A stretch of 64,000 nucleotides of DNA, taken from the NCBI GenBank assembly GCA_942493055.1, contig OW818680.1, positions 4,184,529-4,248,528 on the forward strand. Reading direction: 5' to 3'. Of the stretch, positions 1 to 64,000 are shown one piece after another. Numbering within the stretch: the first letter of the stretch is position 1; each line of letters begins with the position of its first letter. The DNA comes from an uncultured bacterium. Lineage in GTDB: Bacteria; Verrucomicrobiota; Kiritimatiellia; RFP12; UBA1067. Below the pieces are notes generated by a model that was not told where the DNA came from, searched no databases, and saw nothing but the letters and a program-made list of their open reading frames with translations. A program made the translations under genes and the position numbers.

Positions 1-1138
1 CAGGCATGGGCTGTTTATCAATGACGTGAGCCTGAGGAGCAATGTGGTCTCCATCGCCGAAGCCTTCACGGCAGGTGGGTATGACACCGCCTATATCGGG
101 AAGTGGCATGTGGACGGTCAGGGGCGCTCCGCCTATATTCCAAAAGAGCGGCATCAGGGTTTTGATTACTGGAAAGTCTTGGAATGTACGCACGAGTATA
201 ACCAATCCTTTTTTTATGCGCAGGATGACCCGGCAAAGCAGGTATGGAAGGGATACGATGCCTTTGCCCAGACCCAGGATGCGCAGGCCTATATCAGCAG
301 CCGCAAAAAAGAGGACAAGCCCTTTCTGCTGGTCCTGTCGTGGGGCCCCCCTCACAATCCCTACCCCACCGCGCCTGAGGCGTATCAGCTCTTTGATCCA
401 GCAAAGATCATATTGCGTAAGAACGCCAAAGACACGCCGCCCTTTCGCACGGACTTGGCAGGTTATTATGCCCACATTGTTGCGCTCGATAAAGCCCTGG
501 GCGATCTGCTCAAGACCCTCGATGAGCAGAAACTTCGCGACAATACGATCTTTGTCTTCACCTCGGATCATGGCGATATGCTCGGTTCCCAGGGCGAGAC
601 CCGCAAGCAGCGGCCCTGGGATGAGTCCATTCGCGTTCCGTTGCTGATCCGGTATCCTGCGGCGCTCAAAAACGGACGAATCAGCCAACTCTTGATCAAT
701 ACACCCGACCTTATGCCGACGCTGCTGGGGTTGAGCAATGTTGAGGTGCCGTCCACTGTGGAAGGCGAAAACTATGCACCAATTCTGCGTGGCGAGCAGC
801 CGGAACCTGCTGACAGCGCGGCCCTGATCGCCTGCTATGCGCCCTCCGGGGAGTGGACTACTGCTCGGGGTGGGCGAGTCTATCGCGGAGTGCGCACGAC
901 GCGCTATACGTATGTGCGCACACTTAATGGCCCCTGGCTCCTCTATGACAATGTGGTCGATCCCTATCAGCTGGAAAACAAGGTCGCTGATCCGAACTGC
1001 CACGCTGTCCGAGAAAAGCTCGAAAGGGAACTGACGCGTCTGCTCAAGAAGACCCAGGATGATTTCCGCCCCGGCACGGAGTATATTCAGAAATGGGGCT
1101 ACAAGGTTGACAATGCAGGGACAGCGCCGTATAAGTAA
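1..1138 (+). CDS. Sulfatase (arylsulfatase family), 5'-partial; the frame is open to the window edge
   Basis: The frame from nt 2 has no stop before the window edge. It carries the sulfatase C-terminal signature TSDHGDMLGSQGE and WGPPHNPY, with conserved sulfatase-fold blocks. The N-terminal C/SxPxR motif lies outside the window. Confidence 0.85.
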   Translation, partial: RHGLFINDVSLRSNVVSIAEAFTAGGYDTAYIGKWHVDGQGRSAYIPKERHQGFDYWKVLECTHEYNQSFFYAQDDPAKQVWKGYDAFAQTQDAQAYISSRKKEDKPFLLVLSWGPPHNPYPTAPEAYQLFDPAKIILRKNAKDTPPFRTDLAGYYAHIVALDKALGDLLKTLDEQKLRDNTIFVFTSDHGDMLGSQGETRKQRPWDESIRVPLLIRYPAALKNGRISQLLINTPDLMPTLLGLSNVEVPSTVEGENYAPILRGEQPEPADSAALIACYAPSGEWTTARGGRVYRGVRTTRYTYVRTLNGPWLLYDNVVDPYQLENKVADPNCHAVREKLERELTRLLKKTQDDFRPGTEYIQKWGYKVDNAGTAPYK

Positions 1139-1179
1139 GGACGCCGCCCGCCATGTGGGAATGAACTGACGGGCAACTT

Positions 1180-1239
1180 GGAGAAGTGTCAATAAGTCTT
1201 AGAAGTGTCAGTAAGTGTCAGTAAGTTGGGAATCAGAGG
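1180..1239. repeat. 60-bp repeat (GTGTCA-rich), inverted partner of 3504-3563
   Basis: Its reverse complement matches 3504-3563 with about 3 mismatches in 60 (ggagaagtgtcaataagtcttagaagtgtcagtaagtgtcagtaagttgggaatcagagg). The partner forms the tail of the composite repeat at 3311-3586. Confidence 0.8.
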
Positions 1240-1271
1240 CAAGCATCCGAATGACGCGAACCACACTGCGG

Positions 1272-1354
1272 CTCACCGAGACGGTTCGCCCTACCGCCTT
1301 CGGATCAGACAAATGCCTCATGCGAAGCAGGGTAGGGCGAACCGTCTCGGTGAG
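1272..1354. repeat. Large hairpin with a perfect 24-bp stem and a roughly 35-nt loop
   Basis: ctcaccgagacggttcgccctacc at 1272-1295 pairs perfectly with ggtagggcgaaccgtctcggtgag at 1331-1354. There is no T-tract after it. Confidence 0.8.
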
Positions 1355-1464
1355 CCGTTGATTCGTATGGTTCGTGCCATTCGATGCAAAGAAGTTACCC
1401 GCCCGTTTATTTCCTGCCCCTGGCGGCGGGATTACACGCAAATTAAGATTAAAAAGAAGGAAAA

Positions 1465-1965
1465 ATGACGCGTAAAAGATCGTACTGGAAAGTTACCCTT
1501 CTCGTGCTCCTTCTTGCGGTTTGTTGTTATAAACCACAAAGCACGTTTGATCTTTTCTCAAAGTCCGTAAGAACCTGTTCGGGGTTTGTAAAGGCAAAGC
1601 TGGCCTTTGATCCTGTGAAGCGACTTGCACAGGAGGTCGCGCCTCGTCCGCTTCAGCAGCAGCAGTTTGTCGCAGGAACTATGACTTCCGGTTCCGGGAC
1701 GGTCATCCGAATATTGCCGGATGACCAAGCGGGAAGTCGGCATCAGCGGTTTATCATCAGGCTTTCGACGGGACAGACATTGCTGATCGCTCACAACATC
1801 GACATCGCCCCTCGGATTGGAAATCTTAGTATGGGCGATACGGTCGCCTTTTTGGGAGAGTATGAGCCTAATTCGAAGGGCGGCGTGATCCACTGGACCC
1901 ACCGTGATCCCAAAGGCCTCCATGCAGCAGGCTGGCTGAATCATAAGGGTCAGATGTATCAATAG
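1465..1965 (+). CDS. Hypothetical secreted or membrane-anchored protein
   Basis: A 166-aa ORF begins with an RBS-like aagaaggaaaa sequence before the ATG. The N-terminal hydrophobic segment (LLVLLLAVCC) is signal-like. The antisense ORF 1558-1962 is judged spurious. Confidence 0.5.
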   Translation: MTRKRSYWKVTLLVLLLAVCCYKPQSTFDLFSKSVRTCSGFVKAKLAFDPVKRLAQEVAPRPLQQQQFVAGTMTSGSGTVIRILPDDQAGSRHQRFIIRLSTGQTLLIAHNIDIAPRIGNLSMGDTVAFLGEYEPNSKGGVIHWTHRDPKGLHAAGWLNHKGQMYQ

Positions 1966-2177
1966 CCCGCAGTCGGGTTTCTCGGGAGCGGCGCGGCTTC
2001 CCGCGCCGGCCGGAACGCGAAGGCGTTCCGCGGCAGAAGAAAAAAACGGTCAGAGGCGTGACAACGCCGAGGGAACATGCTATGCTAGCACCTGTATTAT
2101 GCTGAATAACGTGCATGTCGGCAGCATGTCACGTGTGGAGGTGTGAAGCATAGCGACAGGAAAATGCGAGGATTCCT

Positions 2178-3293
2178 ATGAGTACTGTAGACTTGGGTTC
2201 GGTAGAGGCGTTCAAAATTCTGGTTGAAGATTTTCCAGACATGATTCATTCCGTTAATTCGGACGGGCAGATCATCTACGTCAATAAGATGGCCTCATGC
2301 CTGCTGGGGTATACGCGTGATGAGCTGATGGCCATGAACATTCGGCAGCTCTATCCGCAGGAGATTCTGGAGGCTGTCGAGGAAGGTTTTAAAGAGGTAA
2401 AGCTGTACGCTGGAGAGAAGCGTATTGAAAGTCAGTTTCTGTCGAAGGACGGAACCCGCATCCCTGTTGAACTGCGCACCCTGGCAATCCGTGATGAGAA
2501 AAAAGTATTTCTCCGGACCTTTACGGTCTCGCGCGATATGCGCAAACTAAAAGAGATGCAGGATCATTTGCTCCATGCGGGCCGCCTGGCAGCGATTGGC
2601 GAACTCGCGGCAGGGGTCGTCCATGACCTGAATAACCCATTGACCGCAATCGTCATGGTGGCTGAGATTATGAAGAAGAGCGCGGGGAACAAAGCGACCA
2701 CGCTGCAGGAGTTTCGTGATCAAGCCAGCCAATATGCGGACGTCATCACGGATTCTGCGGGTTCGATGGGGGCGATCACCACGCGCCTGCGCGATTTTGC
2801 ACGCGGTGTCAAGGAGCAGCATCAGCCCGTTGACCTCTATGAGCCGATCCATGACGCCCTTTTTATTATGGGCCATCGCTTCCGTCGCGCCAACATCAAT
2901 GTAATGCGTAAAATGTCGAAGAACCGTCACTGGGTCATGGGTGACTTCAATCAGATCGAGCAGATCTTCTTGAACCTTTTTGCCAATGCCTGTGATGCCA
3001 TGGATGCGTGCGAGACGCGCACATTGACCGTGGAGATTTCACCCGTGACCCGGGATGATGAGATGTTCTGGTGTTGTATGGTGAGAGATACGGGAGCCGG
3101 AATTCCGCAAGACCAGCAGGAGCATGTCTTTGAGTCGTTCTATACGACCAAACCGCGCGGCAAGGGCACAGGACTCGGCCTCAGCATTGTGGGGACCATC
3201 ATCAAGGAACACAATGGCTCTGTCTGGCTCGAATCCGAAGTCGGCAAAGGCACGACCTTCTTTATCCTGCTTCCGTTCAAGAAGGACGAATAA
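2178..3293 (+). CDS. PAS-domain sensor histidine kinase (cytoplasmic, no transmembrane segment)
   Basis: An RBS (gagga) precedes the ATG. There is an N-terminal PAS region (SVNSDGQIIYVNKMASCLLGYTRDEL), an H-box (AAIGELAAGVVHDLNNPLTAI), and an HATPase N, G1 and G2 set (DTGAGIP...GKGTGLGLSIVG...GKGTTF). No response regulator is adjacent. Confidence 0.9.
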   Translation: MSTVDLGSVEAFKILVEDFPDMIHSVNSDGQIIYVNKMASCLLGYTRDELMAMNIRQLYPQEILEAVEEGFKEVKLYAGEKRIESQFLSKDGTRIPVELRTLAIRDEKKVFLRTFTVSRDMRKLKEMQDHLLHAGRLAAIGELAAGVVHDLNNPLTAIVMVAEIMKKSAGNKATTLQEFRDQASQYADVITDSAGSMGAITTRLRDFARGVKEQHQPVDLYEPIHDALFIMGHRFRRANINVMRKMSKNRHWVMGDFNQIEQIFLNLFANACDAMDACETRTLTVEISPVTRDDEMFWCCMVRDTGAGIPQDQQEHVFESFYTTKPRGKGTGLGLSIVGTIIKEHNGSVWLESEVGKGTTFFILLPFKKDE

Positions 3294-3310
3294 ACGGCCT
3301 GTAGCTTCCC

Positions 3311-3586
3311 TGGAATGTTGGAATATCCACCTACGCCAAGGCTACGGCGGACAGGTGGGAATGTTGGAATGATGGGAAAAGATGAATAGCGGCTATGGGA
3401 GGGGCACGCGCCTGCGTGCCTGTGCCGCAGAGGCCTGCGCCGCTCCCGTTCGTTTGGGGAGGGCGGTCGGATCGACCGCCTGGACGGCGATCCTCCGTCC
3501 CTCCCTCTGATTCCCAACTTGCTGACACGTACTGACACTTCTAAGACTTATTGACACTTCTCCGTGTTCCCCCTCAGTTTATTCCC
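3311..3586. repeat. Composite intergenic repeat: (TGGAATR)n arm, GC-rich two-hairpin core at 3456-3506, tail ending in CAGTTTATTCC
   Basis: It starts right after the histidine kinase stop codon. The core gggagggcggtcggatcgaccgcctggacggcgatcctccgtccctccc is the reverse complement of the cores at 30574, 34119 and 45144. It is a member of a family of at least 8 copies in this window. Confidence 0.85.
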
Positions 3587-4245
3587 GGAAATGCGTTTAT
3601 ACACCTCCGTGTGTCAAGGCCCAGCGCTTCAACGATCCGTTGCTCAAGCGCTTGCCCGCACGTGATGAAGGCTGCGCAGGACGCGCTCTCTGTGCGTATC
3701 AGTTGCCACACCCGCTCCGTCATGCCGTGACCGAGCTGGTCAACCCAGTGGTCCTCCCCGCCGATCAGGCTATACCAGGGGATCTGAAAGCAGGCGTGCA
3801 AAATCCGGCCTTGATGGGCGAGCAGGGGGGTTGAAATTAAAATCGCCTCCGGCTTCTCCCCGAGTTGGTCAAGCGCGTCAAAGAGTTCGGCATCCAGGCG
3901 CGGATCGTATTGACCGCTAAGCGTCGCCAGCGTCATCTCAGCGCCCTGCGAGGGATCGCTGGTCTTCGCCAGGCGTGCGACGCGTGAGAGCAGCCAGGGA
4001 TGGTCCAGCAGCGCGTTGATGCTGTCCGGGAGCTTTTGCAGGAGCGGCCAGGCCGTGCCCAGCCACATGCGGACCGCGCCGTAATAGACCGGAGATCGCT
4101 CCTGCTCGGCAAGCGGAAGATAGACCGGTAACGAGCGCACAATATGGCCTGCCTTTGAAAAGCCATCCAGCAACTGATGATCTCTCAAACAGTTTTCACA
4201 TTGGAACCCGTTCGCGGTCCCGGGGCGTAGCCAAACAATGCGCAT
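3574..4245 (-). CDS. Hypothetical protein; the 3' end runs into the composite repeat and may be truncated
   Basis: A 223-aa ORF lies 6 bp downstream of the 4251-5336 gene, which suggests an operon. Its last 4-5 codons and the stop codon are encoded by repeat sequence. No confident family assignment was made. Confidence 0.45.
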   Translation of the reverse strand: MRIVWLRPGTANGFQCENCLRDHQLLDGFSKAGHIVRSLPVYLPLAEQERSPVYYGAVRMWLGTAWPLLQKLPDSINALLDHPWLLSRVARLAKTSDPSQGAEMTLATLSGQYDPRLDAELFDALDQLGEKPEAILISTPLLAHQGRILHACFQIPWYSLIGGEDHWVDQLGHGMTERVWQLIRTESASCAAFITCGQALEQRIVEALGLDTRRCINAFPGIN

Positions 4246-4250
4246 AGGTG

Positions 4251-5336
4251 TTACTCGACAACAATATCGAAGGCAGCTTTGTAATCAACGCCCGGCATAT
4301 CCGAGGTGACCGAGAGCCGCCAATAGTATTTGGTGTTGCCCATCTCTCGGGTCGGATGTGCGCCCTGGGATGCGACAGGAAGTTCGAAATGGAAGGAGAC
4401 GTGTGTCTGCTCTGAGCCTGCAGGTGAACCGCCGCTGATCAGCTCCGAACTCCACAGGACGTCATGATGCGTGGAGCGATGCTTGCCAGAGCCGGTCGTG
4501 TATTGGTGCGTGCAGGCGAGCACGCCCTTGAACTCGCCCTCCACCATCTTGGGAATCATCACAGTCGCGTGCAGGCGGTCGCCGAGCCTGACAATGGAGG
4601 AGGAGAGCATGAGTTCGCTCACGCCGAATTTGGAGAAGCGCATCCAGAAATAGACACCGCAGGCCGTCAGTATGACTCCCGGGAGTACACATAACCAGAG
4701 ATACCAGGGTATCGCTGCGAGGCCGACGAGTGTGACGACCTTCCACAGCAGCCAGCCCGCGACGCCATCTGCTATGATGCCGCCGAGGAGTAGCGAACGG
4801 TGAATGCCGGAGCTGCGCATCCGGATGTTGCCGTTCGCTAAACGCTTCGAGTCGCCGGAACTCAGTGTCCCCAGTAAGACGGCTATTGCTGCGCCCCCAA
4901 ACGCAAACACGAAGATCAGTTGGAATCCTATCATCTCCGGACGCAGGTCGCGAATCAGCACGACCTCTTCCGGATTAGCAGGGTTCACCCAGCAGGGGAA
5001 ACTCTTTTTGCTGAGGCGCGCGGTATCCAGTTTGTGAAACGTATTCTGGTGAAAGCGTCCGATATTGTCCGTGCCGGAATAAAACGACACCTTGTTGGAG
5101 TTGTACTTTTTGGAGTCCACGGTATATGTGTAGTCCGCGTCCACACGATAGGTGTAGCCGCCTTTGCTGCCCCGGTTGCGATGTAAGACGCAGGAGGTGA
5201 TCTCGGCCTTTGCTTCATTCCATGACCGCGCCGCCTCAACCCGGTTCACCGCTTGGACGGTCATGAACCCCATCCAGACGGCAACGCCCAGGAAGGGAAG
5301 CATAAACAGGGCAATAAAAATTTTAGATCCGCTCAT
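4251..5336 (-). CDS. Polytopic membrane protein with DUF3592-like modules
   Basis: A 361-aa ORF with an N-terminal transmembrane segment (IFIALFMLPFLGVAVWMGF), a soluble module, 3-4 central transmembrane segments, then a second soluble module. It belongs to the same operon as the ubiE-like and ubiA-like genes. Confidence 0.6.
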   Translation of the reverse strand: MSGSKIFIALFMLPFLGVAVWMGFMTVQAVNRVEAARSWNEAKAEITSCVLHRNRGSKGGYTYRVDADYTYTVDSKKYNSNKVSFYSGTDNIGRFHQNTFHKLDTARLSKKSFPCWVNPANPEEVVLIRDLRPEMIGFQLIFVFAFGGAAIAVLLGTLSSGDSKRLANGNIRMRSSGIHRSLLLGGIIADGVAGWLLWKVVTLVGLAAIPWYLWLCVLPGVILTACGVYFWMRFSKFGVSELMLSSSIVRLGDRLHATVMIPKMVEGEFKGVLACTHQYTTGSGKHRSTHHDVLWSSELISGGSPAGSEQTHVSFHFELPVASQGAHPTREMGNTKYYWRLSVTSDMPGVDYKAAFDIVVE

Positions 5337-5399
5337 GGATGTTCCTCATTACTTTTCACCAAAGTATAATCTCCTCTTTTTCTGATTGCAAAACAAATC

Positions 5400-6116
5400 T
5401 TATTTCCGGGTCGCGTGATAACAGACGCACATGTCAAAGACAAAGCCAGTCTTGCGGACGGCGCTGAAGCCTGCGGCCGCGAGCAGGGCCTCCAGTTCGG
5501 TCGAAGACGGCATGGACTGCATGGAGCGCATGAGATAGCTGTAGGCGCCCGGATGACCAGTCAGCCAGCCCACAAGCGGCGCCACACTCTTCTGGTAGGC
5601 ATTGAATAATCCCTGCTTCAGCCGTGTCCCCGGCCGTGTCGCCTCCAGGATGATCAGACAGCCGTCTGGCTTAAGCACACGGGCCATCTCCGATAATGCC
5701 TTGGGCATATCCACGAAATTCCGCAGACCGAAACCCACGGTCACCGCATCAAAACGTCCTGCGTCAAAGGGCAACGCCATCACATCCCCGTGCACAAAGA
5801 CCGCTTTGTCCACTTTTCTGCGCGCAAGCGTCAGCATCTCTTCCGAAAAATCAAGGCCGATGACCCTGCTGGTCGGGCTCGCCTTCAACACAGCAATTAA
5901 AAAATCGCCAGTACCGCACGCCACATCCAGCACCTGTTGCGGCCGCTCTTCTGAAAAAGATGCAACGGCCTGTTTCCGCCAGTGTGCGGCAAGGCCGAAG
6001 GAGAGCAACGCATTGCCTCGGTCATATTCAGGCGCAAGGTCATCAAAGGTCCGTCGCAGTTGCGTCGCCTTCTCCTCGCTGGAGGCCGGGTCAGGTTTTA
6101 TCGAATCAAGGTTCAT
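5400..6116 (-). CDS. ubiE: Class I SAM-dependent methyltransferase, UbiE/MenG family (demethylmenaquinone / ubiquinone C-methyltransferase)
   Basis: SAM-binding motif I (LDVACGTGDF), post-I (IGLDFSEEML) and conserved UbiE/MenG blocks (ALPFDAGRFDAVTVGFGLRN, LKPDGCLIILE). Its start overlaps the upstream ubiA-like gene by 4 bp. Confidence 0.85.
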   Translation of the reverse strand: MNLDSIKPDPASSEEKATQLRRTFDDLAPEYDRGNALLSFGLAAHWRKQAVASFSEERPQQVLDVACGTGDFLIAVLKASPTSRVIGLDFSEEMLTLARRKVDKAVFVHGDVMALPFDAGRFDAVTVGFGLRNFVDMPKALSEMARVLKPDGCLIILEATRPGTRLKQGLFNAYQKSVAPLVGWLTGHPGAYSYLMRSMQSMPSSTELEALLAAAGFSAVRKTGFVFDMCVCYHATRK

Positions 6117-7024
6117 GTCGATTGCCCAAAGACAAGCAGGCTGACAATCATCAGCGCACAGAAGAGAAAATGAAAGCCGGCTGAACGCTCCTCCAACGTC
6201 TCCACCCGCTTGCGTTGCAATGCGTCACGGGAGAGCGCAAGGCCCAAGGGCAATGCTAAGAAAGGAGGCAGGAAGGCGTAGAATGGCACATACAAACTCA
6301 TCAGGATGCACAGCAGGACAAACGGTGCCATGTTCAAGACGACATAGAGCCCGAAAGCGAAACGTTCACCGGTCAGGAGCGAGAAGGTCTTGATCTTGGC
6401 CGCGCGGTCAGAGGCGATGTCGCGCAGGTCATTGCCATGGAGAATGGCGGCGACGAGGCAGCCGACAGGCAGGGAGAGCAAGGCCGCTTTCAGGGAGAGG
6501 GTTTGCGTCTGTGCAAAAAAGGACGCGAGAACCTCCAGCGGTCCCATCAACAGGAAAACGCCCGGCACCCCGAGTCCGGCATATTTGAAGAAGCGGGTGG
6601 TATAGCAGGCGGCGCCCAGCACCCCGGCGGCAGCGAAGAAGAGCAGCTTCCAGGTCGAGAGCGCGACAATCACTGCCGCCAATACGATGCTGAGCAGGAG
6701 CAGTGCAGTGCCTGCGCGGCGGACAATCGGCAAGGGTATGGGACACGGCGGCTTGTCCTTGTCCACACCTGAAACGCCATCCCCGTAAGTGTTCAGCAAG
6801 TTAGTGGCCAGTTGCAGGCACCAGCCGCACGCCAGCATCAGACCCACGAGCAGCCACGAGAAGCAACCAGCCTGGTGCGCCAGCACAGCCCCTAAAGCGA
6901 TGGGCATAGTTGTCGCAGTCAGCGACCAGATCCGCATTGTCATCAGCCATGTTTTCATACGTGCGAACAGCATACACGAATCCCTGTTTCCGGCGCAAGC
7001 GCAGAAAATTTCAGAAAATTGCAC
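6113..7024 (-). CDS. UbiA-family aromatic polyprenyltransferase (MenA-like)
   Basis: About 8 transmembrane helices and two Asp-rich motifs (NLLNTYGDGVSGVDKD and HGNDLRDIASDRAAKIKT) typical of the UbiA/MenA superfamily. The true start is probably internal, near MKTWLM. Confidence 0.75.
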   Translation of the reverse strand: MQFSEIFCACAGNRDSCMLFARMKTWLMTMRIWSLTATTMPIALGAVLAHQAGCFSWLLVGLMLACGWCLQLATNLLNTYGDGVSGVDKDKPPCPIPLPIVRRAGTALLLLSIVLAAVIVALSTWKLLFFAAAGVLGAACYTTRFFKYAGLGVPGVFLLMGPLEVLASFFAQTQTLSLKAALLSLPVGCLVAAILHGNDLRDIASDRAAKIKTFSLLTGERFAFGLYVVLNMAPFVLLCILMSLYVPFYAFLPPFLALPLGLALSRDALQRKRVETLEERSAGFHFLFCALMIVSLLVFGQST

Positions 7025-7063
7025 TTGCCTATAAACGACATTCTTTGTTAGTGTTCAAAACAT

Positions 7064-8860
7064 ATGAGAAACTTTATGATCACGTTACATCAGATTCTCT
7101 TCGTTGCAACGACAGCGGCCAGCCTTGCCTTTGCAGGCTCGGTTGTCACGGTCGAGGGCCAGGCGGGTGCCTATCAGCTCGTCAAGGACAGCAAGCCCTA
7201 CTTTGTCAGGGGCGCTGGCGGAGGCGGGCCCAAGGACCTCTTGAAGGCGCTCGGCGGCAACTCCTTCCGCACCTGGGGCAGCGATGATGCGGCGCAACAA
7301 TTGGACGAAGCGCAAAAGCAGGGGCTCACCGTCACGATCGGCCATTGGCTGGGACACCAGGCGCATGGCTTCAATTACGGCGATGCCGCCGCGCTTGCGC
7401 GCCAGAAAGAGGATGTGCGGAAGACGGTGCTGAAACACAAGGACCATCCTGCGCTGCTGATGTGGGCGCTGGGCAATGAGATGGAGATGAATTGCTCGCA
7501 TGAGGAGTCGATGTGGAACCATATCAACGACTTGGCGCTGATGGTCAAGTCGTTGGACCCGCACCACCCTGTGATGACCGTCATTGCGGAAATTCCCGAT
7601 GCAAAGGTCCAGTCCCTTCATCGTCTCTGCCCCGCAATCGATGTCGTGGGCATCAACACGTATGGCGGCGCAGCCTCCATACCCGAGCGCTGGCGCAAGG
7701 CTGGCGGCACCAAGCCCTACATCATCACGGAGTTCGGTCCGCCCGGCCAGTGGGAGGTGAAGAAGAACGCCTTTGGCTGTCCCCCAGAACTGACCAGCAC
7801 GGAAAAGGGGAAATTCTATGGCGAGGTTTATCGCAAGGTCACAGCAGCGGACAAAGGAAAGCTCTGCCTCGGCCTCTATGCGTTCACCTGGGGATACAAG
7901 GTCGAGGCCACGCCGACCTGGTATGGCCTGCTGCTGCCCGACAACTCCAAGCTCGCCGCAACCGAGGCGATGCAGGAGTGCTGGGGCGAGTCGAAGGTCG
8001 GCAATCGCGTCCCGCACATTGAAAAGCTGGAGGTCTCCAAGGATGTCCTGACCAGCGAAGGCGAAACATTCACGGCATCAACCTCGGCCTCTGATCCTGA
8101 AAACGATCCGCTGACCTGGAAGTGGATCTTGATGCAGGAGTCCGCGCATTATGATGTGACGGGTGTGGGCGAGCCGACACCTCCTGGATTCGCCGATGCG
8201 ATCATCTCAGGCCAAGGCACGCCGAAGGTCATTGTGAAGCCTCCGGCTGGCGGCAAGTATCGCCTCTATGCATACGTGTTCGACGGAAAGAAAAATGCCG
8301 CGTATGCCAATTGCGCGATACAGGGTGCAGGCGCTGAGTTTAAGGCGAAGCCTGCTCAGGTCAAGCTGCCGTGCGCCGTCTTTGCTTCAGGCGAGCCGGA
8401 GCGCTGGGCAGCCTCAGGCTACATGGGCAACCATGGCGCGATCAAGATGGAGCTGGGCTGCACGGAGAAACCGCATAGCGGCGCAACCTGCATCAAGGTC
8501 TCCTATAACGCCTCGGACAACTGGGCGGGCGTGATGTGGCAGCATCCGGCCAACGACTGGGGCAAGCAAGCAGGCGGCTTCAATCTCGAAGGCGCGACCA
8601 TGTTGGTCTTCTGGGCGCGCGGCGAGACAGGCGGTGAAAAGGTCAGCTTCGCGATTGGCGGACTCACGAATACGGAGTTTTCAGATAGCGCCCAGGCGGA
8701 ACTCAAAGACGTCGTACTCAAGAATGTCTGGACGCGCTATCGCATTCCGCTGGACGGACGTGACATGCAATGCATCAAGACAGGCTTCAAGTGGGTCATT
8801 GCGAATCCTGGCAAGCCGCTCACCTTTTACCTGGATGATATCTATTACACGCAGGACTAA
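7064..8860 (+). CDS. Secreted glycoside hydrolase with a GH2-type (clan GH-A) catalytic TIM barrel and a C-terminal beta-sandwich or CBM-like domain
   Basis: Signal peptide present. The acid/base motif HPALLMWALGNEME and the nucleophile motif YIITEFGP resemble GH2 (GusB-like WSIANE and ITEYG). The barrel starts directly after the signal peptide, with no GH2 N-terminal sugar-binding domain. Confidence 0.75.
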   Translation: MRNFMITLHQILFVATTAASLAFAGSVVTVEGQAGAYQLVKDSKPYFVRGAGGGGPKDLLKALGGNSFRTWGSDDAAQQLDEAQKQGLTVTIGHWLGHQAHGFNYGDAAALARQKEDVRKTVLKHKDHPALLMWALGNEMEMNCSHEESMWNHINDLALMVKSLDPHHPVMTVIAEIPDAKVQSLHRLCPAIDVVGINTYGGAASIPERWRKAGGTKPYIITEFGPPGQWEVKKNAFGCPPELTSTEKGKFYGEVYRKVTAADKGKLCLGLYAFTWGYKVEATPTWYGLLLPDNSKLAATEAMQECWGESKVGNRVPHIEKLEVSKDVLTSEGETFTASTSASDPENDPLTWKWILMQESAHYDVTGVGEPTPPGFADAIISGQGTPKVIVKPPAGGKYRLYAYVFDGKKNAAYANCAIQGAGAEFKAKPAQVKLPCAVFASGEPERWAASGYMGNHGAIKMELGCTEKPHSGATCIKVSYNASDNWAGVMWQHPANDWGKQAGGFNLEGATMLVFWARGETGGEKVSFAIGGLTNTEFSDSAQAELKDVVLKNVWTRYRIPLDGRDMQCIKTGFKWVIANPGKPLTFYLDDIYYTQD

Positions 8861-8869
8861 ATAAGCGTC

Positions 8870-9706
8870 TTACTTCTTCTGAAAGACACGGACGTAGTCG
8901 ATTTCATACTGCGTCGGGAAGGGTGTCTTTGAGGGATCGCCGCCGGAGTTGCCGCCGATCGCCAGGTTCAGTAAGAGATAATGCGGTTGCTGGAAGGGAT
9001 TCTTTGGCCCCTGATCCGTCGGGTTGATCGTCTGGGAGAGGTCAATCGTGTTCAGCAGCAGATCATCGACATAAATCTTGATCGCTTCGCTGTCCCAGTC
9101 CATGCGCCAGATATGGAACTTGGTGTCCCACGCCGGATCATTGAAGGACTCCATCGGTTTCTTGCTGTTGTCCCACTTTGCCTCCCACCGTTTCTCCGTG
9201 CCCCAACAGGCATTCGCGAGGATGCTGTGTCCATAGTACTCCATGATATCGATCTCGCCGCAGCTCGGCCATTGGCCTTTGATGCCCAGCAGCCAGATCG
9301 CAGGCCAGAGACCCTTCTGGGTTTTGAATCTGGCTTTGATCTCAAAGCGTCCGTACTGCCAGCTGTGAAGTCCGCGTGTCTTGAGGCTGGAGGACGTATA
9401 CTCGATGGTCGGCCGTTTGTCGCCCCAGTATTTGGCATCCTGCTTGTATTTCGGATTGGGCTTCTGTTCCCGGCGTCCCTCGATGATGAGCTTGCCGCCC
9501 TTGCAGATTGCGTTGTCCGGCTGATACCACTGAAGCTCCTGGTTGCGTTCAAAGCCCTGCTCAAAAATCCAGTTCTTGGGATTCGGCGGACCCTCCACAT
9601 CAAACTCATCCGCCCACACCAATTGATATCCATTAGTCGCTGCTCCCGCCGCCACGCAGAGCGACATCACCCCCGCCATTATTCCCCATACGATTCCATG
9701 CTTCAT
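8870..9706 (-). CDS. GH16 family beta-glucanase (laminarinase-like)
   Basis: Signal peptide present. The GH16 catalytic ExDxxE motif GEIDIMEYYG and the GH16-typical WPAIWLLG block are both present. Confidence 0.9.
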   Translation of the reverse strand: MKHGIVWGIMAGVMSLCVAAGAATNGYQLVWADEFDVEGPPNPKNWIFEQGFERNQELQWYQPDNAICKGGKLIIEGRREQKPNPKYKQDAKYWGDKRPTIEYTSSSLKTRGLHSWQYGRFEIKARFKTQKGLWPAIWLLGIKGQWPSCGEIDIMEYYGHSILANACWGTEKRWEAKWDNSKKPMESFNDPAWDTKFHIWRMDWDSEAIKIYVDDLLLNTIDLSQTINPTDQGPKNPFQQPHYLLLNLAIGGNSGGDPSKTPFPTQYEIDYVRVFQKK

Positions 9707-9715
9707 CTTTTTTCC

Positions 9716-10171
9716 TTATTTTTTTCTCGATGTTAAATCCAAGAGACTCTGTGGATAGCCTTTGCCGTAGACAATGAGAGGGGCGAGAAAGAGTGAGACC
9801 ACAATAAGAAACGTTAAGTAGTCGTGATAGGATACTTGCCCCCTGTTAGAAATATCGACAGCCATATTCGCGATTGTCCCGATGAGAAGAGTTGAAAAAA
9901 TCGTGGCATACATGAAACGTGCTGGACGTGAAATAGACCTCCAGCAAAAGCTCATGAGGGATGATACGCATGCGGTTATGCCTAACAGAAGGCCGAGTCC
10001 CTGAAGACGTGCGATGAGCGGGAGGCTGACTGCATGGGCATGATTCTTTGCAGGCTCGGCCATTTCGGGAATGGTGCGAGGAATGATCGAGAGAGCCGCA
10101 AGGGTGATGAGACCGATGAGCAGAACGTTCCAGATGTATTTAAGAGTCGTCTTCAAAGCGTTTGTGGTCAT
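9716..10171 (-). CDS. Hypothetical integral membrane protein (4 transmembrane segments)
   Basis: A 151-aa ORF made mostly of hydrophobic segments, at the start of a lower-GC stretch. Confidence 0.5.
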   Translation of the reverse strand: MTTNALKTTLKYIWNVLLIGLITLAALSIIPRTIPEMAEPAKNHAHAVSLPLIARLQGLGLLLGITACVSSLMSFCWRSISRPARFMYATIFSTLLIGTIANMAVDISNRGQVSYHDYLTFLIVVSLFLAPLIVYGKGYPQSLLDLTSRKK

Positions 10172-10179
10172 TTCGAAAA

Positions 10180-10595
10180 GCTTCTCAATCGCTTGCGGTT
10201 AATCAAGCCAATGAAATTGCTATGATTGCTTTTTATCCTGTAAAAATCAAGCGAAACTTCTGAATTGATCCGCGGTTGGAAAACTCTTTCCCCACGGAAC
10301 ACACGGAATGTCACGGAAAAAGAACCAAATCATTTCTTCTGTGTTCTTCCTGTGCGTATGACAAGGCTTACCTATAGCTTCAGTTTTTACCGCAAAGAAC
10401 ACAAAGATCTCAAAGATGAACTTCTGTATGCACTGTTTTGTAATTTGGGTTAACCTGTTTTCTCTGTGTTCTATGCGTTCTTCCTGACCGCCGTAGCCTT
10501 GGCGTAGGCTGGTTGTGGTTAAAAAATCTCAATCCGCGTCAATCCGCGCAATCCGTAGCTAAAAGTTATCCCTCCGTTTATTTGTGTGGTCTTTG
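10180..10595. repeat. Cluster of dispersed repeat modules (taaaaatcaagcgaaactt; tttaccgcaaagaacacaaagatctcaaagat; ccgccgtagccttggcgtagg)
   Basis: 10383-10590 is a near-duplicate of 48615-48775. 10232-10250 matches 13179-13197. 10487-10506 matches the reverse complement of 3335-3354. The small ORF 10265-10453 is repeat-encoded. Confidence 0.75.
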
Positions 10596-10598
10596 CTG

Positions 10599-11180
10599 TC
10601 AGAGGTTTTTCCACTCAAATGACTCAGCGATGAGATCGTAGCCAGGACGGTTGATGCGCTCGTCTTCATCATATCGCATTTCAATGATGACGACGGTTGC
10701 TTGGGGATTGCCCAGGCCAAAGACTCGGATACTTGCTATTCCGACAGCAAGAAAACCTCGCAGGTGTATTCCGTATCCCTTTTGTTTTCCCCACGTTTCA
10801 AAAGGCGTTTCAGTTCTGTTCAGCAGGAGTTTCTTCATCTTCTCCGCAATGGCATCAGCGCCCTCTTGCGGGGTGATCTGCGGATCAAAGAATTGTACGA
10901 TGACTGAACCTTGAGCAGGAGCATCGATGCCGAAATAGGTGTCTAGATCATAATCCGGATCAGTCGTATCGACCTTCCAGTTGCCAGGGTATTTGAAGGT
11001 GAAATATCGGCTGGAGATTTCTCTCGGATGCTGGATGTCAGCAGGCCTCGCCCTCTCAAATATTCCAACAGCAATCTCGCGTAAGGCGTGCGGCCCGAGC
11101 CAGCAGCCCAGAGCGATGAGTGCCGACAGCGCACTCAACCAGATGCACCCCAATACAATAAATATCGTTCGCTTCTTCAT
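10599..11180 (-). CDS. Hypothetical exported protein
   Basis: A 193-aa ORF with an N-terminal transmembrane or signal segment (IFIVLGCIWLSALSALIALGC), in the lower-GC island. Confidence 0.5.
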   Translation of the reverse strand: MKKRTIFIVLGCIWLSALSALIALGCWLGPHALREIAVGIFERARPADIQHPREISSRYFTFKYPGNWKVDTTDPDYDLDTYFGIDAPAQGSVIVQFFDPQITPQEGADAIAEKMKKLLLNRTETPFETWGKQKGYGIHLRGFLAVGIASIRVFGLGNPQATVVIIEMRYDEDERINRPGYDLIAESFEWKNL

Positions 11181-11259
11181 GGTTTCTTTAGTTACAGGCC
11201 TTGGGCGGTAATAATTAAAAAATAGGTTCCTATTCTATCCTGAATATTGAAACAGTGAC

Positions 11260-12327
11260 TTAACGTGACAGATTGGACAGTTTTTTAGGGTTGTTCGTTA
11301 TTGGTTTATTCTCTTTCTTCTGAAGAAACGACTTTAAGGTTCCAGCTTTCTTTTGCCTGATCCACTCCTCAATGCAGATAACTTCTTCCGTCATGTGTAG
11401 TTTGCGAAGTTGATCATAAGTAGAGATTACTTGGAGCGCTCCTTCGTATGCATGGTCCAGTTTATGTCCACCTCTGAGTTGGGGCTCGATATTGCCAGCT
11501 ATATAAGCGGCCAAGAGCACGTGCCCCTGTTTGTATTCGCGGTCACCTATCCAGGGGCAGCTCTGGGCATCAATATTTACAATTACATCTTCAGACTCCT
11601 GCGCAAAGTTCACGATGAGTCTCATGATTGCAAGTACCTGCTCGCTCGATGGATCCTTTTGAAATAGCTCGATTGCTTTCAGAATGGATTGGGATGTTGA
11701 GCCTTTACTTCCTGCCCCGGCGTTTTTTAACATCTGGGATAGATCTGCGACGAGGTGCTCAGAGGTCTTGCGGCCATCTTCGATATCCTTCTTTGCGTAA
11801 GACAAGCGCGCTTTGACGAATCTGCCAGCAAACCCTGTGATGAAAGTTTCAGAGATCAGTTTTACACCATCAGTTGCATCTTTAACGTGAACAAATTCAA
11901 ATTTGACCCATCTGAACTGAAATGGTCCTGTGGCTGGACGCACTCCCTGGTCTGTTTGTGTGAGATTCTTATAGTCGCCTCGCTCCTGCATAAGCTCTAA
12001 AACTTTTTTAACGGATTGTGCCTCCTCTGTTACGAGCTTACTGTTATGACCTTTAGGAATATCGGCGACCTGCTTGTCGTAAACATAGATATCTGCCTTA
12101 GTTAAATCCTTGCCTTCATAACGCAAGGAGTACCCGAGGCCGGGTTCATCATAACTATGTGTTTTGTAAAACGTTAACCCGCCCAGCGTTTGCGGGAATG
12201 TCAAGCCCGTATCAGGGTCTCTATAGGCTGGCGTGGCTCCCTCTTGGGCAATGATGTAGCTTGTAATCGTTGCTAGCAGTATAGCTGCGAGAGGTCCTGT
12301 TATTTTCATCATCATCTCCGATCTCAA
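11260..12327 (-). CDS. Hypothetical secreted protein
   Basis: A 355-aa ORF with a signal peptide (KITGPLAAILLATITSYIIAQE) and AT-rich codon usage unlike its neighbours. No recognisable motifs. Confidence 0.55.
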   Translation of the reverse strand: MRSEMMMKITGPLAAILLATITSYIIAQEGATPAYRDPDTGLTFPQTLGGLTFYKTHSYDEPGLGYSLRYEGKDLTKADIYVYDKQVADIPKGHNSKLVTEEAQSVKKVLELMQERGDYKNLTQTDQGVRPATGPFQFRWVKFEFVHVKDATDGVKLISETFITGFAGRFVKARLSYAKKDIEDGRKTSEHLVADLSQMLKNAGAGSKGSTSQSILKAIELFQKDPSSEQVLAIMRLIVNFAQESEDVIVNIDAQSCPWIGDREYKQGHVLLAAYIAGNIEPQLRGGHKLDHAYEGALQVISTYDQLRKLHMTEEVICIEEWIRQKKAGTLKSFLQKKENKPITNNPKKLSNLSR

Positions 12328-12348
12328 AACGTGTTGAGTTAGTAGTGT

Positions 12349-12906
12349 TTATCTCTCGGGTTGTGGGTCATTTGCATGTTCCAGAGTGCAGGGCGTAACG
12401 ACATAATCAATCCCTTTGTGATTACTTTTCTCTCGGGTTCCAACGAGATAAATCGGTGACAACCCCAGGTTCTTAAGTTTGTTGATCAGGTTTGTTCGAG
12501 ATGTGTCGGAAACACGTGCATCGGCCCAGATCAGACAGGAAAAATTTTCATATTTGGCAATGCGATTTTTAAGAATAGTGTCCAAAATTGATTCAGGCAT
12601 TCCCGCGTTATGGATGGAGAATCGTCCCTTGGCATCTAACTCAATCGACAGGTCTGCTGGAGTGTCGTTTTCAATGACGAGTCCGTTTTTCATGACAGGG
12701 AGTACAATGCCAGTATTTCGATCAGCGAGTTTTACATAACGATTGAGCGCGTTATCAGAATCCCAATAATCAACCCAACGGCTATAAATATTAAAACGTA
12801 GTTCTTCTTGTGTGAGCCTGGACGGAAAAAAAACAAAGAAGCATACAGCGATTAAAGCGAACAGTGAAATGGCCACTGCATATTTTATTCGTGTTTGTTT
12901 TTTCAT
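12349..12906 (-). CDS. Hypothetical membrane-anchored protein
   Basis: A 185-aa ORF with an N-terminal transmembrane segment. Its start overlaps the downstream 71-aa ORF by 4 bp, which suggests an operon. Confidence 0.5.
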   Translation of the reverse strand: MKKQTRIKYAVAISLFALIAVCFFVFFPSRLTQEELRFNIYSRWVDYWDSDNALNRYVKLADRNTGIVLPVMKNGLVIENDTPADLSIELDAKGRFSIHNAGMPESILDTILKNRIAKYENFSCLIWADARVSDTSRTNLINKLKNLGLSPIYLVGTREKSNHKGIDYVVTPCTLEHANDPQPER

Positions 12907-13118
12907 TTCTTTTCAAGCACAACCGTAATCCATCCCCTTACGCAGAGGCCGTCGGAGTTGCCGCCAAAGCTGTGCAGGTTGGTGATGGTCCAGCCTTCTG
13001 CTAGGAAATCCTTAAGATGTTCCTCGACAAGGCCGTGCTTGTCACCGTATGACCCTACAAGCATCCTGCCTTGACCATAGGCCGAATTATCTAAATAGAT
13101 CGTTACAAGTTTCTGCAT
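12903..13118 (-). CDS. Small DUF4177-like protein
   Basis: A 71-aa ORF whose AEGWTITNLHSFGGNSDG block resembles the DUF4177 pattern (...EGWELVS...). It is translationally coupled to the upstream gene. Confidence 0.5.
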   Translation of the reverse strand: MQKLVTIYLDNSAYGQGRMLVGSYGDKHGLVEEHLKDFLAEGWTITNLHSFGGNSDGLCVRGWITVVLEKK

Positions 13119-13169
13119 ACGTACATTCTCCTGCTGGCAACCTTGCCAGTCGTGCGCTTATCATTTCGC

Positions 13170-13456
13170 TTTATGCCGTAAAAATCAAGCGAAACTTGCC
13201 TATAACTTGTTTTGTTTTAACCGCAAAAACCGCAAAGAGATTGCGCGGCTATCTCATCCGCCTCACCCGTGGATACACGGACGGCGGAATGGATAGCCGC
13301 GCAGATGAATACTGATTCCATATCCATCAGTGAAAAACAAGTCTTTCGCTGATGGATATTTGATGCTATTCCGCGCAAATGTTCGCTCCGCCGTCCATGT
13401 ATTCATGGGCGAGGCGGGCGTGACATTTGCGCTCTTGTAGCGGTTTTTGCGGTACG
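13170..13456 (+). repeat. Structured dispersed repeat of about 250-280 bp, copy A (+ orientation)
   Basis: It is about 95% identical to the reverse complement of 16925-17165. Its modules are ccgcaaaaaccgcaaag, the inverted repeat gcgcggctatc...gatagccgcgc, the hairpin ccatcagtgaaaaacaagtctttcgctgatgg, and a conserved terminal module cgcaaatgttcgctccgccgtccatgtattcatgggcgaggcgggcgtgacatttgcg. Confidence 0.85.
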
Positions 13457-13490
13457 AATTAAGATGTGTTTACCCTGATGTGTAAAGCTA

Positions 13491-16400
13491 CTATTGGGGT
13501 TCGCAGAAGAAACGCACTTCGTCGAGGCCGATATAATTGTCGCGTCCAGGATACTTGGAGGTCACGTAGATCTGGAGGTAGCGCGTCTTGACGGGCTTGG
13601 AAAAGAAGAGGGATGAGCCTTTGTAGTCTTCCGTCCCTGTGGGTTGCGGGAAGGTCAGGGCATCCACAAGCGTGCCCCACAGCTTGCCCATTTCTGCATA
13701 CTCCGCTCCGTTGGGAGGCAGACGTGTGCCGGCATAGATCTGCGCACTCTGGATGTTGCGATGGCGCTCCGTGGTGGCGTGGTTGTAGCCCCAGTAATGC
13801 AGGCCGCGTACAGTAACCACTTCGCCCAGGTCAAAGGTGATCCAGGTGTTGGTCGCGTCATAGTTCAGCCAGACATCGTTCCCGTCGCTCCACATCGCCG
13901 TGGAGACCGTGGAGTTGGTGGTGACCTCTCCAGCAGGGGAACATCCCGAACCGTTGAGGGTGTTGCGCGCAGATGAACCTCTTTTTGAATAGGTGCTTTG
14001 CGCTGTTGCAGCGACAGGTGCTCGGAAGAGTTTGTTAATGACTTTCTTCACCTCGTTACTAAAGATTACTGGGGCAATAATATTGCCATTTTCATCGCGT
14101 GGCAGACGGCTCTCGACCGTCGGAAATTCGTCCTGACGATAGGCGCGGTTGATGAGCGGTGCGGTCCGCGTGCGAGGACGATAGGGGGACTGCGCATAGA
14201 CGTCCTGCACGGTTTCAGGATCGCGCGGCGGATAGTTGGATTGGCTAAATAGCGGATCTTCCGGATCAGGATCATCCATGGTGCGCACCTCCTGTTCGCC
14301 ACGGTAGGGACAGAGCGTATCGACCCAGAGGATCAGTTTGAACAGGCTGTTTTCATCGACCTTGACCTCGTGATGTTTGCCGCTGCTGGCGATGGCGATG
14401 AGGCGGCTGTTGGCCGAGAGTTTGGTCATGGCCGGCAAGGTACGATAATCTTCAGGCCTCCAAGGATGCGCCTCGGCCAGGATCGTATCCGCAATGCCGC
14501 CCTCGCATACGCCTGGGAAGGCGCCAATCTGGCGCTTCTTTCCCAGTGTCAATGTCAGATAGGGCTCCGGGAAGGTGCCCCCGTCTACGCTCCTGCGCAA
14601 GGTCAGGTCCAGCTTCTCTTTCCCTTTGCCGTTCCCTTGATGGCATTTGCCGCAGTAGGTGTCCAGAATAGGTTGGATGTCGCGTTCATATCCGAGCGAG
14701 TAACTTGCTCCCATCGGATAGGGTTTCAGTTTGGCCGGCGGCTTTTGCAAGGCGTCTCCCTTTGCGACCACGGAGCCTGCGCTGCCTGCCTCGTGACAGC
14801 CTGTACAGCCGCGATTCTCACCGGGCATCAGGTTCGTGAAGGAGCGCATCGTGTGGAGGGCGCGATGATTTTCATCCAGGACTTGGAAGTGAAGGGTCAC
14901 GCACGGCGGTGCCTCAAAGAAGACCGAGCCGTCCGCCTCGATCGGGACTGTGCCTAAGACGCGTTTGACCCCGTCGTTGTGCGTCACGGACATTACAGGC
15001 CCTGAGTGCATGTGCGCGGGATGACCTGGATGATCCACGTCCTGTAATTTTTTTCCGAGCGTGAAGGTGATATGATCAATCGTGAGCACGCGAAGGAATT
15101 TGCCCTTCTGACGCAGGTTGGCGGCCGCGCCTTGAAAGATGTCCGCACTGTAGAAGGTCCCGCTCTTGACAGGTGCCTTGTCCTTCTGCGCGCCTGCCCA
15201 TTGAATCTGGTCAGGGATGATCGGTGGCTTCTGCCGTGGAATCACGGGCATGGGGTAGAGCAGATTGTAGGTGCCGGAGTAGATAAGTTCGCGGTTGCCA
15301 TAGATGTCCATCAGGTAAATGCAGAAGGGCGTGCTGGCGGGATGCGCATTCTCTCCCCACACGGTACGATACCGCTGACGGGCAGAGACGAGGAAGAGTT
15401 CCTTGCTCAGCGGATAAGGCGACTTATAGCCGCCAAACTTTCCTTCAACATGATAAAGCGGCGTCTCCTGGCGTTCAGCTGGCCCGTTGCCCACCTCCGC
15501 CCACGGGGTGTCCCAGGTGACCTTGGTCAGTCCGTCCGGATAGTTGAGCCCTTTCGTGCGGTCAACAATACCGATGCTGGCGTTATAGACCAGATGGTGT
15601 CCGTGTCCTGCGAACATGACGCGATGGTCTCCGGGAATCGGATGCGCCTCCATCAGCATATCCGGCCAGTAACTCTGATTGCCCCAGTAGACGCTGGTGC
15701 CTGTGCCATCGGGATTGACGGTCCACAGACTTTGAATGCGCATCAGCTCCTTGTCCGTGTACTCCCAGCGCGTATAGAGGATGCGTCCGTCCTGCAGCAG
15801 GGTCGGTGTATATTCCGGTTCATTGCCGCCGCTCAGGATATAGATGTTCTTGCCGTCTGCATCGCAACGCGCGACCAAGGTGCTGGGGTGTCCCACGGTG
15901 CACCGCGCATAACTGTTGCCCCGGTTGGTCAGGAAGACAATCTTTCCGTCCGGCAGATAGATGGGGTCCATGTCGTCATAACTGCCTGACGTGAGCTGAC
16001 GCAGTCCTGTGCCATCCACATTGATTTCATACAGGTGGAAAACGCGTTCACCTTTGGGACGGAAACAGAAGAGAATATTCTTTGCGTCAAACGATACTTC
16101 CGGCCGCCAGAACCAGCCTGATCCTGTCTCGGGCGCGACACGTGTGAGCTTGCCTCCGGGATTCAGTCCGTCCAGCATCAGCAGGCGTCCGCAGTTCAGT
16201 TGCGCCTGCGGGTAGACACGGTGCATGGATTCGTGCGGGTAGCGTTCAGGCACATCGATGAAGAGCAGCTTTGAAAAGTTGATAACCGGATCTTTGAACA
16301 TGATCTGACGTTTGAGCGTCCGGATCTTCAGATAGAGGTCAGTCAGTTGGTTGGTCGTTGCAGTTGTTGAAAGCGCAGCGAGCTCTTTTTCCAAATTGTT

Positions 16401-16691
16401 CAGACGTTCAGTATCAGCCTTCAAGAGCTGCGGGTCCATGCGCGCGCTGTAACGCTCGATCATCTGGCGTGTCCAGGTGATCTCTTCCGTGGCGCGTGTC
16501 AATGGAGCTACGTTTTCCATGCGGAAGAGCCAGTCCGCGCGCAAGAGGTCATCAGCCTCCTTTTCGTTCAGCGTCCGCGTCACAGGCTCTTTCGGTCCGT
16601 TGTCCTGATAGGGGAACTCAGTTGTCTGCGCAAAGCAGAAACATCCGCTAGCGCACAGGATCAGCGCCATCAATGGTCCGTTCATCTTCAT
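13491..16691 (-). CDS. Large secreted protein: coiled-coil N-terminus, TolB/PD40-like beta-propeller repeats, PSCyt1-type cytochrome c motifs (2 CxxCH), C-terminal discoidin-like domain
   Basis: The start was chosen at MKMNGPLMALIL (nt 16691), which has a good RBS (aagggggaaatacc); the longer ORF runs to 16763. PD40-like repeats (DGKIVFLTNRGNSY, DGRILYTRWEY). Heme motifs CTGCH and YERDIQPILDTYCGKCHQGNGKGKEKLDL, the latter following the PSCyt1 pattern V.PIL...C..CH. It is paralogous to 30734-34033 and 61094-end. Confidence 0.8.
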   Translation of the reverse strand: MKMNGPLMALILCASGCFCFAQTTEFPYQDNGPKEPVTRTLNEKEADDLLRADWLFRMENVAPLTRATEEITWTRQMIERYSARMDPQLLKADTERLNNLEKELAALSTTATTNQLTDLYLKIRTLKRQIMFKDPVINFSKLLFIDVPERYPHESMHRVYPQAQLNCGRLLMLDGLNPGGKLTRVAPETGSGWFWRPEVSFDAKNILFCFRPKGERVFHLYEINVDGTGLRQLTSGSYDDMDPIYLPDGKIVFLTNRGNSYARCTVGHPSTLVARCDADGKNIYILSGGNEPEYTPTLLQDGRILYTRWEYTDKELMRIQSLWTVNPDGTGTSVYWGNQSYWPDMLMEAHPIPGDHRVMFAGHGHHLVYNASIGIVDRTKGLNYPDGLTKVTWDTPWAEVGNGPAERQETPLYHVEGKFGGYKSPYPLSKELFLVSARQRYRTVWGENAHPASTPFCIYLMDIYGNRELIYSGTYNLLYPMPVIPRQKPPIIPDQIQWAGAQKDKAPVKSGTFYSADIFQGAAANLRQKGKFLRVLTIDHITFTLGKKLQDVDHPGHPAHMHSGPVMSVTHNDGVKRVLGTVPIEADGSVFFEAPPCVTLHFQVLDENHRALHTMRSFTNLMPGENRGCTGCHEAGSAGSVVAKGDALQKPPAKLKPYPMGASYSLGYERDIQPILDTYCGKCHQGNGKGKEKLDLTLRRSVDGGTFPEPYLTLTLGKKRQIGAFPGVCEGGIADTILAEAHPWRPEDYRTLPAMTKLSANSRLIAIASSGKHHEVKVDENSLFKLILWVDTLCPYRGEQEVRTMDDPDPEDPLFSQSNYPPRDPETVQDVYAQSPYRPRTRTAPLINRAYRQDEFPTVESRLPRDENGNIIAPVIFSNEVKKVINKLFRAPVAATAQSTYSKRGSSARNTLNGSGCSPAGEVTTNSTVSTAMWSDGNDVWLNYDATNTWITFDLGEVVTVRGLHYWGYNHATTERHRNIQSAQIYAGTRLPPNGAEYAEMGKLWGTLVDALTFPQPTGTEDYKGSSLFFSKPVKTRYLQIYVTSKYPGRDNYIGLDEVRFFCEPQ

Positions 16692-16924
16692 GGTATTTCC
16701 CCCTTCATCGAGACAGTGATCATCCATTAAACTGGCAACTTCCCGTAACATATTGAAGACCATTTAACCACACATGTGAAAGAAGATGCAATGCCGATTT
16801 TATTCAGTGTTGAAGATTGGTATTTTCGCACGCGCTTCAAGCAGATTGCTTGGGCATTGGATCCACTGGGATAATTGAATTTAAAACTGTCCATAGGTGA
16901 TAAGCTAAGAAGGAAATACTTTTT

Positions 16925-17165
16925 TCGCAAAAGCCGCGAAGAAGAGCGCAAATGTCACGCCCGCCTCACCCATGAATACATGGACGGCGGAGCGAACATT
17001 TGCGCGGGGCAATCTCAAATATCCATCAGCGAAAAACTTGTTTTTCGCTGATGGATATGAAATCAGTATTCATCTGCGCGGCTATCCATTCCGCCGTCCG
17101 TGTATCCACGGGTGAGGCGGATGAGATAGCCGCGCAATCTTTTTGCGGTTTTTGCGGTAAAATGA
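16925..17165 (-). repeat. Structured dispersed repeat of about 250 bp, copy B (inverted relative to copy A)
   Basis: Its reverse complement aligns to 13205-13456 with only a few mismatches. With copy A it forms inverted repeats bracketing the 13491-16691 gene. The conserved module end faces the gene start. Confidence 0.85.
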
Positions 17166-17214
17166 TTTTAGAGCGAAGTTTTGCAAATTGCCATCTTCTG
17201 GGGCGTGGCAATGT

Positions 17215-18342
17215 TTATTTCAGCTCTGCCGTCGCACCTGGCTTGAGCACGGAGCGCAGGGCTTTGAGAAATTGGCCGTCGGGATCGCCTTGGGTGGGTG
17301 CGATATATCCGCCTTCGCCAAATTCGTTCCAGGCATAGATCAGCACGATCCGCTCGGCAGTGGTCTGCTCGGGATGCTTGTCCATCCACTCGATCGCCTT
17401 GCGCATGAACTCCGCCAGTTGTTCCGGCTTGCGGTCCGGATAGAACCAGCCGGGTTTCTGATCCAGGCCGTCCGGGCCTTCCCACGGACGCTTGTCCCAG
17501 CCTGCTGTGATGATCGGCATGTAGGGCTGCTCGGGCGTGCCGCGCCACTGGGCCACGTTTCCGGCGATCAACTCTGTGTACGTGTGTTGCTCAGAGCCTG
17601 CCGTGTATCCCATGTTGATGTTGTAATGCGTGCGGTGGGTGTAGAGTTCCGGCGATCCGCCTGAGCATCCGGCAAGGGCCAGACCCGACAGGCCGGCTTT
17701 CTTTGCGCTCTCCTGCATGGCGGCAAAACCGTCCTTGTCGCTCCCCTTGGCATTGAAGATGACGATCAGCGGCTTCCCTCCGACGGTGACGTGCTGTTTG
17801 TGCTTGAGATAGGGCATCCAGAACTCGCCGGCCTGCTTCCAGTTCTCCGTGCCTGTGATCTCATGCCCCTGATGGTTGGCGACCAAAAGAGCGAATTTCA
17901 TGCGGTGGTTGTTCTTTGCCTTGAGGAAGAGGTCGAGGCAGGTGTGCTTGGAGTCCTCCATGATCCGCTGGGTGTTGATCGGTTTCTTGTCGTCGCTCCA
18001 GTACCAGCAGAAGAGGAAGAAGTCGATGCCATTGTCCGCTGCAAGGTCGATCTGCTTCTCCATGATTTCCAGTGAATCATCGCGCCAGCCCCAGATCGGT
18101 TCGCGCTCGCTGAACTCCTGGAGCATCCGCTTGGTCAAGTGGCTCGGCGCATTTTTGGCCCATGGCTGCTCGGGGTCATTGGCAAAGCGGTTCTTCCCAG
18201 CCCAGCCATCGAAATAATAGGCGCCCACCATGGCTTTCGCCTTCGGTTCTTCCCTGCTGGCATCTGCCGCACTCACCGCAAGCGACAGCAGTGATATCCC
18301 GATGACAGCGACTGTTTTAATCTCATTTCCAATGTTTCTCAT
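17215..18342 (-). CDS. Secreted glycoside-hydrolase-like TIM-barrel protein (GH71/GH99/GHL-type; family uncertain)
   Basis: Signal peptide present. Motifs AYYFDGW, IDFFLFCWYW and AWNEFGEGGYIAP (a possible catalytic NEF/E) resemble GH71/GH99-like or GH-like families. Not assignable by eye. Confidence 0.55.
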   Translation of the reverse strand: MRNIGNEIKTVAVIGISLLSLAVSAADASREEPKAKAMVGAYYFDGWAGKNRFANDPEQPWAKNAPSHLTKRMLQEFSEREPIWGWRDDSLEIMEKQIDLAADNGIDFFLFCWYWSDDKKPINTQRIMEDSKHTCLDLFLKAKNNHRMKFALLVANHQGHEITGTENWKQAGEFWMPYLKHKQHVTVGGKPLIVIFNAKGSDKDGFAAMQESAKKAGLSGLALAGCSGGSPELYTHRTHYNINMGYTAGSEQHTYTELIAGNVAQWRGTPEQPYMPIITAGWDKRPWEGPDGLDQKPGWFYPDRKPEQLAEFMRKAIEWMDKHPEQTTAERIVLIYAWNEFGEGGYIAPTQGDPDGQFLKALRSVLKPGATAELK

Positions 18343-18419
18343 GTTGTGTTCCCTTCATTCTAAAACGAATAGTCGTATTTAACCACAAAGAGCACATAGA
18401 GCGCAAAGATAAAACAATG

Positions 18420-18660
18420 CCACGGGGAGTATAGGACGCATCTACGATTTGTTTCAACCCATGGGTGTATAGGTGCCTCGCCTGCACATTCTCCTGGGCG
18501 TATAGGCGTCCCCGCCTGTACACTTTAAGCCAAAACCGTTGCTGGAGGCGTCCGGCAGCGGCCGGACCGCCAGTGCACAGGCGGGGACGCCTATGCGCCC
18601 AGGGGGCCTGCTGCTGCATAGGCGAGCCTATACGCCCAGCCTCCCCGCCCAGTCAACAGG
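18420..18660. repeat. Intergenic block with repeated CCTATACGCC-type motifs and a roughly 28-bp inverted repeat
   Basis: gggcgtataggcgtccccgcctgtacac (about 18497-18524) pairs with gtgcacaggcggggacgcctatgcgccc (about 18571-18598). gtatagg/cctatac units occur at least 6 times. A related motif recurs at 51990-52075. Confidence 0.7.
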
Positions 18661-18740
18661 TCAATGAATCGCAGATGCACCTGCTTAACCCTTCAGCTGG
18701 ATGCTTGACTTATGCATCAGTATATGTCATATTGTGATGC

Positions 18741-18935
18741 ATGAGAACAACGCTCAATATAGATGACAGGCTGCTCAAGGACGCATCCCGGCTTACCGGA
18801 GTACGGGAGAAGACCGCTCTGGTCCGAATCGGACTGGAGACGCTCATTGCCCGCCAGAGCGCGCAACGTTTGGCGGTGCTCGGTGGAACAGAACCGCAGG
18901 CTCGACAGGTCCCCCGGCGGAGACCGCCACTGTGA
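18741..18935 (+). CDS. vapB: Type II antitoxin VapB (ribbon-helix-helix/COG4423-like)
   Basis: A 64-aa ORF: MRTTLNIDDRLLKDASRLTGVREKTALVRIGLETLI matches the VapB antitoxin consensus. Its stop overlaps the vapC start by 4 bp (gtga). An operator-like inverted repeat, tgcatca-N16-tgatgca, spans the start at 18713-18742. Confidence 0.85.
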   Translation: MRTTLNIDDRLLKDASRLTGVREKTALVRIGLETLIARQSAQRLAVLGGTEPQARQVPRRRPPL

Positions 18936-19309
18936 TCCTCGTTGATTCTTCAATCTGGATGGATCACTTTCGCAAGCAGAACTCGCATTTAATTTCGCTG
19001 CTGGAGAGGGATGAAGCGTGTATCCACCCGTTCGTGATCGGTGAAGTGGCCTGTGGCAACCTGAAGAACAGAAAAGAGATCATAGCCCTCCTTCATGCGC
19101 TTCCAGATGTTCAGAAAGCTGACGATGACGAAATCCTTTTCTTCATTGAGCGACATCAGCTGAATGGACGCGGAGTCGGTTTGATCGATATTCACCTGCT
19201 TGCCGCATGCCTCATGGCGAGATGCCGCCTCTGGACAGGCGATAAGCGGTTGCAAGAGGTTGCTCGGGAGATGCATATTGAACATAGCACCCTATCTTCT
19301 GCTGGCTAG
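18932..19309 (+). CDS. vapC: PIN-domain toxin VapC
   Basis: A 125-aa ORF with the PIN signature MILVDSSIW...D and conserved acidic residues (EVA, LIDIHLLA). It is translationally coupled to vapB. Confidence 0.85.
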   Translation: MILVDSSIWMDHFRKQNSHLISLLERDEACIHPFVIGEVACGNLKNRKEIIALLHALPDVQKADDDEILFFIERHQLNGRGVGLIDIHLLAACLMARCRLWTGDKRLQEVAREMHIEHSTLSSAG

Positions 19310-19345
19310 CGTTCAAAGTCGCATGTCCCACGTCCTCTGTCAGGG

Positions 19346-20182
19346 CTACTGGCTGACCTTGTTGGTGATCACGATATCCGTATTGTGCCACGTGATCGGT
19401 TCTCCCTTCACGACCGGCTTCTTGATGTGATGCCCAAAGAGAACGGTGCACTGGTCTTCAATGACAAAGTCCTTTGTCTGCAGTTGAGATTGCGTGAACT
19501 GCCTGGCGCCCAAATTGTCATACCCTAATACAACCCCTGCCACGAGATTTGTTTTTGCGACCACGACCTCAACGGTGCGCGCGTCCTCGTACGATCGCCC
19601 GCCAATCCGTGAAAGATAAACAATGAAGCCCATCAAGAAGATGAGGAATATGCTGAATACGACGCTCGGCACCGCAAGGATGACGATCAGCTTCCGGAAT
19701 GATGAGGCTATGGATGAATTGGTGTCTTCATGATTCATGGTGTTGTTCTCCGTGATGGGCAGATGGGTCTGGTTGGCGATCTCATTTTTGTTTTTGCTGG
19801 AAGGCTCTTTGTTTAATACCGATCGGAACTTTAAATACATGAGCCCCATCTGCGTATATAGGAAGCCAAAACATAAAAGAAATCCAACTAAAATGCAACG
19901 TGAGTGCTTGGGTATAGTCGGATGAGTATCAAGCATTCTTAATGCCCTTAAAACATTTACATTGTTCTGAGGAATGTCGGTGTCAAGTTTCACGTGTTTG
20001 ATACAGCGCTGAGCTCTATATTCTATGTCGTCTAGGATCGGCCTCGAGTATAAATAGAATAGAAGAGCGGTGGTCATTAAGGCGCAACCCAAAAAAATAC
20101 AAAACCAACCATTAAACTTTGCCTTTTTACCTCTGAGCTGGTCATCATCTAAACTAAACAATCTTAGAATCCATTTCTTCAT
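19346..20182 (-). CDS. Membrane protein with a C-terminal SAF domain (CpaB/FlgA-like)
   Basis: A 278-aa ORF with several N-terminal transmembrane segments. The C-terminal TVEVVVAKTNLVAGVVLGYDNLGARQF...VVKGEPI region resembles a SAF domain. It lies in a low-GC island, and its last 13 codons plus 3' flank duplicate those of 20912-21190. Confidence 0.55.
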   Translation of the reverse strand: MKKWILRLFSLDDDQLRGKKAKFNGWFCIFLGCALMTTALLFYLYSRPILDDIEYRAQRCIKHVKLDTDIPQNNVNVLRALRMLDTHPTIPKHSRCILVGFLLCFGFLYTQMGLMYLKFRSVLNKEPSSKNKNEIANQTHLPITENNTMNHEDTNSSIASSFRKLIVILAVPSVVFSIFLIFLMGFIVYLSRIGGRSYEDARTVEVVVAKTNLVAGVVLGYDNLGARQFTQSQLQTKDFVIEDQCTVLFGHHIKKPVVKGEPITWHNTDIVITNKVSQ

Positions 20183-20473
20183 GTTTTTCTCTGTTTTGGG
20201 TTGAATGGTGGTTCCCGGTGGGTTTCTATAGCAACCAAGAGTGTGTTCATTTTGTCGCTTGCGGGTAAATAAAGCAAGGCGAAAAGATTGGATTGCGTGA
20301 ATATAACTTGGGTTCAGGATGGCCCATAAAGGGATGCGCCGTTTTGAAGTAATTTTGTGGGCTAAAAATATACTTTTTCATCTTGCCTTATCCGAAGAAA
20401 ACCGAGATCATGTTGCAAATCGGGTCGTTATTAGAGTCAACATCGAAGCGTCTAAAAAGATGTCTTTGCAAAT

Positions 20474-20842
20474 ATGAAAGGTCGTATGACAGGCACACAT
20501 ATTGGTATGTTTCTTTTGTGTTTAGTTGGAGGTTTGGCTGCTCTTTCTGTTCAGGCGGTCTTTCTTCTTCTGGCTGCAACATTACTGAAGATTGAAAATC
20601 GGTCGTTTCTTCGTGCGCTGGGCACGACCGTTCTTGGGTGCATTGCCGCTTTGATCTTCGGGTTGGGGATGGAAATATTTAGTGTCTGTTGCTTCTTTTT
20701 CTTTGGTGCGTTGATCATGGTTCCGTTCTTTAACACCACATATCTCAAGGCGTTTGGTGCAATGCTGATCGCGTGTGTGATTGGGTTTGTTTTCGGGGTA
20801 GCCATTTTTATACTCTTTCTTAAGTTAGTTGTGGGGCTGTAG
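20474..20842 (+). CDS. Hypothetical small integral membrane protein
   Basis: A 122-aa ORF that is almost entirely hydrophobic (4 transmembrane segments) in the low-GC island. It partly overlaps an antisense ORF, so the call is weak. Confidence 0.35.
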   Translation: MKGRMTGTHIGMFLLCLVGGLAALSVQAVFLLLAATLLKIENRSFLRALGTTVLGCIAALIFGLGMEIFSVCCFFFFGALIMVPFFNTTYLKAFGAMLIACVIGFVFGVAIFILFLKLVVGL

Positions 20843-20911
20843 TTTTTAAACACAGAGGTCGCCACCTGTGCTGCACGTCCCAAGGCGCACGTCCCATGTC
20901 CCCTATTCTGA

Positions 20912-21190
20912 CTACCGGCTGACCTTGTTGGTGATCACGATATCCGTGTTGTGCAACAGAATAGCCAATGCTGAAGCGTTTTGACCAGCCAGAAACGCCT
21001 GTTCGCGTGCACCTTCCAGTTGCTTCATGTTTGCAATGCAGGCAGTCATCGACGACACTTTCCGAGATTTCAGGAAGCTTATGGCAATTACAGCCAATAG
21101 GAAAATAATTACGACAAGGCTCAACATCCTAAAGAGTATGTCAGTTTTTCCATTCATTATGACGGTCTTTCTCTTAGTTGCTAAGGCCAC
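20912..21190 (-). CDS. Small pilin/pseudopilin-like membrane protein (DUF1559-like N-terminal region)
   Basis: A 92-aa ORF with a hydrophobic segment (LSLVVIIFLLAVIAISFL) followed by CIANMKQLEGAREQAFLAGQNASA, which resembles the C..NLKQ...A..Y motif of PVC-type pilin-like proteins. There is no canonical G/F cleavage site. Its C-terminus (HNTDIVITNKVSR) duplicates that of 19346-20182. Confidence 0.5.
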   Translation of the reverse strand: MALATKRKTVIMNGKTDILFRMLSLVVIIFLLAVIAISFLKSRKVSSMTACIANMKQLEGAREQAFLAGQNASALAILLHNTDIVITNKVSR

Positions 21191-21252
21191 TGGAATGCCG
21201 TCCTTCCCTGAACCCTGAGACCTTGGGTCTCCCAGTTTCGAGTTTCAATCGC

Positions 21253-24200
21253 CTACCGCTTGCTCATCACAAAGTCGTAGGCGTTCTGGAAGAGGCGCAG
21301 CCAGGGCCCTGCTTCGCCCGTGAAGAGGTCATCCGGACGATAGGAGAGCTGCACGGAGCGGAAGCCGCGTTCAGGATGCGGCATCAGGATCGTGGCGCGT
21401 CCGTCTTCGGAGGTGAAGCCTGTCAGCCCAGCCTTGGAGCCGTTCGGATTCCAAGGATAACGCTCGGTCGGCTGACCGCGTCCATCCACAAAGCGCAGGG
21501 ATGCGATGGCATTCTTTTCGTCCTGTGCATTCTCGAAGACTGCGAGTCCTTCGCCATGCGCGACTGCGATGGGCAGTCGTGAACCCGCCATACCCTTGAG
21601 CAGCACAGACGGGGAGTCCATGACTTCCAGCGTTGCGTAACGCGCCTCGAACTGTTCGGAGATGTTTCGACGGAAGGCTGGCCAGTGCTGCGCACCCGGG
21701 ATGATGCCCTTGAGCTGCGACACCATCTGGCAGCCGTTGCAGACGCCAAGCGTGATCGTGTCAGGCCGTTCAAAGAAGGTCTTGAACATGGCAAGAAGCT
21801 TGTCGTTGTAAAGTACGCTGCGCGCCCAGCCGGAGCCTGCGCCGAGCACATCGCCGTAAGAGAAGCCGCCACAGGCCACGAGGCCGTTGAAATCCTTCAG
21901 ATCCACACGTCCGCTCAGGAGGTCGGTCATGTGTACGTCCACGGATTCAAAGCCCGAAAACGCAAAGGCCGCGCCCATTTCAACATGTCCGTTTACGCCC
22001 TGTTCGCGTAGGATCGCGACGCGAGGTTTGGAAGGGGCTTGGTGCACCAAGCCCTTACTGTCAGGATCAAAGGTCACCTTGAAGGTCATGCCCGGGTCTT
22101 GTTCATCGAGACCGTTGTCGTATTCCTGTTTCGCGCAGTCGGGGTTGTCGCGTAAGGACTGCATGTGGTAGGTGAGTTCCGACCAGGTGCGGCGCAATTG
22201 GCGCAGGGTCATGTCGATGACCACGCTGTTGCCGACCTTGATCTTCAGCACGCGGTCATTCGTCGGCTGTCCGATCAAGGTGCAGAACGGCGCTTTTGCA
22301 AGTCCATGCTTCGCGAGCACCTGCATGACCGCATCAAGCTTGTCCTGCGCGACTTGCAGCACGGCTCCCAGTTCTTCGTTGAAGAGCGATGCAAGGACCG
22401 GGAGGGGCGCAGGCTCTGCGCCCGCGGACGGCGATCCGCCGTCCCTCCCTAATTCCACATTCATGCCGCGTCCGCCGGAGATGGCCATCTCTGTGAGCGT
22501 CACCGCGAGTCCGCCGTCTGAACGGTCGTGGTACGCGAGCAACAGTTTCTGCGAGACGAGTTCCTGGATGGCTTCGAAGAAGGACTTGAGGAGCGCGGGA
22601 TCATCCGCATCCGCAGGCTGTTCGCCGACCTGGTTGTAGACCTGCGCCAGCGCGCTGGCGCCGAGGCGGTTCTTGCCCTGGCCCAGATCAATCAGGAGCA
22701 GTGAGCTGCTGCCGGGCTTCAGGTCAGGGGTGAGGGTCTTGCGCACATCCTGGACCGGCGCGAAGGCGGTGACGATCAGGCTGAGCGGCGCGACTTGGCG
22801 ATGCGAGGCGCCCTTGGCATCCTGCCACACGGTGCGCATGGAGAGCGAGTCCTTGCCGACAGGAATGGAGACGCCGACCTGCGGACAGAAGTCAATGCCC
22901 ACAGCCTTGACCGTGTCAAAGAGCTTGGCGTCTTCGCCCTGTTCGCCGCAGGCGCACATCCAGTTTGCTGAAAGTTTGATGTTGCCGATCGCGCCCACAT
23001 CTGTTGCCGCGAGGTTGGTCAGCGATTCCGCGACAGCCATGCGTCCAGCAGCCGGGGCGTCGAGCAGCGCGATTGGGGTGCGCTCGCCTGTGGCCATGGA
23101 TTCGCCTGCTGTTGTCTTATAGCCAGCAGTGGTCACGGCGCAGTCGGCCATGGGAAGCTGATAGCGACCGACCATCTGATCGCGGTGCACCATGCCAGTC
23201 ACGGAGCGGTCGGCGATGGTGACGAGGAAGGTCTTGTCCGCAACAGCCGGCAGACGCAACACGCGCAGGAGCGCATCAGCAGGGGTGACGCCGGAGAAGT
23301 CCAGCTTGCGGGAGGCTTCAGTGGTGTGCTTCACATCGCGCAGCATGCGGGGCGGCTTGCCGAGCAGCACGCGGATGTCCATGTCAATGGGGTTGTCGCT
23401 GAAGTGTTCGTCGTGGAGCACGAGCCGCTCATCATCACGCGCCACGCCGATGAAGGCGACCGGGCAGCGTTCGCGTTCGCAGAGCGCGGCGAAGCGTTCG
23501 CGGTCTTCCGGACGGATGGCCAGCACATAACGCTCCTGCGCTTCGCAGCACCAGACCTCCATGGGGCTCATGGACTTCTCTTCGTTGTGCACGTTGCGGA
23601 GTTCGAAGGTGGCGCCGGTCTTCTCGACCAGTTCGGGACAGCCGTTGGAGAGTCCGCCTGCGCCGATGTCATGGATGCTCAAAATGGGATTGTCATCGCT
23701 GAGCGCGATGCAGGCGTCGATGACCTCCTGGCAGCGGCGTTCGACTTCGGCATTGCCGCGTTGCACCGAGTCAAAGTCAAGGGCTTCGTCATTGCTGCCG
23801 GTCGTCATGGAGGAGGCTGCGCCACCGCCGAGGCCGATGCGCATGGCGGGTCCGCCGAGCTGCACGATGATGGAGCCGGGGGGCACGTCCTTCTTGTAGA
23901 CCTGACTGCGGCGGATGTTGCCCATGCCGCCTGCGAGCATGATGGGCTTGTGGTAGCCGCGGAGGCGACCTGCGACGTCCTCTTCGTAGGTGCGGAAGAA
24001 GCCGCAGAGTTGGGGACGGCCGAATTCATTGCCAAAGGCTGCGCCGCCGATCGGACCTTCGATCATGATGGAGAGGGGCGTTGCCAGGCGTTTGGGAAAT
24101 TCCGCATACTCTTTTTCCCAGGGCATCTGATAGCCCGGCACATTCAAGTTCGAAACCATGAAGCCTGCGAGACCGGCCTTGGTCTTGGAGCCGATGCCGG

Positions 24201-25152
24201 TCGCTGCCTCGTCGCGGATTTCACCGCCCACGCCCGTGGCTGCGCCAGGGTAGGGGGAGATGGCAGTCGGGTGGTTATGCGTCTCGACCTTCATGAGCAT
24301 ATCAACCTGGTCAGGCTCAAAGCGGTAGGTCTTGGTGGCCGTGTCGATGAAGAAGGCCTCAGTCTCGACGCCTTCCACGACGCCTGAATTGTCCTTGTAA
24401 GCGACCAGCGTGCCTTCAGGATGGCAGGCGTGGGTATGCTTGATCATCTGGAAAAGCGACTGGGCCTTCTCTTCGCCGTCGATAATCCAGTTCGCATTGA
24501 AAATCTTGTGGCGGCAGTGTTCCGAGTTCACTTGGCCGAACATCACTAGTTCCGTGTCTGTGGGATTGCGTCCGGCCTTGGTGTAGCTCTCGAAGAGGTA
24601 GCTGATCTCCTCCTCGCTCAAGGCGAGCCCCATGGTGGTGTTCGCCTCCTGCAAGGCGGCGATGCCGCGTCCCAGCACATCGAACGACTTGCCGCGTGCC
24701 GGCGGGCGATGTGCGAAGAAGTCCGACAGATCCACATACACGCCCTCGGTCATGCGGTCATGCAGGGCATTCAGCACCGGACGCAGCGCTTCAACCGAGA
24801 CAGGCTTGCCATCCACGGAGACGCAGAAGTGAACGCCACGTTCCACGCGCGTCACCGAGGCGATGCCGCAGTTATTAAAGATGTCAGTCGCCTTGGAAGA
24901 CCAGGGGGAGATGGTTCCCTTGCGCGGGGTGACGAAAAAGCCCTCGGCCAGGTTCGCATGACCCGAGGCGCCGAGCAGGGAGCAGGCGCGCGATAAGGTC
25001 TCGCCGTCCAGGTCCTTCTCGATCTCCAGCAGGTAGACAAACCACGCCTCAAGAGTAGTGGTTCCCTGGATGGTTTCGGATATTTTTTCAACCAACGTGT
25101 CGAGTCGGAATTTTGAAAAAGCCTGCACACCTTGCAACATCAACATCTTCAT
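21253..25152 (-). CDS. purL: Phosphoribosylformylglycinamidine synthase, single-chain large form
   Basis: A 1299-aa ORF colinear with single-chain FGAM synthase. It has the N-terminal PurS-like region, AIRS and AIRS_C domains, and a C-terminal class I glutamine amidotransferase domain ([12 protein letters not shown]). Confidence 0.95.
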
Positions 25153-25390
25153 AAGCGTAATATCTCCCTACGGCTAAAATTGAAGGTATATAGATTACCG
25201 TTTTAAACCCCTCCAGTCGAGCCACAAAGGCTGTCGGGTGTGATTTTTCTACCTCTAACTCGCACCTGCGCCCGATTTGCTGATCCCGCTTGACTCTGTT
25301 CTTGTAATTTTGCATAAAACGTCTTATCCTCAAAGCTTCATTTTTAATGCTTCGAGTCTGGAGGACTCTAAAAAAACGGGGAAATAAGCC

Positions 25391-26323
25391 ATGAAGTCGA
25401 TGTTGAGTATCGTAGGGGTCTTGTTAGCTGTCGGTTGTGTTGCACAGGAGAAGTCTGAATCATTTATGAAGGGGCGGCGTTTTGCTGTTGGCGATTATTC
25501 AGGCAGCAAGGTTGCGATTGTCGAGGCGGACGGCACCATGAGTTGGAGTTTCCCTGCGCCCAATTGTAATGACGTGTGGATTCTCCCGGGCGACTCGCTC
25601 CTCTTTGTGGCCGGTACAGCGGTCCGCGAAGTGTCGATCGCGGATAAGAAGGTCAAATTCGAGTACACCAGCAAATCAACGATCTATGGTACGCAACGGC
25701 TCGCCAACGGCAACACCTTCGTTGCAGAGTGCACAGGCGCGAAATTGTTGGAAGTCGCCCCGGATGGCAAGGTCGTCAAGACCTTGGCGTTGGCACCGAA
25801 GGACAATGAAAAGGGCAAGGACACGCCGGGCAACGGAGCCTATATGCGAAATGCGCGCGCGCTGCCGAATGGCCATTACCTCGTCGGACACTATGCCGGA
25901 AACCGCGCAGCGGAATATGATGCGGACGGTAAAGAGGTGTGGACAGCCAAGCTCCCCACGGGCGTCCACAGCGTGGTGCGGCTTCCGAACGGCAACACCA
26001 TGCTGGCCGGGACGGACAAGGGGCCCACGGGCTTGCGCGAATTTAATCCGGCAGGCGAGGTTGTGTGGAGCCTGACGAACGAGGATTTGGCGGATAAGCC
26101 GCTGAAGTTCACGACTGGCTTTCAGATCCTGCCCAATGGAAACATCCTGCTCACAAACTGGGTCGGCCATGGACAATTCGGCAAAGCGCCGCATATCCTG
26201 GAGGTCACCCGCGACAAGAAGGTCGTCTGGACCTTCAACGACCATGTGAATTTCAAGACGATTGCCTCTGTTCAGGTCTTCCCGAAAGAGGGAGAGAAAC
26301 TGGAAATCATGAATGTGCATTAA
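25391..26323 (+). CDS. Secreted or lipoprotein beta-propeller protein (function unknown)
   Basis: Lipoprotein-like signal (LLAVGCVAQ) and repeated blade-like units (LANGNTFVAE, LPNGHYLVGH, LPNGNTMLAG, LPNGNILLTN). It is divergent from purL. Confidence 0.6.
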   Translation: MKSMLSIVGVLLAVGCVAQEKSESFMKGRRFAVGDYSGSKVAIVEADGTMSWSFPAPNCNDVWILPGDSLLFVAGTAVREVSIADKKVKFEYTSKSTIYGTQRLANGNTFVAECTGAKLLEVAPDGKVVKTLALAPKDNEKGKDTPGNGAYMRNARALPNGHYLVGHYAGNRAAEYDADGKEVWTAKLPTGVHSVVRLPNGNTMLAGTDKGPTGLREFNPAGEVVWSLTNEDLADKPLKFTTGFQILPNGNILLTNWVGHGQFGKAPHILEVTRDKKVVWTFNDHVNFKTIASVQVFPKEGEKLEIMNVH

Positions 26324-26325
26324 GA

Positions 26326-26567
26326 GTGGAGTGGAATACTGGAATAGTGGAATGTTGGAATGTTGGAATGCTGGAATGTCGGAATACTGGAATCTTGGAA
26401 TAATGGGAGAGAAAACCACTGGTCATTGGGAGCGGCGCAGGCCTCTGCGCTACAGGGAGGGACGGCGGATCGCCGTCTAAGCGGGCGATCCGCCCGCTCT
26501 CCCAGAACCAGCATCCAGTTGTGTTCCCCAACATTCCAAAATTCCCATATTCCCATATTCCATTGAA
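26326..26567. repeat. Composite intergenic repeat (TGGAATR arm, two-hairpin GC core at 26455-26503, inverted ATTCC arm)
   Basis: It starts 3 bp after the stop of 25391-26323. In the core gggagggacggcggatcgccgtctaagcgggcgatccgcccgctctccc, the second hairpin carries compensatory substitutions relative to other copies (agcgggcg/cgcccgct versus ggcggtcg/cgaccgcc). Confidence 0.85.
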
Positions 26568-26587
26568 GTTTACGAAGGAGTTGAAAG

Positions 26588-28765
26588 ATGAAGCACGAAC
26601 GGTTTGTAGTAGCGTTTGGATTGATCGCCTGCTCGTTACAGGCGGCAGTGAAGGTGCCGGCGATTTTCGGCGAGAACATGGTGTTGCAGCAGCAGCAACC
26701 CGTGCCGGTCTGGGGATGGGCCGATGCGAATGAGCAGGTCACAGTCGAATTTGCAGGACAGAAGAAGTCAGCGACCGCAGGTGCCAATGGCAAGTGGATG
26801 TTGAAGCTCGATGCCTTGAAAGCCTCTGCAACGCCAGCTGTCTTTAAGGTCAGCGCCTCGAATGTCATTACGCTGAACAATGTCGTGGTGGGTGAAGTCT
26901 GGTTTGCCTCCGGACAGTCCAACATGGAGTGGCCTGTGCAGGCGAGTAATAATTTTGACCAGGAGAAGGCCAGTGCGAATTGGCCGCTGATCCGCCACTT
27001 CAAGGCGCCCAAGAATTTTAAGCCTTCGCCACAGGACGACATCAGCGCCAAGTGGGAGGTGACCACGCCGGAGTCGATCGGAGGACAGTCCGCGCTGGCC
27101 TACTTCTTCGGGCGCCGTCTTCATGAAGCATTGAAGGTCCCTGTCGGCATGATCAACAGCTCATGGGGCGGAACCCGCATTGAGCCCTGGACCCCTGCGT
27201 GCGGTTTTGAAGGCCTGTCGGCGCTCGAAGGCATTAAGAGCCGTGTCGATATGGCCACGCCCTCCACGCCTGTTCACAAGAAGGCCTTGAACGAGTATAT
27301 CGCTGCCTTGAACGTATGGATGGACGATGCCAAGAAGCGCGAGGCAGCGGGTCAGGCGATCGAAACACCCGCCCCGGAGTTCCCGCAAAACTTGATCTTC
27401 CCGACGGGGAACGGTAAACATCAGGAGCCGACCGTGCTCTATAACGGCATGATGGCCGGCCTGGTTCCCTTTGCGATCAAGGGCGCGATCTGGTATCAAG
27501 GCTGCTCGAACAATGGCGAAGGCATGCTTTATCTTGAGAAGACTAAGGCCTTGGTCAATGGCTGGCGCGCAGTCTGGGGCCAGGGCGACTTCCCATATTA
27601 TCTCGTGCAACTCGCGCCCTACAATTATGGAGCTGGCGCTGAGGCGCGCCTGCCGGGTATCTGGGAGGCGCAGGCAGCAGTGCCTGCCGCGATTCCGAAT
27701 ACGGGCTATACCGTCATCAATGACATCGGCAACCCCAAAGACATCCATCCGCGTAACAAGCAGGACGTGGGCCTGCGCATGGCCAACCAGGCGCTCAATC
27801 GCACATACGGCATGAAGGAGATTGCATGGTCCGGCCCTGTCTACAAGTCGTTTGCCATCGAAGGCGCAAAGATGCGCATTGCTTTTGATTGCGCCGACGG
27901 ACTCAAGACCCGCGATGGCAAAGCCCCTGACTGGTTTGAGATGGCTGGACAGGATGGCCAGTATAAAACCGCGGATGCCGTGATTGAAGGCTCTGCCGTC
28001 GTTCTTTCGAATGCCTCCATCGATAAGCCCCTGGCTGCGCGCTTTGCCTGGAACCAAATCGCCGAGCCCAACCTGGTCAATGGTCTTGGCCTGCCGACCA
28101 GCGCCTTCCGTTGCGGTGAGATGCCGAAGCTCGATGGCGCGCTCGCGATGACCGAGTTGAACGGTTTTCGCAAGGTCTATGAGCTCGACCTTCCTGCGAA
28201 TCCCAAGTTTGCACAGCAGGCGCCTGCCTACTCCACCGACAACAGCGCATGTGCGGGAGAGTTTTCAAAGGTCGCGTATGTATTGCAACTGGAAGACAAC
28301 AGCGGCAGCATTCGCTATGTGGCCACGTTCATGGATGCTTTTACAAAGGATGTGAAGAAGTTAACCATCCCTTATGCCGGGAGCAACATCAAGCACCAGA
28401 TGAAGGTCAATAATCTGACGGTGCGCTCCAATGTGGAAACGCTTCCGACACTGACCGACAGCGATGGCGGCAACATCGAATTTTGGGGCGCGAACTATGG
28501 TCCCGGAACCGTATTGCGCTTGGACGGCGCCAGCCAGCAAAAATATGATTTCGATGATCAGCCTGCTGCGGATGGCACGTATGGCTCTATGCAGGTCCAT
28601 GCCTGGAAAAACAAGATCGTACTCTTCGCCTTCAATAATTTCAATGGCGGCGGGACGTGCGACATCGGCATCGGCAACAACACCAAGGGCGAACAACAGG
28701 ATTACACCTTCATGAGCAATGGCGGCGACTATAAGACGCGGCGCTTGACGGTATTGGTAAAGTAA
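26588..28765 (+). CDS. Sialate O-acetylesterase-like SGNH hydrolase (carbohydrate acetylesterase) with extra C-terminal domains
   Basis: Signal peptide present. The block VVGEVWFASGQSNMEWPV is characteristic of the sialic acid-specific 9-O-acetylesterase (DUF303) family, and the SGNH-like GDFPYYLVQL block follows. 725 aa. Confidence 0.85.
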   Translation: MKHERFVVAFGLIACSLQAAVKVPAIFGENMVLQQQQPVPVWGWADANEQVTVEFAGQKKSATAGANGKWMLKLDALKASATPAVFKVSASNVITLNNVVVGEVWFASGQSNMEWPVQASNNFDQEKASANWPLIRHFKAPKNFKPSPQDDISAKWEVTTPESIGGQSALAYFFGRRLHEALKVPVGMINSSWGGTRIEPWTPACGFEGLSALEGIKSRVDMATPSTPVHKKALNEYIAALNVWMDDAKKREAAGQAIETPAPEFPQNLIFPTGNGKHQEPTVLYNGMMAGLVPFAIKGAIWYQGCSNNGEGMLYLEKTKALVNGWRAVWGQGDFPYYLVQLAPYNYGAGAEARLPGIWEAQAAVPAAIPNTGYTVINDIGNPKDIHPRNKQDVGLRMANQALNRTYGMKEIAWSGPVYKSFAIEGAKMRIAFDCADGLKTRDGKAPDWFEMAGQDGQYKTADAVIEGSAVVLSNASIDKPLAARFAWNQIAEPNLVNGLGLPTSAFRCGEMPKLDGALAMTELNGFRKVYELDLPANPKFAQQAPAYSTDNSACAGEFSKVAYVLQLEDNSGSIRYVATFMDAFTKDVKKLTIPYAGSNIKHQMKVNNLTVRSNVETLPTLTDSDGGNIEFWGANYGPGTVLRLDGASQQKYDFDDQPAADGTYGSMQVHAWKNKIVLFAFNNFNGGGTCDIGIGNNTKGEQQDYTFMSNGGDYKTRRLTVLVK

Positions 28766-28770
28766 GAGAT

Positions 28771-28895
28771 TGGAATGTTGGAATATTGGAATACTGGAGT
28801 GTGGGAACTAGAAGCTTTCCGGGGTACTGCTAACTGCTACTGCCAACTGCTACTCTCCCCATTATTCCACCATTCCATTGTTCCATCATTCCACT
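28771..28895. repeat. Composite intergenic repeat, coreless variant (TGGAATR arm, short spacer, inverted ATTCC arm)
   Basis: gattggaatgttggaatattggaatactgg...ccattattccaccattccattgttccatcattccactg. The spacer tgctaactgctactgccaactgctact replaces the GC core. Confidence 0.75.
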
Positions 28896-28915
28896 GAAAT
28901 TAAAGGAGCACAGAC

Positions 28916-30451
28916 ATGGCATACTACTTAGGCATTGATAGCAGCACACAGAGTTTGAAGGGATTGGTCATCGATCCTTCAGCAGGAAAAATCATCGGCA
29001 GCGCGAATGTGAATTTCAAGGCGGACCTGCCGCAGTTCAACTGTCCGGATGGCGTGCTGGCGCATCCCGATCCCTTGGTCAAGCACTCCGACCCGATGAT
29101 GTGGATGGCGGCGCTGGATCTGATGCTGACGCGCTTGCAGGCGAGCGGAATTGCCATGAGCGAAATCGCGGCCATCGGCGGCGACGGACAGCAGCATGGC
29201 TCTGTTTACCTCAACAGCACCTTTGCGAAGGTCGCTGCGAATTTAAATCCGGCGTTGACGCTGGCTGAACAGCTCAAGAGCACGCTTTCGCGTCCGACCG
29301 CGCCGATCTGGATGGACAGCTCGACATCCGTGGAGTGCCGCGAATTGGACAAGGCCTTTGGCGCGCGTCTGCAGACCGATACGGGTTCTCCCGCGATTGA
29401 ACGTTTTACAGGTCCGCAAATCCGCAAGTTTGCGAAGCACGAGCCGGAACGCTATGTGCAGACCGCGCGCATTCATCTGGTCAGCTCCTTCCTCTGCTCC
29501 GTGCTGATCGGCAAGGACGCGCCCATTGACCGCGGCGACGGCGCGGGCATGAATCTCTTGAATCTCAAGACCAACACCTGGGATCCGCAGATCACGGAAT
29601 TCACGGCGCCTGGCTTGCAGCAGAAGTTGCCTCCTGTCGCCGGCGGTGTCGCAGGCCACTTGCACGCCTACTTTGCGAAGTACGGCTTGAAGGCCGGAAT
29701 TCCTGTGGCTGTCTGGACCGGCGACAATCCTGCGAGTTTGGTCGGCACGGGCGCCTGGAGCGCCGGCGTGGCGGTCATCAGTCTGGGCACGAGCGATACC
29801 TTCTTCTCCTCGCTGGAGAGTTTCAGGACTGATCCTGAAGGCTGCGGACACGTGCTGGGCAATCCGGCTGGCGGCTGTATGTGCCTGGCCTGCTTCAAGA
29901 ACGGCTCGCTCGCTCGCGACCGCGTGCGCAAAGAGGCTGGCGCGGAATGGTCCTTCTTTGACAAGACCGCCTTCGAACTGACTCCTGCAGGCAATAACGG
30001 CCAGTTGGCATTGCCGTGGTTTGAAGCGGAGATCACGCCGCCGGTATTGACGCCTGGCATGCGCGCGAATTTTGATTTTGCTGCTGCGAAACCCGAAGTG
30101 CGTATCCGTGCGACAGTGGAGGGCCAGGCACTGGCTCTGCGCAGCCATGCGGCCTGGATCGGCAGCTTCAAGAGTATCCGCGTCACCGGCGGCGCTTCGA
30201 AGAGTCCTGGCATCCGCCAGACGCTCGCGAACGTCTTCCAGGCGCGTGTGGAGAGCATTGCCGTGGCGGATTCCGCTGCCCTGGGCGGCGCGATGATGGC
30301 TGCGCATGCGGACGGCGTGCCGCTGGCGAAGATGACCGAGGCCTTCTCGCCGGTCAGCGACGTCTGCCTGCCTCAGCCCGAGACCGCGGCTGTCTACGAC
30401 AAGCTCCTGCCGCTCATCCGCGAGTTGGAGAAAGCAGCACCGATTAGCTGA
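28916..30451 (+). CDS. FGGY-family carbohydrate kinase (xylulokinase/ribulokinase-like)
   Basis: N-terminal MAYYLGIDSSTQSLKGLVID (FGGY motif 1), the central GTSDT block, and the C-terminal GGASKSPGIRQ ATP-binding motif. 511 aa. Confidence 0.8.
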   Translation: MAYYLGIDSSTQSLKGLVIDPSAGKIIGSANVNFKADLPQFNCPDGVLAHPDPLVKHSDPMMWMAALDLMLTRLQASGIAMSEIAAIGGDGQQHGSVYLNSTFAKVAANLNPALTLAEQLKSTLSRPTAPIWMDSSTSVECRELDKAFGARLQTDTGSPAIERFTGPQIRKFAKHEPERYVQTARIHLVSSFLCSVLIGKDAPIDRGDGAGMNLLNLKTNTWDPQITEFTAPGLQQKLPPVAGGVAGHLHAYFAKYGLKAGIPVAVWTGDNPASLVGTGAWSAGVAVISLGTSDTFFSSLESFRTDPEGCGHVLGNPAGGCMCLACFKNGSLARDRVRKEAGAEWSFFDKTAFELTPAGNNGQLALPWFEAEITPPVLTPGMRANFDFAAAKPEVRIRATVEGQALALRSHAAWIGSFKSIRVTGGASKSPGIRQTLANVFQARVESIAVADSAALGGAMMAAHADGVPLAKMTEAFSPVSDVCLPQPETAAVYDKLLPLIRELEKAAPIS

Positions 30452-30481
30452 TTCGTTTAGGTGTGTGTCTGTAACTTCAAC

Positions 30482-30688
30482 TGGAATGTTGGAATACGGG
30501 AATGTTGGAATCTCCTCCTACGCGGATACGGCTCCGGCGGACAGGATGGGGGGGGAGACGGGATACCGGCTCTGGGAGGGACGGCGGATCGCCGTCCGGC
30601 GGTCGACCCGACCGCCCTCCCAAGATAGTCTTCTTCCAATATTCCAAGATTCCATTATTCCTTTCCAAGATACCTCTCCGTTTATTCC
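30482..30688. repeat. Composite intergenic repeat (TGGAATR arm, GC core at 30574-30622, ATTCC arm, CGTTTATTCC tail)
   Basis: It starts about 30 bp after the kinase stop. The core gggagggacggcggatcgccgtccggcggtcgacccgaccgccctccc has an outer 7-bp stem gggaggg/ccctccc enclosing two hairpins. Confidence 0.85.
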
Positions 30689-30733
30689 CGTCCGGCAGCC
30701 GCCGGACCGAGGCGGCGGGCGTGAGAAGGGGAG

Positions 30734-33700
30734 ATGAGCGTGAGAAAAGCAAGAAGAAATATGTTGGGCGTCTTAATCGGGATTGTGCTTTCATTGAGAT
30801 GCGCTTCAGCATGTGCGGATATCCAGCTCTCTCCCTGGCAGGCGATCGGCCCCTTTAAGAATGCCCAGTTTGGGAGCCTTGTGCCCAGTTCGAAAGAGGT
30901 CTATGCGCCTGAAGCGGACGTGCTGGCAAAAGGGGCGGCGCTGGCGGACCTCTCGAAAAGCTACACCGGCGTCAATGTGGATGCAGAGGGGAAGCCCTTT
31001 CCGATGTACGATGCCTTCACCGTTGCGAAATGGGTGCAGCATCCGGAGTGGGCAGACGGGTATCGCAACCTGTTGCCGCGCGGTCCTGCGCCGTCACGCC
31101 ATGAGACAACCTATCTTTACCGCACGATCACTGCATCCGTAGCGACAAACGTAACGCTGCGCGTCTATGCGGAGGATGCCATACAGGCATGGATCAATGG
31201 CGCACCCAACGGACGTGCGATGCGCGTCTACAGTCCCGAGCATCGGCCGACGGCTCTGGTGGCATCCGTGCCCTTGCAGAAGGGGGCGAATCGTTTGCTC
31301 ATCAAAATCACCTCCCTGTTTGCTAAGCATGGCTTTGCCTTTGCCATCGATGGCGTCACAGTTTCCAGCACGCTCGCGCCAGAGGGCTGGCAGGATGTGT
31401 GCAGGAACGAGAAACAGCCTTATCTACTGGATGCGCAAGGCGTGCCGAAGTCAGGGGTGTTCAGGATGAAGGCCCTGCCGGAGCCGATGTTCGACCCCGC
31501 GCAGTTGACCCTGGAGGAGGCGCGCAAATCCATCCCGCTCACCGAAGGGGGCGCTGCGTATGAGCGCTCCATCCGGGCAGTCAATCCGCTAGACCGGCAG
31601 ACGATTCTCGCGCATTGGCAGGGACAGCTCAAGCGGACGGGTCCTATTCTCTTCATGACCTATCCAACCTATTCAATCAATGCCATCGCCCCCCATTCAT
31701 CTCAAGGGGCGTGCCCGGCCTCCATCTGTCTCTTTGATCCGGCCGACCCGAAGGAGTCCCCGAAAGTGATCTTTGCTGAAGAGGAACTCAAGCTCTTCGA
31801 CATGAATCTCTCCTACGACGGCAAGACGATCTTCTTTTCCGCCAAACGAAAAGAGGACGGCCCCTTTTGGCAGATCTATGAGATCGGCACGGACGGGAAG
31901 AATCTGAAGAAAATCATCGGGGGTCAGTGCCAGAACATCAGTCCTGCCCTCCTGCCGGACGGACGGCTCATCTTCATCTCTGACCGCGCCACAACGTATG
32001 TGCAGTGCCAGGCCCAGACCTCGCCCCTTCTCTATTCATGTGCGCGCGACGGTTCAGACATCCGGAAGCTCTCAGCCAATATCGACAGCGACCATACGCC
32101 CCAAGTCATGAACGACGGCAAGATCCTCTTCACGCGCTGGGACTATGGCATTGATAAGAATGTGGACAACCGCCAGGCGCTCTGGACCATGAATCCGGAC
32201 GGGACCGCCATGAAGCTCTTCTTTGGCAACACCATTGAAGATCCGAGCGGTTTCTGGGCTGCGCGGCCTGTGCCCGGACGGCCTGAAGTGCTTTGCGTGC
32301 TGGGTCCGCACCACAACAACCATACGGGCATGGCTGGGCTTGTCTGGAATCTGAAAGGACCAGAAGCGCCGCGCGGCGAGGGCTTCCGCTTCCTGACCCT
32401 CCAGCGTCCCTACGTGGGCGATACAGGACTCCCCTGGCTCTGGCAGGATCTCTATCCCGTCAATGAGAAGCTCTTTCTCGCGAGCTACGGAGGCGACGGC
32501 GGACTCAAAAACCGCCTCTACCTGCTGGATGACCGCGGCAACCGGTTCTGCTTCTATGAGTCTGCGACCAACCTGGGCTGTTTCAATCCCATGCCCCTTG
32601 CGCCCCGTCCTGTACCGCCAGAGGTTGCGCAGGGCTGCACGCCGGTCCCCTTTGTGTTTGAGGACCCTGAACAGCTGAACCAGGCGCCCCGCACCAATGA
32701 CGTCGCTACCTTGATGGTATATGATGTCTATCTGGGCGTCGAACCGCATATCAAGCGCGGCGAAGTCAAATGGATTCAGGTGATGGAGCAGGTGTTGAAG
32801 TCACGGCGCATGGATGGCGGCGAAGCGTGGGGCCACACGCCCATCATCGGACGCGGCACTGTCCATGTGCGCCGCGAGATCGGAAGGGTCCCGGTGAACG
32901 CGGACGGTTCCGCCCATTTCACGGTGCCTGCCCTGCGCAACATCTCCATGAACCTGCTCAACGCGGAAGGCCAGGTCATCATGCGCATGGGCTCTGACAT
33001 GCACACCATGCCCGGCGAGAAGCAGAACTGCATCGGCTGCCACGAGAATCGCAAAGGGGGCGTGCCGCCCTCTGTGACCAAGCAGCCGTTGGCGAGCAGC
33101 CAGCCGCCGGTCGCGCCCCAACAGGCCAACTGGGGGACTCAGGGCGTCATCGACTATCAGCGCGTCGTGCAGCCTGTCTGGAACCGCTATTGCGTCAGCT
33201 GCCACAGCGGGCCGAGGCCCGTAGCGCACCTCGATTTAAGCGGCGACCGTACGCGCTTCTTCTGCGTCTCCTACGACAACCTTGTGGAGCGCGCCCTGGT
33301 CGAATGGCATCAGCCTTTCGCCAACGACTACGACGACAACTTCCCGAAGACCGTCGGAGCCGTTGTCAGCAAGATCCAGACGAAAGTGCTCGACTCCAAA
33401 CATTGCGGGAAGACCATTCCTCCGGACATGCGCTACCGGGTCTGGTGCTGGATCGATGCCAACGTGCCCTATTACGGGACGTACGACTACACCAAGGTGA
33501 AAGACGAGAAGGGGCGCGAGATCGTCCGCGGCGCTGGCGCACGCGATGCGTGGCAGGCAGACGGCATCTGGTCGCAAGCGAACTGGTCCAAGCACTATCC
33601 CAGCACGCCGAACCTCATTTACGACGGCATCAAGCCTGTCTTTGACAGACGCTGCATGAGCTGCCATGAGACGCCGGTGTACAACGGCGGCACCTGGGGC

Positions 33701-34033
33701 TTTGGCGGCGGCTCCATGGACGCCCCCTTCCCGGTCAGCAGCAAGCTCTGGCAGGATCGCGGACTCTGTGCGCACATGGCCATACCGCGTTACGGCTCGA
33801 GCCTCATCTACGGACCGGAACTGCGCATCAACCTCACGAATCCTCAAAACAGCTCCATGCTGCAGGCCCCGCTCTCAAAGGAGGCAGGCGGCTGGGGCGT
33901 GTGCAAAAAACCCGATGGCAAGCCGCTCTTTGAGTCCACGGCTGATCCGGACTACCAGACCATGTTGAAAGCCATCAAGGCCGCCTCCGACCGCCTCCGC
34001 GCCGCGCCCCGTAAAGACATGGCGGGGGAGTAG
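30734..34033 (+). CDS. Large secreted protein: N-terminal beta-sandwich (PA14/lectin-like), TolB/PD40 beta-propeller repeats, three PSCyt1-type CxxCH heme motifs
   Basis: Signal peptide present. PD40-like repeats (DGKTIFFSAKRKEDGPFWQIYEIGTDGKN, PDGRLIFISDR, DGKILFTRWDYG). Heme motifs CIGCH, YQRVVQPVWNRYCVSCHSGPRPVAHLDLSG and CMSCHETP. It is paralogous to 13491-16691 and 61094-end. Confidence 0.8.
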   Translation: MSVRKARRNMLGVLIGIVLSLRCASACADIQLSPWQAIGPFKNAQFGSLVPSSKEVYAPEADVLAKGAALADLSKSYTGVNVDAEGKPFPMYDAFTVAKWVQHPEWADGYRNLLPRGPAPSRHETTYLYRTITASVATNVTLRVYAEDAIQAWINGAPNGRAMRVYSPEHRPTALVASVPLQKGANRLLIKITSLFAKHGFAFAIDGVTVSSTLAPEGWQDVCRNEKQPYLLDAQGVPKSGVFRMKALPEPMFDPAQLTLEEARKSIPLTEGGAAYERSIRAVNPLDRQTILAHWQGQLKRTGPILFMTYPTYSINAIAPHSSQGACPASICLFDPADPKESPKVIFAEEELKLFDMNLSYDGKTIFFSAKRKEDGPFWQIYEIGTDGKNLKKIIGGQCQNISPALLPDGRLIFISDRATTYVQCQAQTSPLLYSCARDGSDIRKLSANIDSDHTPQVMNDGKILFTRWDYGIDKNVDNRQALWTMNPDGTAMKLFFGNTIEDPSGFWAARPVPGRPEVLCVLGPHHNNHTGMAGLVWNLKGPEAPRGEGFRFLTLQRPYVGDTGLPWLWQDLYPVNEKLFLASYGGDGGLKNRLYLLDDRGNRFCFYESATNLGCFNPMPLAPRPVPPEVAQGCTPVPFVFEDPEQLNQAPRTNDVATLMVYDVYLGVEPHIKRGEVKWIQVMEQVLKSRRMDGGEAWGHTPIIGRGTVHVRREIGRVPVNADGSAHFTVPALRNISMNLLNAEGQVIMRMGSDMHTMPGEKQNCIGCHENRKGGVPPSVTKQPLASSQPPVAPQQANWGTQGVIDYQRVVQPVWNRYCVSCHSGPRPVAHLDLSGDRTRFFCVSYDNLVERALVEWHQPFANDYDDNFPKTVGAVVSKIQTKVLDSKHCGKTIPPDMRYRVWCWIDANVPYYGTYDYTKVKDEKGREIVRGAGARDAWQADGIWSQANWSKHYPSTPNLIYDGIKPVFDRRCMSCHETPVYNGGTWGFGGGSMDAPFPVSSKLWQDRGLCAHMAIPRYGSSLIYGPELRINLTNPQNSSMLQAPLSKEAGGWGVCKKPDGKPLFESTADPDYQTMLKAIKAASDRLRAAPRKDMAGE

Positions 34034-34069
34034 CGTTGTTTGTGTCTGTGGCCCTGTTTATAACTTCAT

Positions 34070-34235
34070 TGGAATGTTGGAATACAGGAATGTTGGGGGA
34101 AGACGGGATACCGTCTCTGGGAGGGACGGCGGATCGCCGTCCGACGGTCGATCCGACCGCCCTCCCGATCTCTGTCAACCTTCTTCAGCTAACACATTAA
34201 CACACTTCTCCAAGATACTCCCCTCAGTTTATTCC
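34070..34235. repeat. Composite intergenic repeat (TGGAATR arm, GC core at 34119-34166, tail ending in CAGTTTATTCC)
   Basis: It starts about 35 bp after the stop of 30734-34033. The core gggagggacggcggatcgccgtccgacggtcgatccgaccgccctccc and the tail acacttctcc...ccctcagtttattcc match the 3311-3586 copy. Confidence 0.85.
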
Positions 34236-34287
34236 AGCTTTGCTGGCGGGGGTGCGCTTGTCATTCCGTGAAGTCATCTTGCTCTAT

Positions 34288-34328
34288 ACTCAACGCATTG
34301 AGTAAAATTACTCAATGCGTTGAGTAAT
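34288..34328. promoter_or_regulatory. Perfect 41-bp palindrome (operator-like) upstream of the DUF4143 ATPase gene
   Basis: tactcaacgcattgagtaa-aat-tactcaatgcgttgagtaa. Each half-site is itself near-palindromic. It lies 64 bp upstream of the ATG at 34392 in an AT-rich promoter-like region. Confidence 0.6.
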
Positions 34329-34391
34329 TTTTATTGCAAGCGTTTGGCTAGTATGATAAATTGCCCCTATTTATCAGGGAGATAAGTATTT

Positions 34392-35579
34392 ATGGCTTAT
34401 AAAAGAAAGATCGTTGAGGAAGTCAAGAAAGGGCTTGAAAAGGCCCCTGGACTGATTCATGTCGTTGTGGGCCCGCGTCAGGTGGGTAAAACTACGGCGA
34501 TGCGGGACCTTTGCGAATCAGGTCTGATGCCCCATTACTGGGTTGCAGCAGACATGGCTCTTCCTGTCGGTGCTGAGTGGCTGGAGAGCCACTGGCAGAT
34601 GGCCGAAGCCGAAGCCCGTCAGAGGCCAGGTCCTTTTCTGCTGGTCGTGGATGAAGTTCAAAAAGTGAGAGGCTGGAGCGAGACCGTCAAACGGCTTTGG
34701 GACCGTTCGCGGGCTGAAAAGAGTCTCCTGCGTGTGGTGTTGCTGGGGTCATCCGCTTTACTGGTCCAAGCCGGGTTGACGGAGAGTCTCCATGGCCGCT
34801 TTTTCCTCCACCGGTGCATGCATTGGAGTTTCTCTGAAATGCAGGAGTCCTTTGGCTGGGATTTGAACAAGTGGCTCTACTTTGGTGGTTATCCAGGGGC
34901 TGCTGTTTTTTCAGATGATGAGCGGCAATGGCGGCAATATGTGGCGGATGCCATGGTGGAGACGGTTTTGGCGCGGGATGTCTTTCAACTCGCGACGATC
35001 AGTAAGCCCATTCTCATGCGGCACCTCTTCAGTCTGGCGGCTCGCTTCCCGGCCCAGATTCTTTCCTACAACAAGATGCTGGGGCAGCTCCTGGATGCGG
35101 GGAACACGACGACGCTGGCGCATTACCTTAAATTGCTGGAGGCCGCCTTTCTTGTTTCCGGATTGGAACTCTACTCGGCAGGGCATCTGCGGCGTCGCGG
35201 GAGCAGTCCAAAGCTTATCTTCTGGAATGATGCCTTGATACATGCGCTCTCCGGTTACACCTATTTACAGATGCAGACGGACACGGCGTGGTATGGGCGT
35301 GTCCTGGAAAATGCGGTTGGCGCGCATTTGCTGAATCATTTGCCGACGCCCGAGTGGTCTGTCACCTATTGGCGGGATGGAATAAAGGAGATGGATTTTG
35401 TGGTCACCCATGGACATCAAACGTGGGGCATCGAAGTGAAGAGCGGAATACCGCGAAACATGTCCGGTCTTGTCGCGTTCCGTAAAGCCTATCCAGACGC
35501 CAGGGTACTTGTCATTGGCGCTGAAGGCATTGACCCGGAGCGGTTTTTCTCTTGCTCGCCGGAACTGCTTCTCTGCTAG
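34392..35579 (+). CDS. AAA+ ATPase of the DUF4143 family (AAA_14 + DUF4143; COG1373-like)
   Basis: Walker A (VVGPRQVGKTT), Walker B (LLVVDEVQ), and a C-terminal DUF4143-type region (GIEVKSG...). 395 aa. Confidence 0.85.
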   Translation: MAYKRKIVEEVKKGLEKAPGLIHVVVGPRQVGKTTAMRDLCESGLMPHYWVAADMALPVGAEWLESHWQMAEAEARQRPGPFLLVVDEVQKVRGWSETVKRLWDRSRAEKSLLRVVLLGSSALLVQAGLTESLHGRFFLHRCMHWSFSEMQESFGWDLNKWLYFGGYPGAAVFSDDERQWRQYVADAMVETVLARDVFQLATISKPILMRHLFSLAARFPAQILSYNKMLGQLLDAGNTTTLAHYLKLLEAAFLVSGLELYSAGHLRRRGSSPKLIFWNDALIHALSGYTYLQMQTDTAWYGRVLENAVGAHLLNHLPTPEWSVTYWRDGIKEMDFVVTHGHQTWGIEVKSGIPRNMSGLVAFRKAYPDARVLVIGAEGIDPERFFSCSPELLLC

Positions 35580-35594
35580 AACGGTAAAAAATCA

Positions 35595-35963
35595 TTATTC
35601 CGCTTTCGTTTTTCGTTCAGCGCGTACCGCTTTGATCTCAGCGTCCACATCGCTCATGGTCAGACGGTTGTCTCGCTTCACATCACGCCGGATCTCCGAA
35701 ACAGCCAATTGTGCCTGTTCTAGAGCGCTTCCAAAATGTTTTACGAAGAGCGCCTCGGCCTTTTGGATGCCTTCCTCGGTCATGTGGACAGACTTAGCTT
35801 TGCCTTTGGGATCCATGATAAGCCCCTTCTCATGCAGACGGTCCATTGTGTCCCAGTCGAATGATTTCCAGGCCCGGCCGCCAAATCCTTTGACTCGCTC
35901 GCAGATCACGAGATAGAGAAGCGCTAATGTCATATCATCTACTTTGTCTTTATCGAAGTCCAT
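35595..35963 (-). CDS. DUF6429-like small protein
   Basis: A 122-aa ORF: MDFDKDKVDDMTLALLYLVICE...FDWDTMDRLHEKGLIMDPKGKAKSVHMTEEG matches the conserved DUF6429 N-terminal block as I recall it. The C-terminal half is a charged coiled coil. Confidence 0.6.
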   Translation of the reverse strand: MDFDKDKVDDMTLALLYLVICERVKGFGGRAWKSFDWDTMDRLHEKGLIMDPKGKAKSVHMTEEGIQKAEALFVKHFGSALEQAQLAVSEIRRDVKRDNRLTMSDVDAEIKAVRAERKTKAE

Positions 35964-36026
35964 GGTTAATCTCCTATTGTTGAATTATAGCCCACGGAAA
36001 ACACGGAACAGCACGGAAAGAAAACG

Positions 36027-36311
36027 TTATCTGAGTTGAAAAAACCATTTTATGGTTTGACTAAAGAGAGCCCCTGTTAATATAAGGGAAAAGACTCCCA
36101 AAACTTTAATGGCAGGAGTCCCCCGCTTGGTGATGCGTATGCCCCCGATGAATATGGGCACGAAGAGAAGTAATCCGACTAAATTCAGAACCCCGACAAG
36201 GGCACTTGCAGGATGCGCTGTCATCGCGCCGCATGCTGAGGCTATGAAGAGGAGCCCGGTCATACCAAGCAGTTCTTTCAAGTCTCTCTTTTCAGCAGCT
36301 ATAAAATCCAT
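36027..36311 (-). CDS. Hypothetical small membrane protein (3 transmembrane segments)
   Basis: A 94-aa hydrophobic ORF in the low-GC island. Confidence 0.45.
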   Translation of the reverse strand: MDFIAAEKRDLKELLGMTGLLFIASACGAMTAHPASALVGVLNLVGLLLFVPIFIGGIRITKRGTPAIKVLGVFSLILTGALFSQTIKWFFQLR

Positions 36312-36446
36312 TTCCGCTTCCCTTTCTTTCGCAACCGATTGAGGGATGACAGGGGGACAGACAAGGTGTTGCTCTGATCGGTTGCAAATTCAGCACACGA
36401 CAGGTGCTAAATCTTCCACGGCAAAGATTCAGCACCCATTGGGTGC

Positions 36447-38288
36447 TCAAACTGTGTCCTCTTCTGCTTGAGATTCTGTCACATCAGATAAAGTTAATCG
36501 AAGCGAATCTAAACGCAACTCACGATCCGCGAGCTTTTCTTGTCGTGCAAGCCACCTCTGGAACTTTTCTGGATCGCTTTCAATGTCGAGGCTCTCTCGA
36601 TACTGAGTTGCCTCAGCAGTCTCCGTCCAATGGGCAACTGTGAGTGGCTCGGACTGGCTAAGCCGATCCACTTCCTCGCGAACATTTTTGAGAGAGACAC
36701 GAAAGAATTCTTTGCGTGAGTTGACTTTGTTAATTTGCATAGCTAGAAAGCGTTTTTGGAGTTTGTGTTCAAGCACTGGAGCGTTATCACTCTTGATCCA
36801 AGCGTGAACATCGAAGTCAAAAGGTACGCTAGCGTCGCCGAGTTCGTCAATACGTTCTTGTGGGTTGGGACGACGCGTTTGGCCGATCTTGTAGATACCT
36901 TCTCCTAATGTGCCAACGTTTGAGATAATGTAAACAGTTCCAGTTTTGGTTTGCTGGGCGATCGTGAGTTTCTTCTCTGTGGCAGCAGCTAGGTCTAGTC
37001 GAAGAGTGTCGTTAGATTGCTGCATTTCGGCAATTTTGCGTTCCCACATTTCCTTGTCTTGTGCTGTCGCTTGCTCGAATGCAAGCCGTGCAGCAGCGAG
37101 TTCACGTTCTTTCTCTTCGAGTGCCTTCTTTGTGAGTTCCTCTTCCTTTGCCGCTTGACGAATCTGCTGTTCGTACTCCCTGCGCGCTTTCTCTTCATCG
37201 CGCATGCGTGCCTTGATCTCGCGCTGCTCTTCAAGTTGTCTGCGGACGAGTTCCTGAACGACGACAGCCCATTTCAATTCTTCAAGTCTAGCATTTAGAT
37301 AGGTATCATGAATACGGGCCTCTCGAAATGCTTTGCCGTTAAAATTGACGAGGCTGAAGGAGTCGCGAATCTCTTGCTCCAAAATCCCATAGTTGTCGCG
37401 TTTCACTCTTGTGAGTATGGCATCGACTCGGCCATTGAACGCATCAATAACAAAGCGGATGGCGGTCTCTCTACGGTTCGCCTCAACGTACTCACAGGTT
37501 GCAGCTTCGCCTTGCTCTACCATTCGGCGGGATTGCGCCCTGGCTGACTTGAGGGATTCGCCAGCTGAGGTGTAGCCAAACTCAACGGCCAAATTGTCGA
37601 GTAGACTATGCGTAGGAATAATGTATCTGTCGCCGTAACCTTCGATGATGTTACGCATGGCCTCAGTAGCACGTTCAAGAAGCTGCTTGTCGCGCAGTGA
37701 ATCATAAGCCTCTCCAGCAATCTCTCTTGCCCGTTTTTCTGCATCTTCGACGATTAAGCCAGCATCGCGCGTAGCTTGGTTGAGGCGTGCATCTGCCTGT
37801 TCATAGATCGTCTTCGCTGTCTCAGTTGCCTTAACACGTTCGGTCTCAGCGGCTGATCGAGTCTGCTCAAGGAGAGTCCTTGCTTGTGCACGTAATGCAG
37901 TTGCTTCCGATATGGCGGTATCGAGTGCCTGTCTAACCTCGACTTCAGCATTGCGAAGGGAAGCGAAATGGCTTAAGGCGTTTAGCTCTGCCATAGCCTT
38001 GGTAAGTTGGGTCTGTGAGTCTTCAACAATTCGGCGCGCTTCAGTTTCGTAATGTTGGCGGATTCGTTCTGCTTCGACGCGCATATCAGCGATTTGCTGG
38101 GCAATTAGTTTTTGCGCCTCGTCGAGGGACTGCGAGGTTTCTGACCTTATACGAACGGTTTCTTGCTTAGCCACGGCTACTTCTTTTTGGCGCTGGTCAG
38201 CAAGGTTTTTGAGGGTCTTTGTTTTTAAAAAGAAGACAACAAGGGCTATCAAAAGACCTATGCAGGCAATGGCGAGGAATATAGTCAT
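36447..38288 (-). CDS. DUF4041 + T5orf172 (GIY-YIG-like/MUG113) domain protein with an N-terminal transmembrane anchor and a long coiled coil
   Basis: A 613-aa ORF with N-terminal MTIFLAIACIGLLIALVVFFL and an extended Ala/Glu/Arg/Gln-rich coiled coil. The C-terminal GTVYIISNVGTLGEGIYKIGQTRR...RIDELGDASVPFDFDVHAWI...LEHKLQKRF...NSRKEFFRV matches the T5orf172/GIY-YIG core (YIGxT, R, E, N). Confidence 0.8.
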   Translation of the reverse strand: MTIFLAIACIGLLIALVVFFLKTKTLKNLADQRQKEVAVAKQETVRIRSETSQSLDEAQKLIAQQIADMRVEAERIRQHYETEARRIVEDSQTQLTKAMAELNALSHFASLRNAEVEVRQALDTAISEATALRAQARTLLEQTRSAAETERVKATETAKTIYEQADARLNQATRDAGLIVEDAEKRAREIAGEAYDSLRDKQLLERATEAMRNIIEGYGDRYIIPTHSLLDNLAVEFGYTSAGESLKSARAQSRRMVEQGEAATCEYVEANRRETAIRFVIDAFNGRVDAILTRVKRDNYGILEQEIRDSFSLVNFNGKAFREARIHDTYLNARLEELKWAVVVQELVRRQLEEQREIKARMRDEEKARREYEQQIRQAAKEEELTKKALEEKERELAAARLAFEQATAQDKEMWERKIAEMQQSNDTLRLDLAAATEKKLTIAQQTKTGTVYIISNVGTLGEGIYKIGQTRRPNPQERIDELGDASVPFDFDVHAWIKSDNAPVLEHKLQKRFLAMQINKVNSRKEFFRVSLKNVREEVDRLSQSEPLTVAHWTETAEATQYRESLDIESDPEKFQRWLARQEKLADRELRLDSLRLTLSDVTESQAEEDTV

Positions 38289-38315
38289 AAAACAATCTCC
38301 AGGGGATTACAAGGG

Positions 38316-39389
38316 TTAGGTAAGTTCTGGGTTCAATGCTGCACATTGAGTTGTAAGCTCTGCTCTAAGCCGTTGTGCCGTTTCGAGGGTTGCGTTGAAG
38401 TCTCTGTTGACGAATGCATCCTGTGGGGTGAGATCCGCGACCGTCAAAGGCGTGATGAGCTCGAAATCGCCAGTTTTTCGGGATGTTCTGAGGTCTCCAC
38501 GATGTGGCATACTCATAATTGAGTCTGACGGGTCGATCATATTGAAGTTAATAGAGTTGATGATATTTCGAGAAATTACGACAGAAAGGAACGGCCGCTC
38601 GACAGTCTGCCCAGTAGTTGTGTCCAAAGTCTCCGCCGAGGAGGAGATCAGCAGAGTCTCAATTGGAAGGAGTGCGAAAAGTTCACGGGCCGCTCGCAAA
38701 ACGCAACTACATATATAGTCCTGATAGATTTCTGCGAAACGGGATTTCGGGATGGCCTTGACGGAAACTTTTCCTGATGCAGTAAGAAGCTTCTGCTCCG
38801 CTGGAATTGCTTGTCGTCCATGAGTACTGAGCATGACCTCGACAAGGCGCGGATTGTGACTGGTGAAGTGAAAAGAGGAACCAATACCGTCGAGTTCAGA
38901 GAATGGGTTGATTTTTTCTACTGCCTCAATATAGGCATCTTGATCGCTGTTGAGAATTCGTCGGGCAAGACTCGCCATGTTTGACCATTCTGCGTAATCT
39001 GCGGCATAGGATTGAAGGGATTCCTCATAATCGCGTTCATCCTGCTGTTTTGCGAGTTCAATGGCAACATCTTTATTTTTGGCCGTTGGCAGGAGGGCGA
39101 GGCTCTGACGGGCTTTGAGTTCGTTATACTTCTGGCGACAAGGATGGATTGGAGGCAGGGCTACAGCGATGGCAAGCCAGTCTATCGCATCGGTTTGTTC
39201 CTTATGGAGAGAAAGTAGTACGTCTAGGGAGTTTTCATAAGCTTCGACCTCTAATCGTGACTGTTCGAGAGTTGTAAGCTTTTCAGCCTCCTTTATTTGG
39301 CGATCTAATTCACGTTGCCGGTTCTTGGCTTCGCGCGTCTGTACCCGGCCAGTGGCTCTTCTTGTGCGTATAGTAGTGTTTTGTGTCAT
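38316..39389 (-). CDS. Hypothetical protein (uncharacterised; partner of the DUF4041/T5orf172 gene)
   Basis: A 357-aa ORF ending 27 bp upstream of the DUF4041 gene start on the same strand. The N-terminus is a basic coiled coil (RRATGRVQTREAKNRQRELDRQIKEAEK). No recognisable catalytic motifs. Low GC. Confidence 0.6.
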   Translation of the reverse strand: MTQNTTIRTRRATGRVQTREAKNRQRELDRQIKEAEKLTTLEQSRLEVEAYENSLDVLLSLHKEQTDAIDWLAIAVALPPIHPCRQKYNELKARQSLALLPTAKNKDVAIELAKQQDERDYEESLQSYAADYAEWSNMASLARRILNSDQDAYIEAVEKINPFSELDGIGSSFHFTSHNPRLVEVMLSTHGRQAIPAEQKLLTASGKVSVKAIPKSRFAEIYQDYICSCVLRAARELFALLPIETLLISSSAETLDTTTGQTVERPFLSVVISRNIINSINFNMIDPSDSIMSMPHRGDLRTSRKTGDFELITPLTVADLTPQDAFVNRDFNATLETAQRLRAELTTQCAALNPELT

Positions 39390-39710
39390 ACCAATATCTC
39401 AAGCCTACCAAGATTACCGAAAGTGTCGGTTTGAAGTCCAACTAAACAAATATGTTGTCAGTGTTGCGGTTTTCCCCGCACAATTCAAGTCAAAAAAAAT
39501 AATAGTTTCTGGCCAGAGTCAAAATCAAATTTTGCTTAATTGCCCTGATGGAGCACAAAATGAGGTAAGAGTACATCAACAAACCACTGCACCGTAAGTA
39601 GAATGGGCTTGTTTGGGGTGTTAGACTTTTGATAAGGTAACCCCATATTGAAAATGTGAGGTGATAAGTAAACGATAATCACTGAATGACTCCAGTCCCA
39701 CAGGTGTAAA

Positions 39711-40529
39711 ATGGTAAACAAGAAGAAAGTTTATGAAATTATTGGGCTAAACGGGAAAAACAAGTGGAGTAGGTTCTTTAACCTTGCCATGATGTTTTTG
39801 ATTCTAATTAACATTATCATCCTTTTTATCTCAACGCTTGACGTTCAAGAGAAAGGCCAACATTGGTTAAACACGGCAGAAACAATTATTGGTATAATTT
39901 TTACAGTGGAGTATGTTTTGCGTTTCTGGACGGCGAATTATCTATATCCTGAACGATCATGGTTAGAAGCGCGTTTCTGTTATATTAGTTCGCCGATGGC
40001 AGTGATTGATTTGCTTTCCATATTGCCTATTTATTTGCCTTTCCTGCTACCTGTAAACTTCGCAAGTATTCGTGCGCTTAGGATCATTAGGATCTTTCGG
40101 ATTATTAAATTGAATCGATATACGGATGCTTTTGTGTCAGTAGCAAATGTTTTTAAACTTAAAGCCAAGCAATTATTAGTCTCCTTCCTGCTCGTCGGCT
40201 TGTTAATGTTGATTTCTTCTTTGTTAATATACGGTGCTGAACATGAGATGCAGCCGGATAAGTTTGCAAATGCTTTTTCCGGGCTTTGGTGGGCAGTGGC
40301 CACGTTGACTACAGTAGGATATGGCGATATTTATCCTGTTACGGCTCTTGGAAAAATACTATCATCAATCATTGCAATGTTAGGTATTGGGATGGTTGCT
40401 GTGCCGACAGGCATTATTAGTGCTGGATTTATGGAGGCAATGGCCAATAAGGAAAAAGAAAAAAAGCAGGATGTCTTCAAGTATTGTCCTCATTGTGGGG
40501 AAAAACTGTTTGCGCATGTGGAGAAGTAG
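39711..40529 (+). CDS. Voltage-gated-type potassium channel (6TM Ion_trans/Kv-like)
   Basis: The K+ selectivity filter [12 protein letters not shown] is present. The S4 segment has Arg at every third position ([17 protein letters not shown]). S1-S6 can be assigned by hydropathy. There is a C-terminal CPHCGEK zinc-ribbon-like tail. Confidence 0.85.
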
Positions 40530-40530
40530 T

Positions 40531-41104
40531 TATGAAAAAACAAGTGAACAAGACACGAGTGGCAGAGCTGACGCGTCAGCTCCTGATTGAGCTGGGCGAA
40601 GATCCTGACCGCGAAGGGTTGAAGGGGACGCCGAAGCGCGTGGCGGAGTCGCTCGCCTTTCTGACCGGCGGCTATCGGCAGACGACGAAGCGGGTCGTCA
40701 ACAATGCGGTCTTCCAGTCGCATACGAACCACATGATCATCGTTCGCGACATCGAAATCTACAGCTTGTGCGAACACCACATGCTGCCCTTCTACGGCCG
40801 CTGCCATGTGGGCTACATCGCCAAGGACAAGGTGATCGGCGTGAGCAAGATCGCACGCATCGTGGATTGTTTCGCGCGCCGGCTCCAGATTCAGGAGCGC
40901 CTGACGGAGCAGATCGCTGACTCGATCATGGAGGAGGTGGATGCCGAGGGCGTCGGCGTGGTCATGGAGTGCCGCCACCTCTGCATGATGATGCGCGGCG
41001 TGGAGAAGCAGAACTCGGTCATGACCACCTCGGCCGTGCTCGGCTCCTTCCGGACCGAAGGCGCCACGCGCCAGGAGTTCTTGTCATTGATTAGGGCGCA
41101 TTAA
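40531..41104 (+). CDS. folE: GTP cyclohydrolase I
   Basis: An RBS (ggagaag) precedes the ATG at 40531. The FolE active-site blocks [11 protein letters not shown] and [13 protein letters not shown] are present. It starts 2 bp after the channel gene stop. Confidence 0.9.
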
Positions 41105-41340
41105 GAAGTTCTAAAGTTCTAAAATGCTAAAGTTCCTGACGGGGATGCGCGTTTAGGGATCGTGAGGCTGGTGGCTGGCAGGTGATCGGCCACGACCCGC
41201 CTTCGAAAATCTACGGCTTGGCAGGCAGCGCGTGGCCCTCCCGTGCGTTTGATTTCCCCTTGAATATTGGATATTCCGTGTTGGATATTGGATATTCCGT
41301 CAACTTTAGAACTCTCGAACTTTAGAACTTCTCGCTCGAT
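41105..41340. repeat. Short inverted AACTTTAGAAC-type repeats flanking a GC-rich segment, with tandem TGGATATTCCG units
   Basis: gttctaaagttctaaaatgctaaagttcc (41105-41133) pairs with aactttagaactctcgaactttagaac (41303-41330). ttggatattccg occurs 3 times at 41263-41300. Confidence 0.6.
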
Positions 41341-41455
41341 CTCTTCGAATGTCTTTCAAGACGCACGAGGCAGGTTCAGGCGTATGTAACCTGTCTGGCA
41401 GCCTCACGTCTCAAAGGCCCTGCGCAGCGAAACGTTCTTCAAGCGTGGGCTGCCT

Positions 41456-43687
41456 TCATTTCACATTCCCTTCGACCGTCAGCCACCTCCTGCATACCGT
41501 CGGAGGCGTTCCGGTCTTCTGATCGGCTGCAGCCGTGGCTCTGAGTACACATGCGCCGGCCGCGTCGGGGACCGTCAGTGGGAGCTCATAACTCGTATCC
41601 GCGCCCGCCTTGAGCTCGAAACGCTGTTCGGTGCAGACGAGTTCTTTGCCCCTGCCGTTGACGAGTGCGAGGCGGAGCGTGCCGCTCAGCGGGATCGGCT
41701 CGTCGTTGACCAGCATGATCTTGAAGGCGCGCGTCTCGCCCGCCTTCAGTGTGGGTTGAAAGAAGTTGACGTAGACGCCCAGCGGCTTGAACGCCTCGCC
41801 CATGTAGTCGGCAAAGGCCGGATCCAGCTTGAGCCGGGGCACATCCGCGAAGTGGTCGGCCGTGTAGACGCCGGGATAACTGCACGTCAGGTAGACGAAG
41901 TGAACGATGCCGGCGTACTGGCGGTGCGCGCGCCAGAACTCGGTCTTGCCGGCCAGCAGATACGAGTAGAGGTCGAGCCGCTGCCGCGCCGTGCTGTTCG
42001 TTCCGCAGAGTTGCGCGTATACGTTCTCGGTGAGCAGCGTCGGCGTGCCGTCTCGGTTGAGCCAGAGCCAGCCGTATTCGTTGATGAGCTTCGGGTTCGT
42101 GGCAGAGGGCAGCTTGCCCCGCGGTTTGCCGTCCATCGACTCGAGGTCGCTCATCTTGAATTTCATCGGCCCGTGCCAGCCGCCGATCATGAGGTACGGG
42201 TGATCTTCCACCGGATCGTCCGGAGCAGCCGGCGTGTTGTAGCTGTTCTCCCAGGGCCGGTTCGACAAGTCGAGCGGGCGAACGGCCGGAATGATCGTGT
42301 CGCCGAAAGCTGCGTCCTTGGTCTCGTTGTTCGCGTCCCAGACCGCCACGCTGGGATGATTCCAGTTGTCACGCATCCAGTCCTTGTATTGCCGGATCAT
42401 CTCGGCGTTGTCATGCGTGCGCGAATAGCCCTTGCCCCAGCCCGGAGCGCCCGTCCAAACAAAGAACTCGTTCTGGATCAGCAGCCCGACCTCGTCGCAG
42501 ATTTCGAACCAGCGGTCCGGCACCGGGCCGATGCAGAACCGGAAATAGTTCCAGTGCATGTTCTTCGGGACATCGCCGAGAAGTTTGCGCACCCACTTCT
42601 CATTCCACGGCAGCGCCTTGCACAGCGGGTCTTCGAAGAACCGGTGCAGGGTGATGTTCGAGCCGCGCAGAAAGTAGATTTTGCCGTTGAGGAGGGCGCG
42701 ACCGGTGACGGCATCGAAGCGGAACTCGCGCATGCCGAAGCGCGTCTCAACCGAGTCGCCGCCCGTGCGCGTCTCGACGACGTACAGGAACGGATCCTCC
42801 GGCGACCAGAGGTGCGCATCGGGAATCTTGACCGTCTGCGTCAATACCTTCTCCTCGCCCGGCTGCAGCGCGACGGCGATTGCGTCGCCCGCAGCGACCG
42901 ACTTCCCCCGCTTCCATGTTTTGACGGCGTGGGTCACGGAGGCGCTGAGCGGCGCGGCAGAGTAATTCTTCACGCGGGTCTGCACCAACGCCTCGCCCGC
43001 GGCAATGCGCGGCGCGACTTGAAGGGTTTCAATCACGGGGTTGTCGCAGAAACGCACCGACACGCTGTCGTAGATGCCCGGCGACCAGGTGTTCTTCTCG
43101 AAATCCGAGCCGGTCGGAAAGGTGTCCGGCAGCACGGCCGGGTGCGCGCCGATGCGGATCACAACCGTGTTTTCCGCATTCCAGCGGATCGCCTTGCCGA
43201 GCGCGAAGAAGCTGGCTGTGAAGCAGCCGGGGTACTCGCCCAGCTTCTGGCCGTTGAGCCAGACGGCTGTGCCGAACTGCGCCTTGCTGATCTTGAGCAG
43301 CGCCACGGCCCGCTCCTTCGGGGCGCGGAAGGTCTTGCGGTACCAGAAGTAGTCGCGGCCCTGATCCACCTTGCCCACCCAGTACTTCTCCAGCCAGTCA
43401 TCGGGCGCGCGTTTGTAGGTGATACGGCGGGAGAGATTCTCGCGGCTGATGAATTGGTCTACGTCCTTAAAAGCCGGCCTCGCCAAGTTGGCCAGCCCCG
43501 GCACCGGCACGGTGTGCGCGAAATCCGATGGTATCGCATCCGGTACTTTCCCCTCGGCGATCTCCCATTCGCCGTCCAGCGAAAGCGTCTGACGCTCGGC
43601 CGCCGGACTCTCCCGAGACAGAAATAGCAAAACGCTTAACGTCCACAAAAACAGTGTGCGATACGATTTATGTTTCATCCTTTTCAT
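41456..43687 (-). CDS. Glycoside hydrolase family 2 (beta-mannosidase/beta-galactosidase-like), secreted
   Basis: Signal peptide present. GH2 sugar-binding domain (AVWLNGQKLGEYPGCFTASFFALGKAI). TIM-barrel acid/base motif NHPSVAVWDANNETKD and nucleophile motif LINEYGW. 743 aa. Confidence 0.8.
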   Translation of the reverse strand: MKRMKHKSYRTLFLWTLSVLLFLSRESPAAERQTLSLDGEWEIAEGKVPDAIPSDFAHTVPVPGLANLARPAFKDVDQFISRENLSRRITYKRAPDDWLEKYWVGKVDQGRDYFWYRKTFRAPKERAVALLKISKAQFGTAVWLNGQKLGEYPGCFTASFFALGKAIRWNAENTVVIRIGAHPAVLPDTFPTGSDFEKNTWSPGIYDSVSVRFCDNPVIETLQVAPRIAAGEALVQTRVKNYSAAPLSASVTHAVKTWKRGKSVAAGDAIAVALQPGEEKVLTQTVKIPDAHLWSPEDPFLYVVETRTGGDSVETRFGMREFRFDAVTGRALLNGKIYFLRGSNITLHRFFEDPLCKALPWNEKWVRKLLGDVPKNMHWNYFRFCIGPVPDRWFEICDEVGLLIQNEFFVWTGAPGWGKGYSRTHDNAEMIRQYKDWMRDNWNHPSVAVWDANNETKDAAFGDTIIPAVRPLDLSNRPWENSYNTPAAPDDPVEDHPYLMIGGWHGPMKFKMSDLESMDGKPRGKLPSATNPKLINEYGWLWLNRDGTPTLLTENVYAQLCGTNSTARQRLDLYSYLLAGKTEFWRAHRQYAGIVHFVYLTCSYPGVYTADHFADVPRLKLDPAFADYMGEAFKPLGVYVNFFQPTLKAGETRAFKIMLVNDEPIPLSGTLRLALVNGRGKELVCTEQRFELKAGADTSYELPLTVPDAAGACVLRATAAADQKTGTPPTVCRRWLTVEGNVK

Positions 43688-43749
43688 CCCTTTCTGTTAG
43701 CGGTTTATCCGCAAGATACAGCACAAGACAGCTTCCATCAGCAAGCCGA

Positions 43750-45060
43750 TTATCCATCAGTCCTCTTCCAATACTGTTCAATCTCTTCGAGCGTCCGCCC
43801 TTTCGTCTCAGGGATCCAGCGCCAGACGAAGAAGAAGGAGAAGATGCAGAGTGCGCCATAGACCCAGAAGGGGAAGGCGTAGTGGAAGGTCTTGACGAGG
43901 AAGGCGTTGTCATTGAGCATCGGGAAGGTCTGCGAGACGAGGTAGTTTGAAATCCATAACGCAAAGGTCGCCACCGACATGGCGCGCCCCCGTATGTTGT
44001 TCGGAAACATTTCTGAGAGCACCACCCACACCACGGGGCCCATCGCGATGGAGAAGCTGGCGATGTAGAGGATGATCAGGAGGAGTCCGATCACACCCGC
44101 CATCTGCATGTAGGCGACGTAGCTGAAGGCGAAGAGCGAGAAGGCCATGCCTGCGCTGGCCCAGAGGAGCAGGGGGCGGCGCCCCCACTTATCAACCCAG
44201 GTGACCGCGACTAACGTGAAGAGCACCATCGCCCCACCAATGATGGTGGTGTTGATCAGTGAGACATCGCCTTTGACGCCGAGCGACTGAAAGATTTTCG
44301 GCGCATAATAGAGAATCACATTGATGCCCGTCACTTGTTGGATGGCAGCCAGGATCACGCCGATCACGAGTAATCGACGCATCTTCGGAGAGAGTACGGT
44401 CTTCCAGGTGGAGTGCTCGTCTTTGTGCAACCCCTTTAGCCAGCGCGGACTCTCCGGCACGAAGAAGAGCAGGACAAGAAAGAGGACGCAGGGCAAGGCC
44501 TCTGCGCCAAACATCCAGCGCCAGCCGCGCGCGACATTCCAGGCCTCTGTTTTGCCGACAGCAATGAAGGTGTTGATAAAATAGGCCATGAGCATGCCTG
44601 AGGCGATGGCGATCTGGTTGACCGAGACCAGTCGCCCGCGCAGATGAGCAGGGGCAATTTCAGCGATGTACATGGGCGAGACCATGGAGGCGATGCCCAC
44701 GCCGATGCCCCCCAGCGCACGGTAAAGGACAAACTCTGTGAGCGAACGGGGAATCGCCGAGCCAATGGCGGAGATCAGAAACAAGATGGCCGCAACGATC
44801 AGGGTCGTCCTGCGCCCGAATTTGTCGCTAAACCATCCGGTGACGCAGACGCCGAGGACGCATCCGAGCAAGGCCGAGGAGGCCGCCCAGCCTTCCTGGG
44901 TTGCGTTGAGCGAAAAGAACTGCTTCAAAAAACCGATGCCGCCTGAGATGACAGCGGTATCGTATCCGAAGAGCAAGCCACCGAGGGTGGCGACCAGGCA
45001 GGGCAAGAGGAAGTGCTTGGGGGTGACAAGGGCCTCTTCAGGATTCAGTGATACACGCAT
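43750..45060 (-). CDS. MFS sugar porter family transporter (sugar:H+ symporter)
   Basis: Twelve transmembrane segments. The sugar-porter signatures GRR-type (GRRTTL), PESPRWL and PETKGRTLEEIE are present. Confidence 0.9.
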   Translation of the reverse strand: MRVSLNPEEALVTPKHFLLPCLVATLGGLLFGYDTAVISGGIGFLKQFFSLNATQEGWAASSALLGCVLGVCVTGWFSDKFGRRTTLIVAAILFLISAIGSAIPRSLTEFVLYRALGGIGVGIASMVSPMYIAEIAPAHLRGRLVSVNQIAIASGMLMAYFINTFIAVGKTEAWNVARGWRWMFGAEALPCVLFLVLLFFVPESPRWLKGLHKDEHSTWKTVLSPKMRRLLVIGVILAAIQQVTGINVILYYAPKIFQSLGVKGDVSLINTTIIGGAMVLFTLVAVTWVDKWGRRPLLLWASAGMAFSLFAFSYVAYMQMAGVIGLLLIILYIASFSIAMGPVVWVVLSEMFPNNIRGRAMSVATFALWISNYLVSQTFPMLNDNAFLVKTFHYAFPFWVYGALCIFSFFFVWRWIPETKGRTLEEIEQYWKRTDG

Positions 45061-45086
45061 TGTGAACCTCTTTCGTTATAACGCCA

Positions 45087-45268
45087 ATGGAATGGTGGAA
45101 TATTGGAATGTTGGAATAATGAGGGAGACGGAATGTCGCTTCTGGGAGGGACGGCGGATCGCCGTCCGGCGGTCGATCCGACCGCCCTCCCGATCTCTGC
45201 CAGAAAGTCTTCCAGTATTCCAAGATTCCATCATTCCATTATTTCTTGTGTTACAAGTCAGTTTATTC
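45087..45268. repeat. Composite intergenic repeat (TGGAATR arm, GC core at 45144-45191, ATTCC arm, CAGTTTATTC tail)
   Basis: It lies between the stop of 45290-47143 and the start of the MFS gene. The core gggagggacggcggatcgccgtccggcggtcgatccgaccgccctccc is present. Confidence 0.85.
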
Positions 45269-45289
45269 TCGGTAGTCCGCACGACAGGC

Positions 45290-47143
45290 CTACCAGACCT
45301 TGACATCTGTTCCAGCCGGAACTGGTTTCTCAAACGGACCGGGGAACGGGTTCGTGGCATCGCGTTTCTTGCCGAAGTAATCGGTGTCGATCTTAAACGG
45401 CGAACCGTCCGGATTCTCAAACGGCAGGTCGGGGATCACTGCTTTGCCGAGCATCTCGGAGGTGACCAGCTTGCGCGGCTGTTCAGTCGCCCATGCAGGA
45501 TCGCAGGCGAGGGTGAGATACCAGCCGTCCGTCTTTTGCGTCAGCGTGATGCCAGGGTTGAAGTCGGCCTTGATTAACGCTTCCTTGTCGAACTTCGACG
45601 GTTTTGCGCCTTGGGTGAAAACATTTCCCGTTGCCGTAACCGGCAGGACCGCGCTGTCATACGCATTCAGATTGCACGTTCCCGCCAACAGGTTGTTGTG
45701 CCAGCGGACATCGCCGATCGGGCAGTCACGCCTGCCGGCCAGTTCCGTACTGTGCGCTTTGTGGTAGGGGGTTTGACGACCGTCGCGCTGAATACGAAGC
45801 TTGCCCAGAACCAGATTGTGCGCGTAGGAGCCTCCCTGGGAATTGGAGAGATAGCCGCCTGGCGAAAGCAGGATGTTGTTGGCGATGAGAAACGGCCCGT
45901 GATTCACTTCCGTGAAGATGTCGTTGCCCGCATTGTCATGGAACAGGTTGCCAATGACCTGTGTCCCCTGCGCCATCCAATCCAGCCACAGCCCGCCGTG
46001 CGTGCCACACTTATAGATGTGGTTGCCCTTGATGACAACGTCGAGCGCGGCATGGAACTTGATCCCGGCCATTTCCGCTCCTCCCCAGCCCTGATTGAGG
46101 TTGATGTCGTGTATTTCATTGTTCTCGATCCGGCTGAAGGCGCAGCCGAGGCTGCCTACGATGCCCGTCTGGCCGCAGTGATGGATATGGTTGCTCCGGA
46201 CAACGTGGCTGCCGATCTTCTCCTTGAACCAGCCGCCTGATTTCAATGCATCGGCGATGGTTCCGTCGTAACCTTCCTTGTTGCCGCGCTTGTTGTCGTA
46301 TTCGTCGGAATACTTGCCGAGTGCAATGCCGCAGCAGCGGGAATTGCTGATCTCGTTGTTCTCGATGAGCCACCCCTTGCACCAATACGCCGTGACCAGA
46401 CCCTGCTGGCCCGAAGTCGGCGCGGCCCAGTTGGAGGCGGCATTGCGCAGGTCGAAGCCCCGCACGGTGAGGTAATCGATATTCGTCTTTTCCGGCGTGA
46501 AGACCGTGGGGCGGACATTGATTTCGACCGCGCTTTCGTTCGGGTTGACACCGGGGAATTGGGCGTAGATGACCGTGCTGCCCGCAGGGACAGCGGGGGT
46601 CTCTACCAAACCATCCACTGTGGCAAACCACAGCGGCTTGGCGCCGGCGGGTTTCATGACAACCTCCCTGTCGGGCGCCTCCGCAAGCGACTCGTTTCCG
46701 AGATAGACACAGCCGCGGTGGTGCACGCGACCTTGCGGGCTAAACCAGTCACCATGAACCTTCTCGGCGTAGGGATTGAAGGCGCCGAAGAACGTGTTCG
46801 GGATCGTCACGCTCCAGGTGTCATTCGTGACCTTGGCCCACCCCTTGACCGGCTCGGAGCCAGTGATGACGACCTTCTCGCCGGGGGCGGCCTGATAGAC
46901 GATCCGCTGGGCGTCAGACACGCCGCCCCGGGGCGGATTGATGCGCTCGCGGTAGATGCCCTCGTGCACGGTGATGACGTCGCCGGGTTGCGCGAGATCC
47001 GCACCACGCTGGATCGTGCGTAAAGGGGCGCTCTGCGTCCCGGCATTGGCATCCTTGCCCGTGAGCGCCACATGAAACTCCGTGGCATGTAAGGTGGAAA
47101 CCAGCGCGACTAAACTTAATAATGTGACTCTTTCTTGCCTCAT
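45290..47143 (-). CDS. Secreted right-handed parallel beta-helix repeat protein (pectin-lyase fold; probable polysaccharide lyase or hydrolase)
   Basis: Signal peptide present. There are multiple parallel-beta-helix repeat signatures (NNEISNSRCCGIALG, SNHIHHCGQTGIVG, IENNEIHDIN, IKGNHIYKCGTHGGLWLDW, IGNLFHDNAGNDIF). 617 aa. Confidence 0.7.
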   Translation of the reverse strand: MRQERVTLLSLVALVSTLHATEFHVALTGKDANAGTQSAPLRTIQRGADLAQPGDVITVHEGIYRERINPPRGGVSDAQRIVYQAAPGEKVVITGSEPVKGWAKVTNDTWSVTIPNTFFGAFNPYAEKVHGDWFSPQGRVHHRGCVYLGNESLAEAPDREVVMKPAGAKPLWFATVDGLVETPAVPAGSTVIYAQFPGVNPNESAVEINVRPTVFTPEKTNIDYLTVRGFDLRNAASNWAAPTSGQQGLVTAYWCKGWLIENNEISNSRCCGIALGKYSDEYDNKRGNKEGYDGTIADALKSGGWFKEKIGSHVVRSNHIHHCGQTGIVGSLGCAFSRIENNEIHDINLNQGWGGAEMAGIKFHAALDVVIKGNHIYKCGTHGGLWLDWMAQGTQVIGNLFHDNAGNDIFTEVNHGPFLIANNILLSPGGYLSNSQGGSYAHNLVLGKLRIQRDGRQTPYHKAHSTELAGRRDCPIGDVRWHNNLLAGTCNLNAYDSAVLPVTATGNVFTQGAKPSKFDKEALIKADFNPGITLTQKTDGWYLTLACDPAWATEQPRKLVTSEMLGKAVIPDLPFENPDGSPFKIDTDYFGKKRDATNPFPGPFEKPVPAGTDVKVW

Positions 47144-47169
47144 GCTTCTGTTCCTTTCAAAACTTTATT

Positions 47170-47330
47170 GGAATGATGGAATGCAGGAATACTGGAATGA
47201 TGGGAAGTACATGTCTTTGGAGGGCCACGCTCTGTCGTGGCCGGACGCGACAGAGCGCGTCCCTCCAGTATGCTGTCCATGTTTTCTCGCATGATTCCTC
47301 TATTCCACCATTCCCATATTCCATTATTCC
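47170..47330. repeat. Composite intergenic repeat variant (TGGAATR arm, alternative hairpin core with the same GGAGGG/CCCTCC outer stem, ATTCC arm)
   Basis: In the core tggagggccacgctctgtcgtggccggacgcgacagagcgcgtccctcca, the inner hairpin differs (acgctctgtcg/cgacagagcg) while the outer stem is conserved. Confidence 0.75.
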
Positions 47331-47332
47331 TC

Positions 47333-48586
47333 TTACGAATTGCCTTTGATCGCCTTGAACATGGCCAGCATATTTTCGACGGGCGTGGTGGCCTGGACGT
47401 TATGGATCGCGTCAAAGACAAAGCCACCTCCGTCGCCGAAGATCTCAATGCGCTCGCAGCATTCGCGATAGACCTCCTCCGGGGTGCCGAATGCAAGTGT
47501 CTGCTGCGTATTGGCTGCGGCGCCCCAGAAGGTGATCTCCTGTCCGAACTCGCATTTTAATCTGTTGGCATCCATGCCCTCTGCTGAACATTGTACGGGG
47601 TTCAGGATGTCGAAGCCAGCATCAATGAAATCAGGGATCAATTCACTGACCGCGCCGCAGGAGTGGATAAAGGTCTTCCACGTCGAGTGTGCATGAATGA
47701 ATTTGTTGATGGCGATGTGGTAAGGCTTGAACATCTCGCGATAAGCATCGGGACTGATAAAGAGTCCGCGCTGCGTTCCGAAGTCCGTGCCAGTGAGGAA
47801 GACAGCCTGAACGGTATGGCCTAAAAGGTCAATGAGCGTTTTCAAGTTCTTCAATCCGATCTCGCACTGCTTTTCGAAGATCGCATGGACATACTCCTTG
47901 CGAATAGCCGTTGAAATATACCACTCCTCGATGTCGCGGATGCCCTTGGGATATTTCATCCAGGGGGCAGGGACGAGCGCGATATCCCCGAAGGCTGTGC
48001 CCGGCATGGTCATCACGACGCCCTTGCCTGAAGCATCCAACGCCGCCTTCCGTTGGCGATACCAAGCGATGTCCTCTGAGCTCAGCAAGCCAAACTCTTC
48101 GGTGTTGTCCGCAGGATTCAGGTGGTCGTCATCCACAGGCGGCTGCCGGATAAGTGAGTCAAAGAAGTGAAACCCTTTTGGCATGCGGCCGCTGGGCGGG
48201 GCAGAGCGGTCACCTTCCGGATAAATGAGCAGGTCGCCATTCGCGTCCGTTGTCGTGTTAAAGTTCTCGGGCACCAGCACAGGTGTCCCGTCAAAGAGGG
48301 TGAAGGGTTTCCAGTCTCTGTTTTCAAACCCGAAAAGATTCTTGCGTGTTAGCAAACCTTCGACATCGATGCCGAGTTTTTCGGCCAACTCCGCGTCGAC
48401 CTCGCCCAGCATCTGATAGGGCTCGATCACCTTCACGCGATAGGCCGGATCCGGGAGCAGCGCCTGGCGCAGGCGATGGACGGCTGCTACATGGATGCCG
48501 GTCACGGCTGTGCTTCCGAAGTCAACAGCCACGCGGTCGGGCTGCTGATGGTTCAACGTCATCTGCAAACGTTCTCTATGCGTCAT
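47333..48586 (-). CDS. Uroporphyrinogen-decarboxylase-like (URO-D superfamily; MtaA/CmuA-type methyltransferase family) protein
   Basis: The start was chosen at MTHRERLQ (nt 48586), which has a strong RBS (aaggagg); the longer ORF runs to 48652. A URO-D family fold is suggested by the conserved C-terminal HSCGAV...FDILNPVQ region. It lies in the sugar-utilisation cluster. Confidence 0.7.
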   Translation of the reverse strand: MTHRERLQMTLNHQQPDRVAVDFGSTAVTGIHVAAVHRLRQALLPDPAYRVKVIEPYQMLGEVDAELAEKLGIDVEGLLTRKNLFGFENRDWKPFTLFDGTPVLVPENFNTTTDANGDLLIYPEGDRSAPPSGRMPKGFHFFDSLIRQPPVDDDHLNPADNTEEFGLLSSEDIAWYRQRKAALDASGKGVVMTMPGTAFGDIALVPAPWMKYPKGIRDIEEWYISTAIRKEYVHAIFEKQCEIGLKNLKTLIDLLGHTVQAVFLTGTDFGTQRGLFISPDAYREMFKPYHIAINKFIHAHSTWKTFIHSCGAVSELIPDFIDAGFDILNPVQCSAEGMDANRLKCEFGQEITFWGAAANTQQTLAFGTPEEVYRECCERIEIFGDGGGFVFDAIHNVQATTPVENMLAMFKAIKGNS

Positions 48587-48609
48587 ACAAACCTCCTTGG
48601 CTATAACTT

Positions 48610-48775
48610 GATTTCTTTTTACCGCAAAGAACACAAAGATCTCAAAGATCAACTTCTAAATGTTTTGTCTTGTACTCAGGGTTAATCTGTTTTCTCTGTG
48701 TTCTTTGTGGTAAAAAGTTCTCAAACCGCGCAATCCATAGCTAAATTTTACTCCTTCGTTCGCTCCTGCCCAGAA
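48610..48775. repeat. Dispersed repeat module (tttaccgcaaagaacacaaagatctcaaagat...), second copy
   Basis: A near-duplicate of 10383-10590, including the internal inverted segment ctgttttctctgtgttct. The ORF 48476-48685 is repeat-encoded. Confidence 0.75.
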
Positions 48776-48938
48776 GAGGCTGGGCACATCACGAGACTCG
48801 AATGTTATTATATTCGCACAAAGGCTGTAATAATGGAATGCCTTAAATTTCAAAAAACATATCTTAGATTACAAATATTCAAAAAAGCATGACGAGATAT
48901 GCCTTGCATATAGAGGGGTAATTTGTTGAAATAAGCCA

Positions 48939-49766
48939 ATGAAAAAAGGAGATATCGCCTACGATGGGGAAAAAGTGGAGTGGAATCAGCGGCATATCCA
49001 TTCCGCCAATTCGACCTTTGGCCACGTCAGCTACAATCCCGGGGGATACTGCGGACCGCGCGTCCAGCGTGACTTCGAATTGGTGATGCTCTCTTCAGGT
49101 TCATGTTCGATGACGATTGACCAGGCGACCTTCCCCTTGCAGATCGACAAGGTCTATCTCTTTACACCGGGCCATCACGAACGGTTTGTTTTTTCTGAGA
49201 CCCAGAAAACGCGCCATTTTTGGTGTAGCGTGGAGCCCTCCTCTTTGTCCCGTGAGATGAGACATGCTTTACTAGCTGCTACAGAAAAGGCGCTTACGCC
49301 CTCGGAGTGCTTCCACCGAATCATCTCCTCTGCGTTCATGCTCAGTATCACGGATTCGCCTGATGCTCAACAGGTGGTGGACCTTCTGGCCAAGGCGCTA
49401 TTTGCAGAATTCCTGCATCTTGCAAAGCATGAAAAGAATCAGCCGGATCTCTTGATACGTCGGATCCTCCGCCACATGGAAGACCACTTTGCGGACGAAG
49501 CCTGCCTGCGTGAAGCGAAGCGTCTGTCCGGATACTCAGAAACGGCATTTATCTATAAAATCAAATACGTAACAGGTCAAACCCCCTCACGTTACCTGTG
49601 GCAGTTGCGTACCGAGAAGGGCATCCAGCTCCTCTCGGAGACAGGTCTTTCGATCTCGGAGATTGCTTATCGGTGCGGGTTTAAGAACCCTTTTCATTTT
49701 TCACGCAGTGTCCGCCGAATTCAGGGTGTCTCGCCCCGCGCGATCCGGCAGTCCGCGTGGAAATAA
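48939..49766 (+). CDS. AraC/XylS family transcriptional regulator (cupin-like N-terminus, C-terminal double HTH)
   Basis: The C-terminal ISEIAYRCGFKNPFHFSRSVRRIQGVSPRAIR is a typical AraC HTH. The N-terminal half resembles an AraC ligand-binding cupin. Confidence 0.85.
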   Translation: MKKGDIAYDGEKVEWNQRHIHSANSTFGHVSYNPGGYCGPRVQRDFELVMLSSGSCSMTIDQATFPLQIDKVYLFTPGHHERFVFSETQKTRHFWCSVEPSSLSREMRHALLAATEKALTPSECFHRIISSAFMLSITDSPDAQQVVDLLAKALFAEFLHLAKHEKNQPDLLIRRILRHMEDHFADEACLREAKRLSGYSETAFIYKIKYVTGQTPSRYLWQLRTEKGIQLLSETGLSISEIAYRCGFKNPFHFSRSVRRIQGVSPRAIRQSAWK

Positions 49767-49782
49767 TGGTTTCGTGTTTTAG

Positions 49783-50010
49783 CGCAAAAACCGCAATAAG
49801 AAGGGCGGTTATCTCGTCTGCCTCACGCTGAATACAGCACGGCAGAACGGATAACCGCCCAGATAAAACGAATTTCATTTTCATCAGCAAAAAACAAGTT
49901 TTTTGCTGATGAAAATTGAGTTGATTCCGCGCAAATGTTCGCTCCGCCGTCCATGTATTCATGGGTGAGGCGGGCGTGACATTTGCGCTATCCTTTGCGG
50001 CTTTTGCGAT
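49783..50010 (+). repeat. Structured dispersed repeat of about 230 bp, copy C (diverged first half, conserved terminal module)
   Basis: Its terminal module ttccgcgcaaatgttcgctccgccgtccatgtattcatgggtgaggcgggcgtgacatttgcgct is about 97% identical to copy A. In its inverted repeat gcggttatc...gataaccgc and hairpin tcatcagcaaaaaacaagttttttgctgatga, pairing is preserved by compensatory changes relative to copies A and B. It ends 97 bp upstream of the Gfo/Idh/MocA gene. Confidence 0.8.
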
Positions 50011-50106
50011 AGAATCTTAAAAAACCGTGAAGAACCCAAAAAAGTTTTGTTTTTTCAAGGCATTATGATATGTTAATTAAAACTAACCAAGGGAGGAGTT
50101 TCTCAA

Positions 50107-51447
50107 ATGATTCTCAATCGTCGAAACATGTTGAAGGGACTTGCGTGCGCGGGTGCGCCGCTGATTTTGCCGTCAAGCGTCTGGGCTCAGGGAGCTAAGG
50201 CAAATGCGAAGATCCGTGTCGGATGCGTGGGCATGGGGACGCAGATGCGTGGCGTCATGGGCGGCTTCCGCTCAAATGACGGTGTTGAAGTCGTCGCGGT
50301 CTGCGACGTGGACACCACGCGCCGCACAGCCGCACTCGAATCCTTGAAGGCAGCCTATAAGAATGGCGGGCCTGAAGTCAAGGCCTACAATGATTATCGT
50401 GAATTGCTGGCGGACAAGTCGATTGATGTCGTCATTGTCGCGACGCCGGATCACTGGCATGCCATTGTCACCATCGAAGCCTTGAAGGCCGGCAAGGATG
50501 TCTATTGCGAGAAGCCGCTGACCCATAACATCAAAGAGGCGATCGCTGTCATGGATGCGGTGAAGAAATACAACCGCGTGTTGCAGACGGGTTCGATGCA
50601 GCGTTCCGCCAATCCGGAATTCCGAGTCGCAAGCGAATTGGTTCGGAACGATGTGCTCGGCAAGATCAAGACCATCGAGATTAACATCGGCGCTCCTGCG
50701 ATTCCGTATGATTTGAAGGAAGAGACTATGGAGCCGGGACTTGACTGGGACAAGTGGTGCGGGCCAGCACCGTTGGTCGCGTATCATTCTCAGCTCTCGC
50801 CGCGCGGCGTGCACAAAGGATTCCCGAATTGGCGTCGTTATCGCGAATTTGCCACAGGCATGATCGGTGACTGGGGTGCGCATCACATTGACATCGCCCA
50901 CTGGGGCATGGGCATGGATGACAGCGGTCCTGTTGAAATCCTGCCTTCCACAAATCCGAACAATACGGATGGCGTGTCGATGAAATATGCCAGCGGCGTG
51001 GTGCTCACACACATCGCCAAGGGCAACGGCCTGAAGTTCGTCGGTGAAAACGGCGAAGTGTATGCTGCCCGCGGCAAATTCCACCTCAAGCTGGACGGCA
51101 AGGATTTTGTCCGTTTCATTGACAAGGAGCAGGACAAGACGATCTCTTGCGAAGGTGCCTATACCAAGGCGAGCAAGACCTTCCTGAAGGATGCCAAGGT
51201 CAAGCTGGAAGTCAGCAAGAACCATGTCCGCAACTTCCTGGACTGTGTCAGGGATCGCAAGGCAAAGCCCATCACCAGCGAATTGGTCGGCGGCCATACG
51301 GCCATCGCCTGCCACTTGATGAGCCAGGCGTATTACAACAAGCAGCGCATGTGCTGGGATCCCAAGGCCTTCGCCTTCACGAACGGCACGGGCAACCCGG
51401 ACTGGCTGACGCGCGCGTATCGCGGGGCTGTCCTCCCGACCGTATAA
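50107..51447 (+). CDS. Gfo/Idh/MocA-family NAD(P)-dependent oxidoreductase with a twin-arginine signal (GH109-like architecture)
   Basis: Tat-like N-terminus (RRNMLKGLACAGAPLILPSSVWAQ). Rossmann motif GCVGMGTQMRG. Gfo/Idh/MocA blocks VVIVATPDHWHA and EKPL. Confidence 0.85.
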   Translation: MILNRRNMLKGLACAGAPLILPSSVWAQGAKANAKIRVGCVGMGTQMRGVMGGFRSNDGVEVVAVCDVDTTRRTAALESLKAAYKNGGPEVKAYNDYRELLADKSIDVVIVATPDHWHAIVTIEALKAGKDVYCEKPLTHNIKEAIAVMDAVKKYNRVLQTGSMQRSANPEFRVASELVRNDVLGKIKTIEINIGAPAIPYDLKEETMEPGLDWDKWCGPAPLVAYHSQLSPRGVHKGFPNWRRYREFATGMIGDWGAHHIDIAHWGMGMDDSGPVEILPSTNPNNTDGVSMKYASGVVLTHIAKGNGLKFVGENGEVYAARGKFHLKLDGKDFVRFIDKEQDKTISCEGAYTKASKTFLKDAKVKLEVSKNHVRNFLDCVRDRKAKPITSELVGGHTAIACHLMSQAYYNKQRMCWDPKAFAFTNGTGNPDWLTRAYRGAVLPTV

Positions 51448-51472
51448 TGTTTAGGTCACTACAACGAAAAAA

Positions 51473-51501
51473 GGCGCGCCCGTGCGGGTGCGCCTTTTTT
51501 T
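51473..51501 (+). terminator. Rho-independent terminator after the Gfo/Idh/MocA gene
   Basis: The GC hairpin ggcgcgcccg-tg-cgggtgcgcc (with one G-U pair) is followed by TTTTTTT, 26 bp after the stop codon. Confidence 0.7.
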
Positions 51502-51842
51502 ATGTACGATGTCGATAATTCTACCGCAAAAACCGCGAAAGATTGCACGGCTATAGGGGCCCGGCGGATCCGCACGGGTTCCATTAATCCGCCTCACCCG
51601 TGATCCGCCAAGGCTACGGCGGCCAGGCGTCGGCGTTCCCAGAGGATAAGGTGGCGGAGCCGTCCCGGCTCCGGCGGGCAAGATGCCCGCGCTCCTTTGA
51701 GGGCAGCAATAGAAAGGAGCGTGGGCGCCTGCCTCGCCGTAGCCTCAGCGTAGGCGGGTCCCGCCCGCATGAAAGAGGAGGGGCATTCTTGGCGACAGGG
51801 GGACAGACAAGAATGGCGCTAAGATAAGCGACGGCTCGCCAA

Positions 51843-52075
51843 AGTCTCGCCCTCCAACTTGCGGAGCTGTATTAAAGTGGAGGGCGAAGCTGTGCTGAGC
51901 CGCAAAAATACGGCCCGAACGTGCTTATCTTGGAGCCATTCCTATCTGTCCACCAGTTGCCCGTCTACCATGTTGCCGATATGAAAAGTTAGTGGCATTG
52001 GGCGAGGACGCCTATACGCCCAGGAGTTGCAATGAATCAAAACGCACCCGTTGTATAGGGTCTCGGTATTTTCCT
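51843..52075. repeat. Upstream region of the giant helicase carrying copies of two dispersed motifs (gtctcgccctccaac...ggagggcgaagctgtgc; gacgcctatacgcccagg)
   Basis: 51843-51915 is related to the tandem units at 60722-60870 (ctggagggtgaggctgtgccgaaccgtgcaaa). 52007-52025 matches the CCTATACGCC family at 18420-18660. gacagggggacagacaag (51793-51810) also occurs at 36349-36366. Confidence 0.65.
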
Positions 52076-52167
52076 GTAGCGCGGGATTTTTCAGTTGCGC
52101 TTTGTTTTCATCGATAGTAAAATCATCCCAATCTGCAACAGTTCAAATGATAAGGAAGGATTTAGGC

Positions 52168-55100
52168 ATGTCTGCTGATTTACAGCCAATGAATGGGACA
52201 GTCAAAATAGACCTGGACTATTGCAACAAGATTAATCTGTCCGCCTATCAGAAGCGAATTCTGATTGTCCGCTCTCTGCGTCTCACCAATGCGACTGAGC
52301 AGGTTTTGGAGGGCGTGGTCTGTGTCATCTCCGCAGCACCGGCGATGATCTGTGCAAAGAAAGTCTTTATCGAACAGCTCCCGGCGGGGGCGGAATATGT
52401 TGTCCAGCAGGTGGATGTCGAGGCGGATTATGCCTTTATCACGCAGCTCTCGGATAAAGTGGTCGGGCAGGTGACGGTCTCTGTCTATCAAGGTGACGTA
52501 CTCCTGGCGGAAAGCGCCTACCCCATGGAGGCTTATGCAGCAGACCAGTGGCTCGGCGCCTCTCTTTATCCGGAGTTGCTGTGCTCCTTCGTAACGCCGA
52601 ACCTGGAGGTCATCTCGGGCTTAATGGGGGAGGTCGCCGTTGAGCTGGAGCGGTTGACAGCGTCGTCTGCGATTAACGGGTATCAGAGCCAGGACAAGAA
52701 GAGAGCCTACGCGATATGCACAGCGGCGTATCGAGCCGTCCTAAACTGGCAAATCAACTATGCCAATCCGCCTGCCTCCTTTGAAGGGCAGCGCATCCGT
52801 TTTGCGGATGCGATTTATAAATTCAGGCTGGGAACCTGCCTGGATACGACACTGCTTTTAGCCTCCGTAGTGGAGCAATGCGGGCTCCATCCTGTCATCA
52901 TGCTCACGAAAGGGCACGCCTATTTAGGGTGCCACCTGAAAGACTTCTATTTTTCAGAACCCGTGGTGGCTGACTTACAAACCATTCGTAAGCTGGTGGG
53001 ACTGGATGACTTCGTGGTCTTTGAGACGACCTGCGTGACGAAGGGCACCTCTTTTGAGAGCGCGGAAGCAGAGGCGAGGAGGGCTCACCTGAATGACGAT
53101 GACGCGTTTGTCTTTGCTCTTGATGTGATGTGCGCCCGCAAATGTGGAATATTGCCCCTGCCATTGAAACGCAGCACAGACGGGATTGAGTTTAATCCGC
53201 CGGAGACGCAGAAGCGAAATACAGGCAAGGAGACCATCAGGGAACTGGAAACCGCGATTGAAGTGGAGGAACAGTCTGTCGCTGGCAATCGCATCATGCG
53301 CTGGCGGCAGAAGCTGCTTGACCTCTCCTTGCGTAACAGGCTGCTGAATGCGAAGGAGAACAACAAACAGTTCGTGCGGCTGCTGTGCCATGATATTTCG
53401 GCGCTTGAGGATAATCTCGCCTCGCGCCAGTCTTTTCAGATCTTGCCGTTTGGAAACCTCGTTCATTCGGATGAGCAGGAACTGCGGAACATGAGCCTGT
53501 TGAGCAAGCTGCAGATCACAGACGATATAAAAGCGCGAATTGAAAGTGAAATGAAGCAAGGCCGGCTCTTATCCCCCTTGTCGGAAGAGGTTCTCAAGGC
53601 CCGGCTCAAGGAGTTGTATCGTCAGGGCATAGCAGATATCGAAGAGGGCGGTGTGAATACCCTTTTTCTGGCGGCAGGTTTTTTGTCGCATCCCAATCCG
53701 AATCAACCGACCTCCTGCATCGCACCCATCATCCTCATTCCGATCCGACTTGAGCGGCCCTCCGGCAATCAGGCGGTGACCCTTTCACGGATGGACGATG
53801 AAGCGGTGATCAATGTGACGCTTCTTGAGTTGCTGCGCAAGGAGTTTAAGGTGAGCATCCCCGGCGTGGATCCCCTGCCGACCGATGACATGGGTGTCGA
53901 TGTGAAGAAGGTGATGCAGATCTTCCGGCAGGCCCTGTGCGATGTGAAGGGGTGCGAAGTGCTTGAAGAGATTGCACTCGGGCGATTTTCCTTCAACAAG
54001 TTCATCATGTGGAATGACCTGACGGCACGCGAGGAAATCCTGAAAAACAATGAAATCGTAAGGCATCTCGTATCCGGCGAAGCCATGTTTGACGATGGCG
54101 TGGAGGTCTTTGACCCGAAAGATGTTGATTCCAATCTGGTGTATTCGGATCTCTTTTGCCCTGTCAGCGCAGACTCCTCGCAAGTCGCGGCCGTCATATA
54201 CTCGGGCATGGACAAGAATTTTGTGCTCCATGGTCCGCCCGGGACAGGGAAGTCGCAAACGATCACCAACATCATCGCCCATAACCTCGCCAGGGGTAAG
54301 AAAGTCCTTTTTGTCTCAGAAAAGAAGGCGGCGCTTGACGTGGTCTATCGTCGGCTCAGCCAGATCGGGCTGCAGCCGTTCTGCCTTGAATTGCACTCCA
54401 ACAAGACGGGCAAGGCGGATGTGCTGAAGCAGTTTTCCGAAGTCCTTGAGCTGCCGGAGATGGGTGCGCCCCAGGGATGGGACGCGACAGTCACGGAACT
54501 GGCAAAACTTCGGCAGGCGCTTCATTTATATACGACAGACCTGCATCACGTTTATCCGAACAGGTTGTCGGCATACGACTGCTTTGCCAGGGTCATGAGC
54601 TGCGCGCAGGGAGCGTGGATTGACGGATGGTTTTCGTGTGACCTGCTAACCGACACGACCGAGCAGTATGAAGAGAGAAAAGCATTTGCTGCGGATCTGG
54701 GGCAGGCCTACCGGTATGTGTCCGAAGCGGCTCAGCAGGCCTTTTCGGGGCTTGCCACCTTTGAGTGGAACCCGCAAGTCGAGCGGGAATTCAAGATGCG
54801 TGCAGAAGGGCTCCGGGATTGTGCGAGAGCGCTGGCAAAGGTCTTTCAGCCCCATGCGACCACGCTTGGACTTCCAGCGGAGGAGACGGGGTTAAAGAGG
54901 GTTTATGAGGTCGCTGCTCTTTTTGAGGTGCTGAAAGACTCAGAAGCGATCCCGTCGGATTTCATATCACAGGACTTTGCCTCAAACAGGGTGGAACTGG
55001 AGCGAGCCATTGGCAATGCCCTCCAGTTTGTAAAGGCGAGGGATGAGCTGGCTCCCTACAATCTGGATGCACTGGCCGCTGTGGACTGGGATTCGGTCCT

Positions 55101-57993
55101 GTCGCGCATCACAAAAAATGGCCAGGCCTCATTCCTCGTGAGGTTCATGAGGAACTGGCAGCTGGTTCGGGAACTGAAGCATATCAAGAAGCTGGGGGCT
55201 GATAAACTCTCGCTCACAGAGCTGAAGGCGAAGGCGGTCATCTGTAAAGCCTATGTCGGTCATGCCCGGCAATTTAAGGAAGACGCTTCTTATTTGCAGC
55301 GTAAAATGGGCGGGATATGGAAGGGGGAGGGGACGGACTGGAAGCAGGTCAAATCCGTTTTTGACAGGTCGAGCATGTTTTTTGATGCGCTCGCGGCTTG
55401 TTGCGGGAACAGTCAGGCGCAACTGGCCTCCAGCTGTGAGAAGCTTGCCCTCCTGTTGCCGCGTTGCCAGGAACTCTATGGCCCCGGACGGACTGAGCGA
55501 GAAAAGCTCAATCAATTTTTATCCGCCTTCAACCAGTTCGCGGAAGCTTTGGAGTCATTCAATGACCGGTACGGTTGCATTGCAACCATCACGGACGAGC
55601 AGACGCTGGACAAGGTGGAGCTGCGGATGGGCCAACTGCTGCTGCATCTGAACAGCCTTCGGCATTTCTGTATATGGCAAGGGCATAAGGACAAGGCGCT
55701 GAACAGCGGCATGGGTGAGGTTCTTCATAAGTTGCAGACACTCGATGGATTTGCGCAAAAAATGACTGAGCTTTTTGATTATGCCTATTGCCAGAAGATG
55801 CTTGATCAGATCCTGTCGGCAAGCCAGACGCTCAGTCAGTTTGTGGGAGAGACGCGAGACACGCAGGTCAAGCGTTTTGCTGAGGTGGATCACCTCTATG
55901 CGGAGTGCACGAAAAAGATGATTATCGCGCAGCTCTCGCAGCGCCTTCCCAGGCGGATAAACGGTAATATACCGAACACGTCGGAGCTGGGCATCTTGAA
56001 GAGGGAGTGCGCAAAACGCGCGCGACACATGCCTGTGCGCAAGTTGCTGTCACAAATCCCCACGCTGGCCAAGACGCTGAAACCCTGTTTCCTGATGAGC
56101 CCGCTGTCGGTCGCGCAGTACTTGCCGCCGGATATGGAGGGCTTTGACCTCATCGTCTTTGACGAAGCCTCGCAGATACCGGTGTGGGATGCGATTGGTG
56201 TCATTGCCCGAGGGAAGCAGCTCGTCGTTGTGGGCGATCCGAAACAGATGCCACCGACGAACTTTTTCCAGAAGGGAGAGGCTGACGATGAAGCAGGGCA
56301 AGGCGATGAAGAGTTCATGGATGATCTGGAGAGTATCTTGGATGAGTGTATTGCGGCTGATATCCATCCTGTCTATCTGAACTGGCATTATCGCAGCAGA
56401 CATGAATCCCTTATTACGTTTAGTAATAAGCATTACTACGACAATCGCTTGTTTACATTTCCTTCTGCCTCCAATCATCCGCATTTCGGGGTCAAGTTGG
56501 TTCATGTGAAAGATGGCTATTATGATCGGGTCTCGACACGGACCAATCGACGTGAGGCAGAGGAAATTGTCAGCAATATTCTGGAAAGGGCCAGGGATTC
56601 GGTGCTCTGTAAAAAGAGCGTCGGTATTGTGACTTTCAGTATTGTACAGCGCCAGCTTATCGAAGATCTGCTTGATGAGGCAAGAGAGAAGCATCCGGAG
56701 TTGGACACCTTCTTGGAGGAGGCATCAAAGCTCGAACCTTTGTTTGTCAAAAATCTTGAAAACGTTCAGGGTGACGAGCGTGATGTGATCCTCTTTTCAG
56801 TTTGCTATGGTGCTGATCGCCAGGGCAAATTCTTCATGAATTTTGGGCCGTTAAATCGCGAGGGGGGGGAGCGCCGCCTTAATGTTGCGATTACCCGTGC
56901 AAAAGAGCAGGTGATCGTGTTTAGTTCAATACTCAGCAAGGATATTGATTTGGATCGGACCATGGCGATCGGTGCCCAGCATTTGAAGGAGTTCCTGGAG
57001 TACGCGGAGAAAACGACAACTGTCCAAATAGGGAACACCGTTGCAGCCACACAAGAGGATCTGTTTGTGGCCTCCGTTGTCCAGTTCCTTGAACAAGAAG
57101 GGTATCAGGTGCGGCGCAATGTCGGAAACTCCGAATGTCGCATAGCAGCGGCCATTGTTCATCCAGACGATCCTGGCGCTTACCTGCTCGGCATTGAGTG
57201 TGACGGGGCGGGTTATATGAGCCAGCTTACAGCACGGGATCGTGATATCTTACGTCGTGCTGTCCTGCAGGGACTCAACTGGACGATCTATCGGATGTGG
57301 ATTGCCGACTGGTGGCATGACCGCGAGCGAGCACGTCAGAGGCTGTTGGCCGTTGTCAAGGATGCGGAGAAGGGGTTGTTGAAGATGCCTGCCGCTCCTG
57401 TTCTAAAAGAGGCTGACAAACAATCGTTGGAGGTTTCGAAACCGCAGCCGCTGTCTGCCCGAAAATCCTTGGCCAGCGCGTATAAGGTGTGGTCGAAAAA
57501 ACGTAGTCAGCAGCAGGATTTCTTTTATGAGCCCAGGGCGATACCGCTCATCACGCAGCAACTGAGCGAGATTATTGACATCGAGGCTCCGATTTGTGAG
57601 CCCCTTCTGCGAAGGCGTCTGCTCCAGCACTGGGAGTTCGGGAGGGCAGGCGAGCGTATCCAGGCGGTGATTTCCCGGTGTTTGCCTGCTGACGTGACGG
57701 TCACTGCGCTAGGCGACGAGAACGTGTATTGGTCCAGCCGAGTCTCAGCAAACAACTACGTGCAGTATCGCAACCGCGTGGATGAAGACACTGAAAAGCG
57801 TGAGATTGCCGAAATTCCGCCTGAAGAGCTTGCAAATGCGATGCATGAAATATTATTGGAATTGCACTCCTGCCCAGAGGATGCACTCTTTTCAGAAACG
57901 ATCAAAGTGTTTGGATTCCGAATGGTGACAGAAAGTGCGCGCAATCGACTCCAGACGGCCATGGCGTGGTTACGGAAGAGCGGAAGAATTTAG
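52168..57993 (+). CDS. Giant DUF4011 / SF1 (Upf1-like, AAA_11+AAA_12) helicase / PD-(D/E)xK (Vsr/DUF559-like) nuclease / DUF3320 protein with an N-terminal transglutaminase-like domain; HheA-like
   Basis: The start was chosen at MSADLQ (nt 52168), which has an RBS (aaggaagga); the longer ORF runs to 52051. The DUF4011 hallmark WRQKLLDLSLRNRLLN is present. Walker A VLHGPPGTGKSQTITN and downstream helicase motifs (DEASQ, VGDPKQMPPT, and a helicase C-terminal VAITRAKEQVIVF). A Vsr/DUF559-like block (ECRIAAAIVHPDDPGAYLLGIECDGAGYMS). A DUF3320-like tail. An N-terminal papain-like/transglutaminase-like motif (FRLGTCLDTTLL...HAYLGCH). About 1940 aa. Confidence 0.85.
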   Translation: MSADLQPMNGTVKIDLDYCNKINLSAYQKRILIVRSLRLTNATEQVLEGVVCVISAAPAMICAKKVFIEQLPAGAEYVVQQVDVEADYAFITQLSDKVVGQVTVSVYQGDVLLAESAYPMEAYAADQWLGASLYPELLCSFVTPNLEVISGLMGEVAVELERLTASSAINGYQSQDKKRAYAICTAAYRAVLNWQINYANPPASFEGQRIRFADAIYKFRLGTCLDTTLLLASVVEQCGLHPVIMLTKGHAYLGCHLKDFYFSEPVVADLQTIRKLVGLDDFVVFETTCVTKGTSFESAEAEARRAHLNDDDAFVFALDVMCARKCGILPLPLKRSTDGIEFNPPETQKRNTGKETIRELETAIEVEEQSVAGNRIMRWRQKLLDLSLRNRLLNAKENNKQFVRLLCHDISALEDNLASRQSFQILPFGNLVHSDEQELRNMSLLSKLQITDDIKARIESEMKQGRLLSPLSEEVLKARLKELYRQGIADIEEGGVNTLFLAAGFLSHPNPNQPTSCIAPIILIPIRLERPSGNQAVTLSRMDDEAVINVTLLELLRKEFKVSIPGVDPLPTDDMGVDVKKVMQIFRQALCDVKGCEVLEEIALGRFSFNKFIMWNDLTAREEILKNNEIVRHLVSGEAMFDDGVEVFDPKDVDSNLVYSDLFCPVSADSSQVAAVIYSGMDKNFVLHGPPGTGKSQTITNIIAHNLARGKKVLFVSEKKAALDVVYRRLSQIGLQPFCLELHSNKTGKADVLKQFSEVLELPEMGAPQGWDATVTELAKLRQALHLYTTDLHHVYPNRLSAYDCFARVMSCAQGAWIDGWFSCDLLTDTTEQYEERKAFAADLGQAYRYVSEAAQQAFSGLATFEWNPQVEREFKMRAEGLRDCARALAKVFQPHATTLGLPAEETGLKRVYEVAALFEVLKDSEAIPSDFISQDFASNRVELERAIGNALQFVKARDELAPYNLDALAAVDWDSVLSRITKNGQASFLVRFMRNWQLVRELKHIKKLGADKLSLTELKAKAVICKAYVGHARQFKEDASYLQRKMGGIWKGEGTDWKQVKSVFDRSSMFFDALAACCGNSQAQLASSCEKLALLLPRCQELYGPGRTEREKLNQFLSAFNQFAEALESFNDRYGCIATITDEQTLDKVELRMGQLLLHLNSLRHFCIWQGHKDKALNSGMGEVLHKLQTLDGFAQKMTELFDYAYCQKMLDQILSASQTLSQFVGETRDTQVKRFAEVDHLYAECTKKMIIAQLSQRLPRRINGNIPNTSELGILKRECAKRARHMPVRKLLSQIPTLAKTLKPCFLMSPLSVAQYLPPDMEGFDLIVFDEASQIPVWDAIGVIARGKQLVVVGDPKQMPPTNFFQKGEADDEAGQGDEEFMDDLESILDECIAADIHPVYLNWHYRSRHESLITFSNKHYYDNRLFTFPSASNHPHFGVKLVHVKDGYYDRVSTRTNRREAEEIVSNILERARDSVLCKKSVGIVTFSIVQRQLIEDLLDEAREKHPELDTFLEEASKLEPLFVKNLENVQGDERDVILFSVCYGADRQGKFFMNFGPLNREGGERRLNVAITRAKEQVIVFSSILSKDIDLDRTMAIGAQHLKEFLEYAEKTTTVQIGNTVAATQEDLFVASVVQFLEQEGYQVRRNVGNSECRIAAAIVHPDDPGAYLLGIECDGAGYMSQLTARDRDILRRAVLQGLNWTIYRMWIADWWHDRERARQRLLAVVKDAEKGLLKMPAAPVLKEADKQSLEVSKPQPLSARKSLASAYKVWSKKRSQQQDFFYEPRAIPLITQQLSEIIDIEAPICEPLLRRRLLQHWEFGRAGERIQAVISRCLPADVTVTALGDENVYWSSRVSANNYVQYRNRVDEDTEKREIAEIPPEELANAMHEILLELHSCPEDALFSETIKVFGFRMVTESARNRLQTAMAWLRKSGRI

Positions 57994-58002
57994 AGCCTTT
58001 TC

Positions 58003-58620
58003 TTATGCCATCTTGATGATGCCGCGCTGAAGGGCGGTTTTGACAGCTTCGGTGCGGTTGGTGGCGCCGAGTTTCTCAAAGATGATGGTGTTATAGAAGC
58101 GTATCGTCTTTTCGCTGAGGCGAGTCGTGTCGGAGATTTCTTTATTGGAGAGGCCTTTTGCCATCAATGTGAGCACTTCGAGTTGGCGCGAGGAGAGTCC
58201 CTGCTGGTGTTCGCGCCGTTCAATTTGCTGTAGGATGTTTTTAGGGAAGACAGTCTTGCCGCTCTGCACGGCCCGCACCGCCTCGATGATGGTATCAGGC
58301 TGCGCGCTTTTCATGATGTAGCCGGAGGCGCCCAGATGAAAGGCTTGATAGATATCCTCTTCCGTGTCTGACATGGTCAGCATGATCACTTTGATGGACG
58401 GGTATTCCGTGCGCAATAATTTGAGTAGGTCAATGCCAGTGCTATCCGGCATCCGGATGTCGAGCAGGATAATGTCCGGTTTTTCGGTTTTGAGCCGGGC
58501 GAGCGCCTGTTTCTGGTTCTCGGCCTCTGACAGGACAATGATGTCCGGTGTGAGCTGGAAGGCCATACGCAGGCCCATGCGCACGATGTTGTGGTCATCA
58601 ATCAGCATGACATTGATCAT
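58003..58620 (-). CDS. LuxR/NarL-family two-component response regulator
   Basis: A REC domain (MINVMLIDDH...D, a phospho-acceptor DIRMPD, and a conserved K) plus a C-terminal LuxR HTH (LSSRQLEVLTLMAKGLSNKEIS). It is convergent with the helicase, 9 bp apart, and overlaps the histidine kinase gene by 4 bp. Confidence 0.9.
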   Translation of the reverse strand: MINVMLIDDHNIVRMGLRMAFQLTPDIIVLSEAENQKQALARLKTEKPDIILLDIRMPDSTGIDLLKLLRTEYPSIKVIMLTMSDTEEDIYQAFHLGASGYIMKSAQPDTIIEAVRAVQSGKTVFPKNILQQIERREHQQGLSSRQLEVLTLMAKGLSNKEISDTTRLSEKTIRFYNTIIFEKLGATNRTEAVKTALQRGIIKMA

Positions 58621-60704
58621 GACGGCCTCCTGTTTTTCGGGAGCGGGAAGGTCAGGATGACGCGTGTCCCGTGTCCAGGCTCACTCTCGATTTGAAAGAG
58701 GCCGTCAATCCTGCGCATGCGCTCTTTCATGCCGATTAAGCCATAATGGCCTGTGGAGGGAAAAGGAGTCGAGGCGGATTCGAACCCTTTCCCGTTGTCA
58801 TCAATGGTGATTTGAAAGCCCTCCTGCGCAGGCGAGGCGGTGATCACGATTTCGGTTGCCTCAGCATGCTTCACGATGTTGGTGATGGATTCCTTGATGA
58901 CCGCCAGAAGTTGGGTGGAACTGGACTCCGGAATATCTTTGGGCAACAGATCGAGCCTGCAGGTCAAGGTGTGTTCAGGGATACTGGGAGCCAAGGCTGC
59001 AATGGCTTGATCAAGCGAGGTTCCTTTGATGGTTGCTGCGCGGAGGTCCCAGACAGAGGTGCGCAACATGGCATGTGCATCCTCCAGGGCTTGCCGGGTG
59101 ATTTGCAAGAAGCCCGCGACTTTTCCCGGTGCGGCCTCTGTGGCCTTCAAGGCGCTTTGGACTTGAAGGCTGATGCCAGCCAAGTTTTGCTGGAGTGTAT
59201 CATGCAAGTCAGCGGCAATGCGCTTGCGCTCTGCCAGCAGGAGGTCCATGTCATGCTGGCGCTGCTTCTGCTTGCTGATCCGGATGCGAAGTCCGATGAT
59301 GATGCCGATCATCAGCAAGAGCAACAGGGCGGTTGTGATCTGCAGTCCTATTTCACGCTGGCGTGTGAGCCATGGCCCGCCCGGCAAGATCTGGATGTCA
59401 GTGGTGTCACGCAACAAGAGTTTCCAGGACTGAGGAAAGTTCTCGCGCTGATCCACGGTGCGATGAAAGACGAGGATCCCTGTGATCTTGACAGGCTGAC
59501 TTTTGGGAAGCCTTTCTACAAAGGACGGCACATTGTTTCGTTCTTCGAGAAGCGCACTATAAACAGAGCCTTCGGCAAGGAAGAGGATGTTCCTCTGGCC
59601 TTCAACCGGTTCGCCCGCCTGTACGATCTCCCCCCCTATTTGCACGACCCTTCCGTCAAGGTCCAGAGTGGCGGCGCCTGGGCTGGGTTGCTTGCTTGCG
59701 GCAATAATATCGGGCGAGAGGACGAGCGGCTCCGGAGGTGCGCGCGTCCCTGTTTTCCGGATCAGCGCTTCGTTCAATTCTGCGAAACAGTCTCCCATGG
59801 CCGGGAACCCGACAGCATCTATCACGGCCCCTGCCTGAAGCGGCGACTCCTCGTGCGTATTGATTTTGAGCGCATGGTCCCCCTCTTGGATGTAAAGTGC
59901 GCTCCCCGTGGAGTAGGTCACAATGCCGCTGACGCGCCTCCGGTGGCCATCCCTGTAGCCGTCGCTGACGGGGAGCATCTCATTGAGCCGGGTGAGGGGC
60001 CGGCGGAAGGGGTCTTCGGGGGAGGGCTTCAGCACCACGATGTCATTCGTTCCTGAGACATGGAGGCGGATCCCGAGAAATTCAGCCCGCTGGTTGTAAA
60101 AGGGCGAGAGACAGCCGCTGATCATGATTTCCGCGTCGACATACTGTTGCGAAGCTGGCAGGGTGGACGGCATCTGGACTTCCGCAGTAAAGAGGCCATC
60201 GGGAGTCATGATGTTCATCTGGACAAAGTGCGAATGGGTGAGCCCGGAGGTTGCGATTTTAAATGTTTGCGGGACGCCTTGCAGGGAGATGAGCGGATTG
60301 TTCTGGCTGATCGGACGGAGGTCCGCAAGTCGTTTAACCGGAGGGGAGGGAAGCTTCTGATGTCCCATGTGCCGGATCTCGGACGCCTGGACGCCAGGGA
60401 CAAGGCGTCCGGCGGATGTCGTGCCGATAATCTCAAGCACGTCGCCGACGTTGATCGCACGCGGAGGCCGCGCGGAGGGGCGGATAAAAAGAGCCATGTC
60501 CGTTGGGTCATCGAGCGCCGCAAGGGTAAAGGGCGCATCCGCCCAGTCGAAGCGATGCGCAACGATACCGGTCAGCCGGACCGGAAGCCCCTTGCCTGCT
60601 TCGATACGCGACAGTTGCTTGACGGCACGAATCGTCGTGAGGTCTTCCGCCTGAGCAGAACACCAGCCCGTGACCATCACAAAAACCAGCATCAATCTTT
60701 TCAT
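58617..60704 (-). CDS. Sensor histidine kinase (HisKA_3/NarX-type) with a large periplasmic sensor domain
   Basis: The start was chosen at MKRLMLVFVMVTGWCSAQA (signal peptide, nt 60704). The longer ORF to 60926 would read through a repeat. It has a periplasmic region of about 470 aa, a transmembrane segment (LLLLLMIGIIIGL), a HisKA_3 H-box (ADLHDTLQQNLAG), and an HATPase (DDNGKGF...GLIGMKERM...GHGTRV). Confidence 0.85.
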   Translation of the reverse strand: MKRLMLVFVMVTGWCSAQAEDLTTIRAVKQLSRIEAGKGLPVRLTGIVAHRFDWADAPFTLAALDDPTDMALFIRPSARPPRAINVGDVLEIIGTTSAGRLVPGVQASEIRHMGHQKLPSPPVKRLADLRPISQNNPLISLQGVPQTFKIATSGLTHSHFVQMNIMTPDGLFTAEVQMPSTLPASQQYVDAEIMISGCLSPFYNQRAEFLGIRLHVSGTNDIVVLKPSPEDPFRRPLTRLNEMLPVSDGYRDGHRRRVSGIVTYSTGSALYIQEGDHALKINTHEESPLQAGAVIDAVGFPAMGDCFAELNEALIRKTGTRAPPEPLVLSPDIIAASKQPSPGAATLDLDGRVVQIGGEIVQAGEPVEGQRNILFLAEGSVYSALLEERNNVPSFVERLPKSQPVKITGILVFHRTVDQRENFPQSWKLLLRDTTDIQILPGGPWLTRQREIGLQITTALLLLLMIGIIIGLRIRISKQKQRQHDMDLLLAERKRIAADLHDTLQQNLAGISLQVQSALKATEAAPGKVAGFLQITRQALEDAHAMLRTSVWDLRAATIKGTSLDQAIAALAPSIPEHTLTCRLDLLPKDIPESSSTQLLAVIKESITNIVKHAEATEIVITASPAQEGFQITIDDNGKGFESASTPFPSTGHYGLIGMKERMRRIDGLFQIESEPGHGTRVILTFPLPKNRRPS

Positions 60705-60719
60705 CGTTATAGCAAACCC

Positions 60720-60930
60720 AAGAAACTGGAGGGTGAGGCTGTGCCGAACCGTGCAAACGACTGTCACTTTTCCGGCTCGCCACAGTCTCGCCCTCCAACG
60801 TACGCTCGACACACGCCATAGGTCTGGAGGGTGAGGCTGTGCCGAACCGTGCAAATGACTGTCAATGTTTCGGCCCGCCATCCGGCGGCTGCCGGACCCT
60901 CCAGAAACATCATTCCAACATTCCATTCAA
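60720..60930. repeat. Tandem direct repeat of about 48 bp (2 copies, 100-bp period) plus a terminal ATTCC arm
   Basis: ctggagggtgaggctgtgccgaaccgtgcaaaYgactgtca at 60722-60770 and again at 60822-60870. gtctcgccctccaac at 60790 matches 51848. catcattccaacattccattc at 60903-60925 is a GGAAT-arm fragment. Confidence 0.75.
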
Positions 60931-61093
60931 GTTATCAAAACATTTTTTATATTGTCATATTGCCTACCCGAAGGCAACTCTTGATTATCGTATTTCACGA
61001 CAGACAATTCTCCGTATTGCTGGATTGCAAAAAATGAGGTATAGTAAAAACCCAAAGATTTAATTCGATGTTAAGGTAGGGGGGATCACTGTT

Positions 61094-64000
61094 ATGCGCG
61101 GGAGAGTAAAGCAGGGGAATTGCTTTTTCAAAATCGTGTGCTATACGGTACTGGCTTTCGGGTCGGCAACAAGTGATGCGCGCGAGGCGCTGTCTAATAA
61201 TCCTAATCTTTCTCCTGCGGCGCGGAAGGCGATTGAGGCGGATTGGCAGCGGCAGGAGAAGGTGACGCGGCAGGTTGCGGCCACTTCGCCGGCGGCTCTT
61301 GACGGGCTCCTCATGCGTGGTCGGCTGATGTGTACGGATATGGAGGAGCTGGGCGGCAACGCGGCAGTGAAGGCGGCGCGCGAGAAGCTGGAGGAGATCA
61401 ACGCGGCACGCGACAAGCTTGTCGCTGACCATTGTCCGGCAGGGGACGCCTGGCTGAAACCTTATCTGGAATTGCGCTGGGCGCTCCGTGCGCTGGCCTT
61501 CAGTAATCCACGGCTGGACTTCGCCAGCCTGGTGTTTGTCAAGCGGCGCTGGCCGTCGATCAACCACCAGTGCTCGCATCGTGTCGGCGAGGCGCAGGCA
61601 GGCGGGGCGAGCCTCTGCATCCTGACAGGGCTGCATCCTGACGGTTCAGTCAGGGAGCTTCTGGATGCGGACCATGCCCGCGGCGGGGTCGGGCGGCCGG
61701 ATCTCTCGTTTGATGCGAAGCAACTGGTCTTCCCGTATGCCGAACCGCGTATGGGCGGTACTATGAACTACGGCTATGGCCAGCCCGGTGTCCGCGGCGG
61801 TAAATGTCTGATGTATGATATCTGGACAATCAATATCGATGGGACAGGCCTGAAGAATCTCACCCGTGCGCCCGGCTATGAGGACACGGAGCCGTGTTTT
61901 CTTCCGGACGGGCGGATCGCCTTTACGTCGTCCAGGTCCGGTCGCCTTGTGCAGTGCGGCAACTGGGCGCTGGTCTGCGGCATCTACTCTATGAAGGCCG
62001 ACGGATCCGACGTGCGTCAGGTGACGGAGCCTAAGGAGGGCGAATTTTATCCGAGCATGCTGGACGACGGACGGCTCATCTACACCCGGTGGGACTATGT
62101 GATGAAGGGATATAATGTGATCCAGCAGGTGTGGGCTGTGAACCCGGATGGCACGAGATCCCAGCTCTATTACGGCGACTGGTTCTCCTTCTCCAAAGGG
62201 CCCATCGCCTTATTCGAAGCGCGCCAGGTTCCGGGGAGCCGCAAACTCATGGCCACCGGAGCAGCGCATCACAATTCAGGGGTAGGACCGCTGATGCTGG
62301 TCGATCCGGCCAAGAACCGGGGGACGCTCGACTCCATGATCAACGTGACTCCGGAAGTCGCGTATCCGGAAACCGGCGCGCTGGGAAATGAAGTGGAGCA
62401 GCCGGAGCTGACCTACAAGGCGCTGCCCAACACAGGCTGGTATACGTCGCCCTGGCCCCTTTCCGAAAAACATTTCTTATGCGTGTACTCCTTCGACGCG
62501 AACAATACATCGGCGTTTGGCTATGGGATTTACCTGCAGGATATCCATGGGAACAAGGAGCTGATTTACCGGGGAAGCGATTTCTCGTGCTATGCGCCCA
62601 TGCCGCTGAAGCCCAGGCCGCGGCCGAAGGAGTTGCCGGATACGGTGAAGGGGCATGATCCGCAGGCGCCCGGGACGCTGATCGTGACGGATATCTACAA
62701 GGGGCTGATTGGCGTGAAACCGGGCGAGGTTAAATTCCTGCGCGTGCTGGAAACGCACCCCAAGATTATTGAGACCACGCCCCAGCGGGTTGACATGGGT
62801 GTGAACTGCGGGTGGGATGCGCGCGGGGTCCTGGGCACGGTTCCGGTGGAGGAGGATGGCTCAGCCTGTTTCCTGGCGCCCTCGAACCGGCAGCTCTTCT
62901 TTGAAGCGCTTGACAAAGATCATCTGGAAATTCGGCGCATGCGGAATTTCATGAACCTCATGCCCGGCGAGACTGTGGGGTGCGTGGGGTGCCATGAGTC
63001 GTACTCCTCGGCAGCGAACCCTTCTGCGACAGAGGGGCTCATGGCCTTGAAACGCGCGCCTTCGAAGATCACGCCGCCTGCATGGGGCACGGACGGGCTT
63101 GCCTTTCCGAGGGTCGTGCAGCCGGTCCTGGACCGCCTGTGTGTCAAGTGTCATGACGGGGAGAAGGGCAAGGATAAGAGTTTTGATCTGCGGGGCTTGA
63201 AATGGGTGAAGGCTCCGGGGCCCCACGACCCGGACCAGGGGCCTCAGCATCTGGTCAGCGACGCGTTCCTGAAGTTGCTGGACTATGTGTCGTACGTCCG
63301 TGTCGGCGGGTATCACGGGCCGAAGCTTCCGTTGCAGGCGTTCAAGACAGGCTCCCATGAGAGCCGGCTGATGCAGGTCCTGGCCAAGGGGCATCACGGG
63401 TTGACGCTGGCTGCAGACGACTGGCAGGCGCTGGCCTGCTGGATTGACTGCAACGCGCCGTTCTATGGAGACTGGCAAAACATCATTGTGGGGCCAGGGG
63501 CAGGTGCGGAGGTGCTGCGTGAGCTGACGGACGTGGACAAAGCGCTGATCAATACCCGGGTGCGGCAGTTGAACAGCCAGAGCAAGGAGAAGGGACGGCT
63601 GGTCGGGTATCTGGCTGGCGGGTTGCAGGCAAGCTCCGACCTGGATAAGAATATTGTCTTCTCTCAGGTGCAGGGGCAAGGGTGGACGTGTCCAGAAATG
63701 CAGAAGGTGGAGAAGCTGCCGCCGACCCAGCGGGCTCTGGCCTTCAGCAATGTCAGTCTGAAGTTTGAGGTCAAGGGGCTGGATCCGACGAAACGTTATG
63801 TTCTTGGGCTGACCTGGTGGGATTACAACAATGCCCAGCGGATGCAAAGCATTTCGTGCAAGGGCAGAAAAGAGGCAAGAAGCATTAAATTGCTGGATAC
63901 CACCCTGCTGCCGAATTACACGGCTGGACGGCAGTTGCCTGGCACCGTGACACTGGAGATCCCGCAGGAACTTTCGCGGCAGAGCGAGCTTTCGCTGACG
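61094..64000 (+). CDS. Large secreted TolB/PD40 beta-propeller + PSCyt1-type cytochrome c protein, 3'-partial (third paralog)
   Basis: The frame stays open from the ATG at 61094 to the window end; it is not in the supplied ORF track because it lacks a stop. Signal-like N-terminus (FFKIVCYTVLAFGSA). PD40-like repeats (PDGRIAFTSSRSG, DGRLIYTRWDYVMKG). Heme motifs CVGCH and FPRVVQPVLDRLCVKCHDGEKGKDKSFDLRG. It is colinear with the two paralogs. Confidence 0.8.
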   Translation, partial: MRGRVKQGNCFFKIVCYTVLAFGSATSDAREALSNNPNLSPAARKAIEADWQRQEKVTRQVAATSPAALDGLLMRGRLMCTDMEELGGNAAVKAAREKLEEINAARDKLVADHCPAGDAWLKPYLELRWALRALAFSNPRLDFASLVFVKRRWPSINHQCSHRVGEAQAGGASLCILTGLHPDGSVRELLDADHARGGVGRPDLSFDAKQLVFPYAEPRMGGTMNYGYGQPGVRGGKCLMYDIWTINIDGTGLKNLTRAPGYEDTEPCFLPDGRIAFTSSRSGRLVQCGNWALVCGIYSMKADGSDVRQVTEPKEGEFYPSMLDDGRLIYTRWDYVMKGYNVIQQVWAVNPDGTRSQLYYGDWFSFSKGPIALFEARQVPGSRKLMATGAAHHNSGVGPLMLVDPAKNRGTLDSMINVTPEVAYPETGALGNEVEQPELTYKALPNTGWYTSPWPLSEKHFLCVYSFDANNTSAFGYGIYLQDIHGNKELIYRGSDFSCYAPMPLKPRPRPKELPDTVKGHDPQAPGTLIVTDIYKGLIGVKPGEVKFLRVLETHPKIIETTPQRVDMGVNCGWDARGVLGTVPVEEDGSACFLAPSNRQLFFEALDKDHLEIRRMRNFMNLMPGETVGCVGCHESYSSAANPSATEGLMALKRAPSKITPPAWGTDGLAFPRVVQPVLDRLCVKCHDGEKGKDKSFDLRGLKWVKAPGPHDPDQGPQHLVSDAFLKLLDYVSYVRVGGYHGPKLPLQAFKTGSHESRLMQVLAKGHHGLTLAADDWQALACWIDCNAPFYGDWQNIIVGPGAGAEVLRELTDVDKALINTRVRQLNSQSKEKGRLVGYLAGGLQASSDLDKNIVFSQVQGQGWTCPEMQKVEKLPPTQRALAFSNVSLKFEVKGLDPTKRYVLGLTWWDYNNAQRMQSISCKGRKEARSIKLLDTTLLPNYTAGRQLPGTVTLEIPQELSRQSELSLT

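Follow-up and report, generated by a model that had tools for sequence, protein, structure and literature searches.

Structured repeats in the window

The window, meaning the whole 64-kb stretch of DNA that was analysed, contains a large gene located between two inverted copies (A and B) of a structured repeat; since this gene is on the minus strand, A lies 3' and B lies 5' of it (Table 1). The preliminary description had listed three copies, A, B and C, which are all real, and a partial fourth copy (D, 51519-51603) was added here. The near-identity of A and B was confirmed by repeat search, in which the arms 13216-13436 and 16942-17162 were inverted, 3.5 kb apart and 95% complementary over 221 nt; B and C matched over 104 nt at 88% (16920-17023 / 49911-50014). 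Among the direct repeat families of the window, D4 corresponds to the M3 module (A vs C 91%) and D8 to the central hairpin. The window matched the 18-nt terminal motif 8 times (0.04 expected) and the 30-nt inner hairpin 5 times (0 expected), and exactly six modules were detected in the 64 kb by a covariance model built for the hairpin module.

Table 1. Coordinates of the repeat copies and adjoining features in the window (parts of copy B in plus-strand coordinates).
Feature	Coordinates	Strand	Description	Detection
Copy A	13216..13456	+	complete gene-less element	nhmmer E=1e-86
A, TIR-L	13215-13233		ttttaACCGCAAAAACCGC	
A, M1	13243-13302		hairpin	
A, M2	13320-13359		hairpin	
A, M3	13373-13432		hairpin	
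A, TIR-R	13440-13454			
Copy B	16920..17162	-	complete, gene-less, inverted relative to A	nhmmer E=3e-89
B, TIR-R	16926-16937			
B, M3	16946-17005			
B, M2	17019-17058			
B, M1	17076-17135			
B, TIR-L	17145-17162			
Copy C	49778..50015	+	complete, gene-less, sister subtype	nhmmer E=1e-78
C, M1	49803-49860		diverged, stems compensated	
C, M2	49877-49916			
C, M3	49929-49988			
Partial copy D	51519..51603	+	TIR-L and start of M1	nhmmer E=3e-4
Degenerate outer ISAs1-type terminal repeat	13461..13477	-	CAGGGTAAACACATCTT, adjoins A	3 mismatches to CAGGGCGAACGCATCT
Enclosed gene	13491..16763	-	1090 aa; HZS_alpha middle domain, PD40, F5/8 type C	
Host promoter-like sequence	13134..13197	-	for next minus-strand gene; outside element	

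Several boundaries were revised. Copy A had been placed from 13170 and starts at 13216; the preceding promoter-like sequence is host DNA, which is conserved in the relatives L080 and L081, both without A, and recurs at 10221-10259 upstream of another gene (repeat family D11). The distance from B to the ATG of the downstream gene is 156 nt instead of 234 bp, and from C to the ATG at 50107 it is 91 nt instead of 97 bp. Both copies are sense to the downstream gene, as stated before, and A has the antisense orientation with respect to the genes that flank it. Copy C is 93% identical to L017, and its right boundary was set by L138-conserved host sequence beginning at 50016. In copy D, M1 is broken up by a ~30-nt nested insertion followed by unrelated repeats, and the orthologue of D is the full copy L060:6016-6277.

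Architecture and secondary structure

The element is 235-243 nt long, and three hairpins (M1, M2 and M3) lie inside its TIR, which measures 14 nt or, counting an A/T extension, 18-19 nt. A, B, C and 43 full copies all carry ACCGCAAAAACCGC / GCGGTTTTTGCGGT at their two termini, and in full copies the two TIR ends are 89% identical to each other. A, B, C and a further 40 full copies showed no direct repeat or target-site duplication at their inner TIRs. Some other copies have unrelated sequences, or a gene, in place of the central hairpin.

The RNA fold of copy A reached -140.5 kcal/mol (z=-13.8), and the element folds on either strand as a closed multi-hairpin junction. For the M1/M3 stems, 98.6% of cells were paired over 91 modules, 15/23 pairs were altered on both sides, and the covariation score was 0.439 compared to 0.168 in shuffles, a strong covariation. 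The stems are kept by compensatory change across many species, and the compensatory changes reported within the window (gcggctatc/gatagccgc vs gcggttatc/gataaccgc, and those of the central hairpin) are real. Paired changes in palindromes could also arise without selection, by intrastrand template switching. The TIR ends do not covary, as the variable-position combination (G,G) was seen once against ~2 expected.

Adjacent modules were arranged in one orientation (-,+) in 56/57 pairs, 40-190 nt apart. A strong wobble bias was observed in module orientation (G.T 140 vs A.C 7), and the covariance model scored 82-94 bits on this strand and 15-36 bits on the opposite strand. The two halves of the element have opposite strands as the wobble-compatible one, indicating that no single transcript folds both optimally. 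A search of Rfam returned no gathering-level match, with chance-level matches only at E<1.

Gain and loss between relatives

The relatives L080 and L081 share ~90% nucleotide identity with the window over the large gene and 93% amino-acid identity in its 1090-aa product, and contain neither A nor B; their gene order and orientation are collinear with the window. At the site of A there are 12 nt in L080 and a different repeat in L081, B sits within a 1.9-kb stretch (16819-18697) missing from L081, and the upstream leader of the large gene is conserved to 16800-16818. At the orthologous site of C, other repeat types are present in L060, L136/L137 and L138. A, B, C and D are missing from orthologous sites in relatives, and the leaders of the orthologues of both downstream genes lack the element. 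No clean empty site was recovered among these relatives, whose sites hold other sequence or differ beyond the element. The enclosed gene is a neighbour of the elements and not a component of them, and the inverted layout of A and B around it is probably coincidental, the outcome of two independent insertions.

ORF-bearing cassettes with a GxxExxY nuclease gene

The new finding is that A-like ends flank a GxxExxY nuclease gene in related bacteria. The cassette is ~606 nt long and consists of TIR-L, M1, a leader of 16-20 nt with a ribosome-binding site, the gene, M3 (which begins at the stop codon) and TIR-R. The gene encodes a 136-aa GxxExxY nuclease (PF13366/TIGR04256, PD-(D/E)XK), and in A, B and C the 40-nt hairpin M2 stands in its place. 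The gene between M1 and M3 of L059 matched GxxExxY/PDDEXK_3 with E about 1e-30. Cassettes of ~606 nt in L059, L108, L113 and L117 have ends 82-95% identical to those of A, B and C, the lowest value being the M1 end vs L059; between A and L113, TIR-L and M1 are 95% identical over 82 nt, and M3 and TIR-R are 94% identical over 84 nt. Homologues with 76-88% identity (P0002, P0011 and P0012) lie in three further contexts, all with TIR-L+M1 and M3+TIR-R flanks, and P0010 (78% identity) has the M3+TIR-R flank only. All close homologues with the neighbourhood fetched were flanked, at both ends in 4/5 and at one end in 1/5, the sample being five ORF-bearing contexts of the close family. The downstream gene was co-oriented with the cassette in 7/8 contexts.

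In L053 (903-1201), an internal deletion has left codons 1-24 of the GxxExxY gene together with its final ~30 nt. The ends common to the ORF-bearing cassettes, together with this deletion intermediate, indicate that A, B and C are gene-less derivatives. No GxxExxY gene or recognisable remnant was detected in A, B, C or the 64-kb window (tblastn, 120 family members), so the window copies are derivatives of cassettes and not cassettes themselves. Overall, A, B, C and the fragment D are likely non-autonomous, MITE-like derivatives of the GxxExxY mini-cassette.

Residues D72, E82 and K84 of the nuclease are invariant, and it is well modelled by AlphaFold2 (pLDDT 95.9), with Cas4/RecB-type proteins as the nearest folds; the nuclease looks active. 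The GxxExxY PD-(D/E)XK family is very large (8,244 representative clusters at E<=1e-10) and without known function, and no experiment or paper tying GxxExxY proteins to mobility was found in the literature. The Y1 transposase family had no match among any proteins scanned. The layout recurs in four more distant GxxExxY genes (40-56% identity), whose flanks are unrelated and carry their own 19-42-nt inverted repeats; at L126, local hairpins are found on both sides as well. These cognate repeats argue for co-evolution of gene and ends, not for capture of the gene.

Distribution, context and orientation of the copies

The family comprises at least 93 copies at at least 79 loci in at least 18 lake PVC-bacterial MAGs; the bait of the genome scan was the conserved inner hairpin, and these counts are lower bounds biased to this subtype. 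Copies number dozens per MAG and adjoin unrelated genes. Among the matches listed, 33 intergenic contexts were tandem, 12 convergent and 11 divergent, as judged with a crude ORF caller, and the 19 full copies in tandem contexts were 10 sense and 9 antisense, without bias. Relative to genes, both the orientation and the position of the copies are random.

The ISAs1-type outer shell

Some copies carry an additional outer shell with CAGGG-initiated ends of ~16-20 nt (CAGGGCGAACGCATCT), and 11/14 such copies have 10-bp target duplications (8 perfect). Such ends are present in L007, L008, L015, L025, L026, L043, L044, L056, L067 and others, always on a ~187-nt two-module subtype in a few MAGs, as a shell on the conserved core. 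ISAs1 elements have inverted repeats beginning with CAGGG and 10-bp direct repeats (PMC11946415, PMC6305408), which the shell subtype matches. Of the 14-22-bp CAGGG-initiated terminal repeats typical of ISAs1-derived MITEs, the window copies have only one decayed end, near A, and none at B or C; this end has no partner on the other side of A, and L044, L015 and L007 show the same offset between such an end and the inner TIR. No 10-bp target duplication was found at the window copies, and no CAGGG ends were found on ORF-bearing cassettes. No ISAs1 transposase was seen in the sequence covered, which for the MAGs came as 8-kb pieces. Copies from different genomes have only the inner unit in common, with sharp boundaries at the inner repeats.

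Weighing of the explanations

The preliminary description proposed a cis-regulatory or 5'-UTR RNA element (riboswitch-like or a leader) controlling the downstream secreted-enzyme genes, in agreement with the very stable structure, the covarying stems and the sense placement of B and C shortly upstream of start codons. This is now highly improbable: orthologues of both genes do without the element in their leaders, A is oriented opposite to its flanking genes, tandem-context copies are split evenly between the strands and others lie between convergent genes, dozens of copies per MAG stand beside unrelated genes, no Rfam family matches, and the central hairpin is exchangeable. The other earlier suggestion, a DNA switch in which the A/B pair would serve to invert or excise the enclosed 3.2-kb gene in a programmed way, is barely credible. 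Homologous recombination between arms of such length, identity and spacing is physically possible, but the window ORFs covered by the Pfam scan include no recombinase or invertase gene, the gene keeps its orientation to the flanks in L080 and L081, which lack both copies, and inversion would part it from its conserved upstream leader to no evident purpose. In addition, an unrelated inverted pair (1157-1239 / 3504-3586) brackets other genes in the same window, and therefore bracketing is expected by chance in a repeat-dense genome.

The copies could also be host-domesticated RNA structures (REP/ERIC-like), kept, irrespective of how they arose, for a role in transcript stability, termination or insulation. 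The hairpins maintained over many species, their location precisely on either edge (5' and 3') of the cassette coding region, the co-orientation of cassettes with their neighbours and the closed junction fold on either strand fit this, but it is unlikely, given that orthologous sites of ~90%-identical genomes do not keep the copies, copy orientation is random, the two halves favour opposite strands, the closing stem lacks covariation and template switching could account for the paired changes. An ordinary ISAs1-family DDE-transposase MITE, with the GxxExxY gene as a passenger captured in a few copies, is very unlikely: the duplications at CAGGG-ended copies, their published ISAs1 counterparts and the degenerate end at A speak for it, whereas the absence of these ends from B, C and the ORF-bearing cassettes, their restriction to one subtype, the inner unit as the sole common part between genomes and the cognate repeats of the distant GxxExxY genes speak against it.

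The earlier interpretation was partly right: the structure is maintained by compensatory change, and the Pfam scan of window ORFs gave no transposase gene. What had been named as refuting evidence was largely found, with random orientation and position and target duplications in one subfamily only; the ORF-bearing form resembles the transposase-bearing master copy then envisaged, except that it encodes a PD-(D/E)XK nuclease and not a known transposase. A, B and C are probably selfish-element relics of a mobile-looking cassette and not switches of the neighbouring genes, on which their effects are incidental, if any.

In the mini-cassette, the TIRs and the sequence-conserved inner hairpins would be the cis-acting sites, recognised by a trans-acting protein. 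The likeliest candidate would be the nuclease that the cassette itself encodes, made by an ORF-bearing copy at another place in the genome, and some lineages may use an ISAs1-type transposase instead, on the added CAGGG ends. The GxxExxY ORF could in principle be cargo. In read-through transcripts, the hairpins of the ORF-bearing form may also bracket the coding region and would then protect or release a small cassette mRNA. More tentatively, GxxExxY proteins may be the enzymes of an unrecognised mini-mobile-element class that spawns gene-less repeats like A, B and C, a possibility that we regard as somewhat doubtful. If so, each GxxExxY lineage would have its own TIRs, often ~8-nt-unit arrays and often sub-terminal hairpins, GxxExxY cassettes would probably also have spawned the octamer-array/hairpin elements filling the window, and the relationship would be like that of RAYT and REPIN or of transposase and MITE, with a different catalytic fold.

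Comparison with known systems

Like MITEs, A, B and C are short, non-coding, multi-copy elements with TIRs, present or absent between close relatives, and as with MITEs and their autonomous parents, they share ends with a longer ORF-bearing form and have a deletion intermediate (L053). In contrast to MITEs, the parent does not encode a recognised transposase, target-site duplications are not visible at the inner repeats, and conservation extends to large covarying sub-terminal hairpins, for which DDE-type MITEs have no need.

The similarity to REP/REPIN/BIME repeats with RAYT includes imperfect palindromes paired as doublets of constant inverted layout with variable (mosaic) linkers, stems kept by compensatory change, and a small enzyme gene between modules alongside many gene-less intergenic copies. 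The flanked gene, however, encodes a PD-(D/E)XK nuclease here and a Y1 HUH transposase there, the modules here are ~60 nt with a three-tier stem, and the doublet is bounded by an extra TIR. M1 and M3 have outer stems without mutual complementarity, so each module folds by itself and no long REPIN hairpin is formed. ERIC/IRU, BOX and Correia-type repeats are likewise palindromic or modular, structured, intergenic, often transcribed and found in either orientation, with variants by internal insertion or module exchange and structure conserved across species, but they are not known to exist in an ORF-bearing form that shares their ends, and they are unrelated in sequence and occur in enterobacteria, pneumococci and Neisseria instead of PVC bacteria.

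ORF-bearing 23S rRNA intervening sequences, in which a small gene lies inside a long RNase III-cleaved stem, are also similar, in that a long-range closing stem, together with hairpins, surrounds a ~130-aa gene inserted in and co-oriented with transcribed DNA; they are located in rRNA, whereas the cassettes described here lie between protein-coding genes.

Repeat copies in the window and anatomy of the element

The repeat reported in the preliminary description is real. Copies A and B were confirmed by a repeat search as near-identical inverted repeats with 3505 nt between their arms, and B also aligned with C (16920-17023 vs 49911-50014, 88%). The start of copy A, which had been placed at 13170, was corrected to 13216. 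As claimed, A and B flank the large gene, which lies on the minus strand, and B and C stand upstream of start codons, the distances being 156 and 91 nt, not 234 and 97 nt. In the window, the 18-nt terminal motif gave 8 matches vs 0.04 expected and the 30-nt inner hairpin gave 5 vs 0 expected, so chance does not explain the copies.

The anatomy of the element was derived from reading the sequence and from an alignment of A, reverse-complemented B and C. The terminal inverted repeat of the three copies has 14 nt (ACCGCAAAAACCGC / GCGGTTTTTGCGGT) with the extension TTTT(A)/(T)AAAA, and three hairpin modules (M1, M2 and M3) lie within it, while the terminal (inner) repeat of the window copies consists of two ACCGCAAA units. 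In their inner parts, M1 and M3 are reverse complements of each other; their outer stems are unlike. As single-stranded RNA or DNA, the element is predicted to fold on either strand as a closed three-armed junction (RNA fold -140.5 kcal/mol, z=-13.8; DNA fold z=-11.6). Nested in M modules at one shared position, in the window and in L004, L040, L060, L065, L074 and L077 (other loci carrying copies), is a GC-rich palindromic insert of ~30 nt (GGGGCCCGGCGGATCCGCACGGGTTCC), which suggests a still smaller element targeting the hairpin.

Features of the window and inverted repeats at distant GxxExxY genes
Feature	Position	Strand	Description
Copy A	13216-13456	+	
Copy B	16920-17162	-	
Copy C	49778-50015	+	
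Partial copy D	51519-51603		Fourth copy, profile search
Inverted arms of A and B	13216-13436; 16942-17162		221 nt, 95% complementary
Decayed outer end at A	13461-13477		
Nested insert	51553-51582		
Large gene	13491-16763	-	HZS_alpha, PD40, F5/8-C domains
Paralogue of large gene	30734-34033		
Long hairpin	18493-18603		Perfect-looking, 32-nt arms, 94% complementary, 47-nt loop
Inverted pair	1157-1239; 3504-3586		83 nt, 92% complementary, AAGTGTCA-type arrays
Bracketed gene	1465-1965		DUF3465
Bracketed gene	2178-3293		PAS histidine kinase
Second intergenic family	26324-26570; 28755-28901; 30474-30662; 34062-34177; 45080-45246; 47161-47331; 3300-3506		
~90-nt repeat	10384-10475; 48616-48707		87% identical
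Array-hairpin-array element	41104-41332		Inverted AGTTCTAAA-unit arrays, 31 nt, 87% complementary
Promoter-like motif	13159-13197; 10221-10259	-	TTGATTTTTAC...N...ATGATAAG
Defence-/mobile-type gene	52051-57993		1,980-aa DUF4011/AAA_11-12/MTES_1575 helicase-nuclease
Defence-/mobile-type gene	36447-38288		T5orf172/MUG113 protein
Defence-/mobile-type gene	34392-35579		AAA_14/DUF4143 ATPase
Defence-/mobile-type gene	18932-19309		PIN-domain protein
Repeats at gene in L121			42 nt
Repeats at gene in L131			19 nt, 100% complementary
Repeats at gene in L126			41 nt plus 27 nt, local hairpin each side
Repeats at gene in L022			32 nt

The GxxExxY parent cassette

A 136-codon ORF was found between M1 and M3 at another locus (L059:2715-3318), where it encodes a GxxExxY protein (TIGR04256, E=9e-31; PDDEXK_3, PF13366, E=8e-31) with 259 homologues at E<=1e-10 in a protein search. 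Neighbourhoods were fetched for four close homologues (76-88% identity), which lie in four different genomic contexts. For three of them, the left terminal repeat and M1 end 16-20 nt 5' of the start codon and M3 with the right terminal repeat starts at the stop codon; for the fourth, only the M3 side is present. The two ends of copy A are 95% and 94% identical to those of one such cassette (L113), the 3' junction of another (L108, TGA-TTCC-GCGCAAATGT) is still legible in copy C, and a 291-nt copy (L053:903-1201) still has codons 1-24 (MHPLYEKANDLTPIVIKCAIEVYN) and ~30 nt from the 3' end of the gene, so it represents an internal-deletion intermediate. These comparisons show that A, B and C, which lack a gene, derive from a GxxExxY cassette with hairpins and repeats at its borders. 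A search of the window detected neither the GxxExxY gene nor a remnant of it.

The repeats and conserved hairpins would be the cis-acting sites of the cassette, for which the likeliest trans-acting partner is its own nuclease, and the hairpins would lie on both sides of the small coding region in transcripts. The acting protein in some lineages may instead be an ISAs1 transposase, working on an added shell. A RAYT/REP arrangement was also considered and rejected, as the genes between distant module pairs (L018 and L065) are ordinary ones (Rrf2, NAD-synthase-like, FGGY kinase); no Y1 transposase was found.

Distribution, subfamilies and the ISAs1-type shell

When one genome per species was scanned with the inner-hairpin pattern as query, at least 79 loci were matched, from at least 18 metagenome-assembled genomes (MAGs), mostly from lakes, and none of the viral contigs gave a match to the element. 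Among the matches listed, the MAGs are labelled Lentisphaeraceae, Kiritimatiellia, 'Akkermansia' or unclassified. Copy-rich lake-water MAGs (records CAMBQV01 and CAMBQN01, with L002, L004, L007 and other loci) are titled 'Akkermansia muciniphila', a label that is probably wrong because of their gene content and habitat.

With a profile of A, B and C, at least 93 distinct copies, at least 40 of them full length, were found in the loci listed. Across 25 full copies aligned with their flanks, the conserved parts are the terminal repeats, M1 and M3, and the subfamilies carry in the centre the M2 hairpin, an unrelated 60-90-nt sequence or nothing (the two-module form of ~187 nt). Similarity to the window copies ends sharply at the inner terminal repeats, and 56 of the 57 adjacent module pairs among the matches listed share the same relative orientation.

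Outer repeats (CAGGGCGAACGCATCT...AGATGCGTTCGCCCTG) surround the core in the 187-nt form. Target-site duplications, named in the preliminary description together with a transposase-bearing master copy as marks of a plain MITE, are present in this CAGGG subtype, 11 of 14 copies among the matches listed having 10-bp direct duplications (8 perfect). ISAs1-family insertion sequences have repeats of 14-22 bp starting with CAGGG and 10-bp duplications (PMC11946415), ISArsp11 being an example of the family (PMC6305408), and the 187-nt subtype is a classical transposon derivative. Copy A has one decayed outer end and B and C have none; an ISAs1 MITE was ruled out for the window copies, which show only that single decayed end.

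No description of this element was found in the literature, and it appears to be a new and undescribed family; its general kind, non-autonomous structured repeats from a coding parent, is known. The unusual feature is that the parent encodes a PD-(D/E)XK nuclease and not a recognised transposase.

Covariation of the hairpin modules

The proposal that secondary structure is kept by compensatory change held for M1 and M3, whose stems covary across 91 distinct modules from the matches listed, which aligned without problems. RNAalifold predicted the same three-tier hairpin as was derived by eye; 98.6% of cells were pairing, with double-sided changes in 15 of the 23 pairs (299 cells), and the covariation score was 0.439 vs 0.168 for shuffled alignments and <=0.09 for slid registers. 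The outer stem varies freely with all 11 pairs compensated and the inner hairpin is near-invariant (16 invariant columns), suggesting that the inner hairpin may be recognised by a protein and that the outer stem may serve as a generic clamp.

Covariation between the two terminal repeats, as expected of a closing stem, was sought and not found: the single variable position at the two ends was (A,A) in 24, (G,A) in 11, (A,G) in 6 and (G,G) in 1, approximately as under independence. The terminal repeats thus behave like two separate putative binding sites, not like an RNA helix. By wobble pairs (G.T 140 vs A.C 7), each module prefers its own strand, where the covariance model scores 82-94 bits vs 15-36 bits on the other; since M1 and M3 are inverted, no one strand is optimal for both. 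Judging from the alignment, the module structure appears to be selected, or at least maintained. Template switching during replication can also yield paired changes in palindromes, so covariation alone is no proof of selection, and strong covariation in multi-copy palindromes should not be read as a sign of regulatory RNA.

Relation to neighbouring genes, gain and loss

A cis-regulatory or 5'-UTR element had been proposed from the placement of B and C, both in sense orientation to transcription; A is antisense. With gene context called by a simple ORF caller, copies among the matches listed occupy all types of intergenic context (tandem 33, convergent 12, divergent 11), the full copies in tandem contexts are 10 sense and 9 antisense, and the sites orthologous to those of A, B and C hold no copy in the relatives compared. 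The bias in position and orientation relative to genes that was expected of genome-wide copies was absent among the matches listed, and Rfam gave nothing meaningful at gathering level or at E<1. These data show that the copies have no consistent relation to neighbouring genes, and regulation of the flanking genes by the repeats is not supported.

The inverted placement of A and B had also raised the possibility of inversion or excision of the enclosed gene. The large gene is found in two metagenome contigs, L080 and L081 (93% amino acid and ~90% nucleotide identity), neither of which has a copy of the element, and their gene order is collinear with the window, so nothing has been inverted. A Pfam scan of the larger ORFs in the window found no transposase or recombinase domain. 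This reading is therefore not supported, and the inverted arrangement around the large gene is a coincidence. For the window itself, the outcome is deflationary.

At the A site, window 13198-13487 corresponds to 12 nt in L080, a difference larger than the element, and L081 has an unrelated 178-nt repeat. Also missing from L081 is window 16819-18697, the stretch with B, a WbsX-like gene and a long hairpin. This hairpin lies at the edge of the missing 1.9-kb segment. At the C site, L060 (syntenic with window 45.8-51.4 kb at ~80% identity) has a different repeat, with TGGAAT arrays around a GC-rich palindrome, as do the closer orthologues L136 and L137 (89% amino acid identity), and L138 has yet another repeat, after which host sequence resumes exactly at window 50016. 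Across six orthologous contigs, the C and D sites hold other repeats or other genes. Flank-vs-flank BLAST of the loci listed gave only one orthologous pair (L005/L040), both filled, and clean empty sites were found neither by it nor at the orthologous sites. The comparisons show that copies come and go over short time scales.

The GxxExxY family and its repeat-bracketed setting

Four distant GxxExxY genes (40-56% identity) have no M modules, and each has its own bracketing inverted repeats, several of which are arrays of ~8-nt units; other repeat families of the window have the same array style. The repeat-bracketed design would thus seem general for the family. Cassettes with the ORF have the orientation of their neighbours: in 7 of 8 contexts, the next gene downstream lies on the cassette's strand. 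This small sample would fit expression by read-through transcription.

Invariant positions across 72 homologues include G27, G29 and E32 of the GxxExxY motif, E67 and the nuclease triad D72...E82-x-K84. AlphaFold2 modelled the protein with confidence (pLDDT 95.9); among solved structures, the best neighbours of the model are Cas4 SSO0001 (E=1e-3, TM ~0.5), a lambda-exonuclease-like enzyme and restriction-endonuclease-like proteins, and a PDB sequence search with the nuclease gave no match. A cut-off of E<=1e-3 gives 24,825 representative clusters for this very large family, and E<=1e-10 gives 8,244. Some representatives (P0251, P0252, P0259-P0261 and others) have ~270-310 aa with two tandem domain copies. 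Function is listed as 'Unknown' in a superfamily survey (PMC3424549), and none of the listed papers that mention GxxExxY deals with its genomic setting.

For a conspicuous class of structured intergenic repeats in lake PVC bacteria (Kiritimatiellia/Lentisphaerae-type MAGs), a very small GxxExxY nuclease cassette can thus be named as the source, and the family gains a testable role, namely action on its own flanking repeats and hairpins. The finding also accounts for the breaks at such repeats in assemblies of these organisms.

Other repeats and genes in the window

The second multi-copy intergenic family has arrays of the octamer TGGAATNN (3-7 units) beside a GC-rich palindrome (GGGAGGGACGGCGGATCGCCGTCC...), then inverted TTCCA arrays. 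It is the type found at the site orthologous to C in L060 and L136/L137, and in L005/L040 TGGAAT arrays adjoin a copy of the studied element. The ~90-nt repeat ends in TTTTTACCGCAAAGAACACAAAGA...TCTCTGTGTTCTTTGTGGTAAAAAG; its termini have TTTTACCGCAAAG in common with the inner repeat of A, B and C and resemble the repeats around the L022 GxxExxY gene (TTTCACCACAGAGACAC...). Possibly the ~90-nt repeat is one more gene-less cassette of this class. The array-hairpin-array element encloses a GC-rich segment of ~170 nt. The inverted pair around the DUF3465 and histidine kinase genes is the second case in the window of genes between inverted repeat copies; the pair may belong to a split element or to one that carries cargo.

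The promoter-like motif lies upstream of two minus-strand genes and is conserved in L080 and L081. The large gene and its paralogue encode proteins of ~1,100 aa with a hydrazine-synthase-alpha middle domain (PF18582), the large gene also having a weak cytochrome c match. Four defence- or mobile-type genes are present in the window.

Follow-up and report, generated by a model that had tools for sequence, protein, structure and literature searches.

The 64-kb window studied here (the whole stretch of DNA analysed, 64,000 nucleotides) carries three genes for large exported proteins in which a beta-propeller is joined to c-type haem motifs, and it raises the question of what family these proteins belong to and what they may do in their host. 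The open reading frames, designated P1, P2 and P3, were confirmed at 13491-16691 (minus strand), 30734-34033 (plus strand) and from 61094 to the window end (plus strand), with the following features:

13491..16691, minus strand: P1, HzsA-related two-haem protein (ORF; PF18582, PD40 and F5_F8_type_C matches; AF2 model; Foldseek match to 5C2V_A)
16626..16691, minus strand: P1 predicted signal peptide, read from the sequence (cleavage after MKMNGPLMALILCASGCFCFA, before Q; residues 1-30 of low pLDDT)
15147..16271, minus strand: P1 six-bladed PD40-type beta-propeller, residues ~141-515
15900-15902, 15759-15770 and 15594-15599, minus strand: P1 family-invariant propeller residues C264, then R308, W309 and Y311, then H365/H366; R257 also belongs to this set
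14772..15104, minus strand: P1 HZS_alpha middle domain (PF18582, E 2.8e-20)
14793-14807, minus strand: P1 haem I site CTGCH, preceded by conserved M615 and E625 and followed by conserved Glu634
14112..14714, minus strand: P1 C-terminal helical cytochrome-c-like domain, aligned with 'RRDIQPILDAKCAMCH' of hydrazine synthase alpha
14640-14654, minus strand: P1 haem II site CGKCH
14373-14375, minus strand: P1 His773, probable distal ligand of haem II
13503..13847, minus strand: P1 probable C-terminal F5/8 type C (discoidin-like) beta-sandwich (PF00754, E 9.7e-7)
25391..30451, plus strand: co-directional genes 5' of P2, for a Mala_s_1/arylsulfotransferase-like propeller, a SASA-type esterase (725 aa) and an FGGY sugar kinase (Pfam)
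30734..34033, plus strand: P2, HzsA-related three-haem protein, 1099 aa
30734-30817, plus strand: P2 predicted signal peptide (cleavage after ...LRCASACA, before D)
~31103-31351, plus strand: P2 N-terminal beta-rich module
32759-33046, plus strand: P2 HZS_alpha domain
33029-33043, 33191-33205 and 33653-33667, plus strand: P2 haem motifs
61094..64000, plus strand: P3, HzsA-related two-haem protein, 969 codons to the window end
61094-61180, plus strand: P3 predicted signal peptide (cleavage after ...AFGSATSDA, before R)
62724-62998, plus strand: P3 HZS_alpha domain
62981-62995 and 63140-63154, plus strand: P3 haem motifs

The P1 frame is open to 16763 (13491-16763, minus strand, 1090 aa); M25, at 16691, is the likely start and gives 1066 aa, since this fits the length of a 94%-identical relative (P0001, 1072 aa). 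P3 appears to miss only some 10–20 residues, because its closest full-length relative (P0273, 51% identical over 951 residues) has 977 aa. Sec-type signal peptides were recognised at the N-termini of all three proteins by direct reading of the sequence, the cleavage sites being placed by eye. P1, P2 and P3 are 27–33% identical to one another in colinear alignments, have PD40 repeats according to Pfam, and share one architecture, in which a PD40 propeller of six blades is followed by the HZS_alpha middle domain; this domain bears a c-type haem on CxGCH-E, and the second haem belongs to a helical domain resembling cytochrome c. P2 has in addition a third cytochrome-c-like haem module, and P1 a probable discoidin-type module. 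The CxxCH motifs (two, three and two, respectively) occupy aligned positions and recur in two common contexts, MPGExxxCxGCHE and QP[IV][LW]xxxCxxCH; from composition, 0.007–0.010 would be expected per protein, and none was found in the other called genes of the window (45 genes called). The preliminary description of three paralogous exported proteins combining a PD40/TolB-type propeller with c-type haem motifs was thus borne out by the frames, the colinearity and the Pfam matches.

[quoted passage not shown] The PF18582 (HZS_alpha) profile scored 70.8–78.7 bits against a gathering cutoff of 26.6 (E 1e-19 to 5e-22), and by sequence, profile and fold the best PDB match was hydrazine synthase alpha, 5C2V_A, with E-values of 5e-10 by phmmer (in five colinear pieces), 1.3e-23 by profile search and, by Foldseek, 3.4e-27 for P1 and 2.8e-26 for P2, over approximately 810–818 columns and with a target-normalised TM of 0.60–0.62. 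The underlying AF2 models had a pLDDT of 80 and pTM of 0.77 for P1 and a pLDDT of 72.8 for P2. As in HzsA (kuste2861, 5C2V chain A), an N-terminal region is followed by a six-bladed propeller, the haem I middle domain and the haem II helical domain; haem I lies on C-x-G-C-H and haem II on 'QPI(L/I)DxxCxxCH', and the two motifs align with 'RICSGCH' and 'DAKCAMCH' of hydrazine synthase alpha. Furthermore, the family signature 'GKHH / SKHC / G-HH' aligns within one column with the anammox 'VMHDK' carrying the distal His772. The coupling of a propeller to haem domains, previously presented as a novelty, is therefore already found in hydrazine synthase alpha, whose complete three-domain layout these proteins reproduce, and one relative (63% identical over 54% of P1) bears the NCBI label 'HzsA-related protein'. 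P1, P2 and P3 are exported members of this already known and uncharacterised HzsA-related family, no member of which has been functionally tested (PMC12758564).

The family comprises at least 2,724 clusters (50% identity, E<=1e-30) with a PVC-centred distribution among Planctomycetota, Verrucomicrobiota/Kiritimatiellia, Lentisphaerae, Hydrogenedentota and others. Within it, P1, P2 and P3 fall into three deep subfamilies (two-haem, three-haem and two-haem, respectively), and each is nearer to proteins of other organisms (44–94% identity) than to its paralogues in the window; a lineage-specific burst in this genome, as had been proposed, is therefore not what the data indicate. Both CxxCH motifs recur without exception in the 49 close relatives and are present in 123 of 126 diverse ones, the remaining three rows being gapped, which answers the earlier concern that the cysteines could be incidental. 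Exactly two CxxCH motifs occur in 65 of the 72 full-length ORFs from 79 genome loci, and the third motif of P2 is kept in 20 of 22 P2-type representatives. The haem I motif reads CxGCH in all 123 non-gap rows. In the propeller, C264, G302, W309 and Y311 are conserved in 126/126 diverse members; E634 and H773 are each found in 109/126. C276, a potential partner of C264, is not conserved (Met in 54/126, Cys in 40/126).

Could these be genuine alpha subunits, and the Kiritimatiellia host a cryptic producer of hydrazine by anammox-type chemistry? The shared three-domain architecture, the two haem sites homologous to those of 5C2V_A and the apparently retained distal histidine of haem II speak for it, yet we give this reading scarcely any probability, and the identity is effectively refuted by the equivalog score, the missing Tyr591 insertion, the lack of a partner and the host lineage, that of a carbohydrate fermenter/degrader. 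Overall identity to HzsA is only 16–18%, and the equivalog model NF052339 (hydrazine_alpha) gave 49, 34.9 and 36.7 bits for P1, P2 and P3 against a cutoff of 800. The insertion of about 60 residues bearing Tyr591 is absent from an alignment with anammox HzsA fragments (C-terminal fragments only), the residue at His+4 after the haem I motif is S, K and S in P1, P2 and P3, with Tyr in 0/119 family members, and an invariant Glu follows the CxxCH. No gene for a beta-gamma (CCP/MauG-like) partner was found in the 64-kb window, and such a gene lies near only one of 79 related loci; the proteins differ from HzsA also in their non-anammox host, the extra lectin-type modules and, in P2, the third haem. 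Non-anammox HzsA relatives without Tyr591 have likewise been described as HZS-alpha homologues of clades I–IV (Planctomycetota, Desulfobacterota), with a canonical haem I pocket (Hagglund et al. 2025, PMC12758564), and as hzsA-like genes of Phycisphaerae UBA1845 (Suarez et al. 2023, PMC10732223), and both sets were judged incapable of making hydrazine. Those homologues were picked for their adjoining fused beta-gamma homologues, a partner that is lacking beside the window genes and at 78 of the 79 related loci; His772 is reported to be missing from clade I, whereas the aligned histidine is common here (see above), and PMC12758564 is silent on lectin/CBM fusions and sugar-operon contexts (the word 'carbohydrate' occurs 0 times). 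It should be noted that the zinc site of HzsA consists of His587 and Cys303; the invariant propeller C264 is a conceivable counterpart of Cys303.

The preliminary description had instead suggested a novel, lineage-specific fusion, expanded in this genome, of a TolB-like propeller with a PSCyt1-type cytochrome. All three proteins do have the pattern QP[IV]LxxxCxxCHxG...LDL, which we take to resemble the PSCyt1 consensus, and weak matches to generic cytochromes c occur there (Cytochrome_CBB3, PccH; E 1e-2 to 8e-6); proteins with PSCyt1, DUF1549 and DUF1553 are likewise exported, belong to the PVC group and carry CxxCH after a short helix ('P-I-L-x3-C-x2-C-H'). However, PF07635 (PSCyt1) matched neither the full proteins (E<=0.1), nor the haem II and haem III segments (E<=10), nor 43 diverse members (1e-4), although HMMER filters may mask very weak matches, and DUF1549 and DUF1553 were absent from the Pfam results for P1, P2 and P3; the overall architecture also differs. 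The 'QPILxxxCxxCH' pattern is equally that of haem alpha-II in hydrazine synthase alpha, which the whole proteins match, and the thousands of clusters in many phyla, with the three copies representing three old subfamilies, make such a lineage-specific fusion very improbable. As for TolB itself, its equivalog scored 21.6–34.3 bits against a cutoff of 343; the proteins share with TolB just the propeller fold; they lack its N-terminal domain, possess haem domains and are not encoded near tol or pal genes.

The host is a Kiritimatiellia polysaccharide degrader: those PurL relatives that have a name carry the label Kiritimatiellae/Kiritimatiellia (a few merely 'bacterium'), and the window genes include a sulfatase, GH16, GH2 and GH120, together with quinone biosynthesis genes of the MenA and UbiE types. 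The cultured Pontiella, of the same order, makes menaquinones and encodes multiple periplasmic c-type cytochromes (PMC7356697). A link of the three proteins to glycans is plausible. Approximately 30% of diverse family members contain a Pfam-detectable lectin/CBM-type module, and the fusion partners among relatives are NPCBM, LamG, F5/8C, GH2_N, rhamnosidase_N, a 3-keto-disaccharide-hydrolase domain, Fucosidase_C, CE2_N and, below threshold, GH43. The discoidin or lectin-like domain previously assigned to two of the copies holds, barely, for P1 (PF00754 at 29.4 bits against a cutoff of 28.2), where the model forms a beta-sandwich with strands at 949-1063 behind a disordered, low-pLDDT linker (879-946), but PF00754 matched neither P2 nor P3; the N-terminal beta-rich segment of P2 has no Pfam match and the last 170 residues of P3 no domain match. 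P2-type relatives do have an F5/8 type C domain.

Not all three genes lie beside carbohydrate-active genes, as had been stated: this is true of P2, with its esterase and FGGY kinase (top NCBIfam match XylB, below cutoff), and loosely of P1, which has a WbsX-like gene upstream, but the neighbour of P3 is a divergent two-component system, and more than 13 kb separate P3 from GH2, GH120 and a sugar transporter. P2 and the upstream propeller, esterase and kinase genes may form one transcription unit, the sole strong terminator-like hairpin of the region being located 3' of P2 (34287-34326). In other genomes, one HzsA-related gene (locus L030) is found in a run of genes for IclR, the HzsA-related protein, DeoC, an FGGY kinase, a GldA-type dehydrogenase and a class II aldolase, with flanking gaps of 4 and 10 bp, and another (L062) has an AraC regulator on one side and a GH78 rhamnosidase on the other. 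Across the 79 loci no conserved neighbouring gene family was detected; sulfatase, the commonest neighbour, was about as frequent as in such genomes at large. This, and the limited share (about 30%) of members with a lectin/CBM-type module, count against the glycan-directed reading.

The most likely function of P1, P2 and P3 is that of two-haem oxidoreductases of the periplasm acting on substrates derived from glycans. The proteins would be exported by Sec, and the haems would then be attached covalently in the periplasm. Haem I would sit at the junction of middle domain and propeller, like haem alpha-I of hydrazine synthase, and the putative reaction site would comprise this haem, Arg257, Cys264, Arg308, Trp309, Tyr311 and His365 of the propeller, and Met615, Glu625 and Glu634 of the middle domain. 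Unlike in hydrazine synthase, the iron of haem I is probably ligated by the histidine of its own CxxCH, because the Tyr591 insertion is absent. Should Met615 or Cys264 provide the sixth ligand, haem I might serve electron transfer alone. Haem II, probably bis-His through His684 and His773, would exchange electrons with haem I on one side and, on the other, with a soluble carrier of the periplasm that is tied to the menaquinone chain. Lectin/CBM-type modules, which vary between members, would keep the enzyme on the glycan, and the substrate would therefore most likely be a sugar or a sugar-borne group. Lectin modules could instead fix the protein at the surface of its own cell. The strictly anaerobic life of many hosts speaks against oxygen-dependent chemistry. 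Taken as a whole, this account of exported stand-alone HzsA-alpha homologues, with haem I as reaction site, haem II as electron relay and a glycan-linked substrate, appears modestly probable.

Two further explanations accept the same homology and deny either the enzyme or the sugar. The proteins could be periplasmic or surface multihaem shuttles, with propeller and lectin modules for docking, serving for example extracellular electron transfer to metals, AQDS or sulfur. The probable bis-His coordination of haem II is the usual one for electron transfer, Met615 could give a His/Met haem I, P2-type members have a third cytochrome-c-like haem, the operon partner is not conserved, and Kiritimatiellales reduce AQDS, metals and sulfur by means not known (PMC7356697). 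We regard this as unlikely, since the strictest conservation is found in the propeller, where several residues are polar or reactive (Cys, Arg, His, Tyr) and resemble an active site rather than a docking scaffold; two to three haems over some 1000 residues would make a poor wire, and K. glycovorans, without c-type cytochromes, still reduces these acceptors. Distinctly unlikely is a small nitrogen or sulfur species (hydroxylamine, NO, nitrite, sulfite or thiosulfate) as the substrate instead of sugars, with chemistry akin to haem alpha-I of hydrazine synthase or to the His/Cys haems of TsdA and SoxA, and with lectin modules that just localise the protein near desulfating or deaminating glycan breakdown. 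The common stock with an enzyme whose haem alpha-I binds hydroxylamine, the sulfatase-rich hosts and the lone, absolutely invariant C264 are consistent with it, such a lone cysteine being typical of haem-ligating or catalytic cysteines (TsdA, SoxAX). Nevertheless, genes of the nitrogen or sulfur cycle adjoin none of the three genes, nor do any turn up repeatedly among the 79 loci; the zinc/Tyr arrangement characteristic of the alpha-I site is not preserved intact, its Tyr being absent, and the role of C264 in such chemistry is conjectural.

Oxidoreductases that unite a propeller with a cytochrome are known: the fungal AA12 PQQ pyranose dehydrogenase (with AA8 cytochrome and CBM1), bacterial quinohaemoprotein dehydrogenases and cytochrome cd1 nitrite reductase. 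P1, P2 and P3 show no trace of a PQQ or haem d1 site and are akin to these enzymes in the generic six-bladed fold alone; their catalytic cofactor would itself be a haem of the c type, housed in a middle domain of its own. The comparison is an analogy only.

Returning to the preferred reading of glycan-directed haem oxidoreductases, we advance its full extension tentatively and consider it rather doubtful in its entirety: the stand-alone, lectin-bearing members of the family would be a new class of c-type-haem redox enzymes acting on glycans or glycan-borne groups, in mostly anaerobic PVC bacteria, and maybe the widespread ancestral stock of anammox HzsA, with Cys264 as haem ligand or catalytic residue. 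If true, these proteins would constitute haem-based equivalents of the 'auxiliary activity' enzymes that act in polysaccharide breakdown, and anammox HzsA would have been recruited from this stock via the gain of the Tyr591 insertion and of the beta-gamma partner.

Three large secreted haem proteins, designated P1, P2 and P3, are encoded in the window:

P1: ORF 13491-16763, minus strand; the likely start, M25 at 16691, gives 1066 aa
P2: 30734-34033, plus strand; 1099 aa
P3: 61094 to the window end, plus strand; 969 codons

P3 is probably short by 10-20 residues, judging from its closest relative of 977 aa. The preliminary description of three ORFs with a shared colinear architecture and signal peptides was borne out: the proteins align colinearly with 27-33% identity to one another, and a Sec-type signal peptide was read from the sequence at the N-terminus of each. 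The reported two to three CxxCH motifs per protein were also found, with two copies in P1, two in P3 and three in P2, their positions coinciding in the alignment. Since composition alone predicts 0.007-0.010 such motifs per protein, the three-gene observation is real and far above chance; the other 42 called genes of the window contain no CxxCH.

We are confident that P1, P2 and P3 are haem-binding HzsA-related proteins, i.e. homologues of the alpha subunit of anammox hydrazine synthase (HZS alpha). The hydrazine synthase alpha subunit middle domain (PF18582) was detected in all three (E 1e-19 to 5e-22, well over threshold), with PD40 repeats N-terminal to it. The top relative of solved structure was the Kuenenia hydrazine synthase (PDB 5C2V, chain A). 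With phmmer (E 5e-10) the match came as five colinear pieces, which took in the propeller, the CxxCH in the middle and, C-terminally, 'RDIQPILDxxCxxCH'; the family profile matched it with E 1.3e-23. The same chain was the first Foldseek match of the AlphaFold2 models of P1 (pLDDT 80, pTM 0.77) and P2 (pLDDT 72.8), with E 3.4e-27 and 2.8e-26 over 810-818 columns; the runner-up, TolB (approx. 1e-10), covered the propeller only.

Two other assignments were weighed against this background. The haem motif had initially been likened to PSCyt1, but PF07635 had no match in the full-length proteins, in their excised haem segments even at E<=10, or in 43 diverse relatives, and the 'RDIQPILDxxCxxCH' pattern is shared with 5C2V chain A. 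PSCyt1 membership was therefore rejected and a PSCyt1-type fusion is highly improbable; the Pfam domain calling proposed earlier returned PF18582 and PD40 instead. A true hydrazine synthase would be in keeping with the haem II domain, where His773 of P1 aligns with His772, the residue closing the bis-His haem alpha-II in HZS. In contrast, C-terminal fragments of anammox HzsA carry an insertion of approx. 60 residues right after the CxxCH, including a Tyr (His+4) that ligates haem alpha-I; in the alignment the window proteins are without this insertion, and none among 119 family members has a Tyr at His+4. The window proteins reached 35-49 bits with the NCBIfam hydrazine synthase alpha equivalog, against a cutoff of 800, and no beta- or gamma-like gene lies within the window. 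Given the equivalog score, the absent Tyr591 insertion, the absent partner genes and the host, a true hydrazine synthase was excluded, with next to no probability left to it.

A propeller plus two-haem CCP-like gene was found nearby in one of 79 related loci (L023, Planctomycetaceae MAG). This beta-gamma-like gene (12415-14391, minus strand) lies three genes from the HzsA-related gene and encodes a beta-propeller with a C-terminal two-haem CCP/MauG-like region (CATCHPDG, CADCHPAP).

Regions of P1 in its AlphaFold2 model
Residues 43-131: helical N-terminal region
Residues ~141-515: propeller
Residues 629-633: CTGCH (haem I), at the end of the beta-rich middle domain
Residues 680-684: CGKCH (haem II), within a helical domain
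Residues 879-946: disordered linker
Residues 949-1063: beta-sandwich

The P1 C-terminus gave a marginal F5/8 type C match in Pfam, whereas the N-terminal 255 residues of P2 and the last 167 residues of P3 had no Pfam match, so that of the lectin-like domain previously seen in two copies the one in P1 is retained, marginally.

Conservation in 126 diverse sequences (P1 numbering)
Haem I: C-x-G-C-H, 123/123 non-gap; following Glu634, 109/126
Haem II: Q-P ahead of C-x-x-C-H, 119-122 of 126; C-x-x-C-H, 122-123 of 126
Haem II domain: His773, 109/126; Trp789 and Asp791, 119/126
Propeller: Cys264, Gly302, Trp309 and Tyr311, 126/126; Asp328, 125/126; Arg257, 124/126; Arg308, 122/126; His365, 121/126; His366, 111/126
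Middle domain: Glu625, 122/126; Met615, 120/126

Conservation of the CxxCH motifs, which had been suggested earlier as a point to check, holds for both of them in these sequences (122-123 rows of 126). Cys264, which lies in the P1 model within a long loop joining two strands of one blade, has no conserved partner Cys (at position 276, 54 rows have Met and 40 have Cys), which makes a structural disulfide unlikely; from this pattern, a role as ligand or in catalysis is plausible.

The family is large. At least 4,752 clusters of 90% identity were found at E<1e-5 (word-indexed search, 8,000 scored candidates), and when 1.84 billion representatives were scanned in full with the profile, 2,724 clusters of 50% identity passed E<=1e-30, while 13,773 passed the laxer E<=1e-10. 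All 120 of the best listed relatives contain PF18582, and one is called 'HzsA-related protein' by NCBI. GTDB species genomes contain at least 590 loci with a relative, in Planctomycetaceae, Pirellulaceae, Thermoguttaceae (many from rumen or gut), Phycisphaerae, Kiritimatiellia, Opitutales, Lentisphaerae, Hydrogenedentota and Chthonomonas; multiple copies per genome, also in tandem, are common. P1, P2 and P3 fall into three old subfamilies: a P1-type with two haems (29/123 representatives), a P2-type (22/123) with a third CxxCH in 20 of its 22 members, and a broad P3-type remainder (72/123). Every one of the three is closer to proteins elsewhere (44-94% identity) than to its paralogues in the window (27-33%), which, with the number of clusters at E<=1e-30, shows that this is not the lineage-specific expansion envisaged at first. 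Three HzsA-related genes stand in tandem within single loci (L040, L048 and L049) of Planctomycetaceae, Phycisphaerales and Thermoguttaceae MAGs, and some of these copies have a single CxxCH ('TRPGEQRACVGCHAP'), which may represent a one-haem variant.

The family itself is already known from Pfam and NCBI naming, and P1, P2 and P3 are new members of a known, uncharacterised family. Non-anammox HzsA-like genes have been noted before and judged not to be hydrazine synthases, with no known function; those studies focused on copies adjoining beta-gamma genes and called alpha homologues few (PMC10732223, PMC12758564). In the literature searched, we found no account of a stand-alone lectin-decorated branch, of the kept His772 counterpart or of the invariant propeller site, and nothing relevant connecting hydrazine-synthase-like proteins with polysaccharide or sulfatase biology.

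Close relatives of P1 carry N- or C-terminal NPCBM, LamG, rhamnosidase_N or GH2_N-like, 3-keto-disaccharide-hydrolase and F5/8C modules, one with a sub-threshold GH43, and P2-/P3-type relatives carry F5/8C, Fucosidase_C, CE2_N and Mala_s_1-like ones; in an unbiased sample, such a module occurs in approx. 12-13 of 43 diverse members. Some gene contexts are telling. In a Kiritimatiellae MAG (L030), the HzsA-related gene lies 4 bp 3' of an IclR regulator and DeoC starts 10 bp further on; next come genes for an FGGY kinase, a GldA-type dehydrogenase and an aldolase of the class II ketose-bisphosphate type. Lentisphaerae WC36, whose genome is complete, has the gene flanked by a GH78 rhamnosidase on one side and an AraC regulator on the other (L062). 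IclR regulators stand next to the gene or close to it in seven loci. Clustering of 668 ORFs from 81 loci and the window (82 sequences) yielded no neighbour family in more than seven loci, and a conserved operon partner was therefore rejected; CxxCH occurs in one of 143 adjacent genes. Sulfatases are the commonest neighbours, yet at about background frequency, and were hence not counted as evidence.

The window itself encodes a sulfatase, GH16, two GH2-like proteins and GH120, along with a sugar MFS transporter, an FGGY kinase, a GFO/IDH/MocA oxidoreductase and an AraC regulator. Further features are:

5400-7024, minus strand: UbiE/MenG-type methyltransferase beside UbiA/MenA-type prenyltransferase
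11260-12327, minus strand: ORF of ~355 aa, downstream neighbour of P1, no Pfam or NCBIfam match
21253-25152: PurL
25391-26323, plus strand: stand-alone Mala_s_1/arylsulfotransferase-like beta-propeller
34287-34326, plus strand, 250 bp past the P2 stop: perfect palindrome with an 18-bp stem, TACTCAACGCATTGAGTA aaat TACTCAATGCGTTGAGTA, then a T-run
34392-39389, right after P2: low-GC patch (47% vs ~56%)
38316-39389, minus strand, in this patch: ORF of 357 aa, no Pfam match
47333-48652, minus strand: URO-D / MtaA-CmuA-like protein
52051-57993, plus strand: 1980-aa protein with DUF4011, SF1 helicase (AAA_11/AAA_12), MTES_1575 restriction-endonuclease-like and DUF3320 regions

PurL is 66-94% identical to its listed relatives, whose labels, where a name is given, read Kiritimatiellae or Kiritimatiellia, or for a few just 'bacterium'. 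P2 ends a co-directional run of Mala_s_1-like propeller, SASA-type esterase, FGGY kinase and P2, and P1 and P3 look monocistronic. As a Mala_s_1 domain is also fused C-terminally to two P2/P3-type relatives (P0332 and P0290), there are hints that this propeller is functionally linked to HzsA-related proteins. The palindrome, the sole strong terminator-like hairpin, is of unusual length and might be a repeat element; Rfam had no match anywhere in the window. The low-GC patch also encodes an AAA_14/DUF4143 ATPase and a DUF4041 plus T5orf172/MUG113 (GIY-YIG-like) protein, and resembles a small islet of acquired or defence-type genes. The giant 1980-aa protein is a helicase-nuclease, defence-like in type. 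A URO-D / MtaA-CmuA-like gene lies within a few genes of the HzsA-related gene in five of approx. 80 loci (the window, L040, L048, L051 and L070), a weak association.

The quinone genes at 5400-7024 indicate that the host probably makes menaquinone, and bear on a possible link of periplasmic c-type haem proteins to the respiratory chain. Cultured Kiritimatiellales (Pontiella; 55-56% G+C) contain menaquinones and encode several periplasmic c-type cytochromes together with cbb3 and bd oxidases (PMC7356697), so a connection between a periplasmic haem protein and such a chain is feasible.

P1, P2 and P3 are exported and have two (in P2, three) conserved c-type haem attachment sites in an HZS-alpha fold. 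The leading reading, though a tentative one, is that they are glycan-directed oxidoreductases. Haem I, situated as in HZS alpha where middle domain and propeller join, would be the reactive haem, ligated by its own histidine and ringed by invariant propeller residues; haem II would act as a bis-His relay to a periplasmic carrier; and lectin-type modules would place the enzyme on a glycan, with a sugar, or a group borne on one, as substrate. A role as electron shuttle or anchor, without catalysis, appears unlikely, and we give still less credence to an enzyme for small N- or S-species; no nitrogen-cycle gene context was seen around the three genes, and none recurs in the related loci.

Hydrazine synthase has so far been regarded as a near-orphan anammox invention. 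The other side of its family is far larger: stand-alone alpha-like proteins, numbering in the thousands, occur in sugar-degrading Planctomycetota, Verrucomicrobiota/Kiritimatiellia, Lentisphaerae and others. They keep both haems, haem II being likely bis-His, and their propeller site is strictly conserved. HZS_alpha matches in metagenomes should therefore not be taken as evidence of anammox. The family is a concrete candidate pool for the ancestor of the alpha subunit, with worthwhile upside should this or the glycan-redox reading be true, and represents an abundant, uncharacterised group of haem proteins in glycan degraders of guts, rumens and sediments; should its members act on carbohydrates, the carbohydrate-active redox enzymes would gain a new kind that is independent of oxygen.

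Follow-up and report, generated by a model that had tools for sequence, protein, structure and literature searches.

STRR arrays of cyanobacteria were first described in 1990. Arrays of this type occur by the hundreds per genome, and their function has been called unknown (PMC2670836). Heptamer arrays are also described as (GGGAATC)n in Xanthomonas and (GGGGAYT)n in Nostoc (PMC4692102), and (TAACTGA)n is spread across phyla in Beggiatoaceae, cyanobacteria, and Bacteroidetes with "no mechanism evident" (PMC4679880). The intervening sequences (IVSs) of 23S rRNA are excised by RNase III without ligation, carry 23S_rRNA_IVP ORFs, and are thought to have spread horizontally (bioRxiv 10.1101/2024.02.27.582315); an ORF inside them was described in 1993 (Ralph and McClelland, as quoted in PMC3936711). 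The PF05635 family resembles Avd of diversity-generating retroelements (PMC10053308), and five four-helix bundles are quoted for the structure of a relative (Lin 2006, as quoted in PMC3936711). REPs, in the passage of PMC3733652 that defines them, are imperfect palindromes of 20–40 nt with a GTAG or CGTC tag at one end.

Here we describe a repeat family in a 64-kb stretch of DNA, which was analyzed at its full length and is called the window below. We favor, with modest confidence, the reading that the copies in the window are ORF-less relatives of IVS-like cassettes carrying a PF05635 gene, that their GC-rich cores are separate mobile palindromes, and that RNase III processing of the transcripts is likely. 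The proteins encoded in the window are Kiritimatiellia-like and those of a polysaccharide degrader. Eight arm-bearing copies, all intergenic, lie within the 64 kb; their features, and those of a ninth copy without arms, are as follows, the flagged copy being the one singled out in an earlier note on this DNA.

26332–26407, plus strand: left arm of the flagged copy, nine phased TGGAATRN octamers and then TGGG (Tandem Repeats Finder, TRF: 9.4 copies, period 8)
26428–26503, plus strand: core of the flagged copy, a GGGAGCGGCGCAGGCCTCTGCGC hairpin module (26428–26450) and then a GGGAGGG cassette (26455–26503)
26525–26562, plus strand: right arm of the flagged copy, about four NYATTCCA units
3311–3586, plus strand: hybrid copy, a TGGAAT arm interrupted by a nested hairpin (3325–3356), with three GC hairpin modules
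28771–28893, plus strand: coreless copy, 4 + 4 arm units and no GC cassette (RNA fold z −5.8)
30482–30688, plus strand: copy with arms and a nested hairpin, core at 30574–30621 with the loop variant GACC
34070–34235, plus strand: copy with a left arm only, core at 34119–34166, outer motif CAGTTTATTCC
45088–45268, plus strand: copy between two minus-strand genes, 4 + 4 arm units, consensus core at 45144–45191
47169–47331, plus strand: copy with a different cassette (47219–47266), 4 + 5 arm units
60903–60930, minus strand: solitary half-arm, two units and then the outer motif TTCAAGTTATC
22400–22449, minus strand: arm-less core, the ninth copy, within purL (ORF 21253–25152, minus strand)

The eight arm-bearing copies had all been listed in the earlier note, and each is present at about the position given there. 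The note placed them directly after stop codons or between co-directional genes. Six copies lie between co-directional ORFs, the 34070 copy is placed 3′ of the last gene in a run, and the 3311 copy lies between convergent ORFs. The copies nearly fill their spacers, beginning 5–30 nt past a stop codon and finishing 1–70 nt before the next start. An inverse arm on the far side, also claimed there, is found in most copies, but the 34070 copy lacks it, and the right arm of the 3311 hybrid (3504–3586) consists of ACTGACACTT decamers, whose inverted partner is at 1157–1239. The 28771 copy is coreless as described, no GC cassette being found in it; its loop contains ACTGCTA/ACTGCCA heptamers.

In the flagged copy, the cassette at 26455–26503 reads GGGAGGG-ACGGCG-GAT-CGCCGT-…-GCGGGCGATCCGCCCGC-TCTCCC. 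Both core modules of this copy recur in inverted orientation at 3419–3447 and 3457–3505, the latter being the inverted core of the hybrid copy. The motif TTGAAGTTTACG lies 3′ of the flagged right arm and 25 nt upstream of the ATG at 26588; read on the opposite strand, it is the outer motif (C)TATAACTTCAA, which is one-sided. The outer motif of the 30482–30688 copy is AAGATACC…CCGTTTATTCC. The window elements are not intrinsic terminators, a function for which they had been considered: no copy has a hairpin with a T-run, and in a terminator scan of 25000–35000 the sole strong site is a terminator-like palindrome at 34287–34326, which lies 3′ of the 34070 copy and is separate from the elements. 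Rfam at gathering thresholds gave no family match, rRNA included, anywhere in the window, and no tRNA genes were found in it.

The unit of the arms should be noted. It had been read as a heptad (TGGAATG/TGGAATA), whereas TRF gives a period of 8, and the phased unit is the octamer TGGAATRN. A pattern of two units with one mismatch allowed has 43 matches in the window versus 0.53 expected, a count reached by none of 100 dinucleotide-preserving shuffles of the window. The general layout is (TGGAATRN)~4-TGGG … CCCA-(NYATTCCA)~4. Among the arms of the loci listed, four units is the modal length, and TGGG directly follows the arm in 76 of 166. Conservation of the hexamer is 92–100%; a purine (A or G) occupies position 7 in 96%, and position 8 has almost no constraint. 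Watson–Crick complementarity between the spacers of two arms is 0.30, compared with 0.385 for shuffled partners, with no register performing better, and adjacent spacers are identical at chance level only (0.178 versus 0.154 ± 0.02). Since the spacers are neither complementary nor locally alike, the conserved object is the phased hexamer. Judging from these spacers, the arms do not make a perfect palindrome, nor are they recent products of slippage; they look like a sequence-specific recognition array, not a plain hairpin. The suggestion of the earlier note that the arm is an array for protein binding gains support, at the level of sequence, from the conserved hexamer and the free 2-nt spacers.

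Several other ideas about the arms were dropped. The spacers fit neither arm complementarity nor slippage, and a function as a three-frame stop disagrees with the presence of all-frame stops in only 17% of arms. CsrA, Hfq, Rho rut sites, sigma-54, and anti-Shine-Dalgarno pairing are unlikely to account for the arms either, in that the motif does not fit or the factor is not known from Bacteroidota.

A scan for arms in one genome per species gave at least 120 loci with three or more units. The taxa among the loci listed are Bacteroidales, Desulfobacterales, Syntrophia, Planctomycetota, Verrucomicrobiota, Lentisphaerae, Kiritimatiellia, Ignavibacteria, Calditrichia, and others. The possibility that the repeats are merely a locally duplicated segment is ruled out by this occurrence in many phyla and by the cores found on 63 metagenome contigs. 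Paired elements number 50 (45 among the at least 120 loci listed and 5 in the window), and all of them are oriented TGGAAT… then …ATTCCA. The elements, with their inverted arms, are 60–280 nt in size; the cores of the paired ones (7–193 nt) are unrelated between lineages, and whole-element subfamilies recur within lineages. Co-directional ORFs enclose 35 of 40 elements. Long single arrays of 12–20 units without an inverted partner are frequent in Bacteroidota, and the stem model has no explanation for them. No array is present in ~68 kb from relatives (~82% protein identity), compared with eight in the 64-kb window. A search of the FGGY kinase gene region for orthologous empty sites was of no use, because the relatives do not conserve synteny there. 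Both the spread of the arms across phyla and the link to PF05635 cassettes described below had been missed in the earlier note.

Clustering of 1,753 ORFs from the 120 arm-bearing loci listed gave no recurrent neighbors other than histidine kinases and ABC ATPases. In 2.9 million viral contigs, arrays were found on 57, none of them as a fold-back (→ ←) element, and the idea of a phage vector was rejected on this basis. One phage group has the opposite arrangement (← 110 nt →), with nearby ORFs that give no informative PHROG. Literal two-unit (14-nt) arm strings, looked for in the full text of 8 million papers, returned primers and eukaryotic sequences only. There are also practical consequences: ends of MAG contigs fall inside arms (L007, L011, and L033), and the arrays account for assembly breaks in MAGs of sediment and gut bacteria, while gene callers prolong ORFs into the arms, a point of caution for annotation.

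The core GGGAGGG…CCCTCCC is found in five arm-bearing copies (3457–3505, inverted; 26455–26503; 30574–30621; 34119–34166; 45144–45191), which share GGGAGGG-ACGGCG-GAT-CGCCGT-C(N)-CGGTCG-ATC-CGACCG-CCCTCCC. A pattern in which GGGAGGG, two GATC, and CTCCC were fixed, and nothing else, has matches on 63 metagenome contigs, and ~48 copies were assigned to the family. These copies are nearly identical, with 14 distinct sequences and a mean column identity of 96%. Their variants are mostly one-sided pair changes; on the structure drawn in the earlier note, a two-sided change is seen in one pair of one sequence, that of the 26455 copy, where T-A becomes G-C, although another register might provide a second such pair. 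The near identity and the one-sided changes indicate that the core is a young dispersed palindrome with no demonstrated RNA covariation.

The core had previously been drawn as an outer stem enclosing two hairpins in a three-way junction. The ends and the two hairpins are indeed present in the five copies, but two C residues were counted twice in that drawing; a 7-bp outer stem leaves hairpin 2 only 6 bp. The junction itself is not borne out. RNAfold on two core copies favors one long hairpin, a result of the similarity between the two inner hairpins, and the covariation over the 14 distinct sequences is equaled by 66 of 500 shuffles. The second hairpin of the 26455 copy, which had been called fully compensatory, comes down to the one T-A to G-C pair just mentioned, to which the same shuffles apply. 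The 47219–47266 cassette, GGAGGGCCACG…CGCGTCCCTCC, which recurs in loci L053, L118, L216, and L243, has a different inner module as had been stated, but its ends are GGAGGG and CCCTCC.

Arms and core are independent modules. The 42 core copies with distinct flanks have arms on both sides (18), on one side (16), or on neither (8), and in some hybrids the arms of the other side are TTGCCTTA/TTGCGTTA octamers. The modules recur in varying order and orientation, both in the window and on the 63 metagenome contigs. The family is thus a dispersed mosaic of intergenic repeats, in which sense its former description as REP/BIME-like is apt, but it is not a single composite element, the arms and the core being separable. 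The idea that the cores are decayed four-helix-bundle genes was rejected, the blastx matches being only arm-derived false N-termini.

The cassette in purL (22400–22449) is in frame and adds a net ~13 codons. The ~13 extra PurL residues are missing in 17 of 17 orthologs, two of which are 85–87% identical, and the empty sites L248:735–810 and L249:545–622 align on both sides of the insertion. Such insertion polymorphism, with filled and empty purL sites, provides direct evidence for movement of the cassette as DNA. The purL case also means that GC cassettes can be tolerated in essential genes.

PF05635 genes adjoin or sit between inverted arrays of 7–8-nt units in all 13 contexts examined, six of which have TGGAAT-type arms. 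In locus L106, plus and minus arms enclose a 133-aa PF05635 ORF. Its protein has more than 1,000 homologs at E ≤ 1e-5, the best 120 of which are 71–95% identical, and many of the homologs are encoded on contigs of ~1 kb. In five further independent contexts with close homologs, octamer arms of TGGAAT, TGGAAG, or TGGATG type lie beside the gene. The array extends into the PF05635 start codon in L263, and L264/L265 have the variant arms TGGAAG/TGGAAA. In L267, nine units are upstream and an inverted array is downstream of the gene, which is located in an efflux operon, with the permease gene on one side and the OEP (outer-membrane) gene on the other. The L258 group has TGGATG variant arms, and the L250 group is the fifth of these contexts with arms. 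Wherever neighbors are recorded in the TGGAAT-type contexts, at least one of the genes next to the PF05635 gene points the same way as it does. L106, L263, and L267 are full-length relatives that combine arms of the window type with a PF05635 ORF.

Plasmids from Nostoc, Calothrix, Stanieria, Pseudanabaena, Geminocystis, and Riemerella encode distant homologs (28–45% identity), and each of the seven analyzed is flanked by arrays of 7–8-nt, lineage-specific units. Matched inverted arrays are present on both sides in five of the seven, the unit differing by lineage (AGGGAAC/CTGTTCC, TTAGCTG/AGCTAAA, AAGGCAG/CCTTCTG, AAGGGAA/TTTCCCT, and GGTTCAAG/AACCTTGA). Long direct arrays of heptamers flank the Pseudanabaena gene at either end, and the gene on the Nostoc 7120 plasmid has a downstream array only. 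Within 150 nt of gene ends, arrays number 6.2 per kb over the 13 contexts, compared with 0.44 per kb in the remainder of these loci, the control being within-locus only and the contexts having been reached from one arm-flanked gene. Tandem arrays are abundant in cyanobacteria anyway.

Two published tables contain further arrays near genes of this kind. In Xanthomonas campestris, a (GGGAATC)4 array is listed at a distance of 6 nt from accB, and it extends over the start codon of XCC0516, which is the PF05635 protein of PDB entry 2GSC. In Nostoc 7120, a 129-nt GGGGATT array is listed 55 nt upstream of alr0549, which is annotated as a four-helix-bundle protein. A full-text search found no link in the literature between such arrays and the PF05635 family. 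The 64-kb window contains no PF05635 gene, its copies being without an ORF, and ~250 loci contain one intact PF05635 gene and one remnant (L062, decayed, with arms). The PF05635 link is the part of the case that deserves follow-up.

From the analogy with the 23S rRNA IVS and the pairing of the arms, we propose IVS-like elements in mRNA spacers, where two independent kinds of selfish DNA would form a mosaic within operons. The inverted arm pair would represent the conserved ends of a cross-phylum family of small fold-back cassettes, the full-length members of which would have one gene between the arms, encoding a PF05635/TIGR02436 four-helix-bundle protein. The GC cassettes would be separate small mobile palindromes that have landed in the fold-back loop and elsewhere, once in purL. 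The ORF-less copies have their arms in common with the full-length cassettes, and from these arms we infer that they descend from them.

Upon transcription of the host operon, the arms would pair to form an interrupted duplex of ~30–36 bp, in which 6-bp helices would be parted by mostly mismatched 2 × 2 loops. The predicted folds are stable, with z-scores of −5.5 to −7 overall and −5.8 to −7 for the ORF-less window copies; in L268, a 23-bp pairing of the arms surrounds the entire ORF (z −5.5). By analogy with the IVSs, RNase III probably cleaves the arm stem and would then process the polycistronic mRNA at the element. Such processing would mean that an insertion between cistrons does no harm, and full-length cassettes would thereby have their four-helix-bundle mRNA freed from read-through transcripts, through which the gene is presumably expressed. 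The 6-bp helices with mismatched 2 × 2 loops may be a poor substrate for RNase III. The strict conservation of the hexamer across phyla and the change of the unit with the protein lineage suggest that the protein recognizes the arms through their hexamers.

A broader reading is possible, and we put it forward tentatively. All short phased intergenic arrays (cyanobacterial STRR, Xanthomonas GGGAATC, possibly TAACTGA, and TGGAATRN) could be cognate arms of one class of pentameric Avd-like cassettes, in which about five units would be recognized, the element would travel on operon or rRNA transcripts of the host, and RNase III would release it. Movement might perhaps involve an RNA intermediate with a reverse transcriptase supplied in trans, a suggestion made because Avd works with the reverse transcriptase of a retroelement, and the ORF-less arrays, hundreds in a genome, would be non-autonomous progeny.

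Compatible with the IVS-like cassettes is a somewhat doubtful alternative, in which the hexamers are candidate sites where a pentameric four-helix-bundle protein would act in trans on RNA or DNA, and the ORF-less copies would serve as a set of sites or as a sponge. The strict 8-nt period with free spacers, the variation of the repeat unit with the protein lineage, and the arrays that reach the start codon in L263 and XCC0516 are consistent with such binding. Four units plus TGGG also make up five TGG motifs in phase, and five chains are present in each of 2GSC and 2RLD, which are PDB entries of relatives, but this match between five subunits and five motifs is numerology at present. Array lengths of 2 to 20 units count against this alternative, as does the lack of a gene for the protein in the 64-kb window.

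It is unlikely that the elements are host-domesticated and REP/BIME-like, with hairpins that protect or terminate upstream 3′ ends, arms that bind a host protein, and no relation to PF05635. The intergenic position 5–30 nt past stops, the mosaics of GC-rich palindromes, the stable folds, and the BIME-like shuffling of modules would all be expected for elements of this type. However, termination is at odds with the lack of a T-run in every copy, and the core changes are single-sided and of a decay type, not covariation. The cassettes begin with GGGAGGG or GGAGGG and have no GTAG/CGTC tag, which the defining passage of PMC3733652 gives for the REP super-families. A domesticated function also fits poorly with the absence of the arrays in close relatives and with the core copy inside purL, and identical arms flank one specific gene family, PF05635.

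A classical MITE is still less probable. The arms would be terminal inverted repeats composed of sites bound by a DDE transposase whose gene lies elsewhere, with PF05635 as a passenger. Inverted arms with conserved hexamers around a variable interior suit this description, as do the high copy number, the patchy distribution, and the subfamilies within lineages. Against it, no transposase was found between or beside arms in ~250 loci or in the window, and the flanks of the 50 elements have no target-site duplication, only one-sided, lineage-specific outer motifs. In addition, PF05635 is the only gene found between such arms (13 contexts), and the (→ ←) elements are absent from the 2.9 million viral contigs.

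Neutral microsatellites generated by replication slippage, or G-rich structure-forming tracts, in either case without a specific partner, are very improbable and already disfavored: the Xanthomonas and Nostoc heptamers have been read as G-quadruplex formers with length variation by slippage (PMC4692102), but TGGAAT has no G-tracts, adjacent units are alike at the chance level given above, and different phyla have the hexamer, its phase and orientation, and the TGGG junction in common.

The proposed IVS-like cassettes and their passenger palindromes can now be compared with the known systems. As in the 23S rRNA IVSs, inverted repeats enclose a four-helix-bundle gene or nothing, occur sporadically inside host transcription units, and, in the full-length relatives of the window arms, carry PF05635, the IVS protein family. 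IVSs apparently spread horizontally and are tolerated because their stem is taken out of the RNA by RNase III. The differences are that the present elements occupy the spacers of mRNAs instead of helix 25 or 45 of 23S rRNA, that the stem is built of phased 8-nt tandem repeats, and that the window copies are ORF-less and are likened to IVSs by sequence and folds. STRR-type arrays likewise consist of short tandem intergenic units, often within operons near ORF ends, and some form hairpins; the Xanthomonas unit GGGAATC and the present unit have GGAAT in common. However, the present period is 8, not 7, the inverted pair with the TGGG/CCCA junction is obligatory, and the arms occur in Bacteroidota, Desulfobacterota, and PVC phyla, whereas STRR arrays are found in filamentous cyanobacteria.

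The elements resemble REPs and BIMEs in that they are high-copy mosaics outside genes, lie between cistrons, and consist of GC-rich palindromes whose order and orientation vary. Unlike these, they have no GTAG/CGTC tag, and their tandem arms are AT-rich and cross-phylum. The window and the arm-bearing loci examined showed no RAYT (Y1 transposase) gene. MITEs and fold-back transposons are similar in being small and non-coding, with ends built of inverted repeats, many copies, and subfamilies, but the present elements have neither a target-site duplication nor a transposase partner, and PF05635 is the only gene between their arms. Ogata and co-workers reportedly described in 2000 Rickettsia palindromic elements that are inserted in frame in conserved protein genes and leave the gene intact. 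The purL copy is likewise a small palindromic repeat that is in frame and does not destroy the gene, though its sequence is unrelated, the phylum is another, and it is a single case here.

If the proposed relation to PF05635 cassettes is true, STRR-type arrays, the IVS ORF, and free-standing four-helix-bundle or "S23 ribosomal protein" genes would become one testable system. Some of these free-standing genes occur between cas genes. Compared with what has been described, the element is a variant of STRR-type arrays, IVS cassettes, and mosaic palindromes or MITEs.

Arm types of different repeat families can be mixed in one element. The copy of the TGGAAT element (a fold-back intergenic repeat with inverted arms around a separable core) at 3311-3586 has one of two AAGTGTCAGT decamer arrays, that at 3504-3586, as its right arm, and therefore combines two arm types. 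The positions of these arrays, of the other fold-back families in the window and of a terminator-like site are as follows.

1157-1239 and 3504-3586: AAGTGTCAGT decamer arrays
13216-13436, 16942-17162 (inverted copy), 49777-50000 and 51519-51560: second fold-back family
10384-10475, 48616-48707 and 18378-18402: third family
41104-41134 / 41302-41332, with 41260-41300: fourth family, inverted arms
34287-34326: perfect 18-bp palindrome (TACTCAACGCATTGAGTA…), then a T-run

The decamer arrays are 92% complementary across 83 nt and enclose two genes, one encoding a DUF3465 protein, the other a PAS histidine kinase. The second family consists of AACCGCAAA 9-mer arms plus nested hairpins (GCGCGGCTATC…GATAGCCGCGC); its first listed copy and the inverted copy, 95% complementary over 221 nt, flank a 1090-aa gene, one on each side. 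The third family has 9-mer arms, CACAAAGAN/CAAAGATCN, with CTCTGTGTTCT as the inverted partner, and its two long copies are 87% identical. In the fourth, inverted AAGTTCTA octamer arms enclose a GC-rich core, and a 21-nt repeat of TTGGATATTCCGTG type adjoins the element. The palindrome, shortly after the TGGAAT element at 34070-34235, is the sole strong terminator-like site within 25000-35000. Defence-type genes are also present among the carbohydrate genes of the window: one for a DUF4011/helicase/REase_MTES_1575 protein of 1980 aa (52051-57993), one for a T5orf172-DUF4041 protein (36447-38288) and one for a PIN-domain toxin (18932-19309).

The outer flanks of the TGGAAT elements should be noted. 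In Desulfobacterota loci (L006, L021, L036, L039, L056, L061, L069, L082, L099, L100 and L116), TTAG-(GGGGCTTCGCCCC or TTCGCTTCGCTCAC)-AAT, which contains a GCGAAGC mini-hairpin motif, flanks one arm only. Kiritimatiellia-type copies have (C)TATAACTTCA(A/C) in its place; the elements are thus asymmetric beyond the arms. A group of phage contigs (L134, L138, L144, L146, L156, L158, L160, L166, L170 and L184) carries three ATTCCANN units, ~110 nt and three TGGAATNN units, whereas the unit orientation in the TGGAAT fold-backs is the opposite. No informative PHROG was obtained for the small ORFs adjoining the arrays in this group.

Repeat arrays also flank a four-helix-bundle (PF05635) gene in a cas context.

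Pseudanabaena galeata plasmid pPg_01 (locus L271), 45571-47321: four-helix-bundle gene between cas6 and cas4

This gene has 14-16 heptamer units on either side. A CRISPR association has been reported for the family (PMC3936711), and it may simply reflect cassette insertion into cas operons. In P0241, P0245, P0326 and similar database proteins, the called four-helix-bundle ORFs run into the upstream arm, and the resulting false N-termini match other arms in blastx.

The GC-rich hairpin cassette, mobile separately from the arms, is also found within a gene.

22400-22449: cassette inserted in frame in purL (FGAM synthase; ORF 21253-25152, minus strand)

The encoded protein has ~13 extra residues from the cassette, absent in 17 orthologues. 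In this respect the purL cassette resembles the Rickettsia palindromic elements, which are likewise located within genes.
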